A model generated the notes under the pieces. That model was not told the origin of the DNA and ran no database searches. It saw only the letters and a list, made by a program, of their open reading frames with translations. Positions 1-64,000 of a stretch of DNA of 64,000 nt are shown in pieces. Location of the stretch: contig DASVDF010000050.1 of the NCBI GenBank assembly GCA_036381215.1, positions 29,379 through 93,378 on the forward strand, given 5' to 3'. The DNA comes from Woeseiaceae bacterium. GTDB lineage: Bacteria; Pseudomonadota; Gammaproteobacteria; Steroidobacterales; Woeseiaceae. A program made the translations under genes and the position numbers. Numbering within the stretch: the first letter of the stretch is position 1; every line of letters starts with the position of its first letter.

Positions 1-229
1 CCGCGCCGGCCAGCTCGGCGTGGAAGAGGGCGGCACGCCCGCCGCGCTGCTCGATGCTGCTCACGACCTCACGCGCGGCGACCTCGTTGCCGCGGTAGTG
101 CACCGCGACGGCAGCACCGGCCTCCCCGAACCGTCGCGCGATCGCAGCGCCGATGCCCTGGCTCGCGCCGGTAACGAGGGCCACTTTCCCCGAAAGACCG
201 AGCAACTGTGCGTATGCCGGTGGATCCAC
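1..229 (-). CDS. short-chain dehydrogenase/reductase (SDR), N-terminal part only; gene runs off the window start
   Basis: My reverse-strand translation of 229->1 reads VDPPAYAQLLGLSGKVALVTGASQGIGAAIARRFGEAGAAVAVHYRGNEVAAREVVSSIEQRGGRAALFHAELAGA. This has the TGxxxGIG Rossmann N-terminus of classical SDRs. The GTG start at 229 is inferred. Not in the ORF track because it has no ATG and is truncated. Confidence 0.7.
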   Translation of the reverse strand, partial: MDPPAYAQLLGLSGKVALVTGASQGIGAAIARRFGEAGAAVAVHYRGNEVAAREVVSSIEQRGGRAALFHAELAGA

Positions 230-326
230 GTACCTGCCCCGCGTCCCGCGTCCCGCGTTCCGACCAGTATAGTGCGCCGCGCCTCGTCATGGCCCGCGGG
301 AGCGCACCTGCCGGTATCATGGCCCG

Positions 327-1241
327 ATGGCATCGGGCTCGAAGAAAGTCATCATCGCCGCGCTCCTCGGCAATACGCTGATCGCGGTCACCAAGTTCGC
401 CGCCGCGCTGTTCACCGGCAGCTCGGCCATGCTCTCGGAGGGCATTCACTCCGTCGTCGACACCGGCAACCAGGTGCTGCTGCTCTACGGCCTGCGCCGC
501 GCGCGGCAGCCGCCCGACCCGCTGTACCCGTTCGGCCACGGCAAGGAGGTGTACTTCTGGAGCTTCGTCGTCGCCATCCTGATCTTCGCCGTCGGCGCCG
601 GCATCTCGATTTACGAAGGGATACGGCACCTGATGGAGCCGCACCCGATGACCGATCCGCTCGTCAATTACGTCGTGCTGTCCATCGCGATGGTGTTCGA
701 GGGCGCGGCCTGGACGTTTGCGTTGCTCGAGTTCAACAAGACGCGTGGCAAGCTGGGCTACTTCGAGGCCGTGCACCGGGGCAAGGATCCGACGCTCTTC
801 GTCGTGCTGTTCGAGGATACGGCGGCAATGCTCGGGCTGCTGGTCGCGTTCGCCGGCGTGGCGCTCGCGGATGCGACGGGCCTCGCCTGGTTCGACGGCA
901 CGGCCTCGATCCTGATCGGTGTGATCCTCGCAGCCACCGCGACCTGGCTTGCCTACGAGACCAAGGGCCTGCTGATCGGCGAAGCCGCGGGGCGGCGCGT
1001 GACGGACGGCATCCGCAATATCCTGCTCGGGTTCAAAGAGGTCCGGCACGTGAACGAGATCCTCACCATGCACATGGGGCCGGATTTCATCCTCCTGAAC
1101 CTGTCGGTGAAATTTGCCGACGATGTAACGGCGACGGAGCTCGAGACGACGGTGGCGCGCATCGAGGAGCGCATCCGCAGCGTCTATCCTCAGGTGAAGA
1201 GGATTTTCGTGGAGGCGGAGCGGCGGCCGGACCCCGCCTGA
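327..1241 (+). CDS. cation diffusion facilitator (CDF) family metal efflux transporter
   Basis: 304-aa track ORF. It has hydrophobic helices, the EGIHSVVD metal-site motif after TM2, and a soluble C-terminal domain typical of CDF proteins. Confidence 0.85.
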   Translation: MASGSKKVIIAALLGNTLIAVTKFAAALFTGSSAMLSEGIHSVVDTGNQVLLLYGLRRARQPPDPLYPFGHGKEVYFWSFVVAILIFAVGAGISIYEGIRHLMEPHPMTDPLVNYVVLSIAMVFEGAAWTFALLEFNKTRGKLGYFEAVHRGKDPTLFVVLFEDTAAMLGLLVAFAGVALADATGLAWFDGTASILIGVILAATATWLAYETKGLLIGEAAGRRVTDGIRNILLGFKEVRHVNEILTMHMGPDFILLNLSVKFADDVTATELETTVARIEERIRSVYPQVKRIFVEAERRPDPA

Positions 1242-1246
1242 GAGCA

Positions 1247-1891
1247 ATGACCCCGGACGCAGCCGCCACCAGCGCCGCGGATTTCCTGCCGGCGCGTCTT
1301 TCGCTCACGTCGCTGGCGGCGGCTGCGCGCGGTTGCCGCGGCTGTGACCTGTGGCGCGAGGCGACGCAGACGGTTTTCGGTGAAGGGCTGAAGCGAGCCC
1401 GGCTGATGCTGGTCGGCGAGATGCCCGGCAACGACGAGGACCTCGAGGGTCATCCGTTCGTCGGTCCGGCCGGCCGTGTGCTCGACAAGGCGCTGGCCGC
1501 AGCGCGGATAGAGCGCAGCGACGCCTACGTCACGAACGTGGTGAAGCACTTCCGCTGGGAGCCGCGCGGCAAGCGCCGGCTGCACAAGAAGCCGAATGCC
1601 GCGCAGGTCGACGCGTGTCGCCCGTGGTTCGATGCGGAGCTCGAGGTCGTCGAGCCGGAGGTACTGGTGTGTCTCGGGGCGACCGCCGCGAAGGAGCTGC
1701 TCGGGCCCGCGTTCCGCGTGAGCCGCGAGCACGGCCGCTTCGTCCGTTCCAACCTCGCGCCCTTTGTGACGGCGACGCAGCATCCTTCCGCCGTGCTGCG
1801 CGCGCGGGATTCCGCGGCCCGCGCCGCGCTGCTGCAAACCCTCGTCGAGGACCTGCGCAAGGTCGCGCAGGTCCTCGCCGGGAAGCGCTGA
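1247..1891 (+). CDS. family-4 uracil-DNA glycosylase of the UdgX subtype
   Basis: An in-frame ATG at 1247 lies 6 nt after the CDF stop, inside the artefactual 623-aa track ORF. Motifs seen: CRGCDLW (Fe-S Cys pair), GEMPGNDED (motif A), PFVGPAG, and the insertion HFRWEPRGKRRLHKKP resembling the KRRIH loop of UdgX. Confidence 0.8.
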   Translation: MTPDAAATSAADFLPARLSLTSLAAAARGCRGCDLWREATQTVFGEGLKRARLMLVGEMPGNDEDLEGHPFVGPAGRVLDKALAAARIERSDAYVTNVVKHFRWEPRGKRRLHKKPNAAQVDACRPWFDAELEVVEPEVLVCLGATAAKELLGPAFRVSREHGRFVRSNLAPFVTATQHPSAVLRARDSAARAALLQTLVEDLRKVAQVLAGKR

Positions 1892-1924
1892 GCGGGTCGG
1901 CCGACCGGCGCGAGCGGGTGCCGA

Positions 1925-2395
1925 TCAGGACGTCCTCTGTCCGCCGTGCACCTCGCCGCGCCAGCCGCCTGTCTCGCGCCCGCGGCTTTCGATGTATTGC
2001 TTGAAGTCTTCGACGGTGCTCTGCACGCGCGTCTCCATCGCACCAAGGGCGTCGGCGACGTTCTCGATCGCGCCCTGCGGCTCGTATTCCATCGCAAGCC
2101 GCACGCGGGTGCTTTCCTCGGACAGCGGCTCGAAGCGGACCTCGCCCGCATTCGGCGCGTCGCCGGAGACGCTGCGCCAGGCGATGCGCTGGTCCGGGAC
2201 CTGCTCGACGATCTCAGCGTCCCACTCCTTGTCCTTGCCCCACACCTCGGCGCGCCAGTGCACGTGCGTATCGTCGATCTGCCGCACCTCCTTCACGCCG
2301 GACATGAATTTCGGCAAGTCCTCGAACTGCGTCCACTGGTTGTAGACGACGTCGATCGGGCAGTTGACCTCGACGGATTTCTCGATCCTTTCCAC
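1925..2395 (-). CDS. SRPBCC (polyketide cyclase/dehydrase-like) family protein
   Basis: The C-terminal 156 aa of the 196-aa track ORF (VERIEKSVEVNCPIDVVYNQWTQFEDLPKFMSGVKEV...) look like SRPBCC. A GTG at 2395 is preceded by AAGGAG (complement of 2403-2408) at good spacing. The upstream ATG extension is Arg/Ala-rich junk. Confidence 0.75.
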   Translation of the reverse strand: MERIEKSVEVNCPIDVVYNQWTQFEDLPKFMSGVKEVRQIDDTHVHWRAEVWGKDKEWDAEIVEQVPDQRIAWRSVSGDAPNAGEVRFEPLSEESTRVRLAMEYEPQGAIENVADALGAMETRVQSTVEDFKQYIESRGRETGGWRGEVHGGQRTS

Positions 2396-2431
2396 TGCAA
2401 TACTCCTTGACTGCGCTTGTCTTCGGGAAAG

Positions 2432-2460
2432 CACGGCAGGCATACAAATTCCGTGCCGTG
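2432..2460 (-). terminator. possible hairpin terminator after the sulfotransferase-fold gene
   Basis: Inverted repeat CACGGCA (2432-2438) / TGCCGTG (2454-2460) with a 15-nt loop. On the minus strand it is followed by CTTTCCC, which is only a weak T tract. Confidence 0.3.
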
Positions 2461-2541
2461 GCACGACGCGGACCGCACGTCGCTCCGTACCCTGCCGGAC
2501 GGCCGGTGTCCGCAAGCACGCCCGGCTCGTGCGGTAACTTG

Positions 2542-3345
2542 TTACGCCGCCGTGTAAGCCTTACAGCGCCAGCAGGTCACGTCGGCCTCCGGTTCACAGG
2601 TGCCGAAGATGCGCCGCGAGAGCTCGTGGACCTCGTCGTCGAAGAGCGCTGTGAAATCCCGGTCGTGCTCGAAATGTCGCCAGCGCTCATGCGTGCGCAT
2701 GGCCTGTGCGCGACCGTCGTAACTCAGGCCGTCGAAGGAGCTGCCGTTTCCGGTCGCCGGGACCCGTTCGCGGCCCGCGTCGGTGAACGCGAGGCCGAGC
2801 GCCGCGGCGAGCCTGCGCCGATAGCTCCGGTCTGCGACCCAGCGGTTATAGCTGATCGCCACGCGCCCGCTGTCGAGATAGCGGCGCATACCGAGCACTT
2901 CGCGCGCGTGCTGTTTCCAGATGCGCAGCACGGCGCCTTGCGTGACTCCGCCGATGCCGCTGCGCATCCGACTGGCGAACAGGTTGTACGGGTCTCTCAG
3001 GATGATGAGGTCGGTCCGCCGAAGCGATTTCCCGACCCATTCATCGTGCCGGCGTTCGAATTCACCGCTCGTGACCGTTCCGAGAAAACAATCCTCGTAG
3101 CTCACGACGAGGAGATCCTTGCGCGAGTGCGCGCCACGGCGCTCCGCCGCTTCGCAGAAAGGGCGGTAGCTTGCGACGACGGCCCGGCCGTCGGCCATGG
3201 GGCGCGCGGTGGTGAAAGGATTGCAGCGCGGTTCCGCGCAGTTGACGAAGCAGGTGCGGCCCGCGGCCTGCGAGAGGATCCAGTGGATGATGGCGTGGTT
3301 GCCGCTGCGTGACATTCCCGTGATGCGCATTTCACGTCGATTCAT
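2542..3345 (-). CDS. sulfotransferase-fold (P-loop-like) protein, function unknown
   Basis: Track ORF 2542..3408, start trimmed to MNRREMRITGMSRSGNHAIIHW. MSRSGNH resembles the 5'-PSB loop and ILRDPYNLFAS the 3'-PB region of PAPS sulfotransferases. The match is weak and made from memory. An alternative start is at 3330. Confidence 0.5.
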   Translation of the reverse strand: MNRREMRITGMSRSGNHAIIHWILSQAAGRTCFVNCAEPRCNPFTTARPMADGRAVVASYRPFCEAAERRGAHSRKDLLVVSYEDCFLGTVTSGEFERRHDEWVGKSLRRTDLIILRDPYNLFASRMRSGIGGVTQGAVLRIWKQHAREVLGMRRYLDSGRVAISYNRWVADRSYRRRLAAALGLAFTDAGRERVPATGNGSSFDGLSYDGRAQAMRTHERWRHFEHDRDFTALFDDEVHELSRRIFGTCEPEADVTCWRCKAYTAA

Positions 3346-3509
3346 GGGACGGCATTGTATACGGTAAAAAACGTGCAGAGGCAGCATAGACCAATCCGGC
3401 AGAGACACGGGAGGGCGCCGGTTATGGTCGGCGGAAACCGCGAAGGGCGCGCGCCACGGCTATCCGGCCGTGCCGACGAGCGGCGGCGGGTTGGCGGAAC
3501 GCGGCGCGG

Positions 3510-4280
3510 CTACGGGCGGGCGGCGGCGCTCGTGGCGACTTCTGCGAGCTCGGCCCTGACGGCGGGCGCGACCGGGGCGCTCTCGCACCAGAACGTCTCG
3601 TGCTCGGGCGACTCGAGCACCTCGAAGCCGCTGCTGCGCAGCATGGCGCGCGCGCAGGCTTCGTTGGCGGCCCACCAGTTGGTGGCGTCGTCGGCGAGGC
3701 TGTGCTCGATGAAGCCGAGCTTCGGCCAGCCGGGCCGCGCGATGCGGTAGCGCTCGTCCAGCGGAAAATCGCGCGGTACGCGGCAGGCCGCCACGTCCGG
3801 GAAGGTCATGGTCTGGAACATCAGATAACGTGGCGAGAGCGAGCGCACGATGTCGAGCGCGAGCAAAGGATGGCGCAGGTGATAGGCGACACCCATGAAC
3901 CAGACGAGATCGAAGTGCTCGTGGAGCTCGGGCAGCCGGTAGACGGACAGCCGGCGGAACACCGGCGGCCGCTCCGGCCCGATCAGTGACGACGCCCAGC
4001 GCGCCTGGGCGAGATAGTGCTCGTCGATGTCGACGCCGACCACCTCGGCGCCGCGCTCGGCGAGCGCGAAGCTGTAGTAACCCGCGTTGCAGCCGACGTC
4101 GAGGACCCGCCAGCCGGAGAGATCGTCCGGCACGACGTGGCGGATGCGCTCCCATTTGCGCGCGGGAAAGTCACCGAGCGGATGCGCCGGCGCCGTCTCG
4201 ATGCCGCCGGGCAGGTGCAGGTTGTGGAACCATTCGCCGAGCCTGCGGACTTCCGCGACGACGGTGCCGGTCTCCTCCAT
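3510..4280 (-). CDS. SAM-dependent methyltransferase (CmoB C-terminal / Methyltransf_9-like)
   Basis: The real part of the 506-aa track ORF starts at MEETGTVVAEVRRLGEWFHNLHLPGG. SAM motif I is VLDVGCNAGYYSFALAERGAEVVGVDID. The upstream 250 aa of the track ORF is out-of-gene read-through. Confidence 0.8.
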   Translation of the reverse strand: MEETGTVVAEVRRLGEWFHNLHLPGGIETAPAHPLGDFPARKWERIRHVVPDDLSGWRVLDVGCNAGYYSFALAERGAEVVGVDIDEHYLAQARWASSLIGPERPPVFRRLSVYRLPELHEHFDLVWFMGVAYHLRHPLLALDIVRSLSPRYLMFQTMTFPDVAACRVPRDFPLDERYRIARPGWPKLGFIEHSLADDATNWWAANEACARAMLRSSGFEVLESPEHETFWCESAPVAPAVRAELAEVATSAAARP

Positions 4281-4284
4281 GTCC

Positions 4285-5331
4285 TCATTCCTTGCCTTCG
4301 ATGTACGCTTCGAGCTCGGCCGCGCGTGTCTGCCCCGTGTGCGAGGACAGCGCGCGTGCGCGCGCGGCCCGGCCGATCGCGCGGCGCTCTTCGTCGGGCA
4401 TTGCCCGCAGCCACGCGAGGACCTCGTCCGGTCCTTCCGCGACGAGGATTTCCTCGCCGATGCGGAAGAACGTGTCGAGCCCCGGCCATGCATCGGAGAT
4501 GACGGGTGTGCCGCAGCAGGCAGCTTCGAACAGCCGCACGCTCGGTGACCAGCCCATGCGGCGCATGTCGGCGCGGGTGACGTTGAGCGTGAAACGCTGG
4601 CTGCAGTAGAAGCCGGCATGCTCGCCCGGCGCCACGTGATCGACGTGCTCGACGTTCGCCGGCCAGGCGACGGTGTCCGGATATTGCGCGCCGGCGACGA
4701 CGAAGCGTCCGTCATTCCACCGCGACGCCGGCTCGAGCAGCAGCCTGCGCACGCCGTCGTGACGGTCCTTGGACCACGTGCCCAGATAGCCGAGATCCAC
4801 CCCGTTCGGCACCGGGACGGGGTTGTGCGTCTCGGGATCCACGGAGCAGTACAGCGGCACCGGGCGCCGCGCGCCGAGCGCGCGCAGGGCATCGAGCGCG
4901 GCGCCGCCGGAAAAGCTGAGATACAGGTCGAAATGCGGGAGCAGGTCGCGCGTGAGGTACTCGCAGCGATTCTCCGCGAGGGCGGCGAGCGTGACCGGCG
5001 TATCGATGTCGTAGAACGCGAGCAGCGCATCGCAGCGCAGAAGCTCGCTTACGAGCGTGTCCGTCTCCGCCACGTATGAGCCGATGACCACGACGTCGGC
5101 GGCGGCGAGAGCCGTGCGCTGCGCGTGCCACAGCTCCCGCGCATGCGTATAGAAGTGCAGGAAATCGCAGTCCGGTATGTCGCGATGCGCGGCATACCAG
5201 GGCTGCTCACGCTCGTAGAACGCCACCTCGTGTCCGCGTTCGCGCAGCCCCTTCAGCAACGCGCGGTACGTCGTCGCGTGTCCGTTGCCCCAGGACGAGC
5301 TGTAGGTCAGGCCGATGAACGCGAAATTCAT
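4285..5331 (-). CDS. CgeB-like glycosyltransferase (Glyco_trans_1_2-type), paralogue 1
   Basis: 348-aa track ORF. N-terminal SSSWGNGHATTYRALLKGLRERGHEV and C-terminal LNVTRADMRRMGWSPSVRLFEAACCGTPVISDAWPGL. The stop lies 4 nt before the methyltransferase start. Confidence 0.75.
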   Translation of the reverse strand: MNFAFIGLTYSSSWGNGHATTYRALLKGLRERGHEVAFYEREQPWYAAHRDIPDCDFLHFYTHARELWHAQRTALAAADVVVIGSYVAETDTLVSELLRCDALLAFYDIDTPVTLAALAENRCEYLTRDLLPHFDLYLSFSGGAALDALRALGARRPVPLYCSVDPETHNPVPVPNGVDLGYLGTWSKDRHDGVRRLLLEPASRWNDGRFVVAGAQYPDTVAWPANVEHVDHVAPGEHAGFYCSQRFTLNVTRADMRRMGWSPSVRLFEAACCGTPVISDAWPGLDTFFRIGEEILVAEGPDEVLAWLRAMPDEERRAIGRAARARALSSHTGQTRAAELEAYIEGKE

Positions 5332-6422
5332 CCCGTGCGCACCTGCCTGCGCGGAGCGCCGTTCAGCAGGCGCTCGACGTCGAGCGCACGGTGCGCGTAG
5401 GTGTGCTCCGCCAGCATGCGCCGGCGTGCGCGCTCACCGATGGCGCGTGCCTCCGCTCCGCCGAGCTCGTCGACGCGCCGCGCGACCTCCGCGCCGTCGG
5501 CGGCGATGAGCACTTCTTTCTCGGGCTCCAGGAAGTGCGCCATGCCCTCCCAGGCGTCGGAGATCACGCACGCGCCGGCGCCGGCGGCTTCGAACAACCG
5601 GGTGGCCGGCGAATGGCCCATGCGCGCCATGTCGTCGCGGCTGATGTTGATCACGGCCTTCGCGCTCACGTTGAACGCGTTGTGCTCGCTCGTGTACACG
5701 TGTCCGACCCAGCGCAGGTTGGGCAGTCTGCTCGCCGCGTCGTCCCATCCCGCGCCGCCGAGCACGAACGTGCGCCGCGGGAGCCGCCGCGCCGGCGCGA
5801 ACAGGAATTCTTCCACGCGGTGCTCCCGATCGGGGAGGCGGTTGCCGAGAAAGCCGAGGTCGCCGGCGAAGCGCGCATCCGGCCCTACGGGAAAGTGCGT
5901 CGCCGGATCGAGCGCGTTGTAGATGACCTCGCACTGACGCGCACCGAGGGCGTGGTAGCGGCGCCGCGCCGGCTCCCCGCCGCCGTAGCAGAAGACGAAA
6001 TCGAACTCGGGCAGCAGCGCGCGCAGCGGGTCCGCCGCGTCGGCCTCGAGGCGGGCGAGAGTGGCGGGTGTGTCGACGTCCCAGAAGATCTTGCCGGGGC
6101 CTTTGCTGCCCGCGACCTCGGCTTCGAGCCGCTCGTCGCCGACGCCCACGCCGCTCGCCTTGACGACGAAATCGGCGCTCGCGGCCTGCCGCAGGCAGCG
6201 CCGCACGGCGGCGGTGTCCTCCGGGTCGTACACGACGACCTCGCCCCACGGCAGCGCGTCCAGGTCGCGGTGCTGCTGGCGCCCGAAGGCGTCGGGCTCG
6301 AACCAGCGCAGTCGGTGGCCGCGGGCATGCAGCGCGCTCGCCAGTCCGCGATAGTAGGTGGCCGCCCCGTTCCAGTAGGCGGACAGGATGCTCGAGACGA
6401 AGAAGGCGACGTCGAGGCTCAT
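5328..6422 (-). CDS. CgeB-like glycosyltransferase, paralogue 2
   Basis: Start trimmed to MSLDVAFFVSSILSAYWNGAATYYRGLASALHARGHRL. C-terminal INISRDDMARMGHSPATRLFEAAGAGACVISDAWEGM. ATGA overlap with the downstream gene at 5328-5331. Confidence 0.75.
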   Translation of the reverse strand: MSLDVAFFVSSILSAYWNGAATYYRGLASALHARGHRLRWFEPDAFGRQQHRDLDALPWGEVVVYDPEDTAAVRRCLRQAASADFVVKASGVGVGDERLEAEVAGSKGPGKIFWDVDTPATLARLEADAADPLRALLPEFDFVFCYGGGEPARRRYHALGARQCEVIYNALDPATHFPVGPDARFAGDLGFLGNRLPDREHRVEEFLFAPARRLPRRTFVLGGAGWDDAASRLPNLRWVGHVYTSEHNAFNVSAKAVINISRDDMARMGHSPATRLFEAAGAGACVISDAWEGMAHFLEPEKEVLIAADGAEVARRVDELGGAEARAIGERARRRMLAEHTYAHRALDVERLLNGAPRRQVRTG

Positions 6423-6432
6423 GGCTCGACGC

Positions 6433-7626
6433 TCACGGCGCGGGCGATGCCAGCGAGCCGGCTCCGTGGGCGAGCGGCAGTGCGCCGTCACCTTGCTTGC
6501 GTGGGGCGCTCGTGAGCAGGGCGACGACCGGCTGGTCCAGGCTGGCGCAGATGTCGAGCAGCTCGGTTACCCGATGCGCGCAGGTATGGCGCCGCTCGAT
6601 CGTCTCGCGGCCGGCGGCGGCGAGCTCGTCCGCCATGGCCCTGTCGCCCTGCAAGTCACGCATCGCCCGCGTCGCCTCGCGACCGTCGCCGACGACGAGG
6701 AAATCGCGTCCCGGCCGGAACAGGTTTTCGGTATCCGACCACGGAGCCGAGATCAGCGGGATGCCGCACGCGAGCGCCTCGAACACGCGGATCGTCGGGA
6801 TGCCGGGCAGCGTTTCCCGGTAAAAGCGCCGCGGTACGTGCAAGGTGAAGCGATGCCGGTGAAAGTGCCGCGGCACCTCGTAATTCGGCAGCCAGCCGCG
6901 GTAGTTGAGGCCTGCGCGCGCGAGTGCCGCCAGCGCCGTTTCGGGATAGCGCACGCCGTAGACGGAGCCGCGCACGCCGGCCATCAGCGCGGGCTCGACC
7001 AGGAATTCGTGCAGCTCGCGCGTGCGCTCGTCGTCGCCCCAGTTGCCGATCCAGATGAGGTCGTCCTGCGGCGAGGCGTCCGGGTCGCGCGGCGTGAACA
7101 CGCGCGTGTCGGCGGCTTCGTGCCACACCCACACCCGGTCACCCCAGCCGCGCTGCCGGTACACCGCCGCGAGCGCCTCGCCGAACACGAGCGCGCCGTC
7201 GAAATCGTCGAGCGGCAGCGCCGCGAGCTCGTCCGGGGCGCTGACGGTCCGATGGTGCGTGTCGTGGAACAAGAGCCGGTATCGCGAGCGCGTCAGCCGC
7301 CGGTGCATGCCGATGCGCGCAAACAGCTCCGGCGGATTCCATTCGTGGACGATGACCACGTCGGCGCCGTCGAGCGCGGCATCGAGGTCGAGGGTCTGCA
7401 TCGTGTAGCGGCGCGGCTGCAGCAGGGGATAGTGACGCCGGAACCCGTCGATCACCGCGACGCCTTCGTTGCGCACGAGGTTCCTGAGACTCCACCCGTC
7501 CGCGGGCTCGTAGACTTTGACGCCGTGCCCGCGCGCGGCGAGCTCGGTAGTGACGCCGCGCAGGAAATGGGCATTGCCGTGGTTCCAGTCGGACGTGAGC
7601 GAATGACAGAAAAAGACGAATTTCAT
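6433..7626 (-). CDS. CgeB-like glycosyltransferase, paralogue 3
   Basis: The real part of the 753-aa track ORF starts at MKFVFFCHSLTSDWNHGNAHFLRGVTTELAARGHGV. C-terminal LHVPRRFYRETLPGIPTIRVFEALACGIPLISAPWSDT. Confidence 0.75.
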   Translation of the reverse strand: MKFVFFCHSLTSDWNHGNAHFLRGVTTELAARGHGVKVYEPADGWSLRNLVRNEGVAVIDGFRRHYPLLQPRRYTMQTLDLDAALDGADVVIVHEWNPPELFARIGMHRRLTRSRYRLLFHDTHHRTVSAPDELAALPLDDFDGALVFGEALAAVYRQRGWGDRVWVWHEAADTRVFTPRDPDASPQDDLIWIGNWGDDERTRELHEFLVEPALMAGVRGSVYGVRYPETALAALARAGLNYRGWLPNYEVPRHFHRHRFTLHVPRRFYRETLPGIPTIRVFEALACGIPLISAPWSDTENLFRPGRDFLVVGDGREATRAMRDLQGDRAMADELAAAGRETIERRHTCAHRVTELLDICASLDQPVVALLTSAPRKQGDGALPLAHGAGSLASPAP

Positions 7627-8732
7627 GCGACGTTCTCCCTCGGTTCTTCTCGGACCCGCATCAAGGGCCCTGTTAGTTGTCGGTACTGGTTCGCATAGGC
7701 CGCGGCCATGCGCGCGGCGCTGTACTGGCGGGACCGTGCGCGCGCGGCGCGCCCGAGCCGCAGCCGCTCGCCCGGCCGGCAGAGCAGCCGCTCCAGGGCA
7801 CGGCCGAGGCCCGCGGCATCGTCGGGGCTGACGAAGAGGGCGGCGTCCTGCCACAGCTCGCGCAGCGTGGCGATGTCGCCGAGCACCAGCGGACAGCCGC
7901 AGACCGCGGCTTCCAGCACGGCGAGGCCGAACGGCTCGTAACGCGCGGGGTGCACGAATGCCGCCGCGCGCCGGAAATACTGGGCGAGGTCGTCGCGCGG
8001 GAGGCAGCCCAGCCGCACGAGATTGGGACTGCCGGGGGGTGCGGAGCCGAGATCGCCGGCGAGCAGCGTCGGACAGTCGAGCGTCGGCGCGAGCGTCGCC
8101 AGCTGCCCGAGGTTCTTCGCTTCGTCCCACGCCCGCCCGACGCCGAGGACGAAGCGCCCCGGCAGCCGGTCCGCGGGCCAGCGCGATGCGTCGATGCCGT
8201 TCACGATCACCGTCGCGCGCCCGTTCAGGTTCACTTCGTCGTAGCACTCGGCGGTGGCGTGCAGGTGGGCGTTGGTGGGCGCAACGACGCAGTCGGCGGC
8301 GGCGAGCGCGCGGATCACGCACTCGCGATAGCGCCGCCAGCTCCCGTCCGGGTCGCCGCCGCGGGTCGCCCGCCACCACGTGTGCACGCAGGAATGCGCG
8401 ACCACCAGCACCGGCACATCGAAGCGGTGCAGGGCCGGACCGTAGCAGTTGAGGTGCAAAAGCTCTGCGCCGCTCTCCTCGACGAGGCTGCCGATCCAGT
8501 CGGCGGCGCGCTCGACGTCGTCCCACGGATCCTGCATCCATTCGAGCCGGTAGTCGGCCTCGTACAGCACCACGTTGCGGAGCGCCGCCGCCTCCGCGCG
8601 CGCTTCCGCCCGCAGCGGGCCGCCGAGGCAGGCGAGTACTACTTCGCAACCGTGCACGGCCAGCGCGCGGCTGAGCTCGACGGAATAGGACCACACGCCG
8701 CCGACCGCATCCGTCGTCATCAAAATCCGCAT
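7623..8732 (-). CDS. GT4-family (GT-B) glycosyltransferase
   Basis: Start trimmed to MRILMTTDAVGGVWSY. Carries the ARYEPFGLAVLEAAVCGCPLV (E-x7-E region) typical of GT4. ATGA overlap with the next gene at 7623-7626. Confidence 0.8.
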   Translation of the reverse strand: MRILMTTDAVGGVWSYSVELSRALAVHGCEVVLACLGGPLRAEARAEAAALRNVVLYEADYRLEWMQDPWDDVERAADWIGSLVEESGAELLHLNCYGPALHRFDVPVLVVAHSCVHTWWRATRGGDPDGSWRRYRECVIRALAAADCVVAPTNAHLHATAECYDEVNLNGRATVIVNGIDASRWPADRLPGRFVLGVGRAWDEAKNLGQLATLAPTLDCPTLLAGDLGSAPPGSPNLVRLGCLPRDDLAQYFRRAAAFVHPARYEPFGLAVLEAAVCGCPLVLGDIATLRELWQDAALFVSPDDAAGLGRALERLLCRPGERLRLGRAARARSRQYSAARMAAAYANQYRQLTGPLMRVREEPRENVA

Positions 8733-9766
8733 CAGCGTGCTCCCTGCACGCGGCGGCCGTAGATGCGGTCGATCACCCCGGCGGTTTCTGCGAGCCCGTC
8801 GAGCTCGCCTGCGCCGCTCCCGGGAAGCGCGTGCGCCCATTCGATGAGCGCGCGGCCCGGCCAGGCATCGGGCGGGGCGCCGAGCAGCTCGCGCTCGGTG
8901 CCGCGCGTGATCGCCACTTCGAAGTCGTAGAACGAGCCGCCGACGTTCGCGATTTCCGCGCCGCCGCGCGTGCCGAACGCGCGGCAGCCGATCACCGCGC
9001 CGCGCCCGGCAGCCGCACGCCACGAGCACGCGAGGTGCACGCGCGCGCCGCTTGAGTACTCGATGGCCGCCAGGACGCAGTCCTCGGCCGCCTGCACCGG
9101 CGGCTCGAGCCTGCGGCCTGCGTGGAAACAGCGCGCGTGCACGTCGTCGGCGCCGGAGAGCCCGAGCAGCCAGTGACAGAGATCGAGAAGATGACAGCCG
9201 AGATCGAGCAGGCAGCCGCCGCCGGATCGCTCGACGTCGTAATACCAGGCGGCGTCCGGCCCGTACGCATTGTGAAAGCAGAGCTCGGCCGCGACGACGT
9301 CGCCGATCGCACCGTCCTGGATCCGCCGGCGCAGCTCACGCATGCCGGCCAGGCAGCGATAAGACCAGTCGACGCCGAGCGCGACGCCTTTTTCCTGCGC
9401 CAGCGCAACCAGCCGCTCAATGCCGGCGCGCGACAGGGCGAGCGGCTTCTGGCAGAACACGGGGAGGCCGCGCGCGAGCGCGGCGCGGGCCTGCGCTTCG
9501 TGCAGCGCATTCGGGGTCGCGATCACGATGCCGTCGAGCGGCTGTGCAATGAGCTCCTCGAAGCTCGGGCAGACCGCGGGCGCGCAGGCGAGCTCCGCGC
9601 AGGCCGCGTCGAGGCGCGACGCGTCCGGCTCGCACACGGCCGCCGCGTGCGCGACCCCGGAGCCTGCGAGCGTGCGCATGCGCTGCCCGCCGATCCAGCC
9701 GAGCCCTGCGAAACCGAGGCGCGGACGCGCGCGGACGGAATCGTCTCGTGGCAGCGCTACAGGCAT
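8732..9766 (-). CDS. Gfo/Idh/MocA family NAD(P)-dependent oxidoreductase
   Basis: Start trimmed to MPVALPRDD. It has the Rossmann N-terminus LGFAGLGWIGGQR and FCQKPLA (an EKP-motif variant). The stop TGA shares one base with the GT4 start (TGATG at 8730-8734). Confidence 0.8.
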   Translation of the reverse strand: MPVALPRDDSVRARPRLGFAGLGWIGGQRMRTLAGSGVAHAAAVCEPDASRLDAACAELACAPAVCPSFEELIAQPLDGIVIATPNALHEAQARAALARGLPVFCQKPLALSRAGIERLVALAQEKGVALGVDWSYRCLAGMRELRRRIQDGAIGDVVAAELCFHNAYGPDAAWYYDVERSGGGCLLDLGCHLLDLCHWLLGLSGADDVHARCFHAGRRLEPPVQAAEDCVLAAIEYSSGARVHLACSWRAAAGRGAVIGCRAFGTRGGAEIANVGGSFYDFEVAITRGTERELLGAPPDAWPGRALIEWAHALPGSGAGELDGLAETAGVIDRIYGRRVQGAR

Positions 9767-10683
9767 AGCAGTGCTTTGGTGAAGCCGGCCGGGCGCTCCT
9801 CCATGAGCCTGAAAGCCCGGTCGATCTCCGCGAGCGGGACGGAATGCGTGAACAAGGGCCATGGGTCGAGATGGCGCGTGCGGATGGCATCGATGGCGGC
9901 GCGCATGCCGTCGACATAGCGCTCAGGCTCGCGTTCGTGCGCGTTGACGACGTCGATGCCCTTCCAGTTCCATTCCTGCATGTCGACGCTGCGCGGACCT
10001 TCCTGGTGATAGCCGGCGATGACGAGTCGGCCGCGCACGCCGGTGAGCCGGCTCGCGACATCGAGACCCTGTTGCGTCCCGGTGCACTCGATGACGCGCG
10101 GCCAGTTGTCTTCGAGCGCGGCCGGGTCGTCCAGCGGGCGCGCCTCGACCGCGCCTTGCTCGCGGGCGCACTCCAGCGACCAGGCCCGCCGGGAGAATGC
10201 CGTCACCCGCGCGCCGGCGGCGGCGGCGCACTGGATGACGAGGCCGCCCATGAAACCCGCGCCGACCACCGCCACCGGCATCCCGGATGCGATGTCGGCG
10301 CGCTCGAACACGTTCATTGCGCACGCGAGCGCCTCGCCGGGGAATGGCCGGCCATCGAGCTCCTGGGGCAGCCGAACCACGTGGGCCGCGTCCGCGATGT
10401 CGCACTCGGCGTAGGCGCGGTACGTGAGGCCGGTGACGCGATCGCCGACCTCGGGGAAGGCGACGCCTTCGCCGCAGGCCACGACACGCCCCCACGGCTC
10501 GTGCCCGGGCGCACCCGCGTCGAGCGGGTAGCCGAACCAGGGCCGCCCCTGCCAGGCCGGCAAAGTCGAGGCGCACACGCCGCAACCCTCGAGCCGGATC
10601 AGCACCTCGCCCGGGCCCGGGGTCACCTCACGGCAGCGCTCGATGGACGAGCGGCCGTTGCCGTGCAGCACCGCGGCCTTCAC
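9757..10683 (-). CDS. zinc-type (MDR) alcohol dehydrogenase-like oxidoreductase
   Basis: A GTG start at 10683 (VKAAVLHGNG...) overlaps the upstream stop as GTGA. Motifs: GVCASTL, PGHEPWG (Zn ligand region) and VVGAGFMGG (NAD fold). It is the real part of the 749-aa track ORF. Confidence 0.75.
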   Translation of the reverse strand: MKAAVLHGNGRSSIERCREVTPGPGEVLIRLEGCGVCASTLPAWQGRPWFGYPLDAGAPGHEPWGRVVACGEGVAFPEVGDRVTGLTYRAYAECDIADAAHVVRLPQELDGRPFPGEALACAMNVFERADIASGMPVAVVGAGFMGGLVIQCAAAAGARVTAFSRRAWSLECAREQGAVEARPLDDPAALEDNWPRVIECTGTQQGLDVASRLTGVRGRLVIAGYHQEGPRSVDMQEWNWKGIDVVNAHEREPERYVDGMRAAIDAIRTRHLDPWPLFTHSVPLAEIDRAFRLMEERPAGFTKALLCL

Positions 10684-11762
10684 ACGCGGCTCTCGCTCGG
10701 CCGTGTCGGGATGTCGACCGGAGCCTGCCGGTCTTCCGCGAGCCAGCCCCAGAGAAGGTCGATTCCGGCGGCGACGCCGATGCGCGGCGCCCATCCGGTC
10801 AGTGACGAGAATCGGCCGTGATCCGCCGCGAACCAGGGCTGGTCGCCGGGACGGGGACCGGCGAACAGCACGTCGAGGCTGCGCCCCGAGAGTCGCTCGG
10901 CCGTCTCGATCAGCTCGAGCAGGCTCAGCGTGTTGGCGATGCCGCCGCCCATGTTGAACACCTGGCCGGAGAGGCGGTCGATGCGCTCGCGCAGCAGGAG
11001 CAGCGCGCCGACGAAGTCGTCGATGTACAAGAGGTCGCGCACCTGGTGACCGTCGCCATAGATCGTGAGCGGCTCGCCCTGGAGCGCCTGTTTGAGGAAA
11101 TGCGCGACCCAGCCCTGGTCGCTGGTCGCCTGCTGATGCGGCCCGTAGATGCAGCTCATGCGGAACACCACGGCGGGCAGGCCGAAGCTCCGCGCGTAAT
11201 CGAGAACGTACTGGTCCGCCGCGCCTTTCGAGCAGCCGTACGGGCTGATGAAGTCGAGCGGCTGCGTCTCGTTGACGCCGCGCCCGGCCATTGCCGGATC
11301 GGCGGGCTCGACGCGGCGTTCCACCTTCCGGACGCCGACGCCGGGCAGCGCGCCATACACCTTGTTGGTCGATGCGAACATGAGACCCGGCGGCTTGCTC
11401 GCCTTCCGCATCGCCTCCAGCACGTTCAGCGTGCCGCCGACATTGATCGCGTGGTCCGTGCGCGGATCGCGCAGGCTGGTCGTGACGGCGACCTGCGCCG
11501 CGAAGTGATAGACGAACGCGCTGGCCGTTACCGCCGCGTCGACCGCGCCCGCATCGCGAACGTCCGTATCGAGATGCTGCACGGCGTCGCCGTGGCGCGC
11601 GCGCAGCCAGCCGAGGTTGCGCTCGACGCCCGGTCGCGACAGATCGTCGAGGACGACCACCGATTCGCCCCCTGCGAGCAGGCGGTCGGCGAGGTTGGCG
11701 CCGATGAAGCCGGCGCCGCCGGTGATCAGCACCTGCCCGCGACCGTTGCCGGGCCGCGTCAC
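10680..11762 (-). CDS. NAD-dependent epimerase/dehydratase (extended SDR; CDP-paratose-2-epimerase-like)
   Basis: A GTG start at 11762 (VTRPGNGRGQVLITGGAGFIGANL) overlaps the upstream stop as GTGA. The catalytic YxxxK is in SPYGCSKGAADQY. Confidence 0.8.
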   Translation of the reverse strand: MTRPGNGRGQVLITGGAGFIGANLADRLLAGGESVVVLDDLSRPGVERNLGWLRARHGDAVQHLDTDVRDAGAVDAAVTASAFVYHFAAQVAVTTSLRDPRTDHAINVGGTLNVLEAMRKASKPPGLMFASTNKVYGALPGVGVRKVERRVEPADPAMAGRGVNETQPLDFISPYGCSKGAADQYVLDYARSFGLPAVVFRMSCIYGPHQQATSDQGWVAHFLKQALQGEPLTIYGDGHQVRDLLYIDDFVGALLLLRERIDRLSGQVFNMGGGIANTLSLLELIETAERLSGRSLDVLFAGPRPGDQPWFAADHGRFSSLTGWAPRIGVAAGIDLLWGWLAEDRQAPVDIPTRPSESRV

Positions 11763-12868
11763 AGCGTGAGCCCCCGCCGCGCCAGCTCGGCGGCAGCGAC
11801 TCCCGCGCGATCGGTGGCGGTCTGGCGGGCCAGCCATCCGGCGAGCTCCTCGATCCCGTCCTTGAAGCGGATTTCGGGGGTGTAGCCGAGATCGTCGCGC
11901 GCGCGTGAGATGTCGGCGAAGCAATGGCGCACGTCGCCGACGCGGTACTTGCCCTCGAACTGCGGATCGATGTCACGGTCCAGCACGTCCGCGAGCGTCT
12001 GCGCAACCTCCTCGATGCTCACCGGGCTGCCGCTGCCGACGTTGATCGCGCGGCCGGAAACGTCGGGCCGCGCGAGCGCGAGCCGGAACGCGCGCGCGAC
12101 GTCACGCACGTTGACGAAATCCCGCAGCTGCGCGCCGTCCTCGTAGATGATCGGCGGCCGGTCGTTCAACAAACGGCACGCGAAGATCGCCATGACGCCG
12201 GTATATGGATTGGACAGCGCCTGGCGCGGCCCGTAGACGTTGAACAGCCGCAGCGCGAGCGTGGGCACCGAGTAGGCCGCGCCGAACATGAGGCAAAGCA
12301 GCTCCTGGTCGTACTTGGTCAGCGCGTACGGTGAGGAAGGCACCGGCACCACGTCCTCCGGCGTGGGCACCGGCGTGAGCGCCTCGCCGCGGCGCCCGAG
12401 GATCTCCCACTCGTGACGTGCGAGCTGCTCGCGCGAGCGGCCTTGCGGGTGCAGCAGCCGCTGGCCTCCGTCGCGGTACGCACCCTCGCCATAGACGCTC
12501 ATGCTCGAGGCGACCACGAGGCGCTCGACCGGCTGGGCCGCGATCGCCTCGAGCAGCGTCGCCGTGCCGAGCGCGTTCACGCCGACATAGCGGCGGAGCT
12601 GGTACATGCTCTGGCCGACGCCGACTGCGGCCGCGAGGTGCACCACGGCGTGCACGCCGGACAACGCGCGCGCCACGGCGTCGGTGTCGCGCATGTCGGC
12701 TTCCACACGCTCGACGGCATCGTGCAGCCACTCGGGAAACGCGTCATCCTCGTGCACCTGCGGCACCAGCGCGTCGAGGACGCGCACGTCGTAGCCTTGC
12801 GCGAGTAACTCCTCGGCGACATGGCCTCCGATGAAGCCGGCTCCCCCGGTAATCAGCACCCTCTTCAT
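11759..12868 (-). CDS. NAD-dependent epimerase/dehydratase (extended SDR) with internal insertion
   Basis: Start trimmed to MKRVLITGGAGFIGGHVAEELL. YxxxK is in SPYALTKYDQE. ATGA overlap with the UXS-like gene at 12865-12868. Confidence 0.8.
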   Translation of the reverse strand: MKRVLITGGAGFIGGHVAEELLAQGYDVRVLDALVPQVHEDDAFPEWLHDAVERVEADMRDTDAVARALSGVHAVVHLAAAVGVGQSMYQLRRYVGVNALGTATLLEAIAAQPVERLVVASSMSVYGEGAYRDGGQRLLHPQGRSREQLARHEWEILGRRGEALTPVPTPEDVVPVPSSPYALTKYDQELLCLMFGAAYSVPTLALRLFNVYGPRQALSNPYTGVMAIFACRLLNDRPPIIYEDGAQLRDFVNVRDVARAFRLALARPDVSGRAINVGSGSPVSIEEVAQTLADVLDRDIDPQFEGKYRVGDVRHCFADISRARDDLGYTPEIRFKDGIEELAGWLARQTATDRAGVAAAELARRGLTL

Positions 12869-13833
12869 TGCACGGCGGCGGCCGGGATCGGCGTGACGTC
12901 CCGATCGCTGATCGTTCTTCGGAAGTAATGCATCGTGCGCGTCAGGCCATCTTCGAGCCGGGTCCGCGGCTGCCATCCCAGCACGTTGCGGGCGAGCGTA
13001 ATGTCCGGGCAGCGGCGCGTCGGATCGTCGACGGGCAGCGGCCGGAAAACGATGCTGGACGGCGAGCCGGTCAGCTTCAGCACGAGCTGGGCGAGATCCA
13101 GCACCGTGACTTCTTCGGGGTTGCCGAGGTTCACGGGACCCGCGGGCGGCTCCTTCAGGTCGAGGAAGCGGACGAGCCCGTCGACGAGATCATCGACATA
13201 GCAGAAGGATCGGGTGTGCGAGCCGTCACCGTAGATCGTGAGCGGCTCACGGCAGAGCGCCTGCGTGAGCAGGTTGGAGACCGCGCGCCCGTCGTCGATG
13301 CGCATGCGCGGCCCGTAGGTATTGAAGATGCGCACGACCGACGTGCGCACGCCGCGGTCCTGATAGAGATAGGAGACGGTTTCGGCGCAGCGCTTCGCCT
13401 CGTCGTAGCAAGCGCGCGGTCCCATCGTCTTCACGTTGCCGAGGTAATCCTCCTGTTGCGGGTGCTGCGCGGGATTGCCATACACTTCGCTGCTCGACGC
13501 GTAGATATAGTGGCTGCCGGTCTGCTCCGCGAGCTGCAGCAGGTTCAGGCTGCCGTCGACATTGGTGCGCAGCGTGAGCTCGGGCTCCGACTGGTAGTGC
13601 ACTGGCGACGCCGGGCTCGCGAGATTGAAAATGGCGTCGACCGGCAGCCAGAGCGGCTCGAGCACGCTGCGTTGAATGAAGGAGAAGCGCGGCGAGGAGA
13701 GGAGACCGACGATGTTCTCGCGGCGTCCGGTCATGAGATTGTCGAGGCAGGCGACGGTGTGCCCGCCCTGGATGAGGCGCCGGCACAGGTGGGAGCCCAC
13801 GAACCCCGCGCCACCTGCTACGAGAATCTTCAT
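12865..13833 (-). CDS. UDP-glucuronate decarboxylase (UDP-xylose synthase)-like extended SDR
   Basis: 322-aa track ORF. Motifs: MKILVAGGAGFVGSHLCRRL, YDEAKRCAE (YxxxK) and RIFNTYGPRM, all characteristic of UXS/ArnA-decarboxylase-type enzymes. First gene of the operon. Confidence 0.85.
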   Translation of the reverse strand: MKILVAGGAGFVGSHLCRRLIQGGHTVACLDNLMTGRRENIVGLLSSPRFSFIQRSVLEPLWLPVDAIFNLASPASPVHYQSEPELTLRTNVDGSLNLLQLAEQTGSHYIYASSSEVYGNPAQHPQQEDYLGNVKTMGPRACYDEAKRCAETVSYLYQDRGVRTSVVRIFNTYGPRMRIDDGRAVSNLLTQALCREPLTIYGDGSHTRSFCYVDDLVDGLVRFLDLKEPPAGPVNLGNPEEVTVLDLAQLVLKLTGSPSSIVFRPLPVDDPTRRCPDITLARNVLGWQPRTRLEDGLTRTMHYFRRTISDRDVTPIPAAAVQ

Positions 13834-13908
13834 AGGGAGGTCCTCTCCGTGTGGTCAGTTCGGTGCCTCCGACACGGGGCCGCACGTAGAGGCAGGTGAG
13901 CTCAATCA

Positions 13909-13924
13909 TGCAAGACATATGCCA
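13909..13924 (-). promoter_or_regulatory. candidate sigma54 (-24/-12) promoter of the glycan operon
   Basis: The minus strand reads TGGCAT-ATGTC-TTGCA, i.e. GG-N10-GC spacing, against the consensus TGGCAC-N5-TTGCW. It lies about 75 nt upstream of the ATG at 13833. An AT-rich block at about 14035-14075 lies further upstream. Confidence 0.5.
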
Positions 13925-14114
13925 TGGAACCTGTTCGTCGGAAGCTGGAAGAAGCCGCCGTCGCAGAGTTCCGTTTGTGAAACCGGAGCACCGCATGAAA
14001 GGCCGGTCTGCCGGGCGAGAATGCGCCGGGAGGGATGTAAAAATCGGGCTCGCGATTGTAATTTTGTAAGCCCGGGCAGGAAATTCTGCGTGGGCGCGCT
14101 GTCCGCAGCCCGAG

Positions 14115-15923
14115 CTATTCGCCCTCGTTCCGGATGAGGCCGCGCGTCTGCTGGCGCACCAGGCGCGCGTAATAGGCGTCCTTCGCGAGCAGCTCCTCGT
14201 GCGTGCCGGTTTCCGCGATGCGCCCGTCCTTCAGCACGACGATACGATCGGCGTTGACCACGGTGCTGAGCCGGTGCGCGATGATGAAGGTAGTGCGGTC
14301 GCGCACCAGCGAATCGAGCGCTTCCTGCACCGCGGCCTCCGAGTCCGCATCCAGCGACGCGGTGGCTTCGTCGAGCACGATGATGGACGGCCGTTTGACC
14401 AGCGCACGCGCGATCGACACCCGCTGGCGCTCGCCCACCGACAGGCGGCTGCCGCGCTCGCCGACCACGGTGCCGTAACCCTCCGGCATGGCGGTGATGA
14501 AATCGTGCGCCGATGCCGCGCGGGCCGCGGCCTCGATCTCCTCCCGGGTGGCGTCCGGATAGCCGTAAGCGATGTTGGCGGCGATCGTGTCGTTGAACAG
14601 CAGCGGATCCTGCAGCACCACGCCGACGTGGCTGCGCAGCGAGCGCTGCTTCAATGTCCGGAGATCCCGGCCGTCGAGCAGCACTCTCCCGTAGTCGGGG
14701 TCGTAGAAGCGCATCAGGAGCGCCATCAGCGTGGTCTTGCCGGAGCCGCTCGGGCCGACGATCGCCACCTTCTCGCCCGCGCGCACCTCGAGAGTGATGC
14801 CGGAGAGCAGGGGCCGCTCGCCCGGGCCGTAGGAGAAGTGAACGTCCTCGAACACGATGTCGCCGTGCACGCTCTCGAGCTCGCGCGCGTCCGGCGCGTC
14901 GCCCAGGTGCTCCTGGAGATCGAGGATTGCGAAGATCTGGCTGAGCGAGACGGTGCCCCGCTTCAGCGCGCCCCAGGTGCCGGACAGGCCCTGCACCGGC
15001 CCGAACAGTCCGCCGACGTAGCCCAGGAACGCAATCAGCGTGCCGACGGTCATGGCGCCGCGCACGATGAACAGGCCGCCCAAGCCGATCACCGCGATGC
15101 GGGCGAGGGCGACGACCAGGTTGCTGGCCGTGCCGAACGCGGTGTCCGTCGCCACGCCGCGGACGACGATGCGGTTGGCGGCGCTCACGTCGTTGAGGAA
15201 CCGCTCCTTCTCCTTTTCTTCCATGGCGAAGCTGCGCACGGTGACGATGCCGGCCAGCACCTCGTTGAATCGCGAGTAGATGTGCGCCCAGCGGTCCAGC
15301 ATGCTGCGCTCGCGCCGCGCCTGCTCGGGCGCGGCGAGTGCCGCGAGCACCGCGGGCATGGGCGCGAACAGCAGGACGACGAGCGCGAGGCGCCATTCGA
15401 GGTCCAGCATCACGAACACGGCGATGACGAGGAAGACCACCGCCGGCAGCACGCTGATCAGGAGCTGGGTGACCGCGGCGACGAAGCCCTGGATGCTGCG
15501 ATCGAGGCGGGTGAGCACCGCGCCGACGCCTTCGCTGCGTTGCAGCTTGAGCGGCATGCGGTGCAGCCGCTCGACGGTCGCCTGGAGCAGCGCGTATTGC
15601 AGGCCGATGCGCATGCGCCAGGTCAGCCAGTTGGACGTGCCGCTCGCGCCTTCGCGGAACACGGACATGATGCCGAGGAACACGAGGCCGAGGCCCACGG
15701 CCTCGAGTCCGCGCCCGGCGGTCAGGCCATCGATGATGAATTTGAGCACCAGCGGCTCGATGGAGCTCACCAGCGCTACCGCGAGGGTGAGCACGAGGAT
15801 GATGGCGATCGAGAACCGGTGCGGGACAGTGAACGCGAGCGCCCGCCGCAACTGCCGGGCGGTGCTCTCCCTGTTACCGGCGTCGCCGAAGCCGCCGCCC
15901 GCGACGGGGGCCGGACGGCTCAA
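14115..15923 (-). CDS. ABC exporter, fused permease/ATPase (MsbA-like, type I exporter)
   Basis: 602-aa track ORF with six N-terminal TM helices, Walker A GPSGSGKTT, signature LSVGERQRV and Walker B IIVLDEATS. Confidence 0.85.
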   Translation of the reverse strand: MSRPAPVAGGGFGDAGNRESTARQLRRALAFTVPHRFSIAIILVLTLAVALVSSIEPLVLKFIIDGLTAGRGLEAVGLGLVFLGIMSVFREGASGTSNWLTWRMRIGLQYALLQATVERLHRMPLKLQRSEGVGAVLTRLDRSIQGFVAAVTQLLISVLPAVVFLVIAVFVMLDLEWRLALVVLLFAPMPAVLAALAAPEQARRERSMLDRWAHIYSRFNEVLAGIVTVRSFAMEEKEKERFLNDVSAANRIVVRGVATDTAFGTASNLVVALARIAVIGLGGLFIVRGAMTVGTLIAFLGYVGGLFGPVQGLSGTWGALKRGTVSLSQIFAILDLQEHLGDAPDARELESVHGDIVFEDVHFSYGPGERPLLSGITLEVRAGEKVAIVGPSGSGKTTLMALLMRFYDPDYGRVLLDGRDLRTLKQRSLRSHVGVVLQDPLLFNDTIAANIAYGYPDATREEIEAAARAASAHDFITAMPEGYGTVVGERGSRLSVGERQRVSIARALVKRPSIIVLDEATASLDADSEAAVQEALDSLVRDRTTFIIAHRLSTVVNADRIVVLKDGRIAETGTHEELLAKDAYYARLVRQQTRGLIRNEGE

Positions 15924-16033
15924 TGGTCCCGAGGCGAGTGGCTGCTGCCGTCTCTGCCGCCCATGGTGGGGCCTCCGACCAAACGCGTACCCGGAGCTGG
16001 TGCAAGTTTCGCGCCAGCGACCGGCGCGGGGGA

Positions 16034-17434
16034 TCAGCCGTGCGCAACGCGGGCGAGCGCGCGATCCCGCTCCCGCGCCACGGCCGCGCTGATGCTCACC
16101 GGGTAATCGGCATGCCCGTCGTCAACGGTGAGGAGCGGAGCCGGCAAGCGCCCGACGGCTGCGCGCGCGTGCGCGGCAGCAGCCGCGGGGTCGAGCGTCG
16201 GCGCATCGAGCGGCTCGCCGCCCGCGACGATCGGCGCGAGCAGCGCCTCGGCGCCGTCGCGGTGCTCGTCGCGCAGCGTGACTTCGTCGCGCGCGTACCT
16301 GCCGCCGGCATCGCAATAACGGAACACCTGCTTCGCGCCGGGCCAGATCGCCTTGCCGGGCGAGCTCTTGAGCCTGGGTATGCCGGCAAAACTCGTCATC
16401 TTGTAGACGAGGTCGAGGAAAGGCGCGTCCGCGGAGGTGCCGAGTGAAGTCCCCACGCCGAAGCCGTCGATCGGTGCACCGGCCGCGAGCAGCTTCGCGA
16501 TGGCGTGCTCGTCGAGCCCGCCGCTGGCGAGGATCCGCACGTCCCCGAGCCCGCCGGCGTCGAGGCGCTCGCGGGCCGCTTTCGCCAAAGCGGCCATGTC
16601 ACCGGAATCCAGGCGCACGGCGCCGACCCGGAACGCTTCCTTCAGCTCGCGGCGCAGCGAGATCACCTTGTCCACCGCCGCGAGCGTGTCGTAGGTGTCG
16701 ACCAGCAGCGTGGTGCCGGGGTAGAGCTCCGCGTAGCGGCGGAACGCTTCCGCTTCCTCGTCGAACGCCTGGATGTAGCTGTGCGCCATCGTGCCGCTCA
16801 CCGGCAGGCCGAAGCGCAGGCCGGCGTAGACGTGGCTGGTGCCGGCGATGCCGGCCGTGCGGTACGCGCGCACTCCGCGCACCGCCGCGTCCAGGCCGTG
16901 CATGCGCCGCATCCCGAAATCGACCACCGGCCGGCCGCCTGCGGCGAGCACCATGCGCACGGCCTTCGACGCGAGCACGGTCTCGAGGTGCACGTAATTC
17001 ATGATCAGCGTTTCGAGCAGCTGCGCCTCCGCGATCGGCGCGGTGACCTCGAGCAACGGTTCCTCCGGGAACACCGGCGTGCCTTCCGCGAGCGCGACGA
17101 TGTCGCCGCTGAAGCGGAACTCGCCCAGCCAGCGCAGGAACCCGTCACGAAAGCCGCCGAGGCTCGCGATGGTGTCGAGCGCCGCCGTCGGGAACCGCAG
17201 GCGGGACACGAGGTGCGCCGCGTGCTGCTGGCCGCAGGCGAGCATGAAGCGGCGCGCCGGCGGCAGCTTGCGGAAGTACAGGCTGAAGGTGGCGCGTCCG
17301 TCGAGGCCCGCCGCCCAGTAGGCCTGGAGCATGCTGAGCTCGTAGCGGTCGGTCAGCAGACCGAGGTCGTCCGCCGTCGGCCACGGCGCCGGCTGGTTCA
17401 TGGCAGTCCCGGTGTTTGAGGGGGCGATGGCCAT
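16034..17434 (-). CDS. pncB: nicotinate phosphoribosyltransferase
   Basis: 466-aa track ORF. LLTDRYELSMLQAYW at the N-terminus and the overall layout fit NAPRTase. An alternative start MNQPAP is at 17401. Neither start has a clear RBS. Confidence 0.85.
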   Translation of the reverse strand: MAIAPSNTGTAMNQPAPWPTADDLGLLTDRYELSMLQAYWAAGLDGRATFSLYFRKLPPARRFMLACGQQHAAHLVSRLRFPTAALDTIASLGGFRDGFLRWLGEFRFSGDIVALAEGTPVFPEEPLLEVTAPIAEAQLLETLIMNYVHLETVLASKAVRMVLAAGGRPVVDFGMRRMHGLDAAVRGVRAYRTAGIAGTSHVYAGLRFGLPVSGTMAHSYIQAFDEEAEAFRRYAELYPGTTLLVDTYDTLAAVDKVISLRRELKEAFRVGAVRLDSGDMAALAKAARERLDAGGLGDVRILASGGLDEHAIAKLLAAGAPIDGFGVGTSLGTSADAPFLDLVYKMTSFAGIPRLKSSPGKAIWPGAKQVFRYCDAGGRYARDEVTLRDEHRDGAEALLAPIVAGGEPLDAPTLDPAAAAAHARAAVGRLPAPLLTVDDGHADYPVSISAAVARERDRALARVAHG

Positions 17435-17747
17435 TATATAAGAGAGTCGTTTTTACCCTCGGCGGAAACCTTCGCGCCGGGCTGCCGCAGCGCTCGCGCT
17501 CTGGCTCGCGCGCATCGCGAAGATCGCGCGCGCCGCCGGATCCGCGAGCGCGTGCTCGAGCATTGCCGCACGGCCGGGCTCACCGTGCACGAGTTCGCCG
17601 GTCACCGCTGCGACACCGTGACGCGCAACGAGATGGACGAGCTCCGGAAACGCGCGACACGGCGCTCCTGATCCCGGTTGACGGCTGCGGGGAGACCCTC
17701 TAAAACACCCTGGTGGTGCCGGCGGATTACCGCCGTTCGAGGGGATC

Positions 17748-18965
<1,218 letters not shown>

Positions 18966-18999
18966 AAGCCGCGCCCTGCGAATCCTCCGGAACCGTCGC

Positions 19000-20808
19000 T
19001 CACGCCACGCGATTGCGCCCCGCGCGCTTCGCGCTGTACAGGCGGCCGTCGGCTTCCCGCAGCAGCTCGGCCGTCGCTCCGGCGCCGTCCCACTGATAAA
19101 GGCCGATGCTGAGGGTCACCCGCAGGTTGGGGTTGATCCGGGTCCAGTCGTGCGCTTCGACGGCACGGCGCACGGCCTCGCAGAATACCAGAGCCGCATC
19201 GCGGGACATCCCGGGGAGGATGAGCGCGAACTCCTCGCCGCCGATGCGGGCAACCAGGTCCGTCGAGCGGCAGAGCGTCCGCATCAGCTTCGCGCATTGC
19301 CGCAGCACTTCGTCCCCCACGGCGTGACCCAGGCGGTCGTTGATTACCTTGAAGTCGTCGAGATCGGCGACCGCCAGTGTCAGCGGCTGGCCGACCGATG
19401 CGGCAACCCTGACCTCGTCTTCGAGCCGCTGGGCGAAGTGGCGGCGATTCGCAATGCCGGTCAGCGGATCCTCCTGCGTCTCGCGCTCCAGCACGCGGCT
19501 GCGTTCACGCAAGGCGGCGATGAGCCGCTCCTTTTCGCTGTTCGCCCGCTCGAGCTCGGCGGTGCGCTCCGCGACCCGCTTCTCGAGATCCTTGCGGTAG
19601 CTCTCCAGGTCCTCGAACGCCCGCGCATCGGCGACGGCAGCGCTCACCTGCCCCGCGACCTGGCGCAGCAGGTGCAGGTCCGCGTCCGACCAGGTGCCGG
19701 CCCGCGCATGGCTCACGGAGAGCACGCCGATCACCGTGCCGTCCTCGATCAACGGGACGGCGATCAGCGAGCCGGAGTCCCGCTCCGTGGCGTCGGCCTC
19801 CCGGCGCAGTGGCTCCGGCGCGAGCGCCCAGTCCTCGATCAGCACGGCCTCCTGCCGCTCCACGATCCAGCGGAACAGGCCGGCCGGGAGCGGGCATTCG
19901 CCTCCGCTCGACCGGCGTCCGTCCTTCTCGTGCAGCCGCACGTCGGGCACGCCGGCTTCTGCATCGACGAGGCAAAGCGTCAACTCGTCGAAGCGGAACA
20001 GCGCGGCGATCTCGGTGCGGATGCGGGACGCGAGCTCGTCCAGCCGGCGCGCGCCGAACAACGACGTGCGAGTGGCGGCGAGATTGACGAGCGGCCGTTG
20101 AGACATGCTGCGGCCGCCGGGAGCACGATGCAGGCGGTTGAAGCTCAGCACGAATATCGCCATCAGCACCACGAACAGCGTGAAGACGGGCGGCGCGGCG
20201 GTATTGAAGAGCACGGCTGCAAGGACGCCGGCGGGAACGAACATCAGGTCGATCAGGGAATAGATCGGTTTGATCAGGCGGCGTACGTCGCGTCGGTCGA
20301 GCCGGAAGTACAACGCCAGGAGGGCGACGTTCACGCCCTGCGCGACGAGCGCCATCGCGACCAGCGGCAGCAGGTCGGGCATACCGATGCCAGTGAGCGG
20401 ATGCTCGCCGCCGAGCGCGAGATAAGCATCGCCGGCCAGGAGCAGCATGAGAGCGGTCATTGCCGCGTTGTGCACGCCCCGCAATACCGCCACCCGCGGC
20501 GATCCCTGGCTGTAGCGGCGGTTGATCAGCGGCCAGACCAGCGATGCGGCGCCGCAGATCGTGGCGGCGATCGCGGGATCGAGCACGAGCAGCAGGCCGA
20601 TCTGCGGCAGCCGTTCCATCGAGGCCAGGCCGACGCGCGGCGCGGGCACGCCGAAATGGAATACGGTGAGCGAGGCGGCGATGCAGAGCGCGACGACCCA
20701 CGCGGCCGGAAAGTCCGGCGCCGCGGCAAGATCGTGAGCGAGCCACGCGGCCGTCAGGGCAGCGAGCAGCACGGAATAGACCGCGAGTCCGCGGTAGCGA
20801 ACAGCCAT
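19000..20808 (-). CDS. membrane-anchored GAF-GGDEF diguanylate cyclase
   Basis: 602-aa track ORF. It has a multi-TM N-terminus, a GAF-like middle and a coiled-coil linker. The active site is GGEEF (RIGGEEFALILPG) with an RSTD I-site 5 residues upstream. Confidence 0.85.
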   Translation of the reverse strand: MAVRYRGLAVYSVLLAALTAAWLAHDLAAAPDFPAAWVVALCIAASLTVFHFGVPAPRVGLASMERLPQIGLLLVLDPAIAATICGAASLVWPLINRRYSQGSPRVAVLRGVHNAAMTALMLLLAGDAYLALGGEHPLTGIGMPDLLPLVAMALVAQGVNVALLALYFRLDRRDVRRLIKPIYSLIDLMFVPAGVLAAVLFNTAAPPVFTLFVVLMAIFVLSFNRLHRAPGGRSMSQRPLVNLAATRTSLFGARRLDELASRIRTEIAALFRFDELTLCLVDAEAGVPDVRLHEKDGRRSSGGECPLPAGLFRWIVERQEAVLIEDWALAPEPLRREADATERDSGSLIAVPLIEDGTVIGVLSVSHARAGTWSDADLHLLRQVAGQVSAAVADARAFEDLESYRKDLEKRVAERTAELERANSEKERLIAALRERSRVLERETQEDPLTGIANRRHFAQRLEDEVRVAASVGQPLTLAVADLDDFKVINDRLGHAVGDEVLRQCAKLMRTLCRSTDLVARIGGEEFALILPGMSRDAALVFCEAVRRAVEAHDWTRINPNLRVTLSIGLYQWDGAGATAELLREADGRLYSAKRAGRNRVA

Positions 20809-20993
20809 GGAGCCCGAGTCTAGGGAGGCGGCCGGCGCCGCGCCCGGAGCAGGGTCACAGTTGCCGCAGGGCGCGGCCTGCCACCAATACCAGCTCGGCG
20901 ACCACCGGGGCTCGTGCGTCAGCGCTACGACCTATATCATCCGGCTCGGCACGAGTTGCGACGGATACAGGCGTGACGATGAATGGTATCGCC

Positions 20994-21053
20994 GCAGGAG
21001 CGCGCATCGCGCGCGCCCGGGATCGTTGGTCGCGCGCGATACGCGCTCCTGCA
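20994..21053. repeat. inverted pair of REP-like palindromic elements
   Basis: GCAGGAGCGCGCATCGCGCGCGCCCGG (20994-21020) faces GGTCGCGCGCGATACGCGCTCCTGCA (21028-21053). It belongs to the same family as the copies at 34475, 35648, 36641 and 42736. Confidence 0.55.
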
Positions 21054-21095
21054 GCGTATTTCCGGCGGCCGTGCGAAGGCACGCGAAGGAAAGGA

Positions 21096-23969
21096 ATGGC
21101 TCTCCTTTTCGCGCTCGTGCTCGGCGCGTGCTCGCAGGGCACGCCGGACGCCGCACGCCGCTGGCAGGCCACGCCCGACGGCCTCGTCGTCGATCTCGAC
21201 GAGGGCGACTTTCGGCGCCTGCGCCTGCAGGTGATCGACCCGGCCATCGTGCGCGTCACCGCCACGCCGCAAGCCGATTTCTCGAACCTGCCGGAACCGC
21301 TCATGGTGGTCGCCGGGCCCGGCGGCGCCGCGTTCGAGACGGCGGAGGTGGACGGCAGCGTCCGGCTGCGGACGGATGAGCTGACGGCGGAAGTCGCGCT
21401 GGACACCGGCGCGGTGACGTTCCGCGACGCCCGCGGCGAGCTGCTGCTCGCGGAAGCGGCGCGGAGTCTCGCGCCCGTCACCCGCGATCCGGGTACCGTC
21501 GATGCGGACTCGTTCGCCGTCCGCCAGCAGTTCACGCGCGGCGCGGACGCGGGGCTCTACGGCCTCGGCCAGCAGCAGGACGGCGACGTGAACCACGCCG
21601 GCGACAACGTGACGCTCACGACACATAACCTCGTGATCAGCATTCCGTTCCTCGTATCGACACGCGGCTGGGGGCTCCTGTGGAACAACGCGTCGGTGAC
21701 GCGCGTCGGTTCGCCCGAGCCCGCACAGCCGCTCGCGGCCGGCTTCGAGCTCGTCGACGCCGACGGCGAGCCGGGCGCGCTGACCGCGCGCTATTACCAG
21801 GGCAACGAGCTCGTGCTCGAGCAGCGTGAAACGGATCCCGACTACCAGTTCCTCGACCACGGCAGCGTGCGCGAGCATGCCTTTCCCGAGGCCGCCGGCG
21901 ACCCTGCGACGCTGCGCGTCGTCTGGGAGGGCACGCTCGTGCCGCGCCGGAGCGGCGCGTACGACCTCGAGATGTACTCGAGCGGCTACGCGAAGCTCGC
22001 GCTGGACGGCAAGACGCTGCTCGACCGCTGGCGCGTCAACTGGAATCCCTGGTTCCACGAGACCCGGGTCGAGCTCGCGGCCGGCAGGCGCTATCCGCTG
22101 CGCGTGGAATGGACCGCGCAGGGCGGCTACTTCCGCCTGTTGCAGTATTCGCCGCCGACCCCGGGGCAGGCGCGGCGCCTGTCTATCGCCTCGGAGACCG
22201 GCAAGGCCGTCGATTACTACTTCGTCGCCGCCGCGGACCCGGATGCGGCGATCGCCGGTTACCGGCGGCTCACCGGCAAGGCGGTCATGCTGCCGAAATG
22301 GGCATACGGCTTCTGGCAGAGCCGCGAGCGTTACAGGACGGAGGACGAGCTCGTCGGCGTGCTCGAGGAATACCGCAGGCGCGGCATCCCGATCGACAAC
22401 CTCGTGCTCGACTGGTTCTACTGGCCCGAAGACGCGTGGGGCAGTCACGCTTTCGACGCAGCGCGTTTCCCCGACCCGAAGGCGATGGTCGAGAAAGTCC
22501 ACGCGCTCGATGCGCACGTGATGATCTCGGTGTGGCCGAAGTTCTATCCCGCGACGGAGCACTACCGCGCGCTGAACGACCGGGGCTGCATGTTCAACAA
22601 GAACATCGAGCGAGGCAACCTCGACTGGGTCGGACCCGGCTACGCGGACGCGTTCTACGACGCGTTCGATGCGGACTGCGGCGCGCTCTACTGGCAACAG
22701 GTGCACGACAGCCTCGACGTGCTCGGCTTCGACGCCTGGTGGCTGGACGCCAGCGAGCCGGACATGCATTCCAATCTCTCGCCAGGCGAGCGCAAGGACC
22801 TGATGACGCCGAATGCGCGCGGCACCGGCGCCGAAGTGTTCAACGCCTATGCGCTGCCGCACGCCGAGACCGTGTATGCCGGAGAGCGCGATGCCGGCGA
22901 CGACCGCCGCGCGTTCATCCTGACGCGCTCGGGCTTCGGCGGCATCCAGCGCGCCGCTGCCGCGGTCTGGAGCGGCGACGTGGGCTCGCGCTGGGGAAAC
23001 CTGCGCGAGCAGATCGCCGCAGGCATCGGCATCGGTCTGTCCGGGATGCCGTACTGGACGTTCGACATCGGCGGCTTCACGCCCGAGGACCGCTTCCGCT
23101 GGGCCGCGTCGGGCGACGCATTGTCCATAGCCGGCATGGCACCGGAGCTGCGCGACGAATGGCAGGAGCTGAACCTGCGCTGGTTCCAGTTCGGGGCGTT
23201 CGCACCGCTGTTCCGTTCCCATGGACAGAGCCCGTATCGCGAGATCTTCAACCTCTCCCAAGAGGGCAGCGACGTCTACGACAGCCTCGTCTACTACACG
23301 CAGCTGCGCTACCGGCTGCTGCCCTACATCTATACGCTCGCGGGCGATGCGTGGCAGCGTGACGGCACGCTCATGCGCGGGCTGGTGATGGATTTCCCTG
23401 ACGATCCGCAAGCGCGGGACGTCGCGACGGAGTACCTGTTCGGCCCGGCCTTCCTGGTCGCACCGGTGTACGAGCCGGGCGCGCGCCGCCGCGAGCTGTA
23501 CCTGCCGGCCGGCGCGGACTGGTACGACTTCTACACGGGCGAGCAGCACGCGGGCGGGCAGGCGATTGCCGCCGCTGCCCCGCTCACACGACTGCCGCTC
23601 TTCGTGCGCGCGGGAGCCATCGTGCCCAGCGGGCCCGCGATTCAACACACGGGCGAGAGCCTGAACGCGCCGCTCACGCTGAACGTGTACACGGGAGCAG
23701 ACGGCACGTTCGACATCTACGAGGACGACGGCACGAGCTACGACTACGAGCGCGGCGAGTGGTCGCGCATTCCGCTGCGCTGGGACGAGGTGCGCGGCGA
23801 GCTCACGATCGGCGCGCGCGTCGGTGGGTTCGAGGAGATGGCGAACGAGCGGCGCATCACGGTGCGCTGGATCGACGGACCGGACCCGCAGGCCGCGAAC
23901 TTCGACGCTGCGCCGGATGCGACGGTCACGTACCGGGGAGAGCCGCTGACGCTCGAGCGGCCGGACTGA
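21096..23969 (+). CDS. GH31 glycoside hydrolase (alpha-xylosidase/alpha-glucosidase-like) lipoprotein with PA14-like insertion
   Basis: Start trimmed to MALLFALVLGACSQG (lipobox LGAC) after the RBS GAAGGAAAGGA. GH31 regions: WFYWPEDAWGSHAFD and DAWWLDASEPD. The PA14-like segment is VVWEGTLVPRRSGAYDLEMYSSGYAKLALDG. Confidence 0.85.
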   Translation: MALLFALVLGACSQGTPDAARRWQATPDGLVVDLDEGDFRRLRLQVIDPAIVRVTATPQADFSNLPEPLMVVAGPGGAAFETAEVDGSVRLRTDELTAEVALDTGAVTFRDARGELLLAEAARSLAPVTRDPGTVDADSFAVRQQFTRGADAGLYGLGQQQDGDVNHAGDNVTLTTHNLVISIPFLVSTRGWGLLWNNASVTRVGSPEPAQPLAAGFELVDADGEPGALTARYYQGNELVLEQRETDPDYQFLDHGSVREHAFPEAAGDPATLRVVWEGTLVPRRSGAYDLEMYSSGYAKLALDGKTLLDRWRVNWNPWFHETRVELAAGRRYPLRVEWTAQGGYFRLLQYSPPTPGQARRLSIASETGKAVDYYFVAAADPDAAIAGYRRLTGKAVMLPKWAYGFWQSRERYRTEDELVGVLEEYRRRGIPIDNLVLDWFYWPEDAWGSHAFDAARFPDPKAMVEKVHALDAHVMISVWPKFYPATEHYRALNDRGCMFNKNIERGNLDWVGPGYADAFYDAFDADCGALYWQQVHDSLDVLGFDAWWLDASEPDMHSNLSPGERKDLMTPNARGTGAEVFNAYALPHAETVYAGERDAGDDRRAFILTRSGFGGIQRAAAAVWSGDVGSRWGNLREQIAAGIGIGLSGMPYWTFDIGGFTPEDRFRWAASGDALSIAGMAPELRDEWQELNLRWFQFGAFAPLFRSHGQSPYREIFNLSQEGSDVYDSLVYYTQLRYRLLPYIYTLAGDAWQRDGTLMRGLVMDFPDDPQARDVATEYLFGPAFLVAPVYEPGARRRELYLPAGADWYDFYTGEQHAGGQAIAAAAPLTRLPLFVRAGAIVPSGPAIQHTGESLNAPLTLNVYTGADGTFDIYEDDGTSYDYERGEWSRIPLRWDEVRGELTIGARVGGFEEMANERRITVRWIDGPDPQAANFDAAPDATVTYRGEPLTLERPD

Positions 23970-24018
23970 CTGCCTCGCCCGTTTCGCGGCGTTCGCGCGG
24001 CCGCGGCTTTGTTGCTCG

Positions 24019-24291
24019 TCAGAAGAGCGCGGCAAGCGTCGCGCGCTGGTGCCAGATCATCACCAGGCCGGACAGGACCTGCAGCCAGTCTGCCGGCGCA
24101 TGCGCGAACGAGACGGCACCGAGCAGCGCGCCGACGATCGCGCCGGGGATGCCCCAGCCGACCACCGTCCAGTCGACGCTCCTGCGGAACACGAGCAGGC
24201 GGCCGCCGTCGCCGATGAGTGAGGCGAGGGTGACGACCGGCGCCACCGCCTGCGCCCCGGCGATGAACCCGGTGAGCGGAACCAGCAGCAT
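24019..24291 (-). CDS. half-size TSUP/TauE-like membrane protein (or truncated remnant)
   Basis: 90-aa track ORF. The open frame extends upstream to 24381 and then reads ...LDFILLALSGFVAWIVSTIAGGGGAMLLVPL, the N-terminal TSUP motif. There is no ATG/GTG/TTG upstream of 24291, so the true start is unclear. Confidence 0.45.
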   Translation of the reverse strand: MLLVPLTGFIAGAQAVAPVVTLASLIGDGGRLLVFRRSVDWTVVGWGIPGAIVGALLGAVSFAHAPADWLQVLSGLVMIWHQRATLAALF

Positions 24292-24539
24292 CGCACCGCC
24301 GCCGCCGGCGATCGTCGAGACGATCCACGCGACGAACCCCGAGAGGGCGAGAAGGATGAAGTCGAGCGCTCGGTCCTCCGGCCGGGCAGGGCGCCCGCTG
24401 GGTGCGCATTAGACGCCGGCGGACCGGCCCGTCGTCAAGGGCAGCGCTGCGTGAAGCGGATGGCGAAGACTTTCGCGAGCGGCCTGGAGACGGCGTGCGC
24501 GAGCCGCGGCATGCCGCCAGACGAGCGGCGGCCTTCGTC

Positions 24540-25463
24540 TCACCCGGCCGGCGGCCCGGCGGCACACTCCGCGGACATGAGATCGTGGTACAGGCCGGCG
24601 AGTTGCTCCGTAACCGGCCCCGGCACCTTGCCGAGCCGGCGTCCGTCGAGCGCGGCCACGGGCATCACGCCGCCGAAGGTGCCGGTCACGAAGGCCTCGT
24701 CGGCGTTGTACGCCTCGGCCAGCGTGAAGTCGCGCTCGCTCACCGGAATGCCGTTCGCGCGGCAGAGCGCGACGACCTGGCCGCGGGTGATGCCCTTGAA
24801 GCAATAGCGGCCGCTCGAAGTGATGACCTCGCCGCCGCGCACGGCGAAGAAGTTGGTCGCGTTGCAGCTGGCGACGAAGCCTCTGGTATCGAGCATCAGC
24901 GCCTCGTCGGCGCCGACCCCGGCCACCTGCAGCAGCGCCTGGATGAAGTTCAGGCGGCTGTGCGTGTTCAGCTGCATGTCGAACACGTCGGGCGTGCTCG
25001 TGCGGTAGGTCGAGGTGACCAGGGTGAGGCCGCGGCTGCGGATCTCTGCCGGCGGTTCCTTGTATTCGGCGACGATCACCACGGTGGGTTTGCCCGCCGT
25101 CGACCGCGGATCCTGGCTCGGCGTCATCTTGATGCCGCGCGTCACCATCAGGCGGACGTGCACGCCGTCCGTCATGCCGTTCGCGCGCACCGTGTCGTAG
25201 AGCGCCCGGGTCAGCGCGGCGCGATCGAGCTGCAGCGCGATCGCGAGCGCACGCGCGGCGGCGAACAGCCGATCGAGGTGCAAGTCGAGAAATGCGAAAC
25301 GGCCGTTCACCAGCCGCAGGCCTTCCCACACGCCGTCGCCCAGCACGAAGCCGGCGTCGAACACCGAGACGTGCGCCTCGGCGCGCGGCACGAGCTCGCC
25401 GTTCAACCAGATCTGCACCCGCTCGTTGCGCGGGTCCGGAGCGAATCCCTGTGAGCCGACCAT
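24540..25463 (-). CDS. class IV (branched-chain / D-amino-acid type) aminotransferase
   Basis: 307-aa track ORF. VSVFDAGFVLGDGVWEGLR, HVRLMVTRG and LMLDTRGFVASCNATNFF are typical fold-type IV PLP enzyme regions. Confidence 0.85.
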   Translation of the reverse strand: MVGSQGFAPDPRNERVQIWLNGELVPRAEAHVSVFDAGFVLGDGVWEGLRLVNGRFAFLDLHLDRLFAAARALAIALQLDRAALTRALYDTVRANGMTDGVHVRLMVTRGIKMTPSQDPRSTAGKPTVVIVAEYKEPPAEIRSRGLTLVTSTYRTSTPDVFDMQLNTHSRLNFIQALLQVAGVGADEALMLDTRGFVASCNATNFFAVRGGEVITSSGRYCFKGITRGQVVALCRANGIPVSERDFTLAEAYNADEAFVTGTFGGVMPVAALDGRRLGKVPGPVTEQLAGLYHDLMSAECAAGPPAG

Positions 25464-26230
25464 CAGGTCTCCTGCACGCCGAGGCGGTACGGCAGCAGCC
25501 GTTCATAGAAAGGTAAGGCGGCCTCGATGACCGGCAGCAGCTCGGCCGGCGGCTCCGCCGGTGGCCGGGGAGCCGCGAAGCCCGTGGAGCGCTCGACCGA
25601 CGCGTACCAGTGCGGCGCCCACACGCCGTCCGTCGGGCGCGGGCCCGGCGGCCAGCGCAGCATGTGCTCGTCGAACCCGATGCCGAGCGCTCCGCAGAGC
25701 GCCGTCAGGGCACGCGGCGGATCGGCGAGCACGTCCGCGGCGTCCACGACCGGCGGAGCGTCGCCTGACCTGTCGGCAACGCGCTCGAAGAGCTCGTGCT
25801 GGCGCGCGAACCCGAGCTCGTCCAGCCGCGGCACGCCGCCGCGCGCGCGGGCATAGGAAACGACGACCTCGCGCGGATGGCGGATCAGGAACACGCTGGC
25901 GACGCGTTCCAGCCAGTCGAGCGGCGCCTCATCGAGCATGTGATGCGTCATGTGCTTCTGGTAGTGAATGCGCCGGCCCGGAGCCAGCGGCTGGAACAGC
26001 GACTCGACGACGGCATCCCAGTCCGTCACGCCGGCGGCGAGCACCGTTTCGCGCAGCGGATGATCCGCGCCGCTCGCGGCGAGATAGCAGGCGTAGAAGG
26101 GCTCGTCGACGACTTCGGTATCCGGCCGGTTTTCCCAGGCCCGCAGCATGGCGGTCGAGATGTTGCGGGGCCCGGACCACATGGCGATCCTGAGGACGCC
26201 GTCGTCCGCTTGGCCGGAGCGATGAGGCAT
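25463..26230 (-). CDS. sulfotransferase-like P-loop protein (BCAT-associated family)
   Basis: Start trimmed to MPHRSGQADDGVLRIAMWSGPRNISTAMLRAWENRPD. The stop shares one base with the aminotransferase start (TGATG at 25461-25465). Confidence 0.6.
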   Translation of the reverse strand: MPHRSGQADDGVLRIAMWSGPRNISTAMLRAWENRPDTEVVDEPFYACYLAASGADHPLRETVLAAGVTDWDAVVESLFQPLAPGRRIHYQKHMTHHMLDEAPLDWLERVASVFLIRHPREVVVSYARARGGVPRLDELGFARQHELFERVADRSGDAPPVVDAADVLADPPRALTALCGALGIGFDEHMLRWPPGPRPTDGVWAPHWYASVERSTGFAAPRPPAEPPAELLPVIEAALPFYERLLPYRLGVQET

Positions 26231-26340
26231 GCCGTCAGTGTACAACGCCGGCAGAGGCTGAAGCCGGTTCGGTTCCGCCGCTCCGGCGCGTTGCGGATTC
26301 GTGGTCACGGGCGGGTACCGCGCCCGGGTTCCCGGGAAAA

Positions 26341-26401
26341 GCAACTTCACGGTTGCATTTCGAGGGCCGCACGGTTACCGTAAACGCAACCTCAGGGTTG
26401 C
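26341..26401 (+). promoter_or_regulatory. two inverted repeats, candidate ArsR-family operators
   Basis: GCAAC-ttcacg-GTTGC (26341-26356) and GCAACC-tcag-GGTTGC (26386-26401) lie just upstream of the SRPBCC-ArsR gene pair. Confidence 0.3.
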
Positions 26402-26421
26402 TGATCACACGGACTACCGAC

Positions 26422-26913
26422 ATGTCGAACACCGATCGCATCGAGAAGCAGGTGATCCTGCGCGCGCCGCGCGAGCAGGTCTGGCGCGCCATCGCCAACG
26501 CCGGCGAATTCGGCACGTGGTTCGGCGCCGAGCTCGACGCACCGTTCGTGGCCGGCACGATCGTCCCGGCCCGCATCGTCCCCACGAAAGTGGACCCGGA
26601 GGTGGCGAAAAAGCAGGAGCCGCACGCAGGCAAAGCGTTCCGCATCGAGGTCGAGCGCGTGGAGCCGATGTCGCGTCTCTCCTTCCGCTGGCAGCCCTAC
26701 GAAGCGGAGGGCGAGGCGGACTTCACGAGCACGCCGACGACGCTGGTCGAGTTCGTCCTCGAGGACCATCCGCAGGGCACGCTGCTGACGATCACCGAGT
26801 CCGGGTTCGACCGCATCCCGCTCGCAAAGCGCGCCGAGGCGTTCGCGTCCAACGAGCAGGGCTGGGCCATCCAGGCCACGCTCATCGCCAGTTACCTGGC
26901 GCGGGATACCTGA
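26422..26913 (+). CDS. SRPBCC/AHSA1 (activator of Hsp90 ATPase homologue 1-like) domain protein
   Basis: Start trimmed to MSNTDRIEKQVILRAPREQVWRAIANAGEFGTWFG, the typical AHSA1-family opening. Usually paired with an ArsR regulator, as here. Confidence 0.75.
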   Translation: MSNTDRIEKQVILRAPREQVWRAIANAGEFGTWFGAELDAPFVAGTIVPARIVPTKVDPEVAKKQEPHAGKAFRIEVERVEPMSRLSFRWQPYEAEGEADFTSTPTTLVEFVLEDHPQGTLLTITESGFDRIPLAKRAEAFASNEQGWAIQATLIASYLARDT

Positions 26914-26923
26914 GCCGGCCGCC

Positions 26924-27271
26924 ATGCCGGGCAAACACGGCGCCGGCGGGCTGTCTGACGCTCTGCCCGTCTTCATGGCACTCGGCCACGCAGCGCGCCT
27001 CGAGATCGTCGGCCGGCTCAGCCGCGAAGGTCCGCTGTCGATCTCGCGACTCACGGACGGCACGCGGCTGACCCGCCAGGCGGTGAGCAAGCACCTGCGC
27101 GTGCTTGCCCGTGCGGGGCTGATCCGCGACCACCGGCGCGGCCGCGAGCGCATCTGGCGCATTCGCGCCCGCAAGCTCGACGAGGTACGCCGCTGCCTCG
27201 ACCAGATCTCCGCGCAATGGGACGACGCGATCGGCCGCCTGCAGGCGCTCGTCGAGCACAAGAGCGACTGA
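26924..27271 (+). CDS. ArsR/SmtB family transcriptional regulator
   Basis: 115-aa track ORF with the winged HTH ISRLTDGTRLTRQAVSKHLRVLARAGLI. Confidence 0.85.
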   Translation: MPGKHGAGGLSDALPVFMALGHAARLEIVGRLSREGPLSISRLTDGTRLTRQAVSKHLRVLARAGLIRDHRRGRERIWRIRARKLDEVRRCLDQISAQWDDAIGRLQALVEHKSD

Positions 27272-27386
27272 CGTTGGTCGTGTATATCGGCGCGGGCGAC
27301 GACGCGCAGCCGTCGCCAGCAGCTCGTTCGTGTCGGCGATGACACTCTGATATCGTCGGGCGGTTCTGGCGATCGGGGAGGTAGTC

Positions 27387-28856
27387 ATGAAGCGCCGGCT
27401 CATCTCGCTCGCGGTGCTGATTTCGCTGTGGCCGCTCGTGTCTTCGGCCGATTACGACTATTTCGCCGCGAGCCGCGAGACGATCCGGCGCGGCGTGCAG
27501 GCGATGCTGATGTGCAACGGCCTGTTCACGTCGGAGCGCACGCTCGAGCAGGTGTTCGATCAGGAGCTCGCTTATCTCGAGCACCCGATCGGCACGGCGG
27601 AGGGCGGCGCTTACACGGTGCGCCGCGACCTGCGCGGCGTCGCGGTGGGTACGCCCGACGACCCGCCCGTGCTGCGTGCCGTGTTCCGCGAGGGACTGGG
27701 CTGCGTGGTGATGGCGCCCGACCAGGACTGGGGCGACGTGGAGGCGCTGCCGCAGCTCGAGCTGCCGCCGCCCGAGGGCGATCCCGCGGAGATTCCGTGG
27801 CCCGACGGCGACCTCGTCGCGAACGCGCCGCGGCATGAGGCCGTCGATCACCGCGCACTTGCCGCGGCCGCGGACTGGGCGTTCGAGCGCCCCTCACCCG
27901 AGCAGGTCACCGTCAGCCTGCTCGTCGTGTACAAGGGCGATCTCGTGCTCGAGCGCTACGCACCGGGCTTCGACATGACGACGCGCACGCGCACGTGGTC
28001 GACGGCGAAGAGCCTCGCGGTGACGCTGATCGGCATGCTGGTGGACGAAGGCCGGCTCGCCCTGGACGAGCCGCTCGGGCTCGACTGGCGTCCCGCGCTC
28101 CCCGGCGCGGCGCCGGACCCGCGTGACGCCATCACCTTGCGACACCTGCTGCACATGTCGAGCGGGCTGTACCCGGTCGACGATTTCGAGCTGGAATACG
28201 CGACCGGCTCCGGCCTCGCGTACTGGGCCGGGGCGAGCTCGGTCGCGGGTGCACTCGACCGCGGGCTGGTGCGCGCGCCGGGAACGTTCTGGGACTACGA
28301 GAACTACGATACCTTGCTCGCGGTGTACGCAATGAAGCGCGCGCTCGCCGACGAACGGACCTGGCTCGAGTTTCCGCGCAAGGCGCTCTTCGACCGCATC
28401 GGCATGCGCAACACGCTGGCGGGCGTCGACCGCTTCGGCGATTTCATCCTGAGCAGTCAGGTGTACACGAACGCGCGCGACCTGGCGCGCTTCGGCCTTT
28501 TATACCTGAACGGCGGTATGTGGCAGGGCGAGCGCCTGCTCTCGCCGGAGTGGATCGAGTTCGTGCGTACGCCGGCACCGGCGACGCGCAAGGACGGCAG
28601 CTTCTACGGCGGGCAGTGGTGGCTGGTGCCCGACGACCGCCGCGACGTGCCGCGGGATGCGTACACGACGGCCGGCAACCGCGGCCAGTACGTCATCGTC
28701 GTCCCGTCGCACGACCTCGTGATCGTGCGCCGCGGCCTCGATTACGGCGCGCAGGGCTTCGACGAGTGGGACCTGCTGCGCGAAGTGCTCAAGGCGTTCC
28801 CGCCGTCGTCGCAGGAGGCTGGTATCATGCCGGCACGGGCGAGCGAGCGAGGGTGA
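27387..28856 (+). CDS. secreted serine hydrolase, beta-lactamase (class C/PBP4*-like) fold
   Basis: 489-aa track ORF with the signal peptide MKRRLISLAVLISLWPLVSSA and an SxxK motif in TWSTAKSLAV. Confidence 0.8.
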   Translation: MKRRLISLAVLISLWPLVSSADYDYFAASRETIRRGVQAMLMCNGLFTSERTLEQVFDQELAYLEHPIGTAEGGAYTVRRDLRGVAVGTPDDPPVLRAVFREGLGCVVMAPDQDWGDVEALPQLELPPPEGDPAEIPWPDGDLVANAPRHEAVDHRALAAAADWAFERPSPEQVTVSLLVVYKGDLVLERYAPGFDMTTRTRTWSTAKSLAVTLIGMLVDEGRLALDEPLGLDWRPALPGAAPDPRDAITLRHLLHMSSGLYPVDDFELEYATGSGLAYWAGASSVAGALDRGLVRAPGTFWDYENYDTLLAVYAMKRALADERTWLEFPRKALFDRIGMRNTLAGVDRFGDFILSSQVYTNARDLARFGLLYLNGGMWQGERLLSPEWIEFVRTPAPATRKDGSFYGGQWWLVPDDRRDVPRDAYTTAGNRGQYVIVVPSHDLVIVRRGLDYGAQGFDEWDLLREVLKAFPPSSQEAGIMPARASERG

Positions 28857-30544
28857 CGGTGGCGGCGGAAGAATTCGATGCGATCGTGGTCGGTTCCGGT
28901 ATTTCCGGCGGCTGGGCGGCCAAGGAGCTGACCGAGAAGGGCCTCAAAGTGCTGATGCTCGAGCGCGGCGAGAACGTCGAGCACATCAAGGACTACGTCA
29001 ACGCGCGCAAGGGCCCGTGGGAATACCCGCACCGCGGCCGGCCGACCCGGGCGATGAAAGAAGCCTACCCGGTGCTGAAGCGCGATTACCCGTTGAACGA
29101 GACGAACCTGTCCTGGTGGGCTTCCGACCAGGACTCGCCCTACACCGAGATCAAGCGCTTCGACTGGTTCCGCGGCTACCACGTCGGCGGCCGCTCGCTG
29201 ATGTGGGGCCGGCAGAGCTACCGCTGGAGCGATTTCGACTTCGAAGGCAACGTGCGCGACGGCATCGCGGTCGATTGGCCGATCCGCTACGCCGACCTCG
29301 CGCCGTGGTACGACCATGTCGAGCGGCACGCGGGCATCTCCGGCTCGCACGAGGAAATGCCGCAGCTGCCGGACGGGCAGTTCCAGCCGGCGATGCCGCT
29401 GAACTGCGGCGAGGAATGGGCGGCGGAGCGCCTGCGCGGCCATTTCGACGGGCGGCGGCGCATCATCCCGGGCCGCGTGGCCAACCTCACGCAGGCGCTG
29501 CCGGGCCGCGCGAAATGCCAGTACCGCAACGCCTGCTGGCTCGGTTGTCCATATGGCGGCTATTTCAGCACGCAGGCGTCCACGCTGCCCGCGGCCATGG
29601 CGACGAAGCGGCTGACCTTGAGGCCGTTCTCGATCGTGACCGAAGTGCTGTACGACCGCGACCAGAAGCGGGCGAGCGGCGTGCGCGTGCTGGATGCGGT
29701 CACCGAGCAGACCACCGAGTACAAGGCGCGCATCGTGTTCCTCTGCGCATCGACGCTGAACTCCACGTGGATCCTGATGCGCTCGGCCACGGACGTGTGG
29801 CCGGAGGGGCTCGGCAGCAGCTCCGGCGAGCTCGGGCACAACCTGATGGACCACCACTTCGAGGTGGGGGCATCGGCCAATCTCACGGATCCCGCGCTGG
29901 CCGCGAAGTACTACTTCGGCCGGCGCCCGAACGGCTTCTACATCCCGCGCTACCGCAACCTGTTCGGCGACAAGCGCGAGTACCTGCGCGGCTTCGGCTA
30001 CCAGGGGTCGGCGAGCCGCGGCGACTGGCAGCGCGGCGTGGCCGAGCTCGGCGTCGGCAAGAGCTTCAAGGACGCGCTCTCGGAGCCGGGCGACTGGCGC
30101 ATCGGCGGAAGCGCCTTCGGCGAGATGCTGCCGCGCCACGAGAACCGGGTGACCATCGACGAGAGCCGCAGCGACAAGTGGGGACTGCCGGTGCTCGCGA
30201 TCGATTGCGCGATCGGCGAGAACGAGCGGCTGATGCGGAAGGACATGGCGAACGACCTGGCCGAGATGTTCGAGGCGGTCGGGGCGAAGGACGTCGACAC
30301 CTTCGACGGCCAGTATTTCCCCGGCCGCGGCATACACGAGATGGGCACCGCGCGCATGGGGCGCGACCCGAAGACCTCGGTGCTCAATCGCTGGAACCAG
30401 GTCTGGGACGCACCCAACGTGTTCGTGACGGACGGCAGCTGCATGGCGTCCTCCGCGTGCCAGAACCCGTCGCTCACCTACATGGCGATCACCGCGCGCG
30501 CCGCGGATTACGCCGTGCAGGAGCTCAAGCGGCGCAACCTGTGA
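28853..30544 (+). CDS. GMC family FAD oxidoreductase (gluconate 2-dehydrogenase flavoprotein-like)
   Basis: A GTG at 28853 overlaps the upstream stop (GTGA). An alternative GTG at 28859 sits behind GAGGG. Motifs: FDAIVVGSGISGGWAAKEL (GxGxxG) and C-terminal IHEMGTARMG. The upstream part of the 674-aa track ORF lies in another gene. Confidence 0.85.
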   Translation: MTVAAEEFDAIVVGSGISGGWAAKELTEKGLKVLMLERGENVEHIKDYVNARKGPWEYPHRGRPTRAMKEAYPVLKRDYPLNETNLSWWASDQDSPYTEIKRFDWFRGYHVGGRSLMWGRQSYRWSDFDFEGNVRDGIAVDWPIRYADLAPWYDHVERHAGISGSHEEMPQLPDGQFQPAMPLNCGEEWAAERLRGHFDGRRRIIPGRVANLTQALPGRAKCQYRNACWLGCPYGGYFSTQASTLPAAMATKRLTLRPFSIVTEVLYDRDQKRASGVRVLDAVTEQTTEYKARIVFLCASTLNSTWILMRSATDVWPEGLGSSSGELGHNLMDHHFEVGASANLTDPALAAKYYFGRRPNGFYIPRYRNLFGDKREYLRGFGYQGSASRGDWQRGVAELGVGKSFKDALSEPGDWRIGGSAFGEMLPRHENRVTIDESRSDKWGLPVLAIDCAIGENERLMRKDMANDLAEMFEAVGAKDVDTFDGQYFPGRGIHEMGTARMGRDPKTSVLNRWNQVWDAPNVFVTDGSCMASSACQNPSLTYMAITARAADYAVQELKRRNL

Positions 30545-31200
30545 TGTCGGGAGACCCGGGAATGCCGAAGGAGACGGAAGACCGCGACCTCATCACGCGC
30601 CGCGCGGCGATCCTGCGCGTGAGCGCGCTGCTCGGCGGCGTGGCGCTGGTCGGGCAAGGCGCGCTGCTCGCGGGCTGCGAGCGGCGGGTGCCGACGCCGG
30701 AGGCAGGCGGGACGGCGGACGCGGGCGCTTCGCCGCAGGCATTCGGGAAGGACGCCGTCGCGCTGCTCGATGAGCTCACCGAGGCGATACTTCCGGAGAC
30801 GGATACACCGGGCGCGAAGGCCGCCGGTGTCGGGCCGTTCGTCGCGAAGATGGTGACCGATTGCTACGCTCCGCGCGAGCAACAGGTGTTCCGTGAAGGG
30901 CTCGCGACAGTGGACGACCGGTGCCGGGCGATGCACGACGTGGCGTTCCTCGCGGCGACGCCCGAGCAGCGGCTGGCGCTGGCCGGGCAGCTCGACGCCG
31001 AGCAGATGCAATACATGCACGGGCTGGAGGAAGACCAGCCCGCGCACTGGTTCCGCATGCTGAAGGAGCTGACGCTGCTCGGCTACTTCACGTCGGAAAT
31101 CGGCTACGAGCAGGCACTGCGCTACGCCGAGACACCGGGCCGTTACGATCCCTGCGTGCCGTACGCGCCGGGCGAAAAGGCCTGGGCGGATCACGCCTGA
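30544..31200 (+). CDS. gluconate 2-dehydrogenase subunit-3-like small subunit with twin-arginine signal
   Basis: An ATG at 30544 shares one base with the upstream TGA. It has the TAT motif ITRRAAILRVSALLGG and the C-terminal LLGYFTSEIGYEQALRY typical of this family. Confidence 0.75.
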   Translation: MSGDPGMPKETEDRDLITRRAAILRVSALLGGVALVGQGALLAGCERRVPTPEAGGTADAGASPQAFGKDAVALLDELTEAILPETDTPGAKAAGVGPFVAKMVTDCYAPREQQVFREGLATVDDRCRAMHDVAFLAATPEQRLALAGQLDAEQMQYMHGLEEDQPAHWFRMLKELTLLGYFTSEIGYEQALRYAETPGRYDPCVPYAPGEKAWADHA

Positions 31201-31272
31201 TCCGGGCCACGCCTGTCGCCGGCGCGAAGGTCAGCGACGACGGTTCATGACAACGAGCGGAGGCACCTGACG

Positions 31273-31683
31273 ATGCTCACAAAAAGACAGGTGAAAGCGA
31301 ATATTGCGCGACTGCAGGGCGGCCTCGTTTACCGCGGCGAAGTCAGCGGGGTCCGTCAGACCTATTACATCTTCGAGGCCGAAGGGTCCTTTTTCGTATT
31401 GTCATTTGCCCGCTCGGAGTCGAAACCCGGCTCCGGGTATTTCAACGTCGTGGATGCAGAGGCCGTCGAATACGTGCGGAGCCGGTTTGCCGGCAAGCGG
31501 GCCGTCACCGCGAAGGACGTGGTTCACCGGGCGCGCCGCACCGCCCATGCACCGACCAGCCTGATTGCGCTCAACGTCCTGTATGTGCTGGTTGCCCTGG
31601 GGGAAGCGGAAATCGTGCAGCAGGGCGAGAACCGGGCGCTGGTCTTCGCCATGCGCCCGGGGACCAGGAAGCGGGCCGCCTGA
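31273..31683 (+). CDS. hypothetical protein (136 aa), no family recognised
   Basis: Track ORF in a locally lower-GC stretch. The codon pattern is plausible and the C-terminal part looks like helix plus beta-hairpin. I recognise no motif. Confidence 0.5.
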   Translation: MLTKRQVKANIARLQGGLVYRGEVSGVRQTYYIFEAEGSFFVLSFARSESKPGSGYFNVVDAEAVEYVRSRFAGKRAVTAKDVVHRARRTAHAPTSLIALNVLYVLVALGEAEIVQQGENRALVFAMRPGTRKRAA

Positions 31684-31686
31684 CCG

Positions 31687-31854
31687 CTAGTCCTCGTCGT
31701 TTTCCGCGGGAGCGCCGTCTTCCGGCGCCCCCGCATTGGGGTCCAGCAGCAGGCGCATCTCGCGCGTCGCCATGATGTCGGAATCCTCCAGCACGATCGT
31801 CTCGACGAAGTCGGCCGGATCCAGCTGCGGCAGGCAATCGGTATCGCTCTCCAT
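31687..31854 (-). CDS. hypothetical small acidic protein (55 aa)
   Basis: An internal ATG of the 86-aa track ORF is preceded by GGAGGG. The product is MESDTDCLPQLDPADFVETIVLEDSDIMATREMRLLLDPNAGAPEDGAPAENDED. It is convergent with the 136-aa ORF, and the two stop codons are 3 nt apart. Confidence 0.35.
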   Translation of the reverse strand: MESDTDCLPQLDPADFVETIVLEDSDIMATREMRLLLDPNAGAPEDGAPAENDED

Positions 31855-32046
31855 CGTCCCTCCTGTCCCGGGCGAGAGATGACCATAGCGTGCTGGGGAT
31901 CCGGCCGTCCGTGACCTGGTTTCCGTTTTTTGTGATCCGGCGCACATTCCGTTCGGGCGCGGGGGTCACAGCTGTGGCGCCTCGCCCACTGGAGCTGCCG
32001 GCCGAGCTGAAGTAACGTCGGTGACGGCGGCGGACACGGAGGGCGC

Positions 32047-32808
32047 ATGCGGCTCGACAACCGGGTGGCACTGATCACGGGCGGCACTTCCGGGATCGGG
32101 AGGGCAACGGCCGTGCTTTTCGCCGGGGAAGGCGCCCGGGTGGCCATCACGGGACGCAGCCGCGAACGCGGCAGGGAAGTGCAGGCGGAGCTCGAGGGAA
32201 GGGGATTCGAGTGCCTGTTCGTGCAGGCGGACGTGCGATTCGCCCGGGACTGCGAGCGCGCGGTGGAGGAGACGGTCGCTGCCTTCGGCGGGCTGCACGT
32301 GCTCTTCAACAACGCCGGCGTGTTCATCGCGAACGACGTCGTAGCCTGTACCGAGGAGGAATGGGACCTGCAGGTGGACACGAGCCTGAAGGGCGCTTTC
32401 CTGATGACGAAGTTCGCGGTTCCGCACATGCTCCGTGGCGGCGGCGGTTCCATCATCAACAACAGCTCGGATTGGGGAATCGTCGGCGGCGAGCGCGCCG
32501 TCGCTTACTGCGCCGCCAAGGGCGGCATGGTGACGCTGACCAGGGCACTGGCACTCGATCACGGGCGACAGGGGATCCGCGTCAACTGCCTCTGCCCGGG
32601 CGATACCGTCACGCCGATGGAGCGCGAGGATGCGCGCAACCTCGGCATGCGCTGGGAAGACTACGTGGCGAGCGCGTCGGAGCGGCCGCTCGGTCGCATG
32701 GCCGAGCCGATCGAGATCGCGCGCGCGGCGCTGTTCCTCGCCTCGGACGAGTCGTCCTTCGTCACCGGCGCGGCGTTGCCCGTCGACGGCGGCTCGCTGG
32801 CCGGCTAG
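32047..32808 (+). CDS. classical SDR oxidoreductase
   Basis: 253-aa track ORF with ALITGGTSGIGRA, NNAG and YCAAKGG (YxxxK). Confidence 0.9.
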   Translation: MRLDNRVALITGGTSGIGRATAVLFAGEGARVAITGRSRERGREVQAELEGRGFECLFVQADVRFARDCERAVEETVAAFGGLHVLFNNAGVFIANDVVACTEEEWDLQVDTSLKGAFLMTKFAVPHMLRGGGGSIINNSSDWGIVGGERAVAYCAAKGGMVTLTRALALDHGRQGIRVNCLCPGDTVTPMEREDARNLGMRWEDYVASASERPLGRMAEPIEIARAALFLASDESSFVTGAALPVDGGSLAG

Positions 32809-32898
32809 CCGGGAACATCCCGGGGACCGATACGCCCGGTGCCGCGGAACACGATCACGCGTGCGTGCGGATGGCTGCCCGGCGGCGTCGCCCGATTC

Positions 32899-34041
32899 TC
32901 AGGCGAGCATGCCGGCTACCCAGAATCCGAGGAAGGTCCCGATGGCGTTGCCGAGCGCTCCGATGAGCACGGCGGGGAGCACGAGGTCGGTGCGGCCGAG
33001 ACTGCGTGCGAGGGCGAGCGCGGACGTGCTGCCGCCGACGTTGGCCTGCGACGCGACGGCGGCGATGTCGACGTCGATGCGCAGCAGGCGGGCGGCGCCG
33101 AAGACGACGAAGCCGTGCACGAGGACCATGGCCGTGGCGAAGCCGAGCAGGATGAGGCCAAGGCGCCCGAGCTCGCCGAGCTGGCGCAGGTCGCAGAACG
33201 CGCCGATGACGGCGAGGAACAGCAGCACGGCGACCATGCCGAGCAGGCGCGCGCCGCGCAGCCGCCCGAACCAGGGGATCTGCGCCAGCGCGAGAGCGAT
33301 GGTGGTGAGAATGAGGATCGCGGGGATGCCGGTGGCATCGGCGGTCAGGCCGGAAACGTAGAGCGTGGCGAACCCGAGCAGCGCGAGCACGAAGAGGTCG
33401 AACGGATGCAGGGTTTCGGTGTCCTCGGCGATGTCACGGTCCATGTCGAGAGTGCCGGCGTTGCGCGGTGCCACCCTGCGCCACAGGGGTCCGAGCAGGC
33501 GCGGGAGGGCGATGGTCGCGGCCATCCACGCCGTCGTGACCACGTTGTCGACGGCAACGGCCCCGGTGTACAGGCCGCCTTCGCGCATGACGCCGTACTC
33601 GAGCGCGATCGCGTTGAAGTTGATGCTGCCGCCGGTGTACGTGCCCACGAACATGCCGCCGAGCGCGGCGTGCAGCCTGCCGAGGGATTCGAGCGGCACC
33701 ACCAGCGCGCTGACGAAGGCGCCGAGCATGATGCCGGCGGAGCCGATCAGGAACAGCGCGACGATGGGAATTCCCGCGCGCAAGATGTCGCGCAGGTTGA
33801 CGCGCAGCAACAGCCAGAAGATACCGAGCGGCGCGAGGTAAGCGAAGATCGCGTCGTAGACCGCCACCGGTGCTTGCGCCGTGGAGCCTGCGGGAACGAT
33901 CCCGAGATTGGCCGCGGCCGCGCTGATGAGGATCACCAGCAGCGCGGTGCCGAGGTGACGGAGCCAGGTGCGCCGCACCAGCCACTCGGAGACCGCGGTG
34001 AACAGGCACAGCGCCGCCAGCACGAAGATCGGGTCGCGCAT
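32899..34041 (-). CDS. DUF819-like polytopic membrane protein
   Basis: Start trimmed to MRDPIFVLAALCLF. It has about 10-12 hydrophobic helices. The family was recalled from the overall pattern only. Confidence 0.65.
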   Translation of the reverse strand: MRDPIFVLAALCLFTAVSEWLVRRTWLRHLGTALLVILISAAAANLGIVPAGSTAQAPVAVYDAIFAYLAPLGIFWLLLRVNLRDILRAGIPIVALFLIGSAGIMLGAFVSALVVPLESLGRLHAALGGMFVGTYTGGSINFNAIALEYGVMREGGLYTGAVAVDNVVTTAWMAATIALPRLLGPLWRRVAPRNAGTLDMDRDIAEDTETLHPFDLFVLALLGFATLYVSGLTADATGIPAILILTTIALALAQIPWFGRLRGARLLGMVAVLLFLAVIGAFCDLRQLGELGRLGLILLGFATAMVLVHGFVVFGAARLLRIDVDIAAVASQANVGGSTSALALARSLGRTDLVLPAVLIGALGNAIGTFLGFWVAGMLA

Positions 34042-34286
34042 GGGCTTCGTCGCTCCTCCCCGAAGGCGGCGGGCCGCTGCAATATACCATTGGTACCAAG
34101 GAACCCCGCGGACCGATTCCGCCGTGGCAACGCGCGTACAGCCCACTATTTATCTCAACGCATGGCTGTGGCGACCGAAGCGAGTTCGCGGCGCAAGCCG
34201 GCTGCAGACTCGCGCAGCCATCGGGTACACGAACAGGCGTGGCCGACGCAGAGAGACGGCGAGGGAGCGCAAGTAGCTGAATGGAC

Positions 34287-34363
34287 TGGTCGGGGTGATA
34301 GGATTTGAACCTACGGCCCCTGCCTCCCGAAGGCAGTGCTCTACCAGGCTGAGCTACACCCCG
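34287..34363 (-). tRNA. tRNA-Pro (anticodon CGG)
   Basis: The reverse complement is CGGGGTGTAGCTCAGCCTGGTAGAGCACTGCCTTCGGGAGGCAGGGGCCGTAGGTTCAAATCCTATCACCCCGACCA. It folds as a cloverleaf with the anticodon loop TTCGGGA and an encoded CCA end. Confidence 0.9.
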
Positions 34364-34375
34364 AACGAGCGCGCA

Positions 34376-34381
34376 ATCATA
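34376..34381 (-). promoter_or_regulatory. possible -10 box (TATGAT) for tRNA-Pro
   Basis: The minus strand reads TATGAT about 12 nt upstream of the mature tRNA 5' end. I found no convincing -35. Confidence 0.3.
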
Positions 34382-34474
34382 CACATCCGAGGGGCCTGCG
34401 GCCAGATTGTTCCCCGGGTCGGTGCGATTCGAAACCGCGGCTCGCACCGCTTGGGCCGGTGCGGTAGGTTAGCC

Positions 34475-34502
34475 CGGTCGCGCGCGATGCGCGCTCCTAC
34501 GG
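34475..34502 (+). repeat. REP-like palindromic element
   Basis: CGGTCGCGCGCGATGCGCGCTCCTACGG lies 8 nt upstream of the ATG at 34510. The GCGCGC-GAT-GCGCGC core can form a hairpin. Confidence 0.55.
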
Positions 34503-34509
34503 CAGACCT

Positions 34510-35577
34510 ATGCCCCTGCGTGGAAAGCAGAAATTGCGGCTCGTCATCGCCACTCCTCTGGAGGGAGAGTTCGTGGAGCGGATCCGTGCGGTCGCGCCCC
34601 GGCAGGTCGAGGTGCTGCACGAGCCGGAGCTCTTGCCGCCCGTGCGCTATCCGAGCGACCACCGAGGCGACCCGGGTTTCCGCCGGGCGCCGGACGCCGA
34701 GGAGCGCTGGGAGGAGCTGATCGCCGGGGCCGACATCCTCTGGGACATCCCGCCGGACCGGTCCGAAGGCGGCAACGTCGTGGACGGCGCGCGGGCGCTC
34801 CGCTGGGTGCAGACCACGAGCGCGGGGGTCGGGCCGCGCGTGCAGCGGCTCGGGCTCGCCGAGCGCGGGGTGATCGTCACTACGGCTCGCGGGCTGCATG
34901 CCGGCCCGCTCACGGAGTTCACGTTCATGGTGCTGCTCGCGCGGGCGAAAGGGTACGAGTACCTGAAGCGTGAGCAGGAGATGCGACGGTGGCAGCTCTA
35001 CTGTACCGACAGCCTCGCCGGGAAGACGCTCGCGATCGTCGGCCTGGGCGGCATCGGGCGGCGCATCGCGGCGACCGGCAAGGCGTTCGACATGCGCGTC
35101 TATGGGCTCGTGCGCGAGGGACAACAGGCGACGGCCGCGGAGCTCGGCGTGGATCGCGTGTTCCGGCGCGCGGAGCTGCACGACATGCTGCGCGAAACGG
35201 ACGCACTCGTGTTGTGCGCGCCCGAGACGCCAGAGACGATCAGCATGATCGATCGCGCCGCGCTCGCCGCGCTGAAGCGGAGCGCGGTGTTGGTGAACAT
35301 CGCGCGCGGCTCGCTCGTCGACGAAGGCGCGCTGGTCACGGCCCTGCTCTCGGGGCAGCTCGCCTTCGCCGCGCTCGACGTGTTTCGCACCGAGCCGCTG
35401 CCGCCGAGGAGCCCGCTCTGGGATCTGGAGAACGTGCTGGTGAGTCCGCACTCGGCGAGCACGGTGGTTCAGGAGAACGAGCGGCTCACCGATCTGTTCT
35501 GCCACAACCTGGGGCTTTTTCTCGAGGGCAGGATCGAGGAGATGAGGAATCGGTATGATCCGCAGCGCGGGTATTGA
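34510..35577 (+). CDS. D-isomer-specific 2-hydroxyacid dehydrogenase family protein
   Basis: 355-aa track ORF with the NAD fold LAIVGLGGIGRRIA and the catalytic region NIARGSLVDE ... SPHSAS. Confidence 0.85.
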   Translation: MPLRGKQKLRLVIATPLEGEFVERIRAVAPRQVEVLHEPELLPPVRYPSDHRGDPGFRRAPDAEERWEELIAGADILWDIPPDRSEGGNVVDGARALRWVQTTSAGVGPRVQRLGLAERGVIVTTARGLHAGPLTEFTFMVLLARAKGYEYLKREQEMRRWQLYCTDSLAGKTLAIVGLGGIGRRIAATGKAFDMRVYGLVREGQQATAAELGVDRVFRRAELHDMLRETDALVLCAPETPETISMIDRAALAALKRSAVLVNIARGSLVDEGALVTALLSGQLAFAALDVFRTEPLPPRSPLWDLENVLVSPHSASTVVQENERLTDLFCHNLGLFLEGRIEEMRNRYDPQRGY

Positions 35578-35581
35578 GGTC

Positions 35582-35675
35582 GGGTTGCGCGCGATGGCGG
35601 GCTCCTACGCGGAGGCGGTGAATATGCGAAGGACAGGGGTGAGGTTCCGGTCGCGCGCGGTGCGCGCTCCTACGG
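35582..35675 (+). repeat. two tandem REP-like elements (one degenerate)
   Basis: GGGTTGCGCGCGATGGCGGGCTCCTACGCGG (35582-35612) and CGGTCGCGCGCGGTGCGCGCTCCTACGG (35648-35675). The second lies inside the putative signal-peptide coding region of the next gene. Confidence 0.5.
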
Positions 35676-36646
35676 GGGTGGTGCTGTTGTTGCTGGCTGC
35701 GGCGGGGGCCGCGGAGACGAAGCCGCCGTATGTCGAGAGGCTCAGTCCGGCGCTCGATGCGATCGTGCCGCGCGATGCCGCCATCGACGTCATCGCGACC
35801 GGCTTCGACTGGGCGGAAGGGCCGCTCTGGCTGCCCGAGCAGCACATGCTCGTGTTCTCCGATCCGCCCGCGAACACGATCTTCGGGTGGCGCGAAGGGG
35901 AGGGCGTAAGCACCTGGCTCAAACCGTCCGGGTACACGGGGGAACGGCCGCGCGGCGGTGAGCCGGGATCGAACGGGCTCGCGCTGGATGCGCGGGGCCG
36001 GCTGATCCTGTGCCAGCACGGCGATCGCCGCATCGCCCGCATGGCTGCGAGCCTCGACGAGCCCGCGCCCGAGTTCGAGACGATTGCGGCGCGCTACGAC
36101 GGGCATCGCTTCAACAGCCCTAACGACCTCACGATCGACTCGAAGGGCGCGATCTGGTTCACGGATCCGCCGTACGGGCTCGAGGGCGGGCCGGACGGCC
36201 CGGGGCGCGAGCTCGACACGCTCGGCGTTTATCGCGTGGCGCCGGGCGGCGAGGCGGAGCTCGTCGTCGGCAACCTGACGCGGCCGAACGGCATCGGGCT
36301 CTCGCCCGACGAAGCGACGTTGTATGTCTCCAACTCGGATCCGGAGCGGGCGGCCTGGATGGCGTACCGGATCGACGCGGACGGCACTGTCGGAGACGGC
36401 CGGTTGCTGTTCGATGCGACGGCGGAAGTGGCGCGCGCCTCGGGGTTGCCGGACGGGCTCGAGGTCCACAGCAGCGGCAACCTGTTCGCGTCGGGGCCGG
36501 GCGGCATCTTCGTTCTGTCTCCCGCCGGTGACCTGCTCGGACGCATCGTCACGGGTGCGGCCGCCGCGAACGTTGCCTTCGACGAGGACGAGAGCACGCT
36601 GTACATCACGGCCGACGATCGGGTGCTGCGCGTCGATTTGCGGTAG
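35624..36646 (+). CDS. SMP-30/gluconolactonase/LRE family protein, probably secreted
   Basis: A start at MRRTGVRFRSRAVRAPTGVVLLLLAAAGAAE gives a good signal peptide. However, this region overlaps a REP copy, so a later GTG (35677/35680) is possible. Body motifs such as NSPNDLTIDSKG and PNGIGLSPDE fit SMP-30 beta-propellers. Confidence 0.8.
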   Translation: MRRTGVRFRSRAVRAPTGVVLLLLAAAGAAETKPPYVERLSPALDAIVPRDAAIDVIATGFDWAEGPLWLPEQHMLVFSDPPANTIFGWREGEGVSTWLKPSGYTGERPRGGEPGSNGLALDARGRLILCQHGDRRIARMAASLDEPAPEFETIAARYDGHRFNSPNDLTIDSKGAIWFTDPPYGLEGGPDGPGRELDTLGVYRVAPGGEAELVVGNLTRPNGIGLSPDEATLYVSNSDPERAAWMAYRIDADGTVGDGRLLFDATAEVARASGLPDGLEVHSSGNLFASGPGGIFVLSPAGDLLGRIVTGAAAANVAFDEDESTLYITADDRVLRVDLR

Positions 36647-36668
36647 GAGCGCGCATCGCGCGCGACCG
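36641..36668 (-). repeat. REP-like palindromic element (inverted orientation)
   Basis: CGGTAGGAGCGCGCATCGCGCGCGACCG. The lactonase TAG stop (36644-36646) lies inside the element. Confidence 0.55.
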
Positions 36669-36704
36669 ACGATGGTTGCAGGCCGTGGGTGATCGCGGGC
36701 GGTT

Positions 36705-38234
36705 TTACCGGCGGCGGCGGCCGGCGCGGGCGCGGCGGCCGGCGGCGGCCGGAGCCGCGGGTTCGGCGGCCGGCGGAAGCTCGGGCAGGGATTGCTGCTC
36801 GTGCATGCCGGCGAGGATCAGCTCGCGCATCGCGCGGTCGATCGCGGGGTCCGTCGCGATCGGCCGGTAAGCGGCGAGGCGCCGCTCGACCTCTTCCGTC
36901 GCGCGCGTGACGAGGTCCTTCGAGCCCTGTTTCTGCCAGGCCTCGCGGTTCTCGCGGTCGATGACCCTGTCGGTGAGGTACAGCTCGTTCGGCCAGTGCT
37001 TCAGCGTGTGCGGGCTCGTGATCAGGTGATCGTCGCGCCGCAGGTCGGTGACGATGTCGTCGATCGGAAGATCGTTTAGCACCTCGATCGGGCGGACGAA
37101 GTGCAGCGCCTGGCCGCAGACCTCGTTGTCGAACACGAGCTTGGGCAGGCTGAACGTCAGCACGAAGTCGAGCATGCCCGGACCGGACACCGAGTTCACC
37201 CCCGCGATGGCCGCGAGCAGCGCACTCGAGAACGTCTCGCCGCCCGCCTGCGCGTCGAGGAACTTGCCGTCGGAAAGCGCCATGTACGCCTGCGTCGGCA
37301 GCCCGAGGTGCTTCGCGATCTCGACGTAGCCGACGTTCAGATGCTGCGCCTCGATCGCGGCCATCGGCGAGCTCGCGGCTTTCATGTGGAACGTGGCGGG
37401 CGCGCCGCCGAACAGCACCGGCGTGCCCGGCCGCACGATCTGCGCCATCGTGATGCCCGTCAGCACGTCGACGCAGTGGAATACCAGCGCACCGACCAGC
37501 GTCACCGGTGCGATGAGTCCCATGAGCGTGACCGGCACGACCTCGATGGCGATGCCCGCGTCGACGCAGTCGAGCAGGTTCTGGCACGAGTCCTCGCCGT
37601 AGCGGAAATTGCCGGTCGCCGTGATCGTGAAGATCGACATCGGCTTCGCGACCAGATCCTCGCGGCTCGCGCGGAACATGCCGAGCATCTGCGCCATGCG
37701 CGGCACGCCGTGCTCGCTGAACGCACCGGAGACGACCGGCTTCTTCGACGTCGTGAGCGTCATGTAGAGGCGCCAGGCGTCCGAGACCTGCGACTCGATG
37801 TCCTTGTTGGTCGAGAATGCGGTGGCAAGGTACGCGACGTGCTCCAGCGTGTCGCACAGCCGCGCGTACTCGATGAAGTCCGTCGAGTTCGCAAGCCGCG
37901 TCTCGCCGGTCCTGTGATCGAGGATCTTGAGACCGCTCGAGCCCGGCACGAAATGCACGTTGTCGCCGCCGATTTCCGTGTACGGGTTGCCGTCGCGGTC
38001 GTACAACGTGAAGGAAGAGGGCGCCGCCGCGATCGCCTTGTCGACCACGTCCGGCGGGAACAGGACGCGCTTGCCGCTCGCGTCCGTCGGGAGCCCGTGA
38101 TCGAGCAACCGCTGCTTGAGCTTCGGGCCGCGGATCTCCATGCCGATTTCGGCCATGAGGCGCTTCGCCTCCTCGAGGATCCGCTCGATGAGCTCCGTTT
38201 CGAGTACCTGTAGCCTGGGACGCATCGGTTTCAC
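36705..38234 (-). CDS. MttB-superfamily (trimethylamine methyltransferase-like) corrinoid-dependent methyltransferase, non-Pyl, paralogue 1
   Basis: 509-aa track ORF with no in-frame stop. The N-terminus ([24 protein letters not shown]) and the TIM-barrel-length body fit MttB family proteins. The C-terminal tail is ...[14 protein letters not shown]. Confidence 0.85.
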
Positions 38235-38253
38235 TCCGGGTCAAAGCCGCCGT

Positions 38254-39792
38254 TCAGCTGACGGCGGCGGCGATTTCCAGCTTGCGGCGCGCGACGTAAT
38301 CGGCGAGCGCTTCTTCCGTCGCCGGGTCGATGGGCGGCTTCTCGTAGTCGGCCACGAGCCGTTTCCAGATCGCGTTCGCGCGGACGGCGGCATCCTGGCT
38401 GCCGGCTTCACGCCAGCGTTCGAAATTGCGGCGGTCGGAGAGCATTGGCCGGTAGAACGCCGTCTCGTATCGCGCGAGGGTGTGCGGGGTCCCGAAATGA
38501 TGGCCGCCCGGAGGCACGTCCGCGATGGTCTGGATCGCGAGCTCGTCGTCGTCGACGCGCAGCGGCCGCATGCATTCGACCAGCATCTGCAGCATCTCTG
38601 CGTCGACGATCAGCTTTTCGAACGACGCGGTGAGCCCGCCTTCGAGCCAGCCGGCGGCGTGATTGACCAGGTGCGCGTGCCCCAAAAGGGCGCCCCACAG
38701 CGACATCTGGCTCTCGTAGGCCGCTTGCGCGTCCACGCAGTTCGAGCTGGTCGTGTTGCTGGAGCGGAACGGCAGGCCCAGCCGGCGCGCGATCTGTCCG
38801 CTGGCGCAGGCCATCTTCGTGTATTCGGGCGTGCCGAGCGCCGGCGCGCCGCTCTGCATGTCGACGTTGGAGGCGAACGCGCCGTACATCACGGGCGCGC
38901 CCGCGCGCACGATTTGCGCCAGCGTCACCACCGCGAGCACCTCCGCCGTCTGCTGCGCCAGCGTCCCGGCGAGCGTCGCCGGGCTCATGGAACCCGACAG
39001 CGTGAACGGCGTGATGCAGTTGACCTGCAGCGATTCGGCGAGCTCGATCGTCGCCTCGGTCATCGCGACGTCGAGCTGCATCGGCGAGTTCGTGTTGACG
39101 ATGGCGAGCACGGCAGGCGCGCGCTCCAGCTCCGCGCGGTCGATGCCGAGCCCGATGCAGGTCATCTCCAGACAATCGCGGGTGCGCGCGCGCCCGAGCG
39201 CGTAGGCCTGCGCATTCTTGTCGAGCAGCGTGAGCTGCGCGAGATAGAGATCGAGGTGGCGCGACTCCGGCGGCAGGTCGAGCGGTTCGAAGGCGCCGCC
39301 GCCTTCCTGGTGGATGACGTCGAGCCCCTGGATCACGCGGAAGTAGTCGCACAGCTCCGCGTAGGTGCCCGGCCGCCGGCCCTTGTCGAGATCGCTGACG
39401 AACGCGGGGCCGCCCACCGCCGCGAACACGACGTGCTCGCCGCCGATGACGAGGTCCTTCGCCGGGTTGCGCGCACGCAAGGGGAATTCGGCGGGCGCGG
39501 CCGCGAGCTTCTCGAGCACGAGCCCGCGCTCGAAGCGCACCATGCGCGTGGCATCGTCCACGTCGGCACCGGCGCTGCGCAGGCGTTCGCGGCTGGCGTC
39601 TTCCAGGAAACGGAAACCCTTGGTCTCGAGGATCGTGAGCGCGGCGTCGAGGATCGTCTCGACCTGGTCCGCGGAGAGCACCTCGAGCGGCGGGTACGGG
39701 TTGCGCACGCGCTGCCATGGCAGCTGCTGCACGGCGGCCACGCTGCGCCGCTGCCGGTGCCGCCGCCGCGTCACGCGAGTGCCCTCCGTCAT
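38254..39792 (-). CDS. MttB-superfamily corrinoid-dependent methyltransferase, non-Pyl, paralogue 2
   Basis: The real part of the 1142-aa track ORF begins at MTEGTRVTRRRHRQRRSVAAVQQLPW. LSADQVETILDAALTILETKGFRF is the typical MttB N-terminus. There is no in-frame stop. Confidence 0.85.
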   Translation of the reverse strand: MTEGTRVTRRRHRQRRSVAAVQQLPWQRVRNPYPPLEVLSADQVETILDAALTILETKGFRFLEDASRERLRSAGADVDDATRMVRFERGLVLEKLAAAPAEFPLRARNPAKDLVIGGEHVVFAAVGGPAFVSDLDKGRRPGTYAELCDYFRVIQGLDVIHQEGGGAFEPLDLPPESRHLDLYLAQLTLLDKNAQAYALGRARTRDCLEMTCIGLGIDRAELERAPAVLAIVNTNSPMQLDVAMTEATIELAESLQVNCITPFTLSGSMSPATLAGTLAQQTAEVLAVVTLAQIVRAGAPVMYGAFASNVDMQSGAPALGTPEYTKMACASGQIARRLGLPFRSSNTTSSNCVDAQAAYESQMSLWGALLGHAHLVNHAAGWLEGGLTASFEKLIVDAEMLQMLVECMRPLRVDDDELAIQTIADVPPGGHHFGTPHTLARYETAFYRPMLSDRRNFERWREAGSQDAAVRANAIWKRLVADYEKPPIDPATEEALADYVARRKLEIAAAVS

Positions 39793-41855
39793 GCGCGCCG
39801 CCGCCGCGAGCGGCCGCGGCGGCCCGGCTGCTGCGCGACCGGCGCGCGTGCCGGCAGCTCGACGACCTTGCGCAGCTCGTCGAAGCCGTCGGCGGCGTGC
39901 GGGATCGCCATCGCCGAAACGAAGTGATGCTGGAAGCGGTTCTCCACGGCCGTCTCGATCTTCTCGACGCGGCGCGTCTCGCGCTCGATGGCGGCTCGCG
40001 CCTGCCGGTTCAGGAGCGCGATGCGCGCGCCGGTGCCGGCCGCGTTGCCGGCGGATGAAACGTTCTCCAGCCGGCAATCCGGGATCATGCCGAGCACCAT
40101 CGCGTACTTCACGTCGATGTGCGCGCCGAAGGCGCCCGCGAGCCGGATGCGATCGACCCTGTCGACGCCGAGCTTTTCCATGAGCAGGCGCGTGCCCGCG
40201 TACAGCGCCGCTTTCGCGAGCTGGATGGCGCGGACGTCGTTCTGCTGGATCGCAATGAAGGGCTCGCCGCCCTCCAGCACGTACATGAACGTGCGCCCGT
40301 CGCCGCGGATGCGTCGCGAGCGGGCGGCCAGTGCGCCGTCGATCGTGCCGTCGGCCTTGACGACGCCCGCGAGAAACAGCTCGGCCACCACTTCGATGAT
40401 GCCGGAGCCGCAGATGCCGGTGACGCCGCCCGCGGGCTGCTGCGCGGCGAACTCCGGATCGTCGGACCAGAGCTCGCATCCGATGACGCGATAACGCGGC
40501 TCGAGCGTCTCGCGGTCGATGCGCACCCGCTCGATCGCGCCCGGCGCCGCGCGCTGCCCGGCACTGATCTGCGCGCCCTCGAACGCCGGGCCGGTGGGAC
40601 TGGACGCGGCCAGCAACCGTTCGCGGTTGCCGAGCAGGATTTCGGCGTTCGTCCCGACGTCGACGACGAGGCTCACCTCGTCCCGCTCGTACGGCGCTTC
40701 GGCGAGCATGACGCCCGCCGTGTCCGCCCCGACGTGCCCGGCGATGCAGGGCAGGGCGTAGACGTAGCCGCCGGGCGCGATCGAAAGCCCGAGCTCGCGC
40801 GCCGGCACCGTGAAGGCCGCGTCGCTCGCGAGCGCGAACGGCGCCGTGCCGAGCTCGACCGGGCTCAGGCCGAGCACGAGATGCATCATGATCGGGTTGC
40901 CGACGAGCGTGATCTCGACGATGCGGTCGGTCGCGATTTCCGACTGCTCGGCGACCTCGCGGACGAGGGCGTCGAGCGCGTGGCGCACGACGGACGTGAG
41001 CTCGATGTCGCCGCCCGGGTTCATCATCACGTAGGAGACGCGGCTCATCAGGTCTTCGCCGAAGCGGATCTGCGGGTTCATGCAGCCCGCGCTCGCCAGC
41101 ACCTCCCCGCCGGTGAGCTCGCAGAGATGCGCCGCGATGGTCGTGGAGCCGACGTCGACGGCGACGCCGTACAGGCGATCGTGGAAGCCCGGCCACAGCG
41201 CGACGATCTCGCGGCCTTCGCGCAGCACGGCGGTGACCTTCCAGTCGCCGCGGCGCAAGGTCGCCTGCAGCGACTGGCGCACGGGCAGCGGGGCGTCGAC
41301 GCGCTCGATCTGCCAGTCGCGCGCCAGCGCCTTCGCGAGCCGTTCGAGATCGCCGCTCGGGTGGTGCATGTCCGGCGGATCGACCTCGACGTAATGCGCA
41401 TGCACGACCGGGTCGATCTCGATGTCGCGCGCCTCGTAAGGCTTGCGCACGACCTGCCGGTGCACCTGGCTTTCCGGCGGCACGTCGACGGCGACGCCGC
41501 CGCAGAGTCTCGCCTGGCAGCCGAGGCGCCGGCCTTCCGCGAGGCCGCGGCGGGCCTTGTAGCGCTCCTCGGCTTCGCCGGGCGGGGAGAGGTGCGAGGC
41601 GCGCGACACGATGCCGTGTTTCGCGAGCTCGCCCTCGGTGACGACCACCTGGCAGCGGCCGCAGATCGCGCGGCCGCCGCACACGGAATCGAGGTCGACG
41701 CCGAGTGCGCGCGCGGCGGTGAGGACCGGCGTGCCGTGGGCGAAGCGCCCGCGCCGCCCCGACGGGGAAAAGACGATCAGCGCATCGCTTTCCGCCGGGC
41801 CTGCCACGGCATCACCCGGAGACTTCGCGGCGGCGCCGGTTGCCGCGCCGGCCAC
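39789..41855 (-). CDS. corrinoid activation/regeneration protein (RACo-type: 2Fe-2S ferredoxin + ASKHA ATPase)
   Basis: 688-aa track ORF with CGGRAICGRCQV (plant-type 2Fe-2S) and the ASKHA motifs VDVGSTTIAAHL and VVDVGTNAEI. An alternative GTG start at 41807 would remove the 44-nt overlap with the upstream gene. Confidence 0.85.
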   Translation of the reverse strand: MAGAATGAAAKSPGDAVAGPAESDALIVFSPSGRRGRFAHGTPVLTAARALGVDLDSVCGGRAICGRCQVVVTEGELAKHGIVSRASHLSPPGEAEERYKARRGLAEGRRLGCQARLCGGVAVDVPPESQVHRQVVRKPYEARDIEIDPVVHAHYVEVDPPDMHHPSGDLERLAKALARDWQIERVDAPLPVRQSLQATLRRGDWKVTAVLREGREIVALWPGFHDRLYGVAVDVGSTTIAAHLCELTGGEVLASAGCMNPQIRFGEDLMSRVSYVMMNPGGDIELTSVVRHALDALVREVAEQSEIATDRIVEITLVGNPIMMHLVLGLSPVELGTAPFALASDAAFTVPARELGLSIAPGGYVYALPCIAGHVGADTAGVMLAEAPYERDEVSLVVDVGTNAEILLGNRERLLAASSPTGPAFEGAQISAGQRAAPGAIERVRIDRETLEPRYRVIGCELWSDDPEFAAQQPAGGVTGICGSGIIEVVAELFLAGVVKADGTIDGALAARSRRIRGDGRTFMYVLEGGEPFIAIQQNDVRAIQLAKAALYAGTRLLMEKLGVDRVDRIRLAGAFGAHIDVKYAMVLGMIPDCRLENVSSAGNAAGTGARIALLNRQARAAIERETRRVEKIETAVENRFQHHFVSAMAIPHAADGFDELRKVVELPARAPVAQQPGRRGRSRRRRA

Positions 41856-42720
41856 GAGCTTCGGCGCCCGCGGCAGGCGGCCCGCGGAACGCGCGTATCC
41901 AGGCGGCGCACTCCGGGTCCTGTCCCATCACGACGTCCGCACCGCGTACGGCCTGCATGAGGTCGGCGTGCAGCGGGTTGGTGATCGCCGACGTCATGCC
42001 CGCGCCGATCGCCATGCTGATGAACGCGGCGTTGAGCCCGTTGCGGTTCGGCAGGCCGAAACTCAGGTTCGAGGCGCCGCAGGTGGTGTTCACTTTCAGC
42101 TCGGTGCGCAGCCGCCGCACGAGCTCGAGCACCTGGCGTCCCGCCGTGTTGATCGCGCCGACCGGCATCACCAGCGGATCGACGACGACGTCGCTCGCGG
42201 GAATGCCGTGATCCATCGCGCGCTCCACGATCTTCTGCGCCACCGCGAAGCGGACGTCAATGTCCTCGGAGATGCCGGTGTCGTCGTTCGAGATCGCGAC
42301 GACCGCACAGCCGTATTTCTTCACCAGCGGCAGCACGCGCTCCAGGCGCTCGTCTTCGCCCGTCACGGAGTTGAGCAGCGCCTTGCCTTCGTACACGGCG
42401 AGCGCGGCCTCGAGTGCCTCGAGCACGGAGGAGTCGATGCAGAGCGGCACGTCGGTGATCGACTGGAGGAGCTTGACGCAATCGGCGAGGATGGCCGGCT
42501 CGTCCGCGAGCGGAATGCCGGCGTTGACGTCGAGCACTCTCGCCCCGGCCGCGATCTGCGCGAGCGCGTCCGTCTGCACGCGGCTGTAGTCGCCCGCCTT
42601 CATCTCTTCCGCGAGCTGCTTGCGGCCCGTCGGGTTGATGCGCTCGCCGATGACGACGAACGGGCGTCCGAAGCCGATGACGACTTCGCGGGTTTTCGAG
42701 CTGATGACGGTGTCGGTCAT
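41812..42720 (-). CDS. pterin-binding methyltetrahydrofolate:corrinoid methyltransferase (MtrH/AcsE/MetH-domain-like)
   Basis: 302-aa track ORF. VVIGERINPTGRKQLAEEMKAGD, LDVNAG and GASNLSFGLPNR are hallmarks of the pterin-binding barrel. Confidence 0.85.
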   Translation of the reverse strand: MTDTVISSKTREVVIGFGRPFVVIGERINPTGRKQLAEEMKAGDYSRVQTDALAQIAAGARVLDVNAGIPLADEPAILADCVKLLQSITDVPLCIDSSVLEALEAALAVYEGKALLNSVTGEDERLERVLPLVKKYGCAVVAISNDDTGISEDIDVRFAVAQKIVERAMDHGIPASDVVVDPLVMPVGAINTAGRQVLELVRRLRTELKVNTTCGASNLSFGLPNRNGLNAAFISMAIGAGMTSAITNPLHADLMQAVRGADVVMGQDPECAAWIRAFRGPPAAGAEARGRRGNRRRREVSG

Positions 42721-42735
42721 GGATCGATTGCTCGT

Positions 42736-42763
42736 CGGTCGCGCGCGACGCGCGATCCTACGG
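42736..42763 (+). repeat. REP-like palindromic element
   Basis: CGGTCGCGCGCGACGCGCGATCCTACGG lies between two minus-strand genes. The TAG stop of the upstream gene (complement of 42758-42760) lies inside it. Confidence 0.55.
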
Positions 42764-43060
42764 TTGTGGCAGGCGCCCGCCCGCCTTGACGCAAGCCTCG
42801 AGGAATGCCTCGTCGAAGCGGCTTTCGAGCTCGGCGACCCGCTCGGCGACCTTCTGCTCGATGTCGCCGCTCACGGGCTCGCTCTCGCGGCGCCAGTCCG
42901 CGAGATAATGCTCGCTCGATCCGCGCCCGGCGCGCATTGCCGCGCGGTCGATGGCCTGGAGGAAGCGCGGTGCGAGCTCCTTCTTCACGTTGCGCCGGCC
43001 TTCCCGGCCTACCACCTGGGCGGGGATATCGCGCCAGTAGATGCTGATCAGTTTCGCCAT
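42758..43060 (-). CDS. small 'virulence factor'-family protein (PF13769-like) commonly linked to DUF1638/corrinoid clusters
   Basis: 100-aa track ORF, MAKLISIYWRDIPAQVVGREGRRNVKKELAPRFLQAIDRAAM... The family assignment is from memory of this conserved opening. Confidence 0.6.
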   Translation of the reverse strand: MAKLISIYWRDIPAQVVGREGRRNVKKELAPRFLQAIDRAAMRAGRGSSEHYLADWRRESEPVSGDIEQKVAERVAELESRFDEAFLEACVKAGGRLPQP

Positions 43061-43647
43061 TGAATCACGTGCCCGGCGAGCGCGTCGCGGAACGGCGCAA
43101 GCCCCGTGAAACGCGTGACGAGCGGGAGCGCGAGGCGGCGCGCGTGCGCCTCCGCCAGGGCCTCCAGCTCCGCGGACTGCGTTTGGGCGAGGTAGACGAC
43201 GCGCCGGTAGTGGCGAAAGTACTCGTCCCGGAGCTCCGGGTGCCGGTCGAGGCCGAGGCCCTTGATGACAAGGCGCTCGAAATGGCGCACCAGGAAATCC
43301 GTGAGATAGAACGTGCCGGGTTCGGCATCGGCGAGCGCGGCGAAAGCGTCAGCGCCGCCGAAGAACTCGTAGCAGTGCGCGCCGGGGAGACGCTCGATTG
43401 CATAGGGCGCGAGCGCCTTGTCGAGCAGCCCGCCGGTGCCGCAATCGGCGTAGGCAACGAAGATGTGCTCGACACGGTCGCGGTACGCCTCGATCATCTC
43501 CACGACGGCACCGGGAATCCTGTCCGGCGTGTTGTGCAGGTCTGCCGGGAGGCATTGCACCTTCAGGTAGTCCCAGCCGTTCTGGCGGGCGACGAGCACG
43601 AGCTCCTTCGCGAGGGCGCCGCAGGCGATGACCAGTGTCTCGGCCAT
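43048..43647 (-). CDS. DUF1638 domain protein
   Basis: Start trimmed to MAETLVIACGALAKELVLV. CLPADLHNTPDRIP and YADCGTGG are DUF1638-type motifs. 13-nt overlap with the downstream gene. Confidence 0.75.
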   Translation of the reverse strand: MAETLVIACGALAKELVLVARQNGWDYLKVQCLPADLHNTPDRIPGAVVEMIEAYRDRVEHIFVAYADCGTGGLLDKALAPYAIERLPGAHCYEFFGGADAFAALADAEPGTFYLTDFLVRHFERLVIKGLGLDRHPELRDEYFRHYRRVVYLAQTQSAELEALAEAHARRLALPLVTRFTGLAPFRDALAGHVIQWRN

Positions 43648-43657
43648 GCCACCAGAC

Positions 43658-44359
<702 letters not shown>

Positions 44360-44493
44360 CTCACGCCTCTCGGTGGAGTGCGGCGAAGTGTAGGCAATCG
44401 CCGGAGGCGGGCGCCAGCCGCGGTCCCATCATGTGGAATTGCGTTTCACGATGCGCGGCAATGCCAATGCGCGCGCTGCTTCGGCGGTCCCGG

Positions 44494-46971
44494 TCAGGCG
44501 CCGGTGGGGGCGCCGAGGACCGCCTCGACCCGGTGCACCGCGCCCGGCGTTCGGGCGATGAGGAGTTTTCCCGTGACGCGGGCGCCGTCGCAGGTGAGGG
44601 AGCGGAGTCCCTTGTGGACCCCTTCGGGATTCCTGACGCGGATGTCGAAGGTGGCGCCGCGGAAGCGGCGGAGCACGCGGTACTCGCGCCACGCGGACGG
44701 AATGCAGGGGTCTATCGCCAAACCGTCGTAGTCGGGCTTGATGCCGAGGATGTGCTCGGTGATCGCGTGGTAGTTCCACGCCGCGGTGCCGGTGAGCCAG
44801 GAATTCTTCGCTTCCCCGGCCCGCGACGCTTCCTTGCCCGCGACCATTTGCGCGTACACGTAGGGCTCGAGCTTGCGCAGGGACGCGTGCTCCTGCCACG
44901 CCGGTGCGATCCGGCAGTAGTAGTCGAAAGCGCGATCGCCGCGCCCGAGCACCGTCTCGCCGATGATGATCCATGGGTTGTTGTGACAGAAGACGCCGCC
45001 GTTCTCCTTCTGGCCCGGCGGGTAGCTCGAGATCTCGCCGTACTCGGGGTAGTAACGGGTGTACGCCGGGTAGTTGAGGACCAGGCCGAACTCGGTGCCG
45101 AGATGCTCGGCGACGGCGTCGAGCGCCGCCTCGAGCCGGCCGTCGTCGAGGCCGATGCCGGCCATCGCCGCAAAGCCCTGCGGCTCGATGAAAATCCGGC
45201 CCTCCTCGTTGCTCTTGCTGCCGACCTTGCGCCCGCGCGCGTCGTAGGCGCGCAGGAACCATTCGCCGTCCCAGCCGGCGAGGTCGATGGCGCGGAGCAT
45301 GGCATCGACCCGCGTTGCGGCGCGCGCCGCGTCGTCGCTCCTGCCGATGCGCCGGCAAAGTCTTGCGTACTCGCGGCCGTAGTACACGAACATGGCCGCG
45401 ATGAGCACGGATTCGGCGACCTTGCCGTCGCCGTTGCCGGCGGTCTGGAACGATTCGTCGGGATTCATCGAGTGGCAGTTGAGATTCAGGCAGTCGTTCC
45501 AGTCGGCACGCCCGATCAGCGGCAGCCCGTGCGGGCCGAGATTGGCGGCGACGCGCTCGAAGGACGCGGCGAGGTGATCGAGCAGGCTGCCGGAACGCGG
45601 CGCGTCTTCGTCGGCGAACGGCACGATCTCATCCAAGACGCTGAAGTCACCGGTTTCCTTGATCCAGGCCGTCGTCGACTGGATGAGCCACAGCGGGTCG
45701 TCGTTGAAATTGTCGCCGATCGCGGCGTTGCCGCGCTTCGTGAGCGGCTGGTACTGGTGGTAGACGGCGCCGCTCGCGAATTGCGTCGCGGCGAGGTCGA
45801 GAATACGCCGGCGCGCGCGCTCGGGCTCCATGTGCACGACCCCGAGCAGGTCCTGGTTGGAGTCGCGGAAGCCCATGCCGCGGCCGATGCCCGCCTCGAA
45901 ATACGAGGCGCTGCGCGACAGGTTGAACGTCACCATGCACTGGTAGGGATTCCACACGTTCACCATGCGGTCGAGCCGCGCCTCGCCGGAGCGCAGGGCA
46001 AACCGCGAGAGCCGTTCGTGCCAGTGCTCGCGCAGCGCCTCGAAGGCGGTCTGCACCGCGGCTCCGTCCGCATAGCGCGCGAGCCGCTCGCGTGCCGGCG
46101 TCTGGTTCAGCCGGCCGGGCGCGCTCCACTTCTCTGCCTCCGGCAGCTCGACGTAGCCGAGCTGGAACACGAGCTCCTCGCTTTCCCCGGGCTGCAGGCC
46201 GAGCTCGATGCAATGCGAGGCGATGGGCGCCCAGCCGTTCGCGATCGAGCCCGCCGCCCGGCCGCGCTGCACGGCGGCGGGCTGGTCGAAGCCGTTGTAC
46301 GAGCCGAGGAACGTGTCGCGGCAGGTGTCGAACCCGACGACGTCGCGGTTCACGCCGTAGTACGCATAGTGAGTGCGGCGTTCGCGGTAGCCCGTCTTGT
46401 GGAAGATCACCGAGCCGTCCACCTCGACCTCTCCCAGCGACAGGTTGCGCTGGAAGTTGGTCATGTCGTCTTCCGCGTTCCAGAGGCACCACTCGACCAG
46501 CGAGAAGAGCCGCACGCGCCGGTGGCGCCCGGACAGGTTCTCGATACGCAAAACCTGCAGCTCGGCGTCGACGTCGAGCGGCACGAAGAACAGCGCACTC
46601 GCCCGCAGGCCGTTCTTCTCGCCGGTGATACGCGTGTACCCGAGGCCGTGCCGGCATTCGTACTTGTCGAGCTCGGTCCGGCACGGCTTCCAGCCCGGCG
46701 ACCAGACGGTATCGCCGTCCTGGATGTAGAAATACCGGCCGCCGTCGTCCGCCGGCACGTTGTTGTAGCGCCAGCGCGTCAGGCGGCGGAAGCGCGCGTC
46801 GCGCCAGAAGCAGTAACCGCCTGCCGTGTTGGAGATCAGCGAGAAGAAATCCCGCGAGCCGAGATAATTGATCCAGGGGTGCGGCGTGCGCGGCTCCGTG
46901 ATGACGTACTCGCGGCGCACGTCGTCGAAATGGCCGTAGCGCCGCGCGTCGATGCTCCCGTCAGGTGGCAT
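44494..46971 (-). CDS. GH94 glycoside phosphorylase (cellobiose/cellodextrin/chitobiose phosphorylase family)
   Basis: 825-aa track [31 protein letters not shown] and [12 protein letters not shown] are hallmark GH94 segments. Confidence 0.9.
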
Positions 46972-48880
46972 GCAGGGCGCGTCCTTCGCCGTTTTGCGCG
47001 CGCTTCGGCGCGTCGGTGGTCTCGAGGCGGTCGTACCACGTCTTCTTGAGGATCGCCGCCGACGCCCCGAACACCAGCAGGCTGACCACGAGCGAAGCGT
47101 TTTCGCGGATCACGAGGAACACCGGGGCGGCGACGAGGCAGGTCTGCGCCACGATGCCGATCACCACGTTGAACATGTCGCGCCGGAAGCTCGTGTTCGC
47201 GCGGAACTCGGGATCCTCGGCCACGACCAGCCGGTGGATCGGCCCCCAGAAGCCCCAGGGGCGGACGTTGCGGTAGAAGCCCTTCAGCACCGCGAAGTCC
47301 TGCGGCTTGCTCGCAAGGCTCACCCACACGCAGGCGAGTGTCGATAGCGCGAGCAGCAGCGGGAACAGGTAGAGCGGCAGCACGTCCGGCGCCGTGCCCG
47401 CGAACACGCCGCGGAACAACGGCGGCAGCGCGAGCGCGCCGACGATCCCGGCGAGCATTCCGGCGAAATAGCCCATGCCGTTCAGCCGCCACCAGTACCA
47501 CTTGAGCACGTTGGCGGCGGCATAGCCGCCCCAGAGCCCCGACACGAGCCACTGGAGCACGCTGTTGATGCTCTCGACGAACCAGCCGATGCACGTGCTG
47601 ACGACCACCACCAGCGTGCACGCGATATAGCTCGCATGCACGAGACGCCGCTCGGAGGCGCGCGGGTCGAGCCAGCGGCGGTAGAGATCGTTCACGAGGT
47701 AGGCCGAGGCGGCGTTCAGCGTCGCCGCGAACGTGCCCATGAACGCGGCCAGCAGGCCCGCGAGCAGCAGGCCGAAAATGCCGACCGGCGCGAACCGCAG
47801 CATCGCCGCGGGCAGGATGCTTTCGAAATCGAGGCTGCCGCCCGACACCAGGTCGAGATCGCGGTAGTACACGATCGCGAGCACGGCGAAGCCGGCGATC
47901 ATGAGGTAGCGCACCGGGTTCAGCACGATGGACACGAAGCCGCTCATCAGCGCGGCCTCGCGCGGCGAGCGGGTGGAGAGGATCTTCTGCATGTCGTAGT
48001 TCGGCGCCGGCCCCGCGAGGCTCACGAGCACGCCCTTGAACAGCATCATGGTGAAAAAGATGCTGAAGAGCGTATAGCCGTCGGACAGGATCTTGTCGTT
48101 GACCTCGTCGATGATGCCGCTCCAGTCGAGGCCGAGGCTCCAGCCGAAGAACGGGTTCGCCCAGCCGGCGGGGGCTGCCGCGTCGAGTGTCTCCGGCGAG
48201 ACGTTCCCGATGGCGATGGCGGCGATCACGACCGAGGCGGCCGCCATGATGCTGAACTGGAGCACGTCGGCCCAGACGATGCTCCACATCCCGCCCATCA
48301 CGACATAGAAGGTGGCGATGCCCGTGAAGAACACGCCATAGAGGTGCGGGACGTACTCGGGCGGGACGTCGAACGGAACCCACGGCGCCACGGCTTCCCA
48401 CGGAATGAAGATCTCCATGAATTTGCCGATGCCGATGAAGCCGTAGGCCAAAAAGCCCATCACGCTGACGACGGCGAACGCGACGACGATCATGTGCGAG
48501 AGCTGCGCCCCGCGATCCTCGCCGAAGCGCGTGCGGATCCACTCCGCGCCGGTAAGCACGTTCGAGCGGCGCAGCCAGGCCGAGAGGAACGCCGCGAGAA
48601 AGACCTGGTTGAAGACGGGCCAGAGCCAGGGAATCCAGATGCTCTTCAGGCCGTACACGAAGCAGAGCGTCACCAGCCACATCGTGCCGGAGATGTCGAA
48701 CATGCCGGAGGCGTTCGACAGGCTCAGCAGGTACCAGGGCAGGGTGCGTCCGCCCTGGTAATAAGAAGTGAGATTGGCGGCCGCCCGGCGCTTGAGATAC
48801 AGACCGATCGCCACGGTGCCGAGGAGATAGGAGCCGATGATGGCGAGATCGAGCGCGCCGAGTTGTTGAGGCTCGTCCAT
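46961..48880 (-). CDS. sodium:solute symporter (SSS) family transporter
   Basis: 639-aa track ORF with about 13-14 TM helices and an N-terminus ([23 protein letters not shown]) typical of SSS carriers. 11-nt overlap with the GH94 start. Confidence 0.85.
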
Positions 48881-48909
48881 GCGGGTGCTCCCCGGATCGC
48901 AGCCCGGAA

Positions 48910-48925
48910 TGCTAAACGTTTTACA
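48910..48925. promoter_or_regulatory. LacI-family operator, copy 1
   Basis: TGCTAAACGTTTTACA lies 30 nt upstream of the SSS start codon. It is the exact reverse complement of copy 2. Confidence 0.65.
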
Positions 48926-49104
48926 GTCGCTTATTCAAGCTCCTGTTCCGGAAACGGCCGCCGGCGCCGGCCATTCGGGCAGGCCCGCCGGCGGGCCCGC
49001 CATACCCCTGTTCACGGAATCCCATGTTAGCGCGCACAGCAAGATTCGGGCCGACTCGAAAGCGGCTCATAGCCGACGAGCATGCGAGCGCTACCATTTT
49101 TTCG

Positions 49105-49133
49105 TTGACAAACCGCGCGGACCCTCCCAAGAT
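49105..49133 (+). promoter_or_regulatory. candidate sigma70 promoter of the TonB-receptor operon
   Basis: TTGACA (49105-49110), a 17-nt spacer, then CAAGAT (49128-49133). The -10 abuts operator copy 2. Confidence 0.4.
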
Positions 49134-49148
49134 GTAAAACGTTTAGCA
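49133..49148. promoter_or_regulatory. LacI-family operator, copy 2
   Basis: TGTAAAACGTTTAGCA, a pseudo-palindrome around AAACGTTT, lies 64 nt upstream of the TBDR ATG. Confidence 0.65.
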
Positions 49149-49211
49149 GGGCCGCGGGGCGAGCGACCCCGCCGGTTCCATCGCCGGACCGAAGCCACAG
49201 GGGGAATTTCG

Positions 49212-52200
49212 ATGAATGCGAATCCGAAGTTCAAGGTCAGTCCCATTGCGGCCGCCGTGAGCGCCGCATTGTTGCTGGGCGCGGCCGATGCCGCCCTCGC
49301 CCAGGACGAAGACGACGGCACACGAAACCCGAGCTGGGATTCGAACCTGGAAACGATCGTCGTCACGGGCATCCGGGGCAGCCTGCAGACGTCGATGAAC
49401 ATCAAGCGCACTACGACCGGCGTCGTGGACGCCATCACCGCCGAGGACATCGGCAAGTTCCCCGACACCAATCTTGCCGAGTCGCTGCAGCGCATCTCGG
49501 GCGTCTCCATCAGCCGCGTGAACGGTGAAGGCTCGGAAGTGACGGTACGCGGGTTCGGCGCGATCAATAACGTGGTCACGCTGAACGGCCGGATGATGCC
49601 CGCGGGCGGCGTGTTCGGCGGCGGCAGCGGCGCGGGCGGGACGGAGGGAGACGCCAACCGGGCGTTCGACTTCGCGAATCTTGCCTCGGAAAGCGTACAA
49701 GGTGTCGAGGTCTACAAGACCGGCCGCGCGGATTTCACGACCGGCGGCATTGGCGCGACCATCAACATCATCACCGCGAAGCCGCTGCAGAATCCCGGGA
49801 TGCACGGGAGTTTCGGCGTCAAGGCGGTCAGCGACACGACGGACGAGATCGACAGCGGCGTCACCCCCGAGCTGTCCGGCATCTTCAGCTGGACCGACGA
49901 CGCCGGGAAATTCGGCGTCGCCCTCTCGGCCAGCTACCAGGAGCGGGACTCCGGCGCCGCCGGCGCGTCGATCAACGACTGGAACATCGGCAGATGGCCC
50001 GCCGACCCGCACGACAGCCTGTACTCGTTCGTGGACGACCCGCAGATCGACAACGCGCCCGACGTGGGGCAACTGTACGGCCGCCCCAACGACGTGCGCT
50101 ACAGCTTCTCCGACCGGCATCGCGAGCGCACCAACGGCCTCCTGACATTGCAGTACCAGCCGGTCGAGAACGTGACGGCGACGCTGGATTACCTGTACGC
50201 GGAGAACGATCTCGAGGAGCAGCGGGGCGAGGCGACCTTCTGGTTCGCGAACGGCACTTCCGCCACGCGGGTCGAGTTCGACGACGGCCCGGTGGCGGCG
50301 CCGCTCATCTACAGCGAGACGCTCACCAACAAGGACAACGGCTTCGAGCAGCAGTTGCGGAGACAGGTCAACACGCTCGATTCCCTTGGGTTCAATCTTG
50401 CCTGGGACGCCAGCGACAGCCTGTCGTTCAGCTTCGACGCGCACCATTCCACCATGGAGAGCGTTCCCGACGCTCCCGCGAACGCCGGCGAGCTGGCCAT
50501 GAGCATCGCCGCTCCCATCCACTCCGGCCAGACAGCGGATTTCAGCGGCGATCTCCCGAGCGTTTCCACGACCGTCAATGATGCGAACACCAACGCCAAC
50601 GGTCATTTCGATCTCGACGATTTCGGCACCCAGATCGGCCGCATCTGGTACGCCGCGCAGGAGACCGAGATCACGCAGATCAGGCTGGACGGATCGCTCT
50701 TCCTCGACCAGGGTCGCATCGATTTCGGCGTGGAAAGCCGTGCGATGGACACGACGCAGCAGAACTCGAACCGGCAGATGACGTTCGGCAACTGGGGTGT
50801 GTCGGATCCGGGCGCGATTCCGGACGGCCTGATCCACGAGTTCAACCTGGCCGCGCACTTCGACGACTTCCACATCCCCGATGCACAGCAGTTTGGCGTG
50901 CGGACGGATGACGTGCCGGCGCTGATGCAGTGGGCGATCGATACCTATGCGACGCCGGAGAACGGGTACGTCTTCGCCTACGATCCGAACTTCACGACGG
51001 ACAACGATATCGAGGAGGATACCTGGGCCGGGTACTTCCAGGTCGCAATGGACGGTGAGCTGGGCGGCATGGACACACACATTCGGGCCGGGGTCCGCTA
51101 CGAGAGGACGGATGTCACCTCCCTTTCGCTGATGCGCGTGCCGCTTTACCTGCTGTGGGAGGACAACAACGACTTTCGGACGATCGAGGCCGAAGAGAAG
51201 ACGCCGGTCTCCGAGAAGGCGCACTACGATCACGTGCTGCCGAGCTTCGACTTCGACATCAACCTCAGGGAAGATCTCAAGGGACGCTTCTCATACAGCA
51301 AGACCATCGCCAGGGCAGGCTACAGCGACCTCGCGGCTGCCGTCGGTCCGTTCGGCACGGTGGGCTCGACGCTCCTCGGTACGATGCCGACGGCCGATGC
51401 GTCGAACCCGCACCTCGTGCCGCTGGAGTCCGACAACCTCGACCTGTCTCTCGAGTGGTACTACGACGACGCGAGCTACGCGTCCGTAGGTATCTTCGAG
51501 AAGCGGGTCAGCAACTTCATCGGTACCGAGCAGATAGACGAGCCGCATTTCGGCGTGCTGGACCAGACGAACGGTCCGCGCGCCCGGCAGGCACAGGCAG
51601 CGCTCGAAGAGTTGGGCGTCGCCGTCGACGACACGTCGTTGTTCGTCATGATGGCGGTGCTCGACAACCCGCAGGCGTTCCCGGGCGGGGCAGCCGATTT
51701 CGTTGCCGACGGCAACGTGGTCGATGCCGATTTCGCCGTGGACGTCGCCACCGACTTCGATCTCGTGCCGGTTGACGGCGACCCGACCATGATTTTCCGG
51801 ACGGCGACTCCGGTCAACAACAAGGAAGCCCAGATTTACGGCGCGGAGCTCAACCTGCAGCACTTCTTCGGCGATAGCGGCTTCGGAATCATAGCCAATT
51901 ACACCGTCGTGGAAGGCGACATCGGGTTCGACGTGCTCGCGGATCCCGCCGCCCAGCAGTTCGCTTTGCTCGGCCTCAGCGATACCGCCAATCTGGTCGG
52001 GGTGTTCGAAAACGAGAACATGCAGGCGCGCGTGGCGTGGAACTGGCGTGATAGCTACCTGAACGAGACCAACAAGGGTAACTCCAATAACCCGGTGTTC
52101 GTCGACGCATACCAACAGCTCGATGCCAGCTTCACGTATCTCTTCAACGATAACCTTTCGGTATCCGCCGAGGCACTCAACATCACGGGAGAAGACATTC

Positions 52201-52289
52201 GTCACTATGGCCGTTCCGAGAGGATGCTGTGGTACCTGCAGGATCTCGGCGCGCGCTACCAGGTCGGCGTCCGCTACAACTTCGAGTGA
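49212..52289 (+). CDS. TonB-dependent outer-membrane receptor (carbohydrate-type)
   Basis: ATG at 49212 (MNANPKFKVSPIAAAVSAALLLGAADAALA signal peptide). It has the TonB-box-like ETIVVTG, the plug segment VVDAITAEDIGKFPDTNLAESLQRISGVSISR, and the C-terminal VGVRYNF. The upstream part of the 1136-aa track ORF is non-coding. Confidence 0.9.
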   Translation: MNANPKFKVSPIAAAVSAALLLGAADAALAQDEDDGTRNPSWDSNLETIVVTGIRGSLQTSMNIKRTTTGVVDAITAEDIGKFPDTNLAESLQRISGVSISRVNGEGSEVTVRGFGAINNVVTLNGRMMPAGGVFGGGSGAGGTEGDANRAFDFANLASESVQGVEVYKTGRADFTTGGIGATINIITAKPLQNPGMHGSFGVKAVSDTTDEIDSGVTPELSGIFSWTDDAGKFGVALSASYQERDSGAAGASINDWNIGRWPADPHDSLYSFVDDPQIDNAPDVGQLYGRPNDVRYSFSDRHRERTNGLLTLQYQPVENVTATLDYLYAENDLEEQRGEATFWFANGTSATRVEFDDGPVAAPLIYSETLTNKDNGFEQQLRRQVNTLDSLGFNLAWDASDSLSFSFDAHHSTMESVPDAPANAGELAMSIAAPIHSGQTADFSGDLPSVSTTVNDANTNANGHFDLDDFGTQIGRIWYAAQETEITQIRLDGSLFLDQGRIDFGVESRAMDTTQQNSNRQMTFGNWGVSDPGAIPDGLIHEFNLAAHFDDFHIPDAQQFGVRTDDVPALMQWAIDTYATPENGYVFAYDPNFTTDNDIEEDTWAGYFQVAMDGELGGMDTHIRAGVRYERTDVTSLSLMRVPLYLLWEDNNDFRTIEAEEKTPVSEKAHYDHVLPSFDFDINLREDLKGRFSYSKTIARAGYSDLAAAVGPFGTVGSTLLGTMPTADASNPHLVPLESDNLDLSLEWYYDDASYASVGIFEKRVSNFIGTEQIDEPHFGVLDQTNGPRARQAQAALEELGVAVDDTSLFVMMAVLDNPQAFPGGAADFVADGNVVDADFAVDVATDFDLVPVDGDPTMIFRTATPVNNKEAQIYGAELNLQHFFGDSGFGIIANYTVVEGDIGFDVLADPAAQQFALLGLSDTANLVGVFENENMQARVAWNWRDSYLNETNKGNSNNPVFVDAYQQLDASFTYLFNDNLSVSAEALNITGEDIRHYGRSERMLWYLQDLGARYQVGVRYNFE

Positions 52290-52331
52290 CGCATAGCAGG
52301 GGCGTGCGGGACGCGCCTTCAATGTCAGCAG

Positions 52332-52363
52332 AAAAGGCCGCCGTTCGAGCGGCCTTTTCCTTT
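52332..52363 (+). terminator. rho-independent terminator/attenuator after the TBDR gene
   Basis: AAAAGGCCGC-cgttcga-GCGGCCTTTT, a 10-bp stem, is followed by CCTTT. Confidence 0.6.
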
Positions 52364-52422
52364 GCGCACGAGACGGTAGAATCGTCAAAGGCCGACTCGC
52401 AGCCACGGTCGCCCGGCAACGT

Positions 52423-53193
52423 ATGACCCGTCACGTTCTCCTGAACAACGTCGAGCACAAGGACCTGAAGGTCGTTACCCGGTATTCGGCCGAGTATGGG
52501 GACGGCGTGCACGCCGTTCTGACGTTTCCGACGGAATACGCCGATATCCAGCGGGAGTACCCGATTCTCTTTCGCAGGCAGGGCGATTCGTGGCAGTCCG
52601 TGGTCTTGCTGGGGCTCGAGGAAGGCGAGAACCTCTTCCTCGACGACGGCCGGTGGAACGCGCACTACGTGCCCGGTATCGTGGCACGCGGGCCCTTCCT
52701 GATCGGCTTTCAACGGCAGGAGATCGACGGTGCCGAGCGTCGCGAGCCGGTCGTACACGTCGACCTCGACGATCCCAGGGTCAATGAGCTCGAAGGGGAA
52801 CCTGTGTTCCTCGAGCACGGCGGGAACACGCCTTACCTGCAGCGCATCGCGGCCATCCTGAGAGGCATACAGGAGGGCATCGCCGTGAGCAAGCCGATGT
52901 TTGCGGCCCTCGAGTCTCACGGGCTGATCGAGCCGGCCAATATCGAAATGGAAGTGCACGCCGATGTCCGCTATGTCCTGCGGGGCTTTCATACCATCAG
53001 CCGGGACCGGCTCGCGGCGCTCGACGGCGGCGCGCTGGAGAGCCTGAACAGGGCGGGCTTCCTGGAGGGCGCCTTCCTGGTCCTCGCATCGCTCGGCAAC
53101 ATCCGCAAGCTGATCGATCTGAAGAACCGGCGAATGTCGCGGGCCGCAGGAGCGCGCACCGCGCGCGACACGGGGCGCAAACAAATACCATGA
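52423..53193 (+). CDS. SapC family protein
   Basis: 256-aa track ORF. The N-terminus LNNVEHKDLKV, YPILFRR and HYVPGIVARGPF are SapC-type segments. Confidence 0.85.
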   Translation: MTRHVLLNNVEHKDLKVVTRYSAEYGDGVHAVLTFPTEYADIQREYPILFRRQGDSWQSVVLLGLEEGENLFLDDGRWNAHYVPGIVARGPFLIGFQRQEIDGAERREPVVHVDLDDPRVNELEGEPVFLEHGGNTPYLQRIAAILRGIQEGIAVSKPMFAALESHGLIEPANIEMEVHADVRYVLRGFHTISRDRLAALDGGALESLNRAGFLEGAFLVLASLGNIRKLIDLKNRRMSRAAGARTARDTGRKQIP

Positions 53194-54233
53194 CAAGAAC
53201 GAGGACCATTACGGGCAGACGAACGAAGGTCCTCGGCGGTTGCCGGCCCGAGACGATCCCCTGGCAGGATCTCATGGAGGGCTGCGAGCCCGTCGTATTG
53301 AAAGGTTTGCTGACGGACTGGCCGTTGGTCAACGCCGGCCGGAAATCATCAGGCGAGGCGATCGCCTACATGAGGTCGTTCGACAACGGCAGGACGGTGG
53401 GCGCCTATTACGGCGTGCCGGAGATCGGGGGTCGCTACTTCTACAACGACGACCTCTCCGGCCTCAACTTCGAAAGTCGCCGTTCGCCGCTGTCCGAAGT
53501 GCTCTCCACGATTGAGCAGCATCTCGAAGACGACCGGCCGCCTTCGATCTACGTCGGCTCGGCGACGGTCGACGCCTGCCTGCCGGGCTTACGGGCCGAA
53601 AACGACGTCGTTTTCAACGACGGCATGTTCGCCGGCAACGAGCCGCTGGCCAGCATCTGGATCGGCAATCGCTCGCTCGCGTCCGCGCATTACGACGCGC
53701 CGAACAACCTCGCCTGCTGTGCCGTCGGCCAGCGGCGGTATACGCTGTTTCCGCCGGAGCAGATCGCCAACCTCTATCCCGGGCCGCTCGATCCCACGCC
53801 GGGCGGGCAGGCCGTCAGCATGGTGAATTTCGCGAGCCCCGATTTCGGGAAGTACCCGCGCTTTCGCGACGCCATCGAGGCCGCGCAGGTTGCCGACCTG
53901 GAGCCCGGCGATGCGCTCTTCTATCCGAGCCTGTGGTGGCACCAGGTGGAGGCGTTCGCGCCGTTCAACGTCATGCTGAATTACTGGTGGAACACCTCGC
54001 CGAAGTTCATGGGGACGCCGATGAACGTGCTGAAGCACGCGCTCCTCACCTTGCGCGATCGGCCGGAGCACGAAAAGCGGGGCTGGCGGCAGATATTCGA
54101 TTACTACGTCTTCGGCGACCCGGAGCGTCCCCGCGAGCACCTGCCGGGGCACGCGCACGGCGACCTCGAAAAGATGGACGAGATGAAGGCGCGCCGGCTG
54201 CGCGCGGAACTGCTGAACAGGCTCAATCGGTGA
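53190..54233 (+). CDS. cupin-like / JmjC-type (Cupin_8) putative Fe(II)/2OG oxygenase
   Basis: 347-aa track ORF. It has the HxD in SAHYDAP and a distal His in LWWHQVEAF, and the segment YTLFPPEQIANLYPGP. ATGA-type overlap with SapC. Confidence 0.8.
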   Translation: MTRTRTITGRRTKVLGGCRPETIPWQDLMEGCEPVVLKGLLTDWPLVNAGRKSSGEAIAYMRSFDNGRTVGAYYGVPEIGGRYFYNDDLSGLNFESRRSPLSEVLSTIEQHLEDDRPPSIYVGSATVDACLPGLRAENDVVFNDGMFAGNEPLASIWIGNRSLASAHYDAPNNLACCAVGQRRYTLFPPEQIANLYPGPLDPTPGGQAVSMVNFASPDFGKYPRFRDAIEAAQVADLEPGDALFYPSLWWHQVEAFAPFNVMLNYWWNTSPKFMGTPMNVLKHALLTLRDRPEHEKRGWRQIFDYYVFGDPERPREHLPGHAHGDLEKMDEMKARRLRAELLNRLNR

Positions 54234-54255
54234 ACAGATCAGCGGGCGCGACCGA

Positions 54256-55746
54256 ATGAAGGCACCCAGGTCGACGAAAGTCGTGATTGCCGGCGGCGGG
54301 ACGGCCGGCTGGATTGCGGCCGCGGCGCTCTCGAGCAAGCTGGGTGACGTGCTCGACATCACGCTCGTGGAGTCGGAGGAGATCGGCACCGTTGGCGTCG
54401 GAGAGGCCACGATCCCGCCGATGCGGGTCTTTCACAAGCTGCTGCGTATCGACGAGCCTGAGTTCATGCGCGCGACCGAAGCCACCTTCAAGCTGGGAAT
54501 CCTGTTCGAGGGCTGGAAGCGGCCGGGCGATACCTACATACACTCCTTCGGCAGGAACGGAACGGAATCATGGCTGTGCGACTTCCAGCATTTCTGGCTG
54601 CGCGGGCTGGAGGCGGGAATCGAAAGCTCGATCGGAGACTACTGTTACGAGCTGCAGGCGGCGAAAGCCGGCCGCTTCGCCACGGCGCCCGATGCTTCCA
54701 TCAACTTTGCGTACCACATCGATGCCGGCCGGTACGCGAAATTCCTGCGGCGCCTCAGCGAGGGTCACGGCGTCCGGCGTGTCGAGGGCAGGATTGCCGC
54801 GGTCAACCAGAATGCGGAATCGGGCTTCATCGAATCCCTGGTGATGGCTTCGGGCGAGGTGGTCGAAGGGGACCTGTTCATCGACTGTACCGGCTTCCGC
54901 GGACTCCTGATCGAGCAGACCTTGCACTCCGGGTACGAGGACTGGTCACACTGGCTTCCTTGCGACAGCGCCGTTCCCGTGCAGACGGAGAAGACCGGGC
55001 CGGCGGCGCTGTACGTCCGGGCCATTGTCCATGCTGCCGGCTGGCGCTGGCAGATCCCCCTGCAGCACCGTACCGGCAACGGCATGGTCTATTGCAGCCG
55101 GTACCTGTCGGATGACGAAGCCACGGCACGACTCCTGGCCGACATCGACGGCACGCCGATCACCGAGCCGCGGGTCATCAGGTTCCGGACCGGCCGCCGC
55201 CTCAAGTGCTGGAACAAGAACGTCGTGGCCCTCGGGCTGGCCAGCGGCTTCGTCGAGCCGCTGGAATCGACCAGCATTCACCTCATCATGATGGGCGTCG
55301 TCCGCCTGATGCAGCTCTTTCCGTTCGACGGGCCGACCCCTCCGCTCATCGACCAGTACAACCGGCTGACGCAGGACGAAATCGAGAAGATACGCGATTT
55401 CATCGTGCTGCATTACCACGTGACGGAGCGGGACGAGCCGTTCTGGCGCCATTGCAGGGGCATGGAAATTCCAGAAACGCTCGCGCACCGCATCGCCCTG
55501 TTTCGCGAGAATGCGCACGCGTGGCAGGCCGACAGCGAGCTGTTCCGGGTGGATTCCTGGACGCAGGTGATGCTGGGCCAGGGAATCATGCCGAAGCGTT
55601 TCCATCACCTCGCGCGCACGATGAGCGACGTCGAGATCGCCGATCTGTTACGCGGCATCGCGAGCACGATCGGCCAGGCGGTCGCAAAGTTGCCGCCGCA
55701 CGAGGAGTTCCTCGACCGCTATTGCCGGTCGGAGAATGCCCGCTGA
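54256..55746 (+). CDS. flavin-dependent tryptophan-halogenase-family protein
   Basis: 496-aa track ORF. VVIAGGGTAGWIAA (GxGxxG), GVGEATIPP and GWRWQIPL (the WxWxIP motif) are all visible. Confidence 0.85.
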   Translation: MKAPRSTKVVIAGGGTAGWIAAAALSSKLGDVLDITLVESEEIGTVGVGEATIPPMRVFHKLLRIDEPEFMRATEATFKLGILFEGWKRPGDTYIHSFGRNGTESWLCDFQHFWLRGLEAGIESSIGDYCYELQAAKAGRFATAPDASINFAYHIDAGRYAKFLRRLSEGHGVRRVEGRIAAVNQNAESGFIESLVMASGEVVEGDLFIDCTGFRGLLIEQTLHSGYEDWSHWLPCDSAVPVQTEKTGPAALYVRAIVHAAGWRWQIPLQHRTGNGMVYCSRYLSDDEATARLLADIDGTPITEPRVIRFRTGRRLKCWNKNVVALGLASGFVEPLESTSIHLIMMGVVRLMQLFPFDGPTPPLIDQYNRLTQDEIEKIRDFIVLHYHVTERDEPFWRHCRGMEIPETLAHRIALFRENAHAWQADSELFRVDSWTQVMLGQGIMPKRFHHLARTMSDVEIADLLRGIASTIGQAVAKLPPHEEFLDRYCRSENAR

Positions 55747-55819
55747 CGGTCCTTGTGACGTCAGCGGGGAAGCGCCAGCCGCAAACCGTTGCAGAAAGGA
55801 CACCAGTGATACGGTGGAG

Positions 55820-56512
55820 ATGAAGCTGAACCCGTCGGCACGAGTCCGGCGCACCACCGTCGGGCACGAAGCCCTGCCTCTGCTCGTCATCGACGATTTC
55901 GTGAGCGATCCGGACGCGCTGGTCCAACACGCCGCCGGCCGCCTGTTCACCGAACGCTGGCGCTGGTTCCCCGGCATCCGCACGCGCGCACCGCTCGCCT
56001 GGCGCCGGCTCGTCGTCGGTGAGCTCGGTGACCTCCTGCGCCAGTTCTTCGGCCTTGGCAGGTGCTCGCTCGGATTCAGCATGTGCCATTACTCGCTGAT
56101 CACGACGCCCGCCGACCGGCTCGCGATGCCGCAGCGCATACCGCACTTCGATTCGCTCGGCAGCGACGGCATTGCTTCCATCCATTACCTCTTCCGGGCA
56201 CCGCACGGCGGCACGGCGTTCTACCGCCACCGGCGCACCGGCTTCGAATCGGTCGACGAGAGCCGGCGCGATGCCTACTTCGCGGCGCTCGAGCCGGAGC
56301 TCGCGGGGCGCGACGCACCGCCTGCCGCCTACATCGACGGCGACACCGCGCTCTTCGAGCGCGTGCACGCGGAGAGCGGGCGGTTCAACCGGATCCTCTT
56401 TTATCGCCGCAACGCCCTGCACTCGGGCTCGATCGGTAAGGATTTTGTGCCGGATGCGGATCCGCTCACCGGCCGACTCAGCATCAACAGCTTCATCGAC
56501 CCCGGGACCTGA
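55820..56512 (+). CDS. DUF6445-like protein with 2OG-Fe(II)-oxygenase-like HxD...H residues
   Basis: An ATG at 55820 after GGTGGAGA. Candidate metal ligands are the HxD in RIPHFDS and a distal His in RRNALHSG. The family name is recalled with moderate certainty. Confidence 0.6.
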   Translation: MKLNPSARVRRTTVGHEALPLLVIDDFVSDPDALVQHAAGRLFTERWRWFPGIRTRAPLAWRRLVVGELGDLLRQFFGLGRCSLGFSMCHYSLITTPADRLAMPQRIPHFDSLGSDGIASIHYLFRAPHGGTAFYRHRRTGFESVDESRRDAYFAALEPELAGRDAPPAAYIDGDTALFERVHAESGRFNRILFYRRNALHSGSIGKDFVPDADPLTGRLSINSFIDPGT

Positions 56513-56513
56513 C

Positions 56514-58985
56514 ATGCGCATACGAAATCTCGTAATCCTTCCCCTGCTGCTTGCGACCGCCGCCTTTGCGGCGGATGACTCCGCGTTCACGCTGAATGAA
56601 CACGGGTACTTCGCTTCGCCCGGCTTCGACGTGCTGGTCTACAGCAACGCCTACAGCGGGCTGTTCAGCGATTCCAAGATCAGCGGCGTCGAGATCGTGC
56701 AGCACGGGGCGCGCACGGCGACCAACGGCGATGTGCGCCTGCACGCGACGCCGGAGCAGTGGGATCCGATTCCGGAGCTCGTCGAGCGAGTAGTAGACAG
56801 TCAAAACAATAAGATAACGGCAAGACTTCAGTATCCGGATGAGCGTTTCTCGTTCACGCTGCAGGCCGAAGCCGACGGCGCCGCGCTGCTCCTCTCGGTG
56901 CACCTGGACGAGCCGCTGCCCAGCGCGCTCGAAGGCCGCGCGGGCTTCAACCTCGAGTTCCTGCCGTCGGCGTACTTCGGGCACGCCTGGCTCATGGACG
57001 AGCGCTCCGGTTTGTTTCCGCTGCATCCCGTCGGGGTGAAAGAGCAGGACGTCGTGGCGCCCCTGCCGCTCGCCCGCGGCCATCGTCTCGTGCTCGCGCC
57101 CGAAGATCCCGAGCGGCGCATCGTCGTCACGTCGAAGGACGCCGCGCTGCAGCTGTACGACGGGCGCGGCAAGGCGCAGAACGGCTGGTTCGTCGTGCGC
57201 AGCCTGTTGCCGGCCGGGCGCACCGGCAAGGTGCTGGAATGGCGGCTCGAGGGTTCGCGCATCGACGGCTGGACGCGGACGCCCGTGATCGCGCATTCGC
57301 AGGCAGGCTATCTGCCGGCGCAGGAAAAGCGGGCGGTGATCGAGCTCGACCCGCGGGCCGCAGGCGACGCGCCGGCGCGCCTGTACCGGGTCGGCGCGGA
57401 CGGCCGAGCGGAGCTCGTGCTCGAGCGCGTACCGGATCCGTGGGGCGACTATCTGCGCTACACGTACCGGGTGTTCGATTTCTCCGCCGTTCGCGAGCCG
57501 GGCATTTATTACCTCGAGTACGCGGGCCAGCGGACGGCGCCGTTCCGGATCGCCGACGACGTGTACGATCACGCCTGGCAGCCGACACTGGACGTGTACC
57601 TGCCCGTGCAGATGGATCACGTCATGGTGAACGAGGCCTATCGCGTGTGGCATGGCGCTTCGCATCTCGAAGACGCGCGCCAGGCGCCGGTCGACCACGT
57701 GCACTTCGACCTGTACGCGCAGGGGCCGACCACCGACAGCCCGTACGCACCCGGCGAGCACATTCCCGGCCTCGCGGTCGGCGGATGGTACGACGCGGGC
57801 GATTACGACATCCGCACGCAGACGCAGTATTACGTCGTGAACACGCTCGTGAATGCCTGGGAAGAGTTCGGCCTCGAGCGTGACGTGACGAGCGTCGATT
57901 ACCAGCGCCGTTACGTGGACCTGCACGTCGCGGACGGCAAACCCGACCTGCTGCAGCAGATCGAGCACGGTGTCAGGCAGCTCGTGGCGCAGCACCGTGC
58001 GGTCGGCCACGCCATTCCCGGCATCGTCGCCCCCGACCTCGGCCAGTACACGCATCTCGGCGACGGCTCGACCAAGACGGACAACCTCGTCTATGACCCG
58101 GCGCTCGGCGAGACGGAAGCCGACGGGCGAAAGAGCGGCGTGGCGGACGACCGCTGGGCATTCACGAGCCGCTCGTCGGCGCTCGAGTTCGGCTCCATCG
58201 CGGCGTTGGCCGCGGCGAGCCGCGCCCTGGCCGGCTACGACGACGTGCTCGCCAGGGAGTCTCTCGACATCGCCGTGCGTGCCTGGAACGCGGAGCAGGC
58301 GCGCGGACCGGTGATCTTCAGCCACGGCAACACCACCGGCGGACCGCTCGAATCGGAGGAGCTGAAAGCCGCGCTCGAGCTGCTCGTCACCACGGGCGAC
58401 GAGCGCTACGCGACGCGGTTCCGCGAGCTCGTGCCCGTGATCGAGAAGAGCTTCGCGCCGCATGCGGTGCTCGCCGTGCGGGCGCTGCCATACCTCGACG
58501 ACGGTTACCGCCAGCGCATCCGCGAGCTCGCGCTCGCGCACCGCCGCTGGCTCGATGCGCTGCAGGAAAAGAATCCGTACGGCGTGCCGATCGCGGACGG
58601 CGGCTGGGCCGGCAACGGGCAGGTGATCGGCCTCGCGATCGCGAACTGGTACCTGCACCGCGCGTTTCCCGACGTGATCCGGCCCGAAGACGTGTACCGC
58701 GGCGTCGACTACATCCTCGGGACGCACCCGGCCTCGAGCCTGTCGTTCGTTTCCGGCGTCGGCGCGCGCTCGAAGGAGGTCGCCTATGGCATGAACCGCG
58801 CGGATTTCGCGTTCATCCCGGGCGGCGTCGTGCCGGGCGTGCTGATCGTCCAGCCGGATCTCCCGGAGAACAAGGAGGACTGGCCGTTCCTGTGGGGCGA
58901 GAACGAGTACGTCATCTCCGTGGCCGCTTCCTGGATCTTCCTCGCCAACGCCGCCCGCGACCTCGCGACGGCCGCAGAAGGCTGA
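56514..58985 (+). CDS. GH9 glycoside hydrolase with N-terminal Ig-like (CelD_N-type) domain, secreted
   Basis: An ATG at 56514, 2 nt after the upstream stop. Signal peptide MRIRNLVILPLLLATAAFA. It has the GH9 signature GGWYDAGDYD and the C-terminal ENEYVISVAASW region. Confidence 0.85.
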   Translation: MRIRNLVILPLLLATAAFAADDSAFTLNEHGYFASPGFDVLVYSNAYSGLFSDSKISGVEIVQHGARTATNGDVRLHATPEQWDPIPELVERVVDSQNNKITARLQYPDERFSFTLQAEADGAALLLSVHLDEPLPSALEGRAGFNLEFLPSAYFGHAWLMDERSGLFPLHPVGVKEQDVVAPLPLARGHRLVLAPEDPERRIVVTSKDAALQLYDGRGKAQNGWFVVRSLLPAGRTGKVLEWRLEGSRIDGWTRTPVIAHSQAGYLPAQEKRAVIELDPRAAGDAPARLYRVGADGRAELVLERVPDPWGDYLRYTYRVFDFSAVREPGIYYLEYAGQRTAPFRIADDVYDHAWQPTLDVYLPVQMDHVMVNEAYRVWHGASHLEDARQAPVDHVHFDLYAQGPTTDSPYAPGEHIPGLAVGGWYDAGDYDIRTQTQYYVVNTLVNAWEEFGLERDVTSVDYQRRYVDLHVADGKPDLLQQIEHGVRQLVAQHRAVGHAIPGIVAPDLGQYTHLGDGSTKTDNLVYDPALGETEADGRKSGVADDRWAFTSRSSALEFGSIAALAAASRALAGYDDVLARESLDIAVRAWNAEQARGPVIFSHGNTTGGPLESEELKAALELLVTTGDERYATRFRELVPVIEKSFAPHAVLAVRALPYLDDGYRQRIRELALAHRRWLDALQEKNPYGVPIADGGWAGNGQVIGLAIANWYLHRAFPDVIRPEDVYRGVDYILGTHPASSLSFVSGVGARSKEVAYGMNRADFAFIPGGVVPGVLIVQPDLPENKEDWPFLWGENEYVISVAASWIFLANAARDLATAAEG

Positions 58986-58994
58986 TTTGCCACG

Positions 58995-59010
58995 AGCTAA
59001 ACGTTTTACA
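58995..59010. promoter_or_regulatory. LacI-family operator, copy 3 (autoregulatory position)
   Basis: AGCTAAACGTTTTACA matches copy 1 at 15 of 16 positions. It lies 26 nt upstream of the LacI ATG and is followed by a TATACT -10-like hexamer (59016-59021). Confidence 0.6.
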
Positions 59011-59035
59011 TCGCGGTATACTGCGGCCGAGAACC

Positions 59036-60043
59036 ATGGCCAAAGTCGGTATAAAGGACATCGCCGCCCGGGCGGGTGTCTCCATTGCCACCGTTTCGCA
59101 CGCGTTACGGAATCCCGGCCGCGTTTCGGAAAGCACCCGCAACAAGGTCCTCGCCGCGGCCGCGGCCGTAGGCTATACGCCGAACAACCTGGCGGTCAGC
59201 CTGCGGACCGCGCGCTCCGGTAACATCGTCGCGATCATTCCGGACGTGGCGGACAGCTTCAACTCCGGCATCATCAAAGCGATCGAGAAAGTCGCGCACA
59301 GCCGCGGCTATTCCGTGCTGCTCGGCGACACCCAGGGCTCGCCGGAGCGCGAGCGCGAGTTCGCGGCGATGACCCGCTCGCGGCAGGCCGACGGCATCAT
59401 CCTCATGTCGCATCGCCTTCCGTTCGACATGGACGGCAGGTCGCCCGTGACCTTGCCGCCGCTGGTGAACGGCGGCGAGTTCACCGGCTGCGACGCCTTC
59501 CCCACCGTCTCGGTCGACGACGTGCAAGCCGCCATCGACGCCACGCAGCACCTTCTCGACTACGGCCACCGGCAGATCGCATGCATTACCGGCGACATGC
59601 AGACCATGAGCAGCCGCGACCGGCTCACTGGCTTCCGGCGCGCCCTCGAGGAGGCCGGGCTCGCGTTCGACGAAAGCCGCGTCGTCTACGGCGAATACAG
59701 CGTGCAATCCGGGGAGAAGGGCGTCGAGAAGCTGCTCGTGCGCAAAACACGGCCCACCGCCATCTTCTGCTTCAGCGACGAAATCGCCCTGGGCTGCATG
59801 TATGCCCTGCGCCAGCACGGCTTCACCGTGCCCGACGACATCTCGGTCATGGGCTTCGACGACATCCCGTTCGCGAAATACTTTGCACCCCCTCTCACCA
59901 CGATTGCGCAACCGGTCGAAGCCATCGGCACCACCTGCGCCACGCTTCTGCTCGATATCATCGACGGCAAGCAGCCCGAAAAGATGCGCCACTTACTCCC
60001 GCACCGCCTGGTGGTCCGCGAAAGCACCCGCCGGCTTTCGTAG
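59036..60043 (+). CDS. LacI/GalR family transcriptional repressor
   Basis: An in-frame ATG gives MAKVGIKDIAARAGVSIATVSHALRN (HTH), followed by a periplasmic-binding-protein-like sugar domain. Confidence 0.9.
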   Translation: MAKVGIKDIAARAGVSIATVSHALRNPGRVSESTRNKVLAAAAAVGYTPNNLAVSLRTARSGNIVAIIPDVADSFNSGIIKAIEKVAHSRGYSVLLGDTQGSPEREREFAAMTRSRQADGIILMSHRLPFDMDGRSPVTLPPLVNGGEFTGCDAFPTVSVDDVQAAIDATQHLLDYGHRQIACITGDMQTMSSRDRLTGFRRALEEAGLAFDESRVVYGEYSVQSGEKGVEKLLVRKTRPTAIFCFSDEIALGCMYALRQHGFTVPDDISVMGFDDIPFAKYFAPPLTTIAQPVEAIGTTCATLLLDIIDGKQPEKMRHLLPHRLVVRESTRRLS

Positions 60044-60075
60044 AACCCACGCGCACCATCGACGGAGCTCCGTTC

Positions 60076-60516
60076 GTGCGCCTGTGGTCTCTGCATCCGC
60101 GCTATCTCGACACCAAAGGTCTCGTCGCCGTCTGGCGCGAGGGCCTGCTGGCGCAGGCGGTTCTCGCGGGCAGGACGCGCGGCTACCGGCGACACCCGCA
60201 GCTTCGGCGCTTCAGCGAAACGCCGGCGCCCGCAGCCTGTGTCGCGGCGTATCTCGAGTGGATCCACGCGGAAGCCGCGCGCCGCGGCTACCGCTTCGAC
60301 CAGCGGCTGATCGGTCCGGGCGCCGCCGCCGCGGGCTCCTTGCCCATCACCGACGGCCAGCTCGAGCACGAGTGGACCCATCTCAGGAACAAGCTCGAAG
60401 CGCGGGATGCGCGGTGGCTGGCGCAATTCGAGGAGGTCACGCTGCCGGAACCGCACCCGCTGTTCCGGGTCGTACCTGGCGATGTCGCGAGCTGGGAGAC
60501 GGGGCGCCGCGCCTGA
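60076..60516 (+). CDS. pyrimidine dimer DNA glycosylase (Pyr_excise / endonuclease V-like) family protein
   Basis: A GTG start gives VRLWSLHPRYLDTKGLVAVWREGLLAQAVLAGRTRGYRRHPQLRRF, the conserved opening of this family. The upstream part of the 311-aa track ORF lies within lacI. Confidence 0.75.
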   Translation: MRLWSLHPRYLDTKGLVAVWREGLLAQAVLAGRTRGYRRHPQLRRFSETPAPAACVAAYLEWIHAEAARRGYRFDQRLIGPGAAAAGSLPITDGQLEHEWTHLRNKLEARDARWLAQFEEVTLPEPHPLFRVVPGDVASWETGRRA

Positions 60517-60597
60517 TCCGGCTCACCGGGCGCCGCTTGTGCACTCGTTTCCGCGGGTGCCTGCGCATCCGCGCGACGGAACGTCCCCTGTAAAGCT

Positions 60598-62742
60598 TCA
60601 GTGGCCGGGGGCGTAGGGGAATTCGAGGCTCTGGTAGTACTCGAGGGTGTGCGCCGGCAGGCGGGCGCCTTCGGGCCACGGCTGGCCGGAGACGGCTTGG
60701 AACCAGGCGAGGCAGGCGTCGCGCCACCATCGCGCCTCCTCGTGCTGGATGCGCAGGAAATCGGCCGTCTTCTGCCAGCGTTCGGCATCGACGTAGGTTT
60801 TCAGCGAGTCCCAGGTCGCCTGCATCTGCGCCACCTGCGTGACGCCCGCGTCGTAGTGCGCGACGAGCTCCTCCCAGAGCGTCCTGCCGGAGCGCATGCG
60901 GTAATCCCAGGCCACGTGGTGGAACCAGAGCAGGAGCTCGTCCGGCACGTGCTCGAGGCTCGCGAACTCGCGTGCCACCGGCGGCGCGTACTGCGCCACG
61001 GCGTTGCTGCCCGTCGCTGTGCGGTCGAAACCGATGCCGTGCTCGTCCGCGCGATGGTAGTACACCGGGTTCCACTCCGGCCGGTCGAGGTCCGACACCC
61101 ACGGGCCCGGTCCGTAGTGATGTCCGGTCGCCATCAGGTGGGCGAGCCCGAGCGGCGTCATGTAGTTCACGACGGCCTCGCGCGACCCCATCATCATCGC
61201 GAGCGCCGGCTCCACGAACTCTCGATCGCGCGAGAACGTCATACGCAGCCATTCGTCCGCGATGTCGCGCGCCGCGAGCGCCGGGTCCCATGCCAGCCGG
61301 CCGAAGGCGTACCAGTTCGCCTGGTCGAATATCGAGCCGCTCCAGTCGCGGTCCGCGCCGATATTCGCGACGCCCGCCATGCCCGTCACGCCGTACCCGT
61401 GCAGCTCGCCGTCGATGACGCGCGCGACAGTCGAGCCTTTGCCCTGCACGAAAGTGTCCGCGTCCAGCACTTCCTCGAACAGCGTCCCGAGGTACACGAG
61501 ATGGGTCGCGAAGCCCAGGTACTCCTTGGTGATCTGCAGCTCCAGCATGAGCGGCGTCTGCGGCATCGCGCCGAACAGCGGATGGAACGGCTCCCGCGGC
61601 TGGAAGTCGATCGGCCCGTTCTTCACCTGTACCAGCACGTTGCCGGCAAACTGGCCATCGAGCGGCACGAACTCGTCGTAAGCCTGCTTCGCCCGGTCCT
61701 CCGGATTGTCCGCTGAATAGACGAACGCGCGCCACATCACCACGCCGCCGTGCGGCGCGAGTGCCTCCGCCAGCATGTTCGCCCCGTCCGCATGCGTGCG
61801 GCCGTAATCCTGCGGCCCTGGCTGGCCCTCTGAATTCGCTTTCACCAGGAAGCCGCCGAAATCCGGGATCGCGGCATAGATCTCGTCCGCCTTCGCCCGC
61901 CACCACGCGCGCACCTGCTCGTCGAGCGGGTCCGCCGTATCGAGCCCGCCAAGCTCCATCGGTGCCGTGAAGCGCGCGGACAGGTACACGCGGATGCCCC
62001 ACGGCCGCAGTACATCGGCAATCGCCGCCGTCTTCTCGATGTAGCGCGCGGAGAGCGACAGCGCGTCGGCATTGACGTTGTTCAGCACTGCGCCGTTGAT
62101 GCCGATCGAGGCATTCGCGCGTGCGTAGTCGCGATAGCGCGGATCCACGTGCTCCGGGAGCTTCCACCAGTCCCAGATCGAGCGGCCGGCGTAGCCGCGC
62201 TCGACCGTGCCGTCGAGGTTGTCCCAGTGATCGAGCACGCGCAACTCGACGCGCGGCGCGCTCACGATATCGATATCCGCCAGGGAAGCGCCGGTCTCGA
62301 GGGCCCGCAACAGGGCGAAGACACCGTACAGCACGCCGACGTCGCGGTTGGCCGCGACGACTGTGAACGTACGCCCGTCGAGATCTGCCGCACGGATCAC
62401 GTAACCTTCGTTGCCGACGTCCTCGAGCGGCAGTGCCAGCCGGCGCACCAGCTCCGATGCATCCGGCGTGCCGAGCACGACCGCCCGATCTGCCGTCGCC
62501 GTCGCCGTGGGCACGTCAGCGCCCTGCAGGCGTGCGAGCGCCGCCCGCAGCTCATCGCGCGCGAGCGCGAGCGTGGGCGAGGGTGCGGCCGGAGCGACCA
62601 CGCGAGTGACTCGCGGCGGCTCCGCGAGCGGTGCATGCCGGAGCCATAGTGCGTAGCCGTCCTCCGCCTGCGCGGCGCCCGCCGGGGCGAGTCCTGTGAG
62701 CACCAGGGATAACAGCAGGCAAAAAGCTTTATTTCTAAGCAT
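60598..62742 (-). CDS. aguA: GH67 alpha-glucuronidase
   Basis: Start trimmed to MLRNKAFCLLLSLVLTGLAPAGAAQA (signal peptide). LDHWDNLDGTVERGYAG, INGAVLNNVNA and FGGFLVKANSEGQPGP are GH67 hallmarks. Confidence 0.9.
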   Translation of the reverse strand: MLRNKAFCLLLSLVLTGLAPAGAAQAEDGYALWLRHAPLAEPPRVTRVVAPAAPSPTLALARDELRAALARLQGADVPTATATADRAVVLGTPDASELVRRLALPLEDVGNEGYVIRAADLDGRTFTVVAANRDVGVLYGVFALLRALETGASLADIDIVSAPRVELRVLDHWDNLDGTVERGYAGRSIWDWWKLPEHVDPRYRDYARANASIGINGAVLNNVNADALSLSARYIEKTAAIADVLRPWGIRVYLSARFTAPMELGGLDTADPLDEQVRAWWRAKADEIYAAIPDFGGFLVKANSEGQPGPQDYGRTHADGANMLAEALAPHGGVVMWRAFVYSADNPEDRAKQAYDEFVPLDGQFAGNVLVQVKNGPIDFQPREPFHPLFGAMPQTPLMLELQITKEYLGFATHLVYLGTLFEEVLDADTFVQGKGSTVARVIDGELHGYGVTGMAGVANIGADRDWSGSIFDQANWYAFGRLAWDPALAARDIADEWLRMTFSRDREFVEPALAMMMGSREAVVNYMTPLGLAHLMATGHHYGPGPWVSDLDRPEWNPVYYHRADEHGIGFDRTATGSNAVAQYAPPVAREFASLEHVPDELLLWFHHVAWDYRMRSGRTLWEELVAHYDAGVTQVAQMQATWDSLKTYVDAERWQKTADFLRIQHEEARWWRDACLAWFQAVSGQPWPEGARLPAHTLEYYQSLEFPYAPGH

Positions 62743-62875
62743 TTGCGCACCTCTTCTCGGGTGACGGATGAGCTCGCGCCACACGGCCGCTATCAAGGGC
62801 GCACAGGCGTTTGCGGGAACTCCGCAGCACCATCCACGACAGCACGCATGCGGACGTCACCGCCGCGGAGGCTTT

Positions 62876-64000
62876 CTACGAACCGACATCGACCGTTTTC
62901 GCGAGACGGATGTCGGCCGATGAGGCACCGACTTCGATTTTCACCGGGCGGTTTTCCAGTACCCAGCGATTTTCGTGCGGGTTCCAATAGCGCAGATCAT
63001 CCGCATGCAGTTTCATTGCGACCGTCTTCGTTTCGTGCGGCTGTAAGGCGATCCTCCTGAATCCCCTCAGGTCCCTGATCGGCCGTGCGACGGCCGATTC
63101 CGGGTAGCTGACATAGAGCTGGACGACCTCTTCGCCCGCCCGATCGCCGGTGTTGGTCACCTGGACGCTCACGGTCAGCGCATCTCCGGCCGATAGCGAA
63201 GCGGTGCTGGTCCGGAGGTTTTCGTAGCGGAAGTCCGTGAAGCTCAAACCGTAGCCGAACGGGTACAACGGTTCGCCTTCGAAGTATCTGTAGGTACGGC
63301 CTTCCATCGAGTAGTCCTCGAAAGGCGGCAGATCGTCCACGCTCCTGTAGAAGGTGACGGGAAGCCGCCCGGCCGGGTTGTAATCGCCGAACAGGACGTC
63401 GGCGATTGCAGTGCCGGCCGCCTGTCCCGGATACCAGGCTTCCAGAATGGCCGGCACGTTCTCATCGGCCCAGTTGACGGCGAGCGCGCTGCCGTTCAGC
63501 AGTACCAGCACGGTCGGCTTACCGATTGCCATCACCTGTTGCAGGAGGTGTCGTTGCGGCCTCGGCAGGTCCAGGCGGGTGCGGTCCCCGCCGCGGAAGC
63601 CTTCGATGTCGACGTCCATCTCCTCGCCTTCGAGGCGAGCCGTCAGGCCGAGAAACAGGATGACCGCATCGGCCTGGCCGGCTTTTTCGAGCGCTTCCTC
63701 CTCCAGGCCCGCCTCGGGTGTGCTCCAGACGAACTGCAATTGCGCATCGCCATAGGATTCCTGAGCCTCGATGCGGACAGGGTAGGATTGTCCGGCTTCG
63801 AGCTCCATCGGCGGCGTTGCCACGACGCGCGGGTCGCCCAGCTCGTCGCGATAGTTGTAGCTCGACCGGAACAACTCCCGATCGCCCAGGTAGAACTCGA
63901 ATTTCATCGTCGAGATGACGCCGAGGCGGTACAGGCCGCTCTTCCCGGGTCTCAGCACACCGGTCCAGCGAACGCCGAAATCGTCATCGTTCATACCCTC
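62876..64000 (-). CDS. GH3 beta-glucosidase/beta-xylosidase, C-terminal part with PA14 insertion; N-terminus outside the window
   Basis: Track ORF 62876..63994. The frame stays open to the window edge. It shows the PA14-like segment (FGVRWTGVLRPGKSGLYRLG), the GH3 C-terminal domain (EAWYPGQAAGTAIADVLFGDYNPAGRLPVTF) and a fibronectin-like end. Confidence 0.85.
   Translation of the reverse strand, partial: EGMNDDDFGVRWTGVLRPGKSGLYRLGVISTMKFEFYLGDRELFRSSYNYRDELGDPRVVATPPMELEAGQSYPVRIEAQESYGDAQLQFVWSTPEAGLEEEALEKAGQADAVILFLGLTARLEGEEMDVDIEGFRGGDRTRLDLPRPQRHLLQQVMAIGKPTVLVLLNGSALAVNWADENVPAILEAWYPGQAAGTAIADVLFGDYNPAGRLPVTFYRSVDDLPPFEDYSMEGRTYRYFEGEPLYPFGYGLSFTDFRYENLRTSTASLSAGDALTVSVQVTNTGDRAGEEVVQLYVSYPESAVARPIRDLRGFRRIALQPHETKTVAMKLHADDLRYWNPHENRWVLENRPVKIEVGASSADIRLAKTVDVGS

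Follow-up and report, generated by a model that had tools for sequence, protein, structure and literature searches.

An operon behind a sigma-54 type motif

The window, meaning the whole 64,000-nucleotide stretch of Woeseiaceae DNA analysed here, carries eleven minus-strand genes between positions 13833 and 2542. On translation, each frame is free of internal stops. The genes, the motif ahead of them and a hairpin behind them are as follows.

13909..13924, minus strand: sigma-54 type promoter element (-24 GG / -12 GC), TGGCATATGTCTTGCA, exact motif
12865..13833, minus strand: g01, predicted UDP-glucuronate decarboxylase (UDP-xylose synthase), 322 aa (phmmer/PDB, Pfam Epimerase)
11759..12868, minus strand: g02 (SDR2), extended SDR, NDP-sugar 4-epimerase-like, 369 aa (PDB relatives)
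10680..11762, minus strand: g03 (SDR3), CDP-tyvelose 2-epimerase-like SDR, 360 aa (PDB relatives)
9757..10683, minus strand: g04, short MDR-type Zn-dependent alcohol dehydrogenase, 308 aa (Pfam ADH_N, ADH_zinc_N)
8732..9766, minus strand: g05, Gfo/Idh/MocA sugar or cyclitol oxidoreductase, 344 aa (Pfam)
7623..8732, minus strand: g06, GT4 family GT-B glycosyltransferase, 369 aa (Pfam Glycos_transf_1, Glyco_transf_4)
6433..7626, minus strand: g07 (CgeB1), PF13524 glycosyltransferase paralogue 1, 397 aa (Pfam Glyco_trans_1_2, E 4e-36)
5328..6422, minus strand: g08 (CgeB2), PF13524 glycosyltransferase paralogue 2, 364 aa (Pfam, E 3e-37)
4285..5331, minus strand: g09 (CgeB3), PF13524 glycosyltransferase paralogue 3, 348 aa (Pfam, E 3e-41)
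3510..4280, minus strand: g10, TIGR04290-family SAM-dependent methyltransferase (CmoB-like core), 256 aa (NCBIfam)
2542..3345, minus strand: g11, uncharacterised, predicted PAPS-sulfotransferase fold, 267 aa (AF2 and Foldseek)
2451..2466, minus strand: weak terminator-like hairpin between g11 and the SRPBCC gene (consensus scan)

Stop-to-start distances from g01 to g11 are -4, -4, -4, -10, -1, -4, +10, -4, +4 and +164 nt, the last being the gap between g10 and g11. The measured junctions reproduce those listed in an earlier note on this DNA (overlaps of the ATGA, GTGA and TGATG type, one overlap of 10 nt, and gaps of 10 nt and 4 nt), and bear out its claim of a translationally coupled operon. 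The 10-nt overlap of g04 with g05, and the other overlaps, also occur in the gene calls of three relatives (L085, L086 and L091). The hairpin is not above shuffle expectation. It lies inside a 146-nt gap ahead of the SRPBCC gene, whose GTG start is probably at 2395.

The element TGGCATATGTCTTGCA is 75 nt upstream of the g01 ATG. It is the sole exact match to TGGCA-N6-TTGCW in the 64-kb window, where base composition gives a chance expectation of ~0.1. The earlier note had placed a sigma-54 promoter at the operon head; this is supported by the exact motif and by its retention in the close relatives L085 and L086, where it precedes the orthologue of the first gene by 72-73 nt. Note that the gene set recurs elsewhere as a cassette, described below, and that sigma-54 activator genes adjoin it in seven other loci. 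Motifs together with adjoining activators are found in Xanthomonas, Pseudoxanthomonas, Variovorax and Acidobacteriota loci. The Xanthomonas sacchari copy, for instance, has TGGCACGCGATTTGCG ahead of the first cassette gene and an activator alongside. No sigma-54 activator gene is present within the window.

Enzymes of the operon

All domain calls for the enzyme families named in the earlier note held in Pfam, NCBIfam and PDB searches. The g01 product matches human UXS1 over its full length (E 3e-104, phmmer against PDB) and, on this homology, is predicted to be a true UDP-xylose synthase. In the PDB, g02 comes closest to MoeE5 and to UDP-GlcA, UDP-GlcNAc and UDP-Glc 4-epimerases (E 1e-42 to 1e-40). 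The alignment falls into two separate stretches, and g02 has an insertion of ~45 amino acids. Over 49 orthologues, 126 of its 369 positions are at least 90% identical, Y-x3-K among them. The g03 protein aligns at full length with PDB entries 9rl0 and 1orr (E 4e-75) and its YGCSK catalytic motif is conserved. In many other lineages, SDR3 carries a GH-like TIM barrel as an N-terminal fusion. PDB relatives of g04 are weak; its Cys36 and His63-Glu64 ligand positions are kept in 49 orthologues. The best NCBIfam match of g05 is inositol 2-dehydrogenase, under cut-off at 83 bits; among its relatives in the PDB are 1,5-anhydrofructose reductase, scyllo-inositol dehydrogenase and DgpA, a glycoside 3-oxidase.

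Among the glycosyltransferases, g06 has weak C-terminal NCBIfam matches to MshA, BshA, glycogen synthase and GlcNAc-PG synthase. The three CgeB-like paralogues are each strongly constrained. Alignment columns at least 90% conserved number 129 for g07 (over 60 orthologues; window protein 397 aa), 140 for g08 (364 aa) and 107 for g09 (348 aa). At 26 such columns the same residue is common to all three, the R-x-F-E-A motif included. About one third of glycosyltransferase residues are nearly invariant in the orthologue alignments.

The methyltransferase g10 scores 306.4 bits against TIGR04290 (cut-off 300), has 3560 relatives with E <= 1e-20, and matches CmoB in the PDB only over the core. Searches of g11 against Pfam, NCBIfam and PDB sequences gave no match. 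The sulfotransferase fold assigned to this last gene in the earlier note is backed by an AF2 model (pLDDT 83.6), for which the top Foldseek matches are nearly all PAPS sulfotransferases (E 5e-5, TM 0.35-0.49). The gene follows the methyltransferase in L091 and L092, is near it in L093 and L041, and is absent from L085 and L086. We conclude that g11 is a lineage-variable accessory gene.

Conservation of the cassette and the question of export

The earlier note had posed recurrence of the gene order across genomes as a check. We defined a nine-gene core, from SDR2 to the methyltransferase, and counted order only in the 60 loci with enough flank. The order is identical in 39 of the 60, and these 39 come from five phyla: Pseudomonadota, Bacteroidota, Desulfobacterota, Actinomycetota and Gemmatimonadota. 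In Acidobacteriota, Planctomycetota, Verrucomicrobiota, Fibrobacterota and Alphaproteobacteria the cassette is present in rearranged form, and a ten-gene core recurs in many bacterial phyla. The shared order is far beyond chance. Proteins are 40-63% identical across phyla, which is unusually high for glycan genes. We found no published function for the cassette.

Other loci carry additional enzymes: inositol-phosphate synthase (in the Sinorhizobium meliloti locus and 7 others), histidine phosphatase, nucleotidyltransferase, PGM/PMM, NUDIX, PIG-L deacetylase and GNAT. These accessory genes code for soluble small-molecule enzymes. A GH-A-like hydrolase is present in 41 loci, often as the SDR3 fusion. 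Genes for inositol-phosphate synthase, phosphatase and the GH-like enzyme are missing from the window and its closest relatives. UXS is inserted at three different cassette positions, depending on lineage. Pentose is therefore argued to be a genuine constituent of the product.

SDR and GT4 genes are typical of surface polysaccharide loci, and an LPS core, O-antigen, capsule or EPS could be made here if the priming transferase, flippase or ABC-2 exporter, and polymerase were encoded elsewhere. The methyl group would then be a terminating cap, ending the chain as in WbdD-type systems; terminal methylation is known to cap ABC-dependent O-antigens, and an ABC gene is nearby. However, no priming transferase, Wzx/Wzy, Wza/Wzc or ABC-2 gene is among the annotated ORFs of the window. 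Similarly, neither the window nor the recurrent neighbour families of ~87 loci, where flanking ORFs are partly annotated, include an initiating transferase, Wzx/Wzy, Wzm/Wzt or Wza/Wzc. Nor was any membrane or export gene conserved alongside the cassette. Furthermore, g10 is without a WbdD-like kinase or coiled-coil region, regulation is through stress sigma factors, and cassette order and identity are maintained in diderm as well as monoderm phyla, unlike surface-glycan loci, which are quick to diversify. We consider a surface polysaccharide quite unlikely. The earlier note had described the locus as unlike O-antigen, capsule and EPS loci. Order and content kept across diderm and monoderm phyla strengthen this contrast, as it also gains from accessory genes being predicted soluble-metabolism enzymes and export genes not being conserved.

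A Kyte-Doolittle scan (19 residues) found no transmembrane segments in g01-g12, in agreement with the earlier view that the operon proteins lack such helices. Note that this is no proof of a soluble product, because GT-B enzymes free of transmembrane helices, such as PimA/B and WbdA-C, also make lipid-linked glycans at the membrane face. Two features upstream of the operon bear on this.

14115..15923, minus strand: MsbA/NdvA-like ABC half-transporter (Pfam ABC_membrane, ABC_tran)
16001..16016, minus strand: second sigma-54-like motif, one mismatch, TGGCGCGAAACTTGCA (motif scan)

The ABC protein is under every NCBIfam cut-off. Its Kyte-Doolittle scan gave multiple strongly hydrophobic stretches, as overlapping hits whose number is not a helix count. 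The motif TGGCGCGAAACTTGCA is 77 nt upstream of its start. Counting against the reading favoured below, an MsbA-like ABC gene with a sigma-54-like motif adjoins the operon here and in two Gemmatimonadales loci. In those loci (L070 and L082) the ABC genes are 51-53% identical, lie ~5 kb downstream of the methyltransferase and are preceded by related GGGCAT[TC]GAACTTGCT motifs.

Such an arrangement would suit a membrane glycolipid, with the soluble GT-B enzymes acting like PimA/PimB at the cytoplasmic face to glycosylate a lipid (phosphatidylinositol, diacylglycerol or phosphatidylglycerol), and the ABC protein flipping the methylated glycolipid. Weak matches of the GT4 enzyme to PimB, GlcNAc-PG synthase and LTA-anchor glycosyltransferases point the same way, as does the linked inositol-phosphate synthase. 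Conversely, recurrent neighbour families and annotated accessory ORFs include no PI synthase, acyltransferase or other lipid enzyme. The ABC gene is found in only 3 of ~87 loci, and the closest relatives (L085 and L086) lack it, while the linked histidine phosphatase, NUDIX and nucleotidyltransferase genes suit soluble chemistry better. Hence, we regard a glycolipid as unlikely. The ABC gene is possibly a lineage-variable exporter outside the conserved core.

Proposed pathway and product

Our preferred reading, to which we give about an even chance (roughly 0.5), is a cytoplasmic pathway under stress control that makes a conserved oligoglycoside, which contains pentose and is O-methylated and, here, perhaps sulfated; we infer the chemistry and intracellular location of this product. 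The region would be a sigma-54-dependent, translationally coupled operon, and a copy of an ancient, horizontally spread cassette with a likely hallmark: the TIGR04290 methyltransferase preceded by three PF13524 paralogues. An enhancer-binding protein would switch on the observed -24/-12 motif, presumably in stress or starvation. Given its strong homology, g01 should convert UDP-glucuronate to UDP-xylose, and g02 (4-epimerase-like) and g03 (CDP-tyvelose-2-epimerase-like) may supply epimeric nucleotide sugars. Next, g04 and g05 could oxidise, reduce or epimerise an acceptor, or a sugar on it. The acceptor would most plausibly be a polyol or cyclitol, for instance inositol or its phosphate. This idea is suggested by the inositol-phosphate synthase, phosphatase and GH-like genes of other loci; their absence from the window and its closest relatives counts against it. 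The soluble GT4 enzyme may start the chain and the CgeB-like enzymes may add one defined sugar each, giving a short oligoglycoside of fixed structure. Finally, g10 would O-methylate and, in this lineage, g11 may sulfate. In a few lineages the MsbA-like ABC protein may export the product.

Glycosyltransferases, a methyltransferase and, in 41 loci, the GH-A-like hydrolase also parallel the logic of the mycobacterial MMP cluster (ManT, MeT1/3 and MmpH). By analogy with MGLP and MMP, the soluble operon proteins might make an intracellular polymethylated oligo- or polysaccharide, with the GH-like enzyme trimming or priming chains in most lineages. Against this, the presence of four different glycosyltransferases, each conserved in its own right, suggests a short, defined structure and not a homopolymer. 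There is one methyltransferase only, the hydrolase is missing from the window, and the searches detected no relationship in sequence to MGLP or MMP enzymes. This makes a polymethylated saccharide decidedly improbable. Since the operon has no acceptor gene, the target might instead be a protein or secondary-metabolite scaffold encoded elsewhere and glycosylated in the cytoplasm; CgeB, which gives the family its name, has a role in the maturation of the Bacillus spore crust. However, near the cassette there is no conserved PKS, NRPS, terpene or candidate target gene, no flagellar or pilin genes are nearby, and PADLOC conflict-system matches are to the generic methyltransferase core only. We judge scaffold glycosylation very improbable.

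Stress regulation, part of the reading that we favour, is supported by data from S. meliloti, where the cassette appears to be SMb20238-SMb20251, the tags being assigned by gene order and annotation names. Expression of RpoE2, the general stress sigma factor, raises every gene of this set (log2 0.78-2.96 in the RpoE2 contrast of Lang et al. 2018; PMC6180224, supplementary file 2). Upstream of SDR2 in S. meliloti there is an EcfG-type motif. With this tag mapping, the S. meliloti copy appears to belong to the RpoE2 stress regulon. Three points go beyond the first reading of this DNA: the wide conservation, the lineage-variable nature of g11 and the ABC gene, and the S. meliloti copy in the RpoE2 regulon.

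The Woeseiaceae locus is no local oddity, being the local copy of a widespread conserved cassette. Its product would be a soluble metabolite of the cytoplasm, conserved among lineages and serving in stress protection or storage, and not a strain-variable surface polymer.

Structure of the operon and its products

Eleven reading frames, here called g01 to g11 in order of transcription, lie on the minus strand from position 13833 down to 2542. All translate cleanly. The distances from each stop codon to the next start, from g01 to g11, are -4, -4, -4, -10, -1, -4, +10, -4, +4 and +164 nt. An earlier note had described a sigma-54-headed, translationally coupled operon, and the junctions it named are all correct. 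The sole adjustment concerns g06, which spans 7623-8732 and whose ATG shares one base with the g05 stop codon. Independent gene calls of related contigs contain the same overlaps, including that of 10 nt between g04 and g05. The promoter element is as follows.

Promoter element of the operon
13909-13924, minus strand: sigma-54 -24 GG / -12 GC element TGGCATATGTCTTGCA, correctly spaced, 75 nt before the g01 ATG

This is the sole exact match to TGGCA-N6-TTGCW in 64 kb. Two close relatives of the locus, L085 and L086, keep the motif at equal distance from the first gene. We conclude that the region is a real operon with a sigma-54-type promoter element. No cognate enhancer-binding protein (AAA+ Sigma54_activat) is encoded in the 64-kb window, and scans for terminators and sigma-70 promoters were uninformative. 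Note that the window has a G+C content of ~69%. The GC and GC3 of the operon are those of its flanks and, hence, there is no compositional sign of recent transfer.

Gene products were assigned using Pfam and NCBIfam, with PDB sequence searches for the nearest relatives. The enzyme families proposed in the earlier note were borne out in every case.

Products of the operon genes (all minus strand) and the short names used in the text
g01 (UXS): genuine UDP-glucuronate decarboxylase; match to human UXS1, E 3e-104
g02 (SDR2): NDP-sugar 4-epimerase-like SDR with an insertion of ~45 residues; relatives are MoeE5 and UDP-GlcA/GlcNAc 4-epimerases
g03 (SDR3): CDP-tyvelose 2-epimerase (TyvE)-like SDR, E 4e-75
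g04 (ZnADH): short MDR Zn-dehydrogenase; metal ligands conserved
g05 (Gfo): Gfo/Idh/MocA enzyme; nearest relatives are 1,5-anhydrofructose reductase, glycoside 3-oxidases and inositol dehydrogenases
g06 (GT4): GT4 glycosyltransferase, from Pfam
g07-g09 (CgeB1, CgeB2, CgeB3): three PF13524 paralogues; solved relatives are remote GT4 enzymes only
g10 (MT): TIGR04290 methyltransferase of 256 aa with a CmoB-like core; 306.4 bits against a curated cut-off of 300
g11: unannotated; predicted sulfotransferase fold, from AlphaFold and Foldseek

A hydropathy scan found no transmembrane segment in any of these proteins, as the earlier note had judged by eye. For the CgeB-like trio, sequence and profile searches of the PDB returned remote GT4 matches and spurious designed TIM barrels, which do not inform on the acceptor. 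The three form anciently diverged orthologue groups, each with 107-140 columns conserved at 90% or above and with their own N-terminal S-x-W-x-x-G...R motif. Conservation of the SDRs, dehydrogenases and methyltransferase is similar. Twenty-six of the highly conserved columns (at least 90% in each group), including R-x-F-E-A, are common to all three paralogues. Since all retain these columns, CgeB1, CgeB2 and CgeB3 look catalytically competent. B. subtilis CgeB, the namesake of PF13524, shares the C-terminal glycosyltransferase domain family, but the setting of the trio is not sporulation and its N-terminal motif is its own.

The g11 protein matches no sequence family in Pfam, NCBIfam or the PDB. 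An AlphaFold model built from 35 homologues (pLDDT 83.6) matched, in Foldseek, almost exclusively PAPS sulfotransferases (E ~5e-5, probability ~1), but with modest TM scores of 0.35-0.49. Assignment to the PAPS-dependent sulfotransferases, which have a P-loop-like 5'-PSB motif, is tentative; g11 contains an invariant SRSG..H motif together with R117, S125 and R126. The unannotated family has more than 1000 members. Absence of g11 from the otherwise syntenic L085 and L086 had pointed to a private insertion. We dropped this idea; a homologue follows MT in L091 and L092, and is near MT in L093 and L041. Hence, g11 is a recurrent accessory gene. Elsewhere in the window, a gene for a classical sulfotransferase (Sulfotransfer_5, E 3.5e-67), which has no sequence relationship to g11, overlaps the last part of one for a class IV aminotransferase (25463-26374 and 24540-25502, both minus strand). 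After the operon is an SRPBCC (Polyketide_cyc2) gene (1925-2395, minus strand), for which L085, L086 and L091 show synteny. Its probable start is the GTG at 2395, which AAGGAG precedes, rather than the TTG at 2515 of the ORF list.

Remaining genes of the window concern saprophytic carbohydrate utilisation, TonB functions and corrinoid methyltransferases, with no glycan export machinery among them. A corrinoid methyl-transfer cluster (36705-44359, minus strand) encodes an MttB-superfamily protein, a RACo-type reductive activator, a pterin-binding methyltransferase and a B12-binding protein. This suggests demethylation of quaternary amines, such as glycine betaine, in this proteobacterium. At 48879-55746 (plus strand) are genes for a TonB-dependent receptor, SapC, Cupin_8 and a tryptophan-halogenase-like protein; on either side are those for GH94 with an SSF transporter, GH9, GH67, GH3 and a PA14-containing GH31. 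Together, these indicate a plant-polysaccharide-degrading lifestyle.

Distribution of the cassette and its neighbours

The earlier note had asked whether the gene order recurs. A scan with the methyltransferase profile, using one genome per species, identified at least 590 relatives, and 80 loci were taken with 10-kb flanks. Gene order was then tested by tblastn with the window proteins, for the 60 loci having at least 9 kb upstream. In 39 of the 60, nine genes are arranged identically, as SDR2-SDR3-ZnADH-Gfo-GT4-CgeB1-CgeB2-CgeB3-MT, which is also the order in the window. These loci derive from Gamma- and Betaproteobacteria, Bacteroidota, Desulfobacterota, Actinomycetota and Gemmatimonadota. 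Cassettes that are rearranged or incomplete occur in Acidobacteriota, Planctomycetota, Verrucomicrobiota, Fibrobacterota, Chloroflexota and one cyanobacterial MAG. Identity to the window proteins is 40-63%. The window operon has all three marks of the cassette: a methyltransferase scoring above the TIGR04290 cut-off, the CgeB1-CgeB2-CgeB3 tandem directly upstream of it, and, before that, 4-epimerase-like SDR, TyvE-like SDR, Zn-ADH, Gfo/Idh/MocA and GT4 genes in order. Best-hit relationships of the trio are preserved in all full loci. Among named relatives, the nearest are Woeseia and Steroidobacteraceae MAGs, and the methyltransferase family is on 132 plasmids and chromids, mainly of Sinorhizobium and Rhizobium. 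It is the only family of the cassette named at NCBI, without a function. Literature searches (TIGR04290, PF13524, CgeB with RpoN, tyvelose-epimerase/UXS operons and SMb locus tags) yielded no paper on the cassette. The degree to which the cassette keeps its sequence and order is not typical of surface-glycan loci, and argues for a product of fixed structure.

Genes that join the cassette vary. UXS occurs in 15 loci at differing positions: first in Gammaproteobacteria and Gemmatimonadales, between CgeB3 and MT in Sinorhizobium, and after MT in Christiangramia. That it has been recruited more than once suggests that the product really contains a pentose derived from UDP-xylose. A GH-A-like TIM-barrel protein, not in the window, is found in 41 loci and is often fused to the SDR3 N-terminus; such a TyvE-like SDR with an N-terminal barrel is encoded at L033 1525-3555 and in ~30 other loci of Bacteroidota and several other phyla. 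The barrel, of ~320 aa with NEP and EVG motifs, matches nothing in Pfam or NCBIfam. PGAP names a free-standing S. meliloti homologue 'beta-xylosidase'. Other recurrent neighbours are a histidine phosphatase (12 loci), a ~580-aa protein (10), a nucleotidyltransferase (8), a NUDIX protein (8), inositol-phosphate synthase (7, and S. meliloti), PGM/PMM and a fourth PF13524 gene. PIG-L deacetylase and GNAT genes occur in one Fibrobacterota variant. All are soluble small-molecule enzymes. The ~580-aa protein, SMb20248 in S. meliloti, has no Pfam or NCBIfam match and accompanies MT, often beside the histidine phosphatase.

Loci encoding the ~580-aa protein
L058, 3983-9964
L082, 10800-12569
L089, 3075-4616

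In L058 its gene also adjoins those for PIG-L deacetylase, GT4 and GNAT, an arrangement that recalls mycothiol biosynthesis. In Rufibacter (L007, 5900-10000), the cassette is interrupted between CgeB3 and MT. The intervening genes encode a carboxylesterase, a protein with a 3-keto-disaccharide hydrolase domain and another methyltransferase, and just downstream is a gene for PycTM, a Pycsar effector (11631-12218). As for anti-phage defence, PADLOC gave only a generic methyltransferase-core match to mad2, and we rejected a conflict system.

One neighbour bears on whether the product is a flipped glycolipid. Just upstream of the operon promoter is a gene for an MsbA/NdvA-like half-transporter (ABC gene, 14115-15923, minus strand). 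Two Gemmatimonadales loci, L070 and L082, have copies 51-53% identical, ~5 kb downstream of the cassette. The window gene and both copies are each preceded by a related sigma-54-like motif.

Features upstream of the ABC gene
16001-16016, minus strand: 77 nt before the ABC gene, a sigma-54-like motif with a single mismatch
15924-15985: 14-codon upstream ORF following this motif; its stop overlaps the TTG start of the ABC gene

The ABC gene is absent from the closest relatives of the window locus. Its link to the cassette is real, though weak and confined to certain lineages. We consider a flipped glycolipid unlikely.

Regulation in other lineages

In two Steroidobacter-like loci, a sigma-54-like motif is likewise found before the first gene; in four loci of Acidobacteriota, whose cassettes are split by insertions, such a motif comes before MT. 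X. sacchari R1 (SB85_RS20330-RS20280) resembles the window in gene order, with UXS first, the sigma-54 motif TGGCACGCGATTTGCG ~52 nt before UXS, and MT annotated as TIGR04290. It differs in having SDR3 fused to the GH-like domain, an extra 90-aa ORF, no g11, and a sigma-54-dependent regulator (Sigma54_activat with HTH_8, SB85_RS20275) directly downstream. Homologous activators are within 10 kb in six further loci, making seven outside the window.

In S. meliloti, pSymB carries orthologues of all ten core genes (the nine and UXS), with 36-57% identity, in the order SDR2-SDR3-GT4-CgeB1-CgeB2-CgeB3-UXS-MT and with ZnADH-Gfo divergent. From gene order and annotation names, we infer that this cluster is SMb20238-SMb20251. 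Every one of these genes is up in the RpoE2 contrast, with log2 values of 0.78-2.96 (Lang et al. 2018, PMC6180224, supplementary file 2). Hence, the cluster is regulated as one block and, in S. meliloti, the cassette is co-regulated with the stress response. The promoter is of EcfG/RpoE2 type, rather than sigma-54, with a GGAAC-N16-GGTT motif upstream of SDR2. Further differences are the place of UXS, the lack of g11 and the ABC gene, and the presence of inositol-3-phosphate synthase, histidine phosphatase, GH-like and ~580-aa proteins, all absent from the window. The surrounding region (L089, 23373-28421) contains general-stress genes (BON domain, DUF4142, DUF3618, holin-like and cupin), several preceded by GGAAC-N16-17-GTT motifs. 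Together, sigma-54 motifs in some lineages and the RpoE2 response in rhizobia point to one cassette with different wiring, to sigma-54 in the former and to the general-stress sigma factor in the latter.

The product and its possible roles

We put at roughly one in two the probability that the operon directs the cytoplasmic synthesis of a short oligoglycoside with a defined structure. The GT4 enzyme would start the glycoside on an acceptor that the operon does not encode. This is plausibly an inositol or polyol phosphate, given the Gfo and Zn-ADH pair here and linked inositol-phosphate synthase and phosphatase genes elsewhere. The three CgeB-like enzymes would extend the chain, whose sugars would include epimerised hexoses and xylose or one of its derivatives. 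O-methylation would cap it, with possible sulfation in the window lineage. None of the enzyme families is out of the ordinary, and the scheme follows a logic similar to that of cytoplasmic glycoside pathways already known.

Could the product instead be a surface glycan, with distant export genes? Soluble GT4 chain building and a terminal methyl cap are shared with the WbdA-D/Wzm/Wzt O-antigen, but the window has no Wzm/Wzt pair, WbdD-type kinase-methyltransferase or WecA-type primer linkage. We rejected an ABC-transporter-dependent glycan of the Wzm/Wzt type with a WbdD cap; the sole ABC gene encodes a fused MsbA/NdvA-type half-transporter and MT is a CmoB-like core. A Wzx/Wzy-dependent O-antigen, capsule or EPS locus was also rejected. 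As the earlier note had stated, no initiating phosphoglycosyl transferase, Wzx, Wzy or ABC-2 pair is found among annotated window ORFs; the first three are also absent among conserved neighbours in other loci, and the operon proteins are free of transmembrane segments. Hence, a surface glycan is decidedly unlikely.

Another possible product is an intracellular polymer. Mycobacterial MGLP and MMP are cytoplasmic O-methylated glycans made by soluble glycosyltransferases and SAM methyltransferases, with a hydrolase in the cluster and no export machinery. The cassette appears to share this logic, but no homology to their enzymes was detected and its phyletic range is different. Furthermore, it has four distinct glycosyltransferases, which argues for a hetero-oligosaccharide. 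A polymer of this kind is about as unlikely as a surface glycan. That the cassette glycosylates a protein or natural product is very improbable.

Mycothiol and bacillithiol biosynthesis uses a GT4 enzyme (MshA or BshA), a phosphatase, PIG-L deacetylase, a ligase and GNAT. Similarly, the GT4 here would act in the cytoplasm on a small phosphorylated acceptor, and genes for inositol-phosphate synthase, histidine phosphatase, PIG-L and GNAT are found in variants of the cassette. However, the window lacks deacetylase, ligase and thiol chemistry, and encodes three further glycosyltransferases along with a methyltransferase and nucleotide-sugar epimerases. The window GT4 scores 51 and 34 bits against MshA and BshA (cut-offs 462 and 274), the MshA match being weak and C-terminal only. 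With no PIG-L or ligase in the window, and PIG-L only in the variant L058, we rejected such a pathway.

Returning to the short oligoglycoside, a fuller and more tentative reading is of an undescribed stress metabolite, spread over many phyla, in which a pentose-containing, O-methylated and, in some lineages, sulfated chain is carried on an inositol-type cyclitol. If so, bacteria would have their own equivalent of the galactosyl-cyclitols and raffinose-family protectants of plants, and lineages would have wired the same metabolite to different stress sigma factors: sigma-54 in the window and EcfG/RpoE2 in rhizobia. A cassette of nine to ten genes, with order and 40-60% identity kept across many phyla, in stress regulons, and with no assigned product, stands out among carbohydrate genes and points to a conserved metabolite that has been overlooked. 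Since the S. meliloti copy is tractable and RpoE2-responsive, the question is directly testable. The answer could reveal bacterial protectants of a new class, against desiccation or osmotic stress, or an intracellular glycan, and would give functions to the PF13524 trio, to the TIGR04290 methyltransferases and to the g11-type sulfotransferase-like family.
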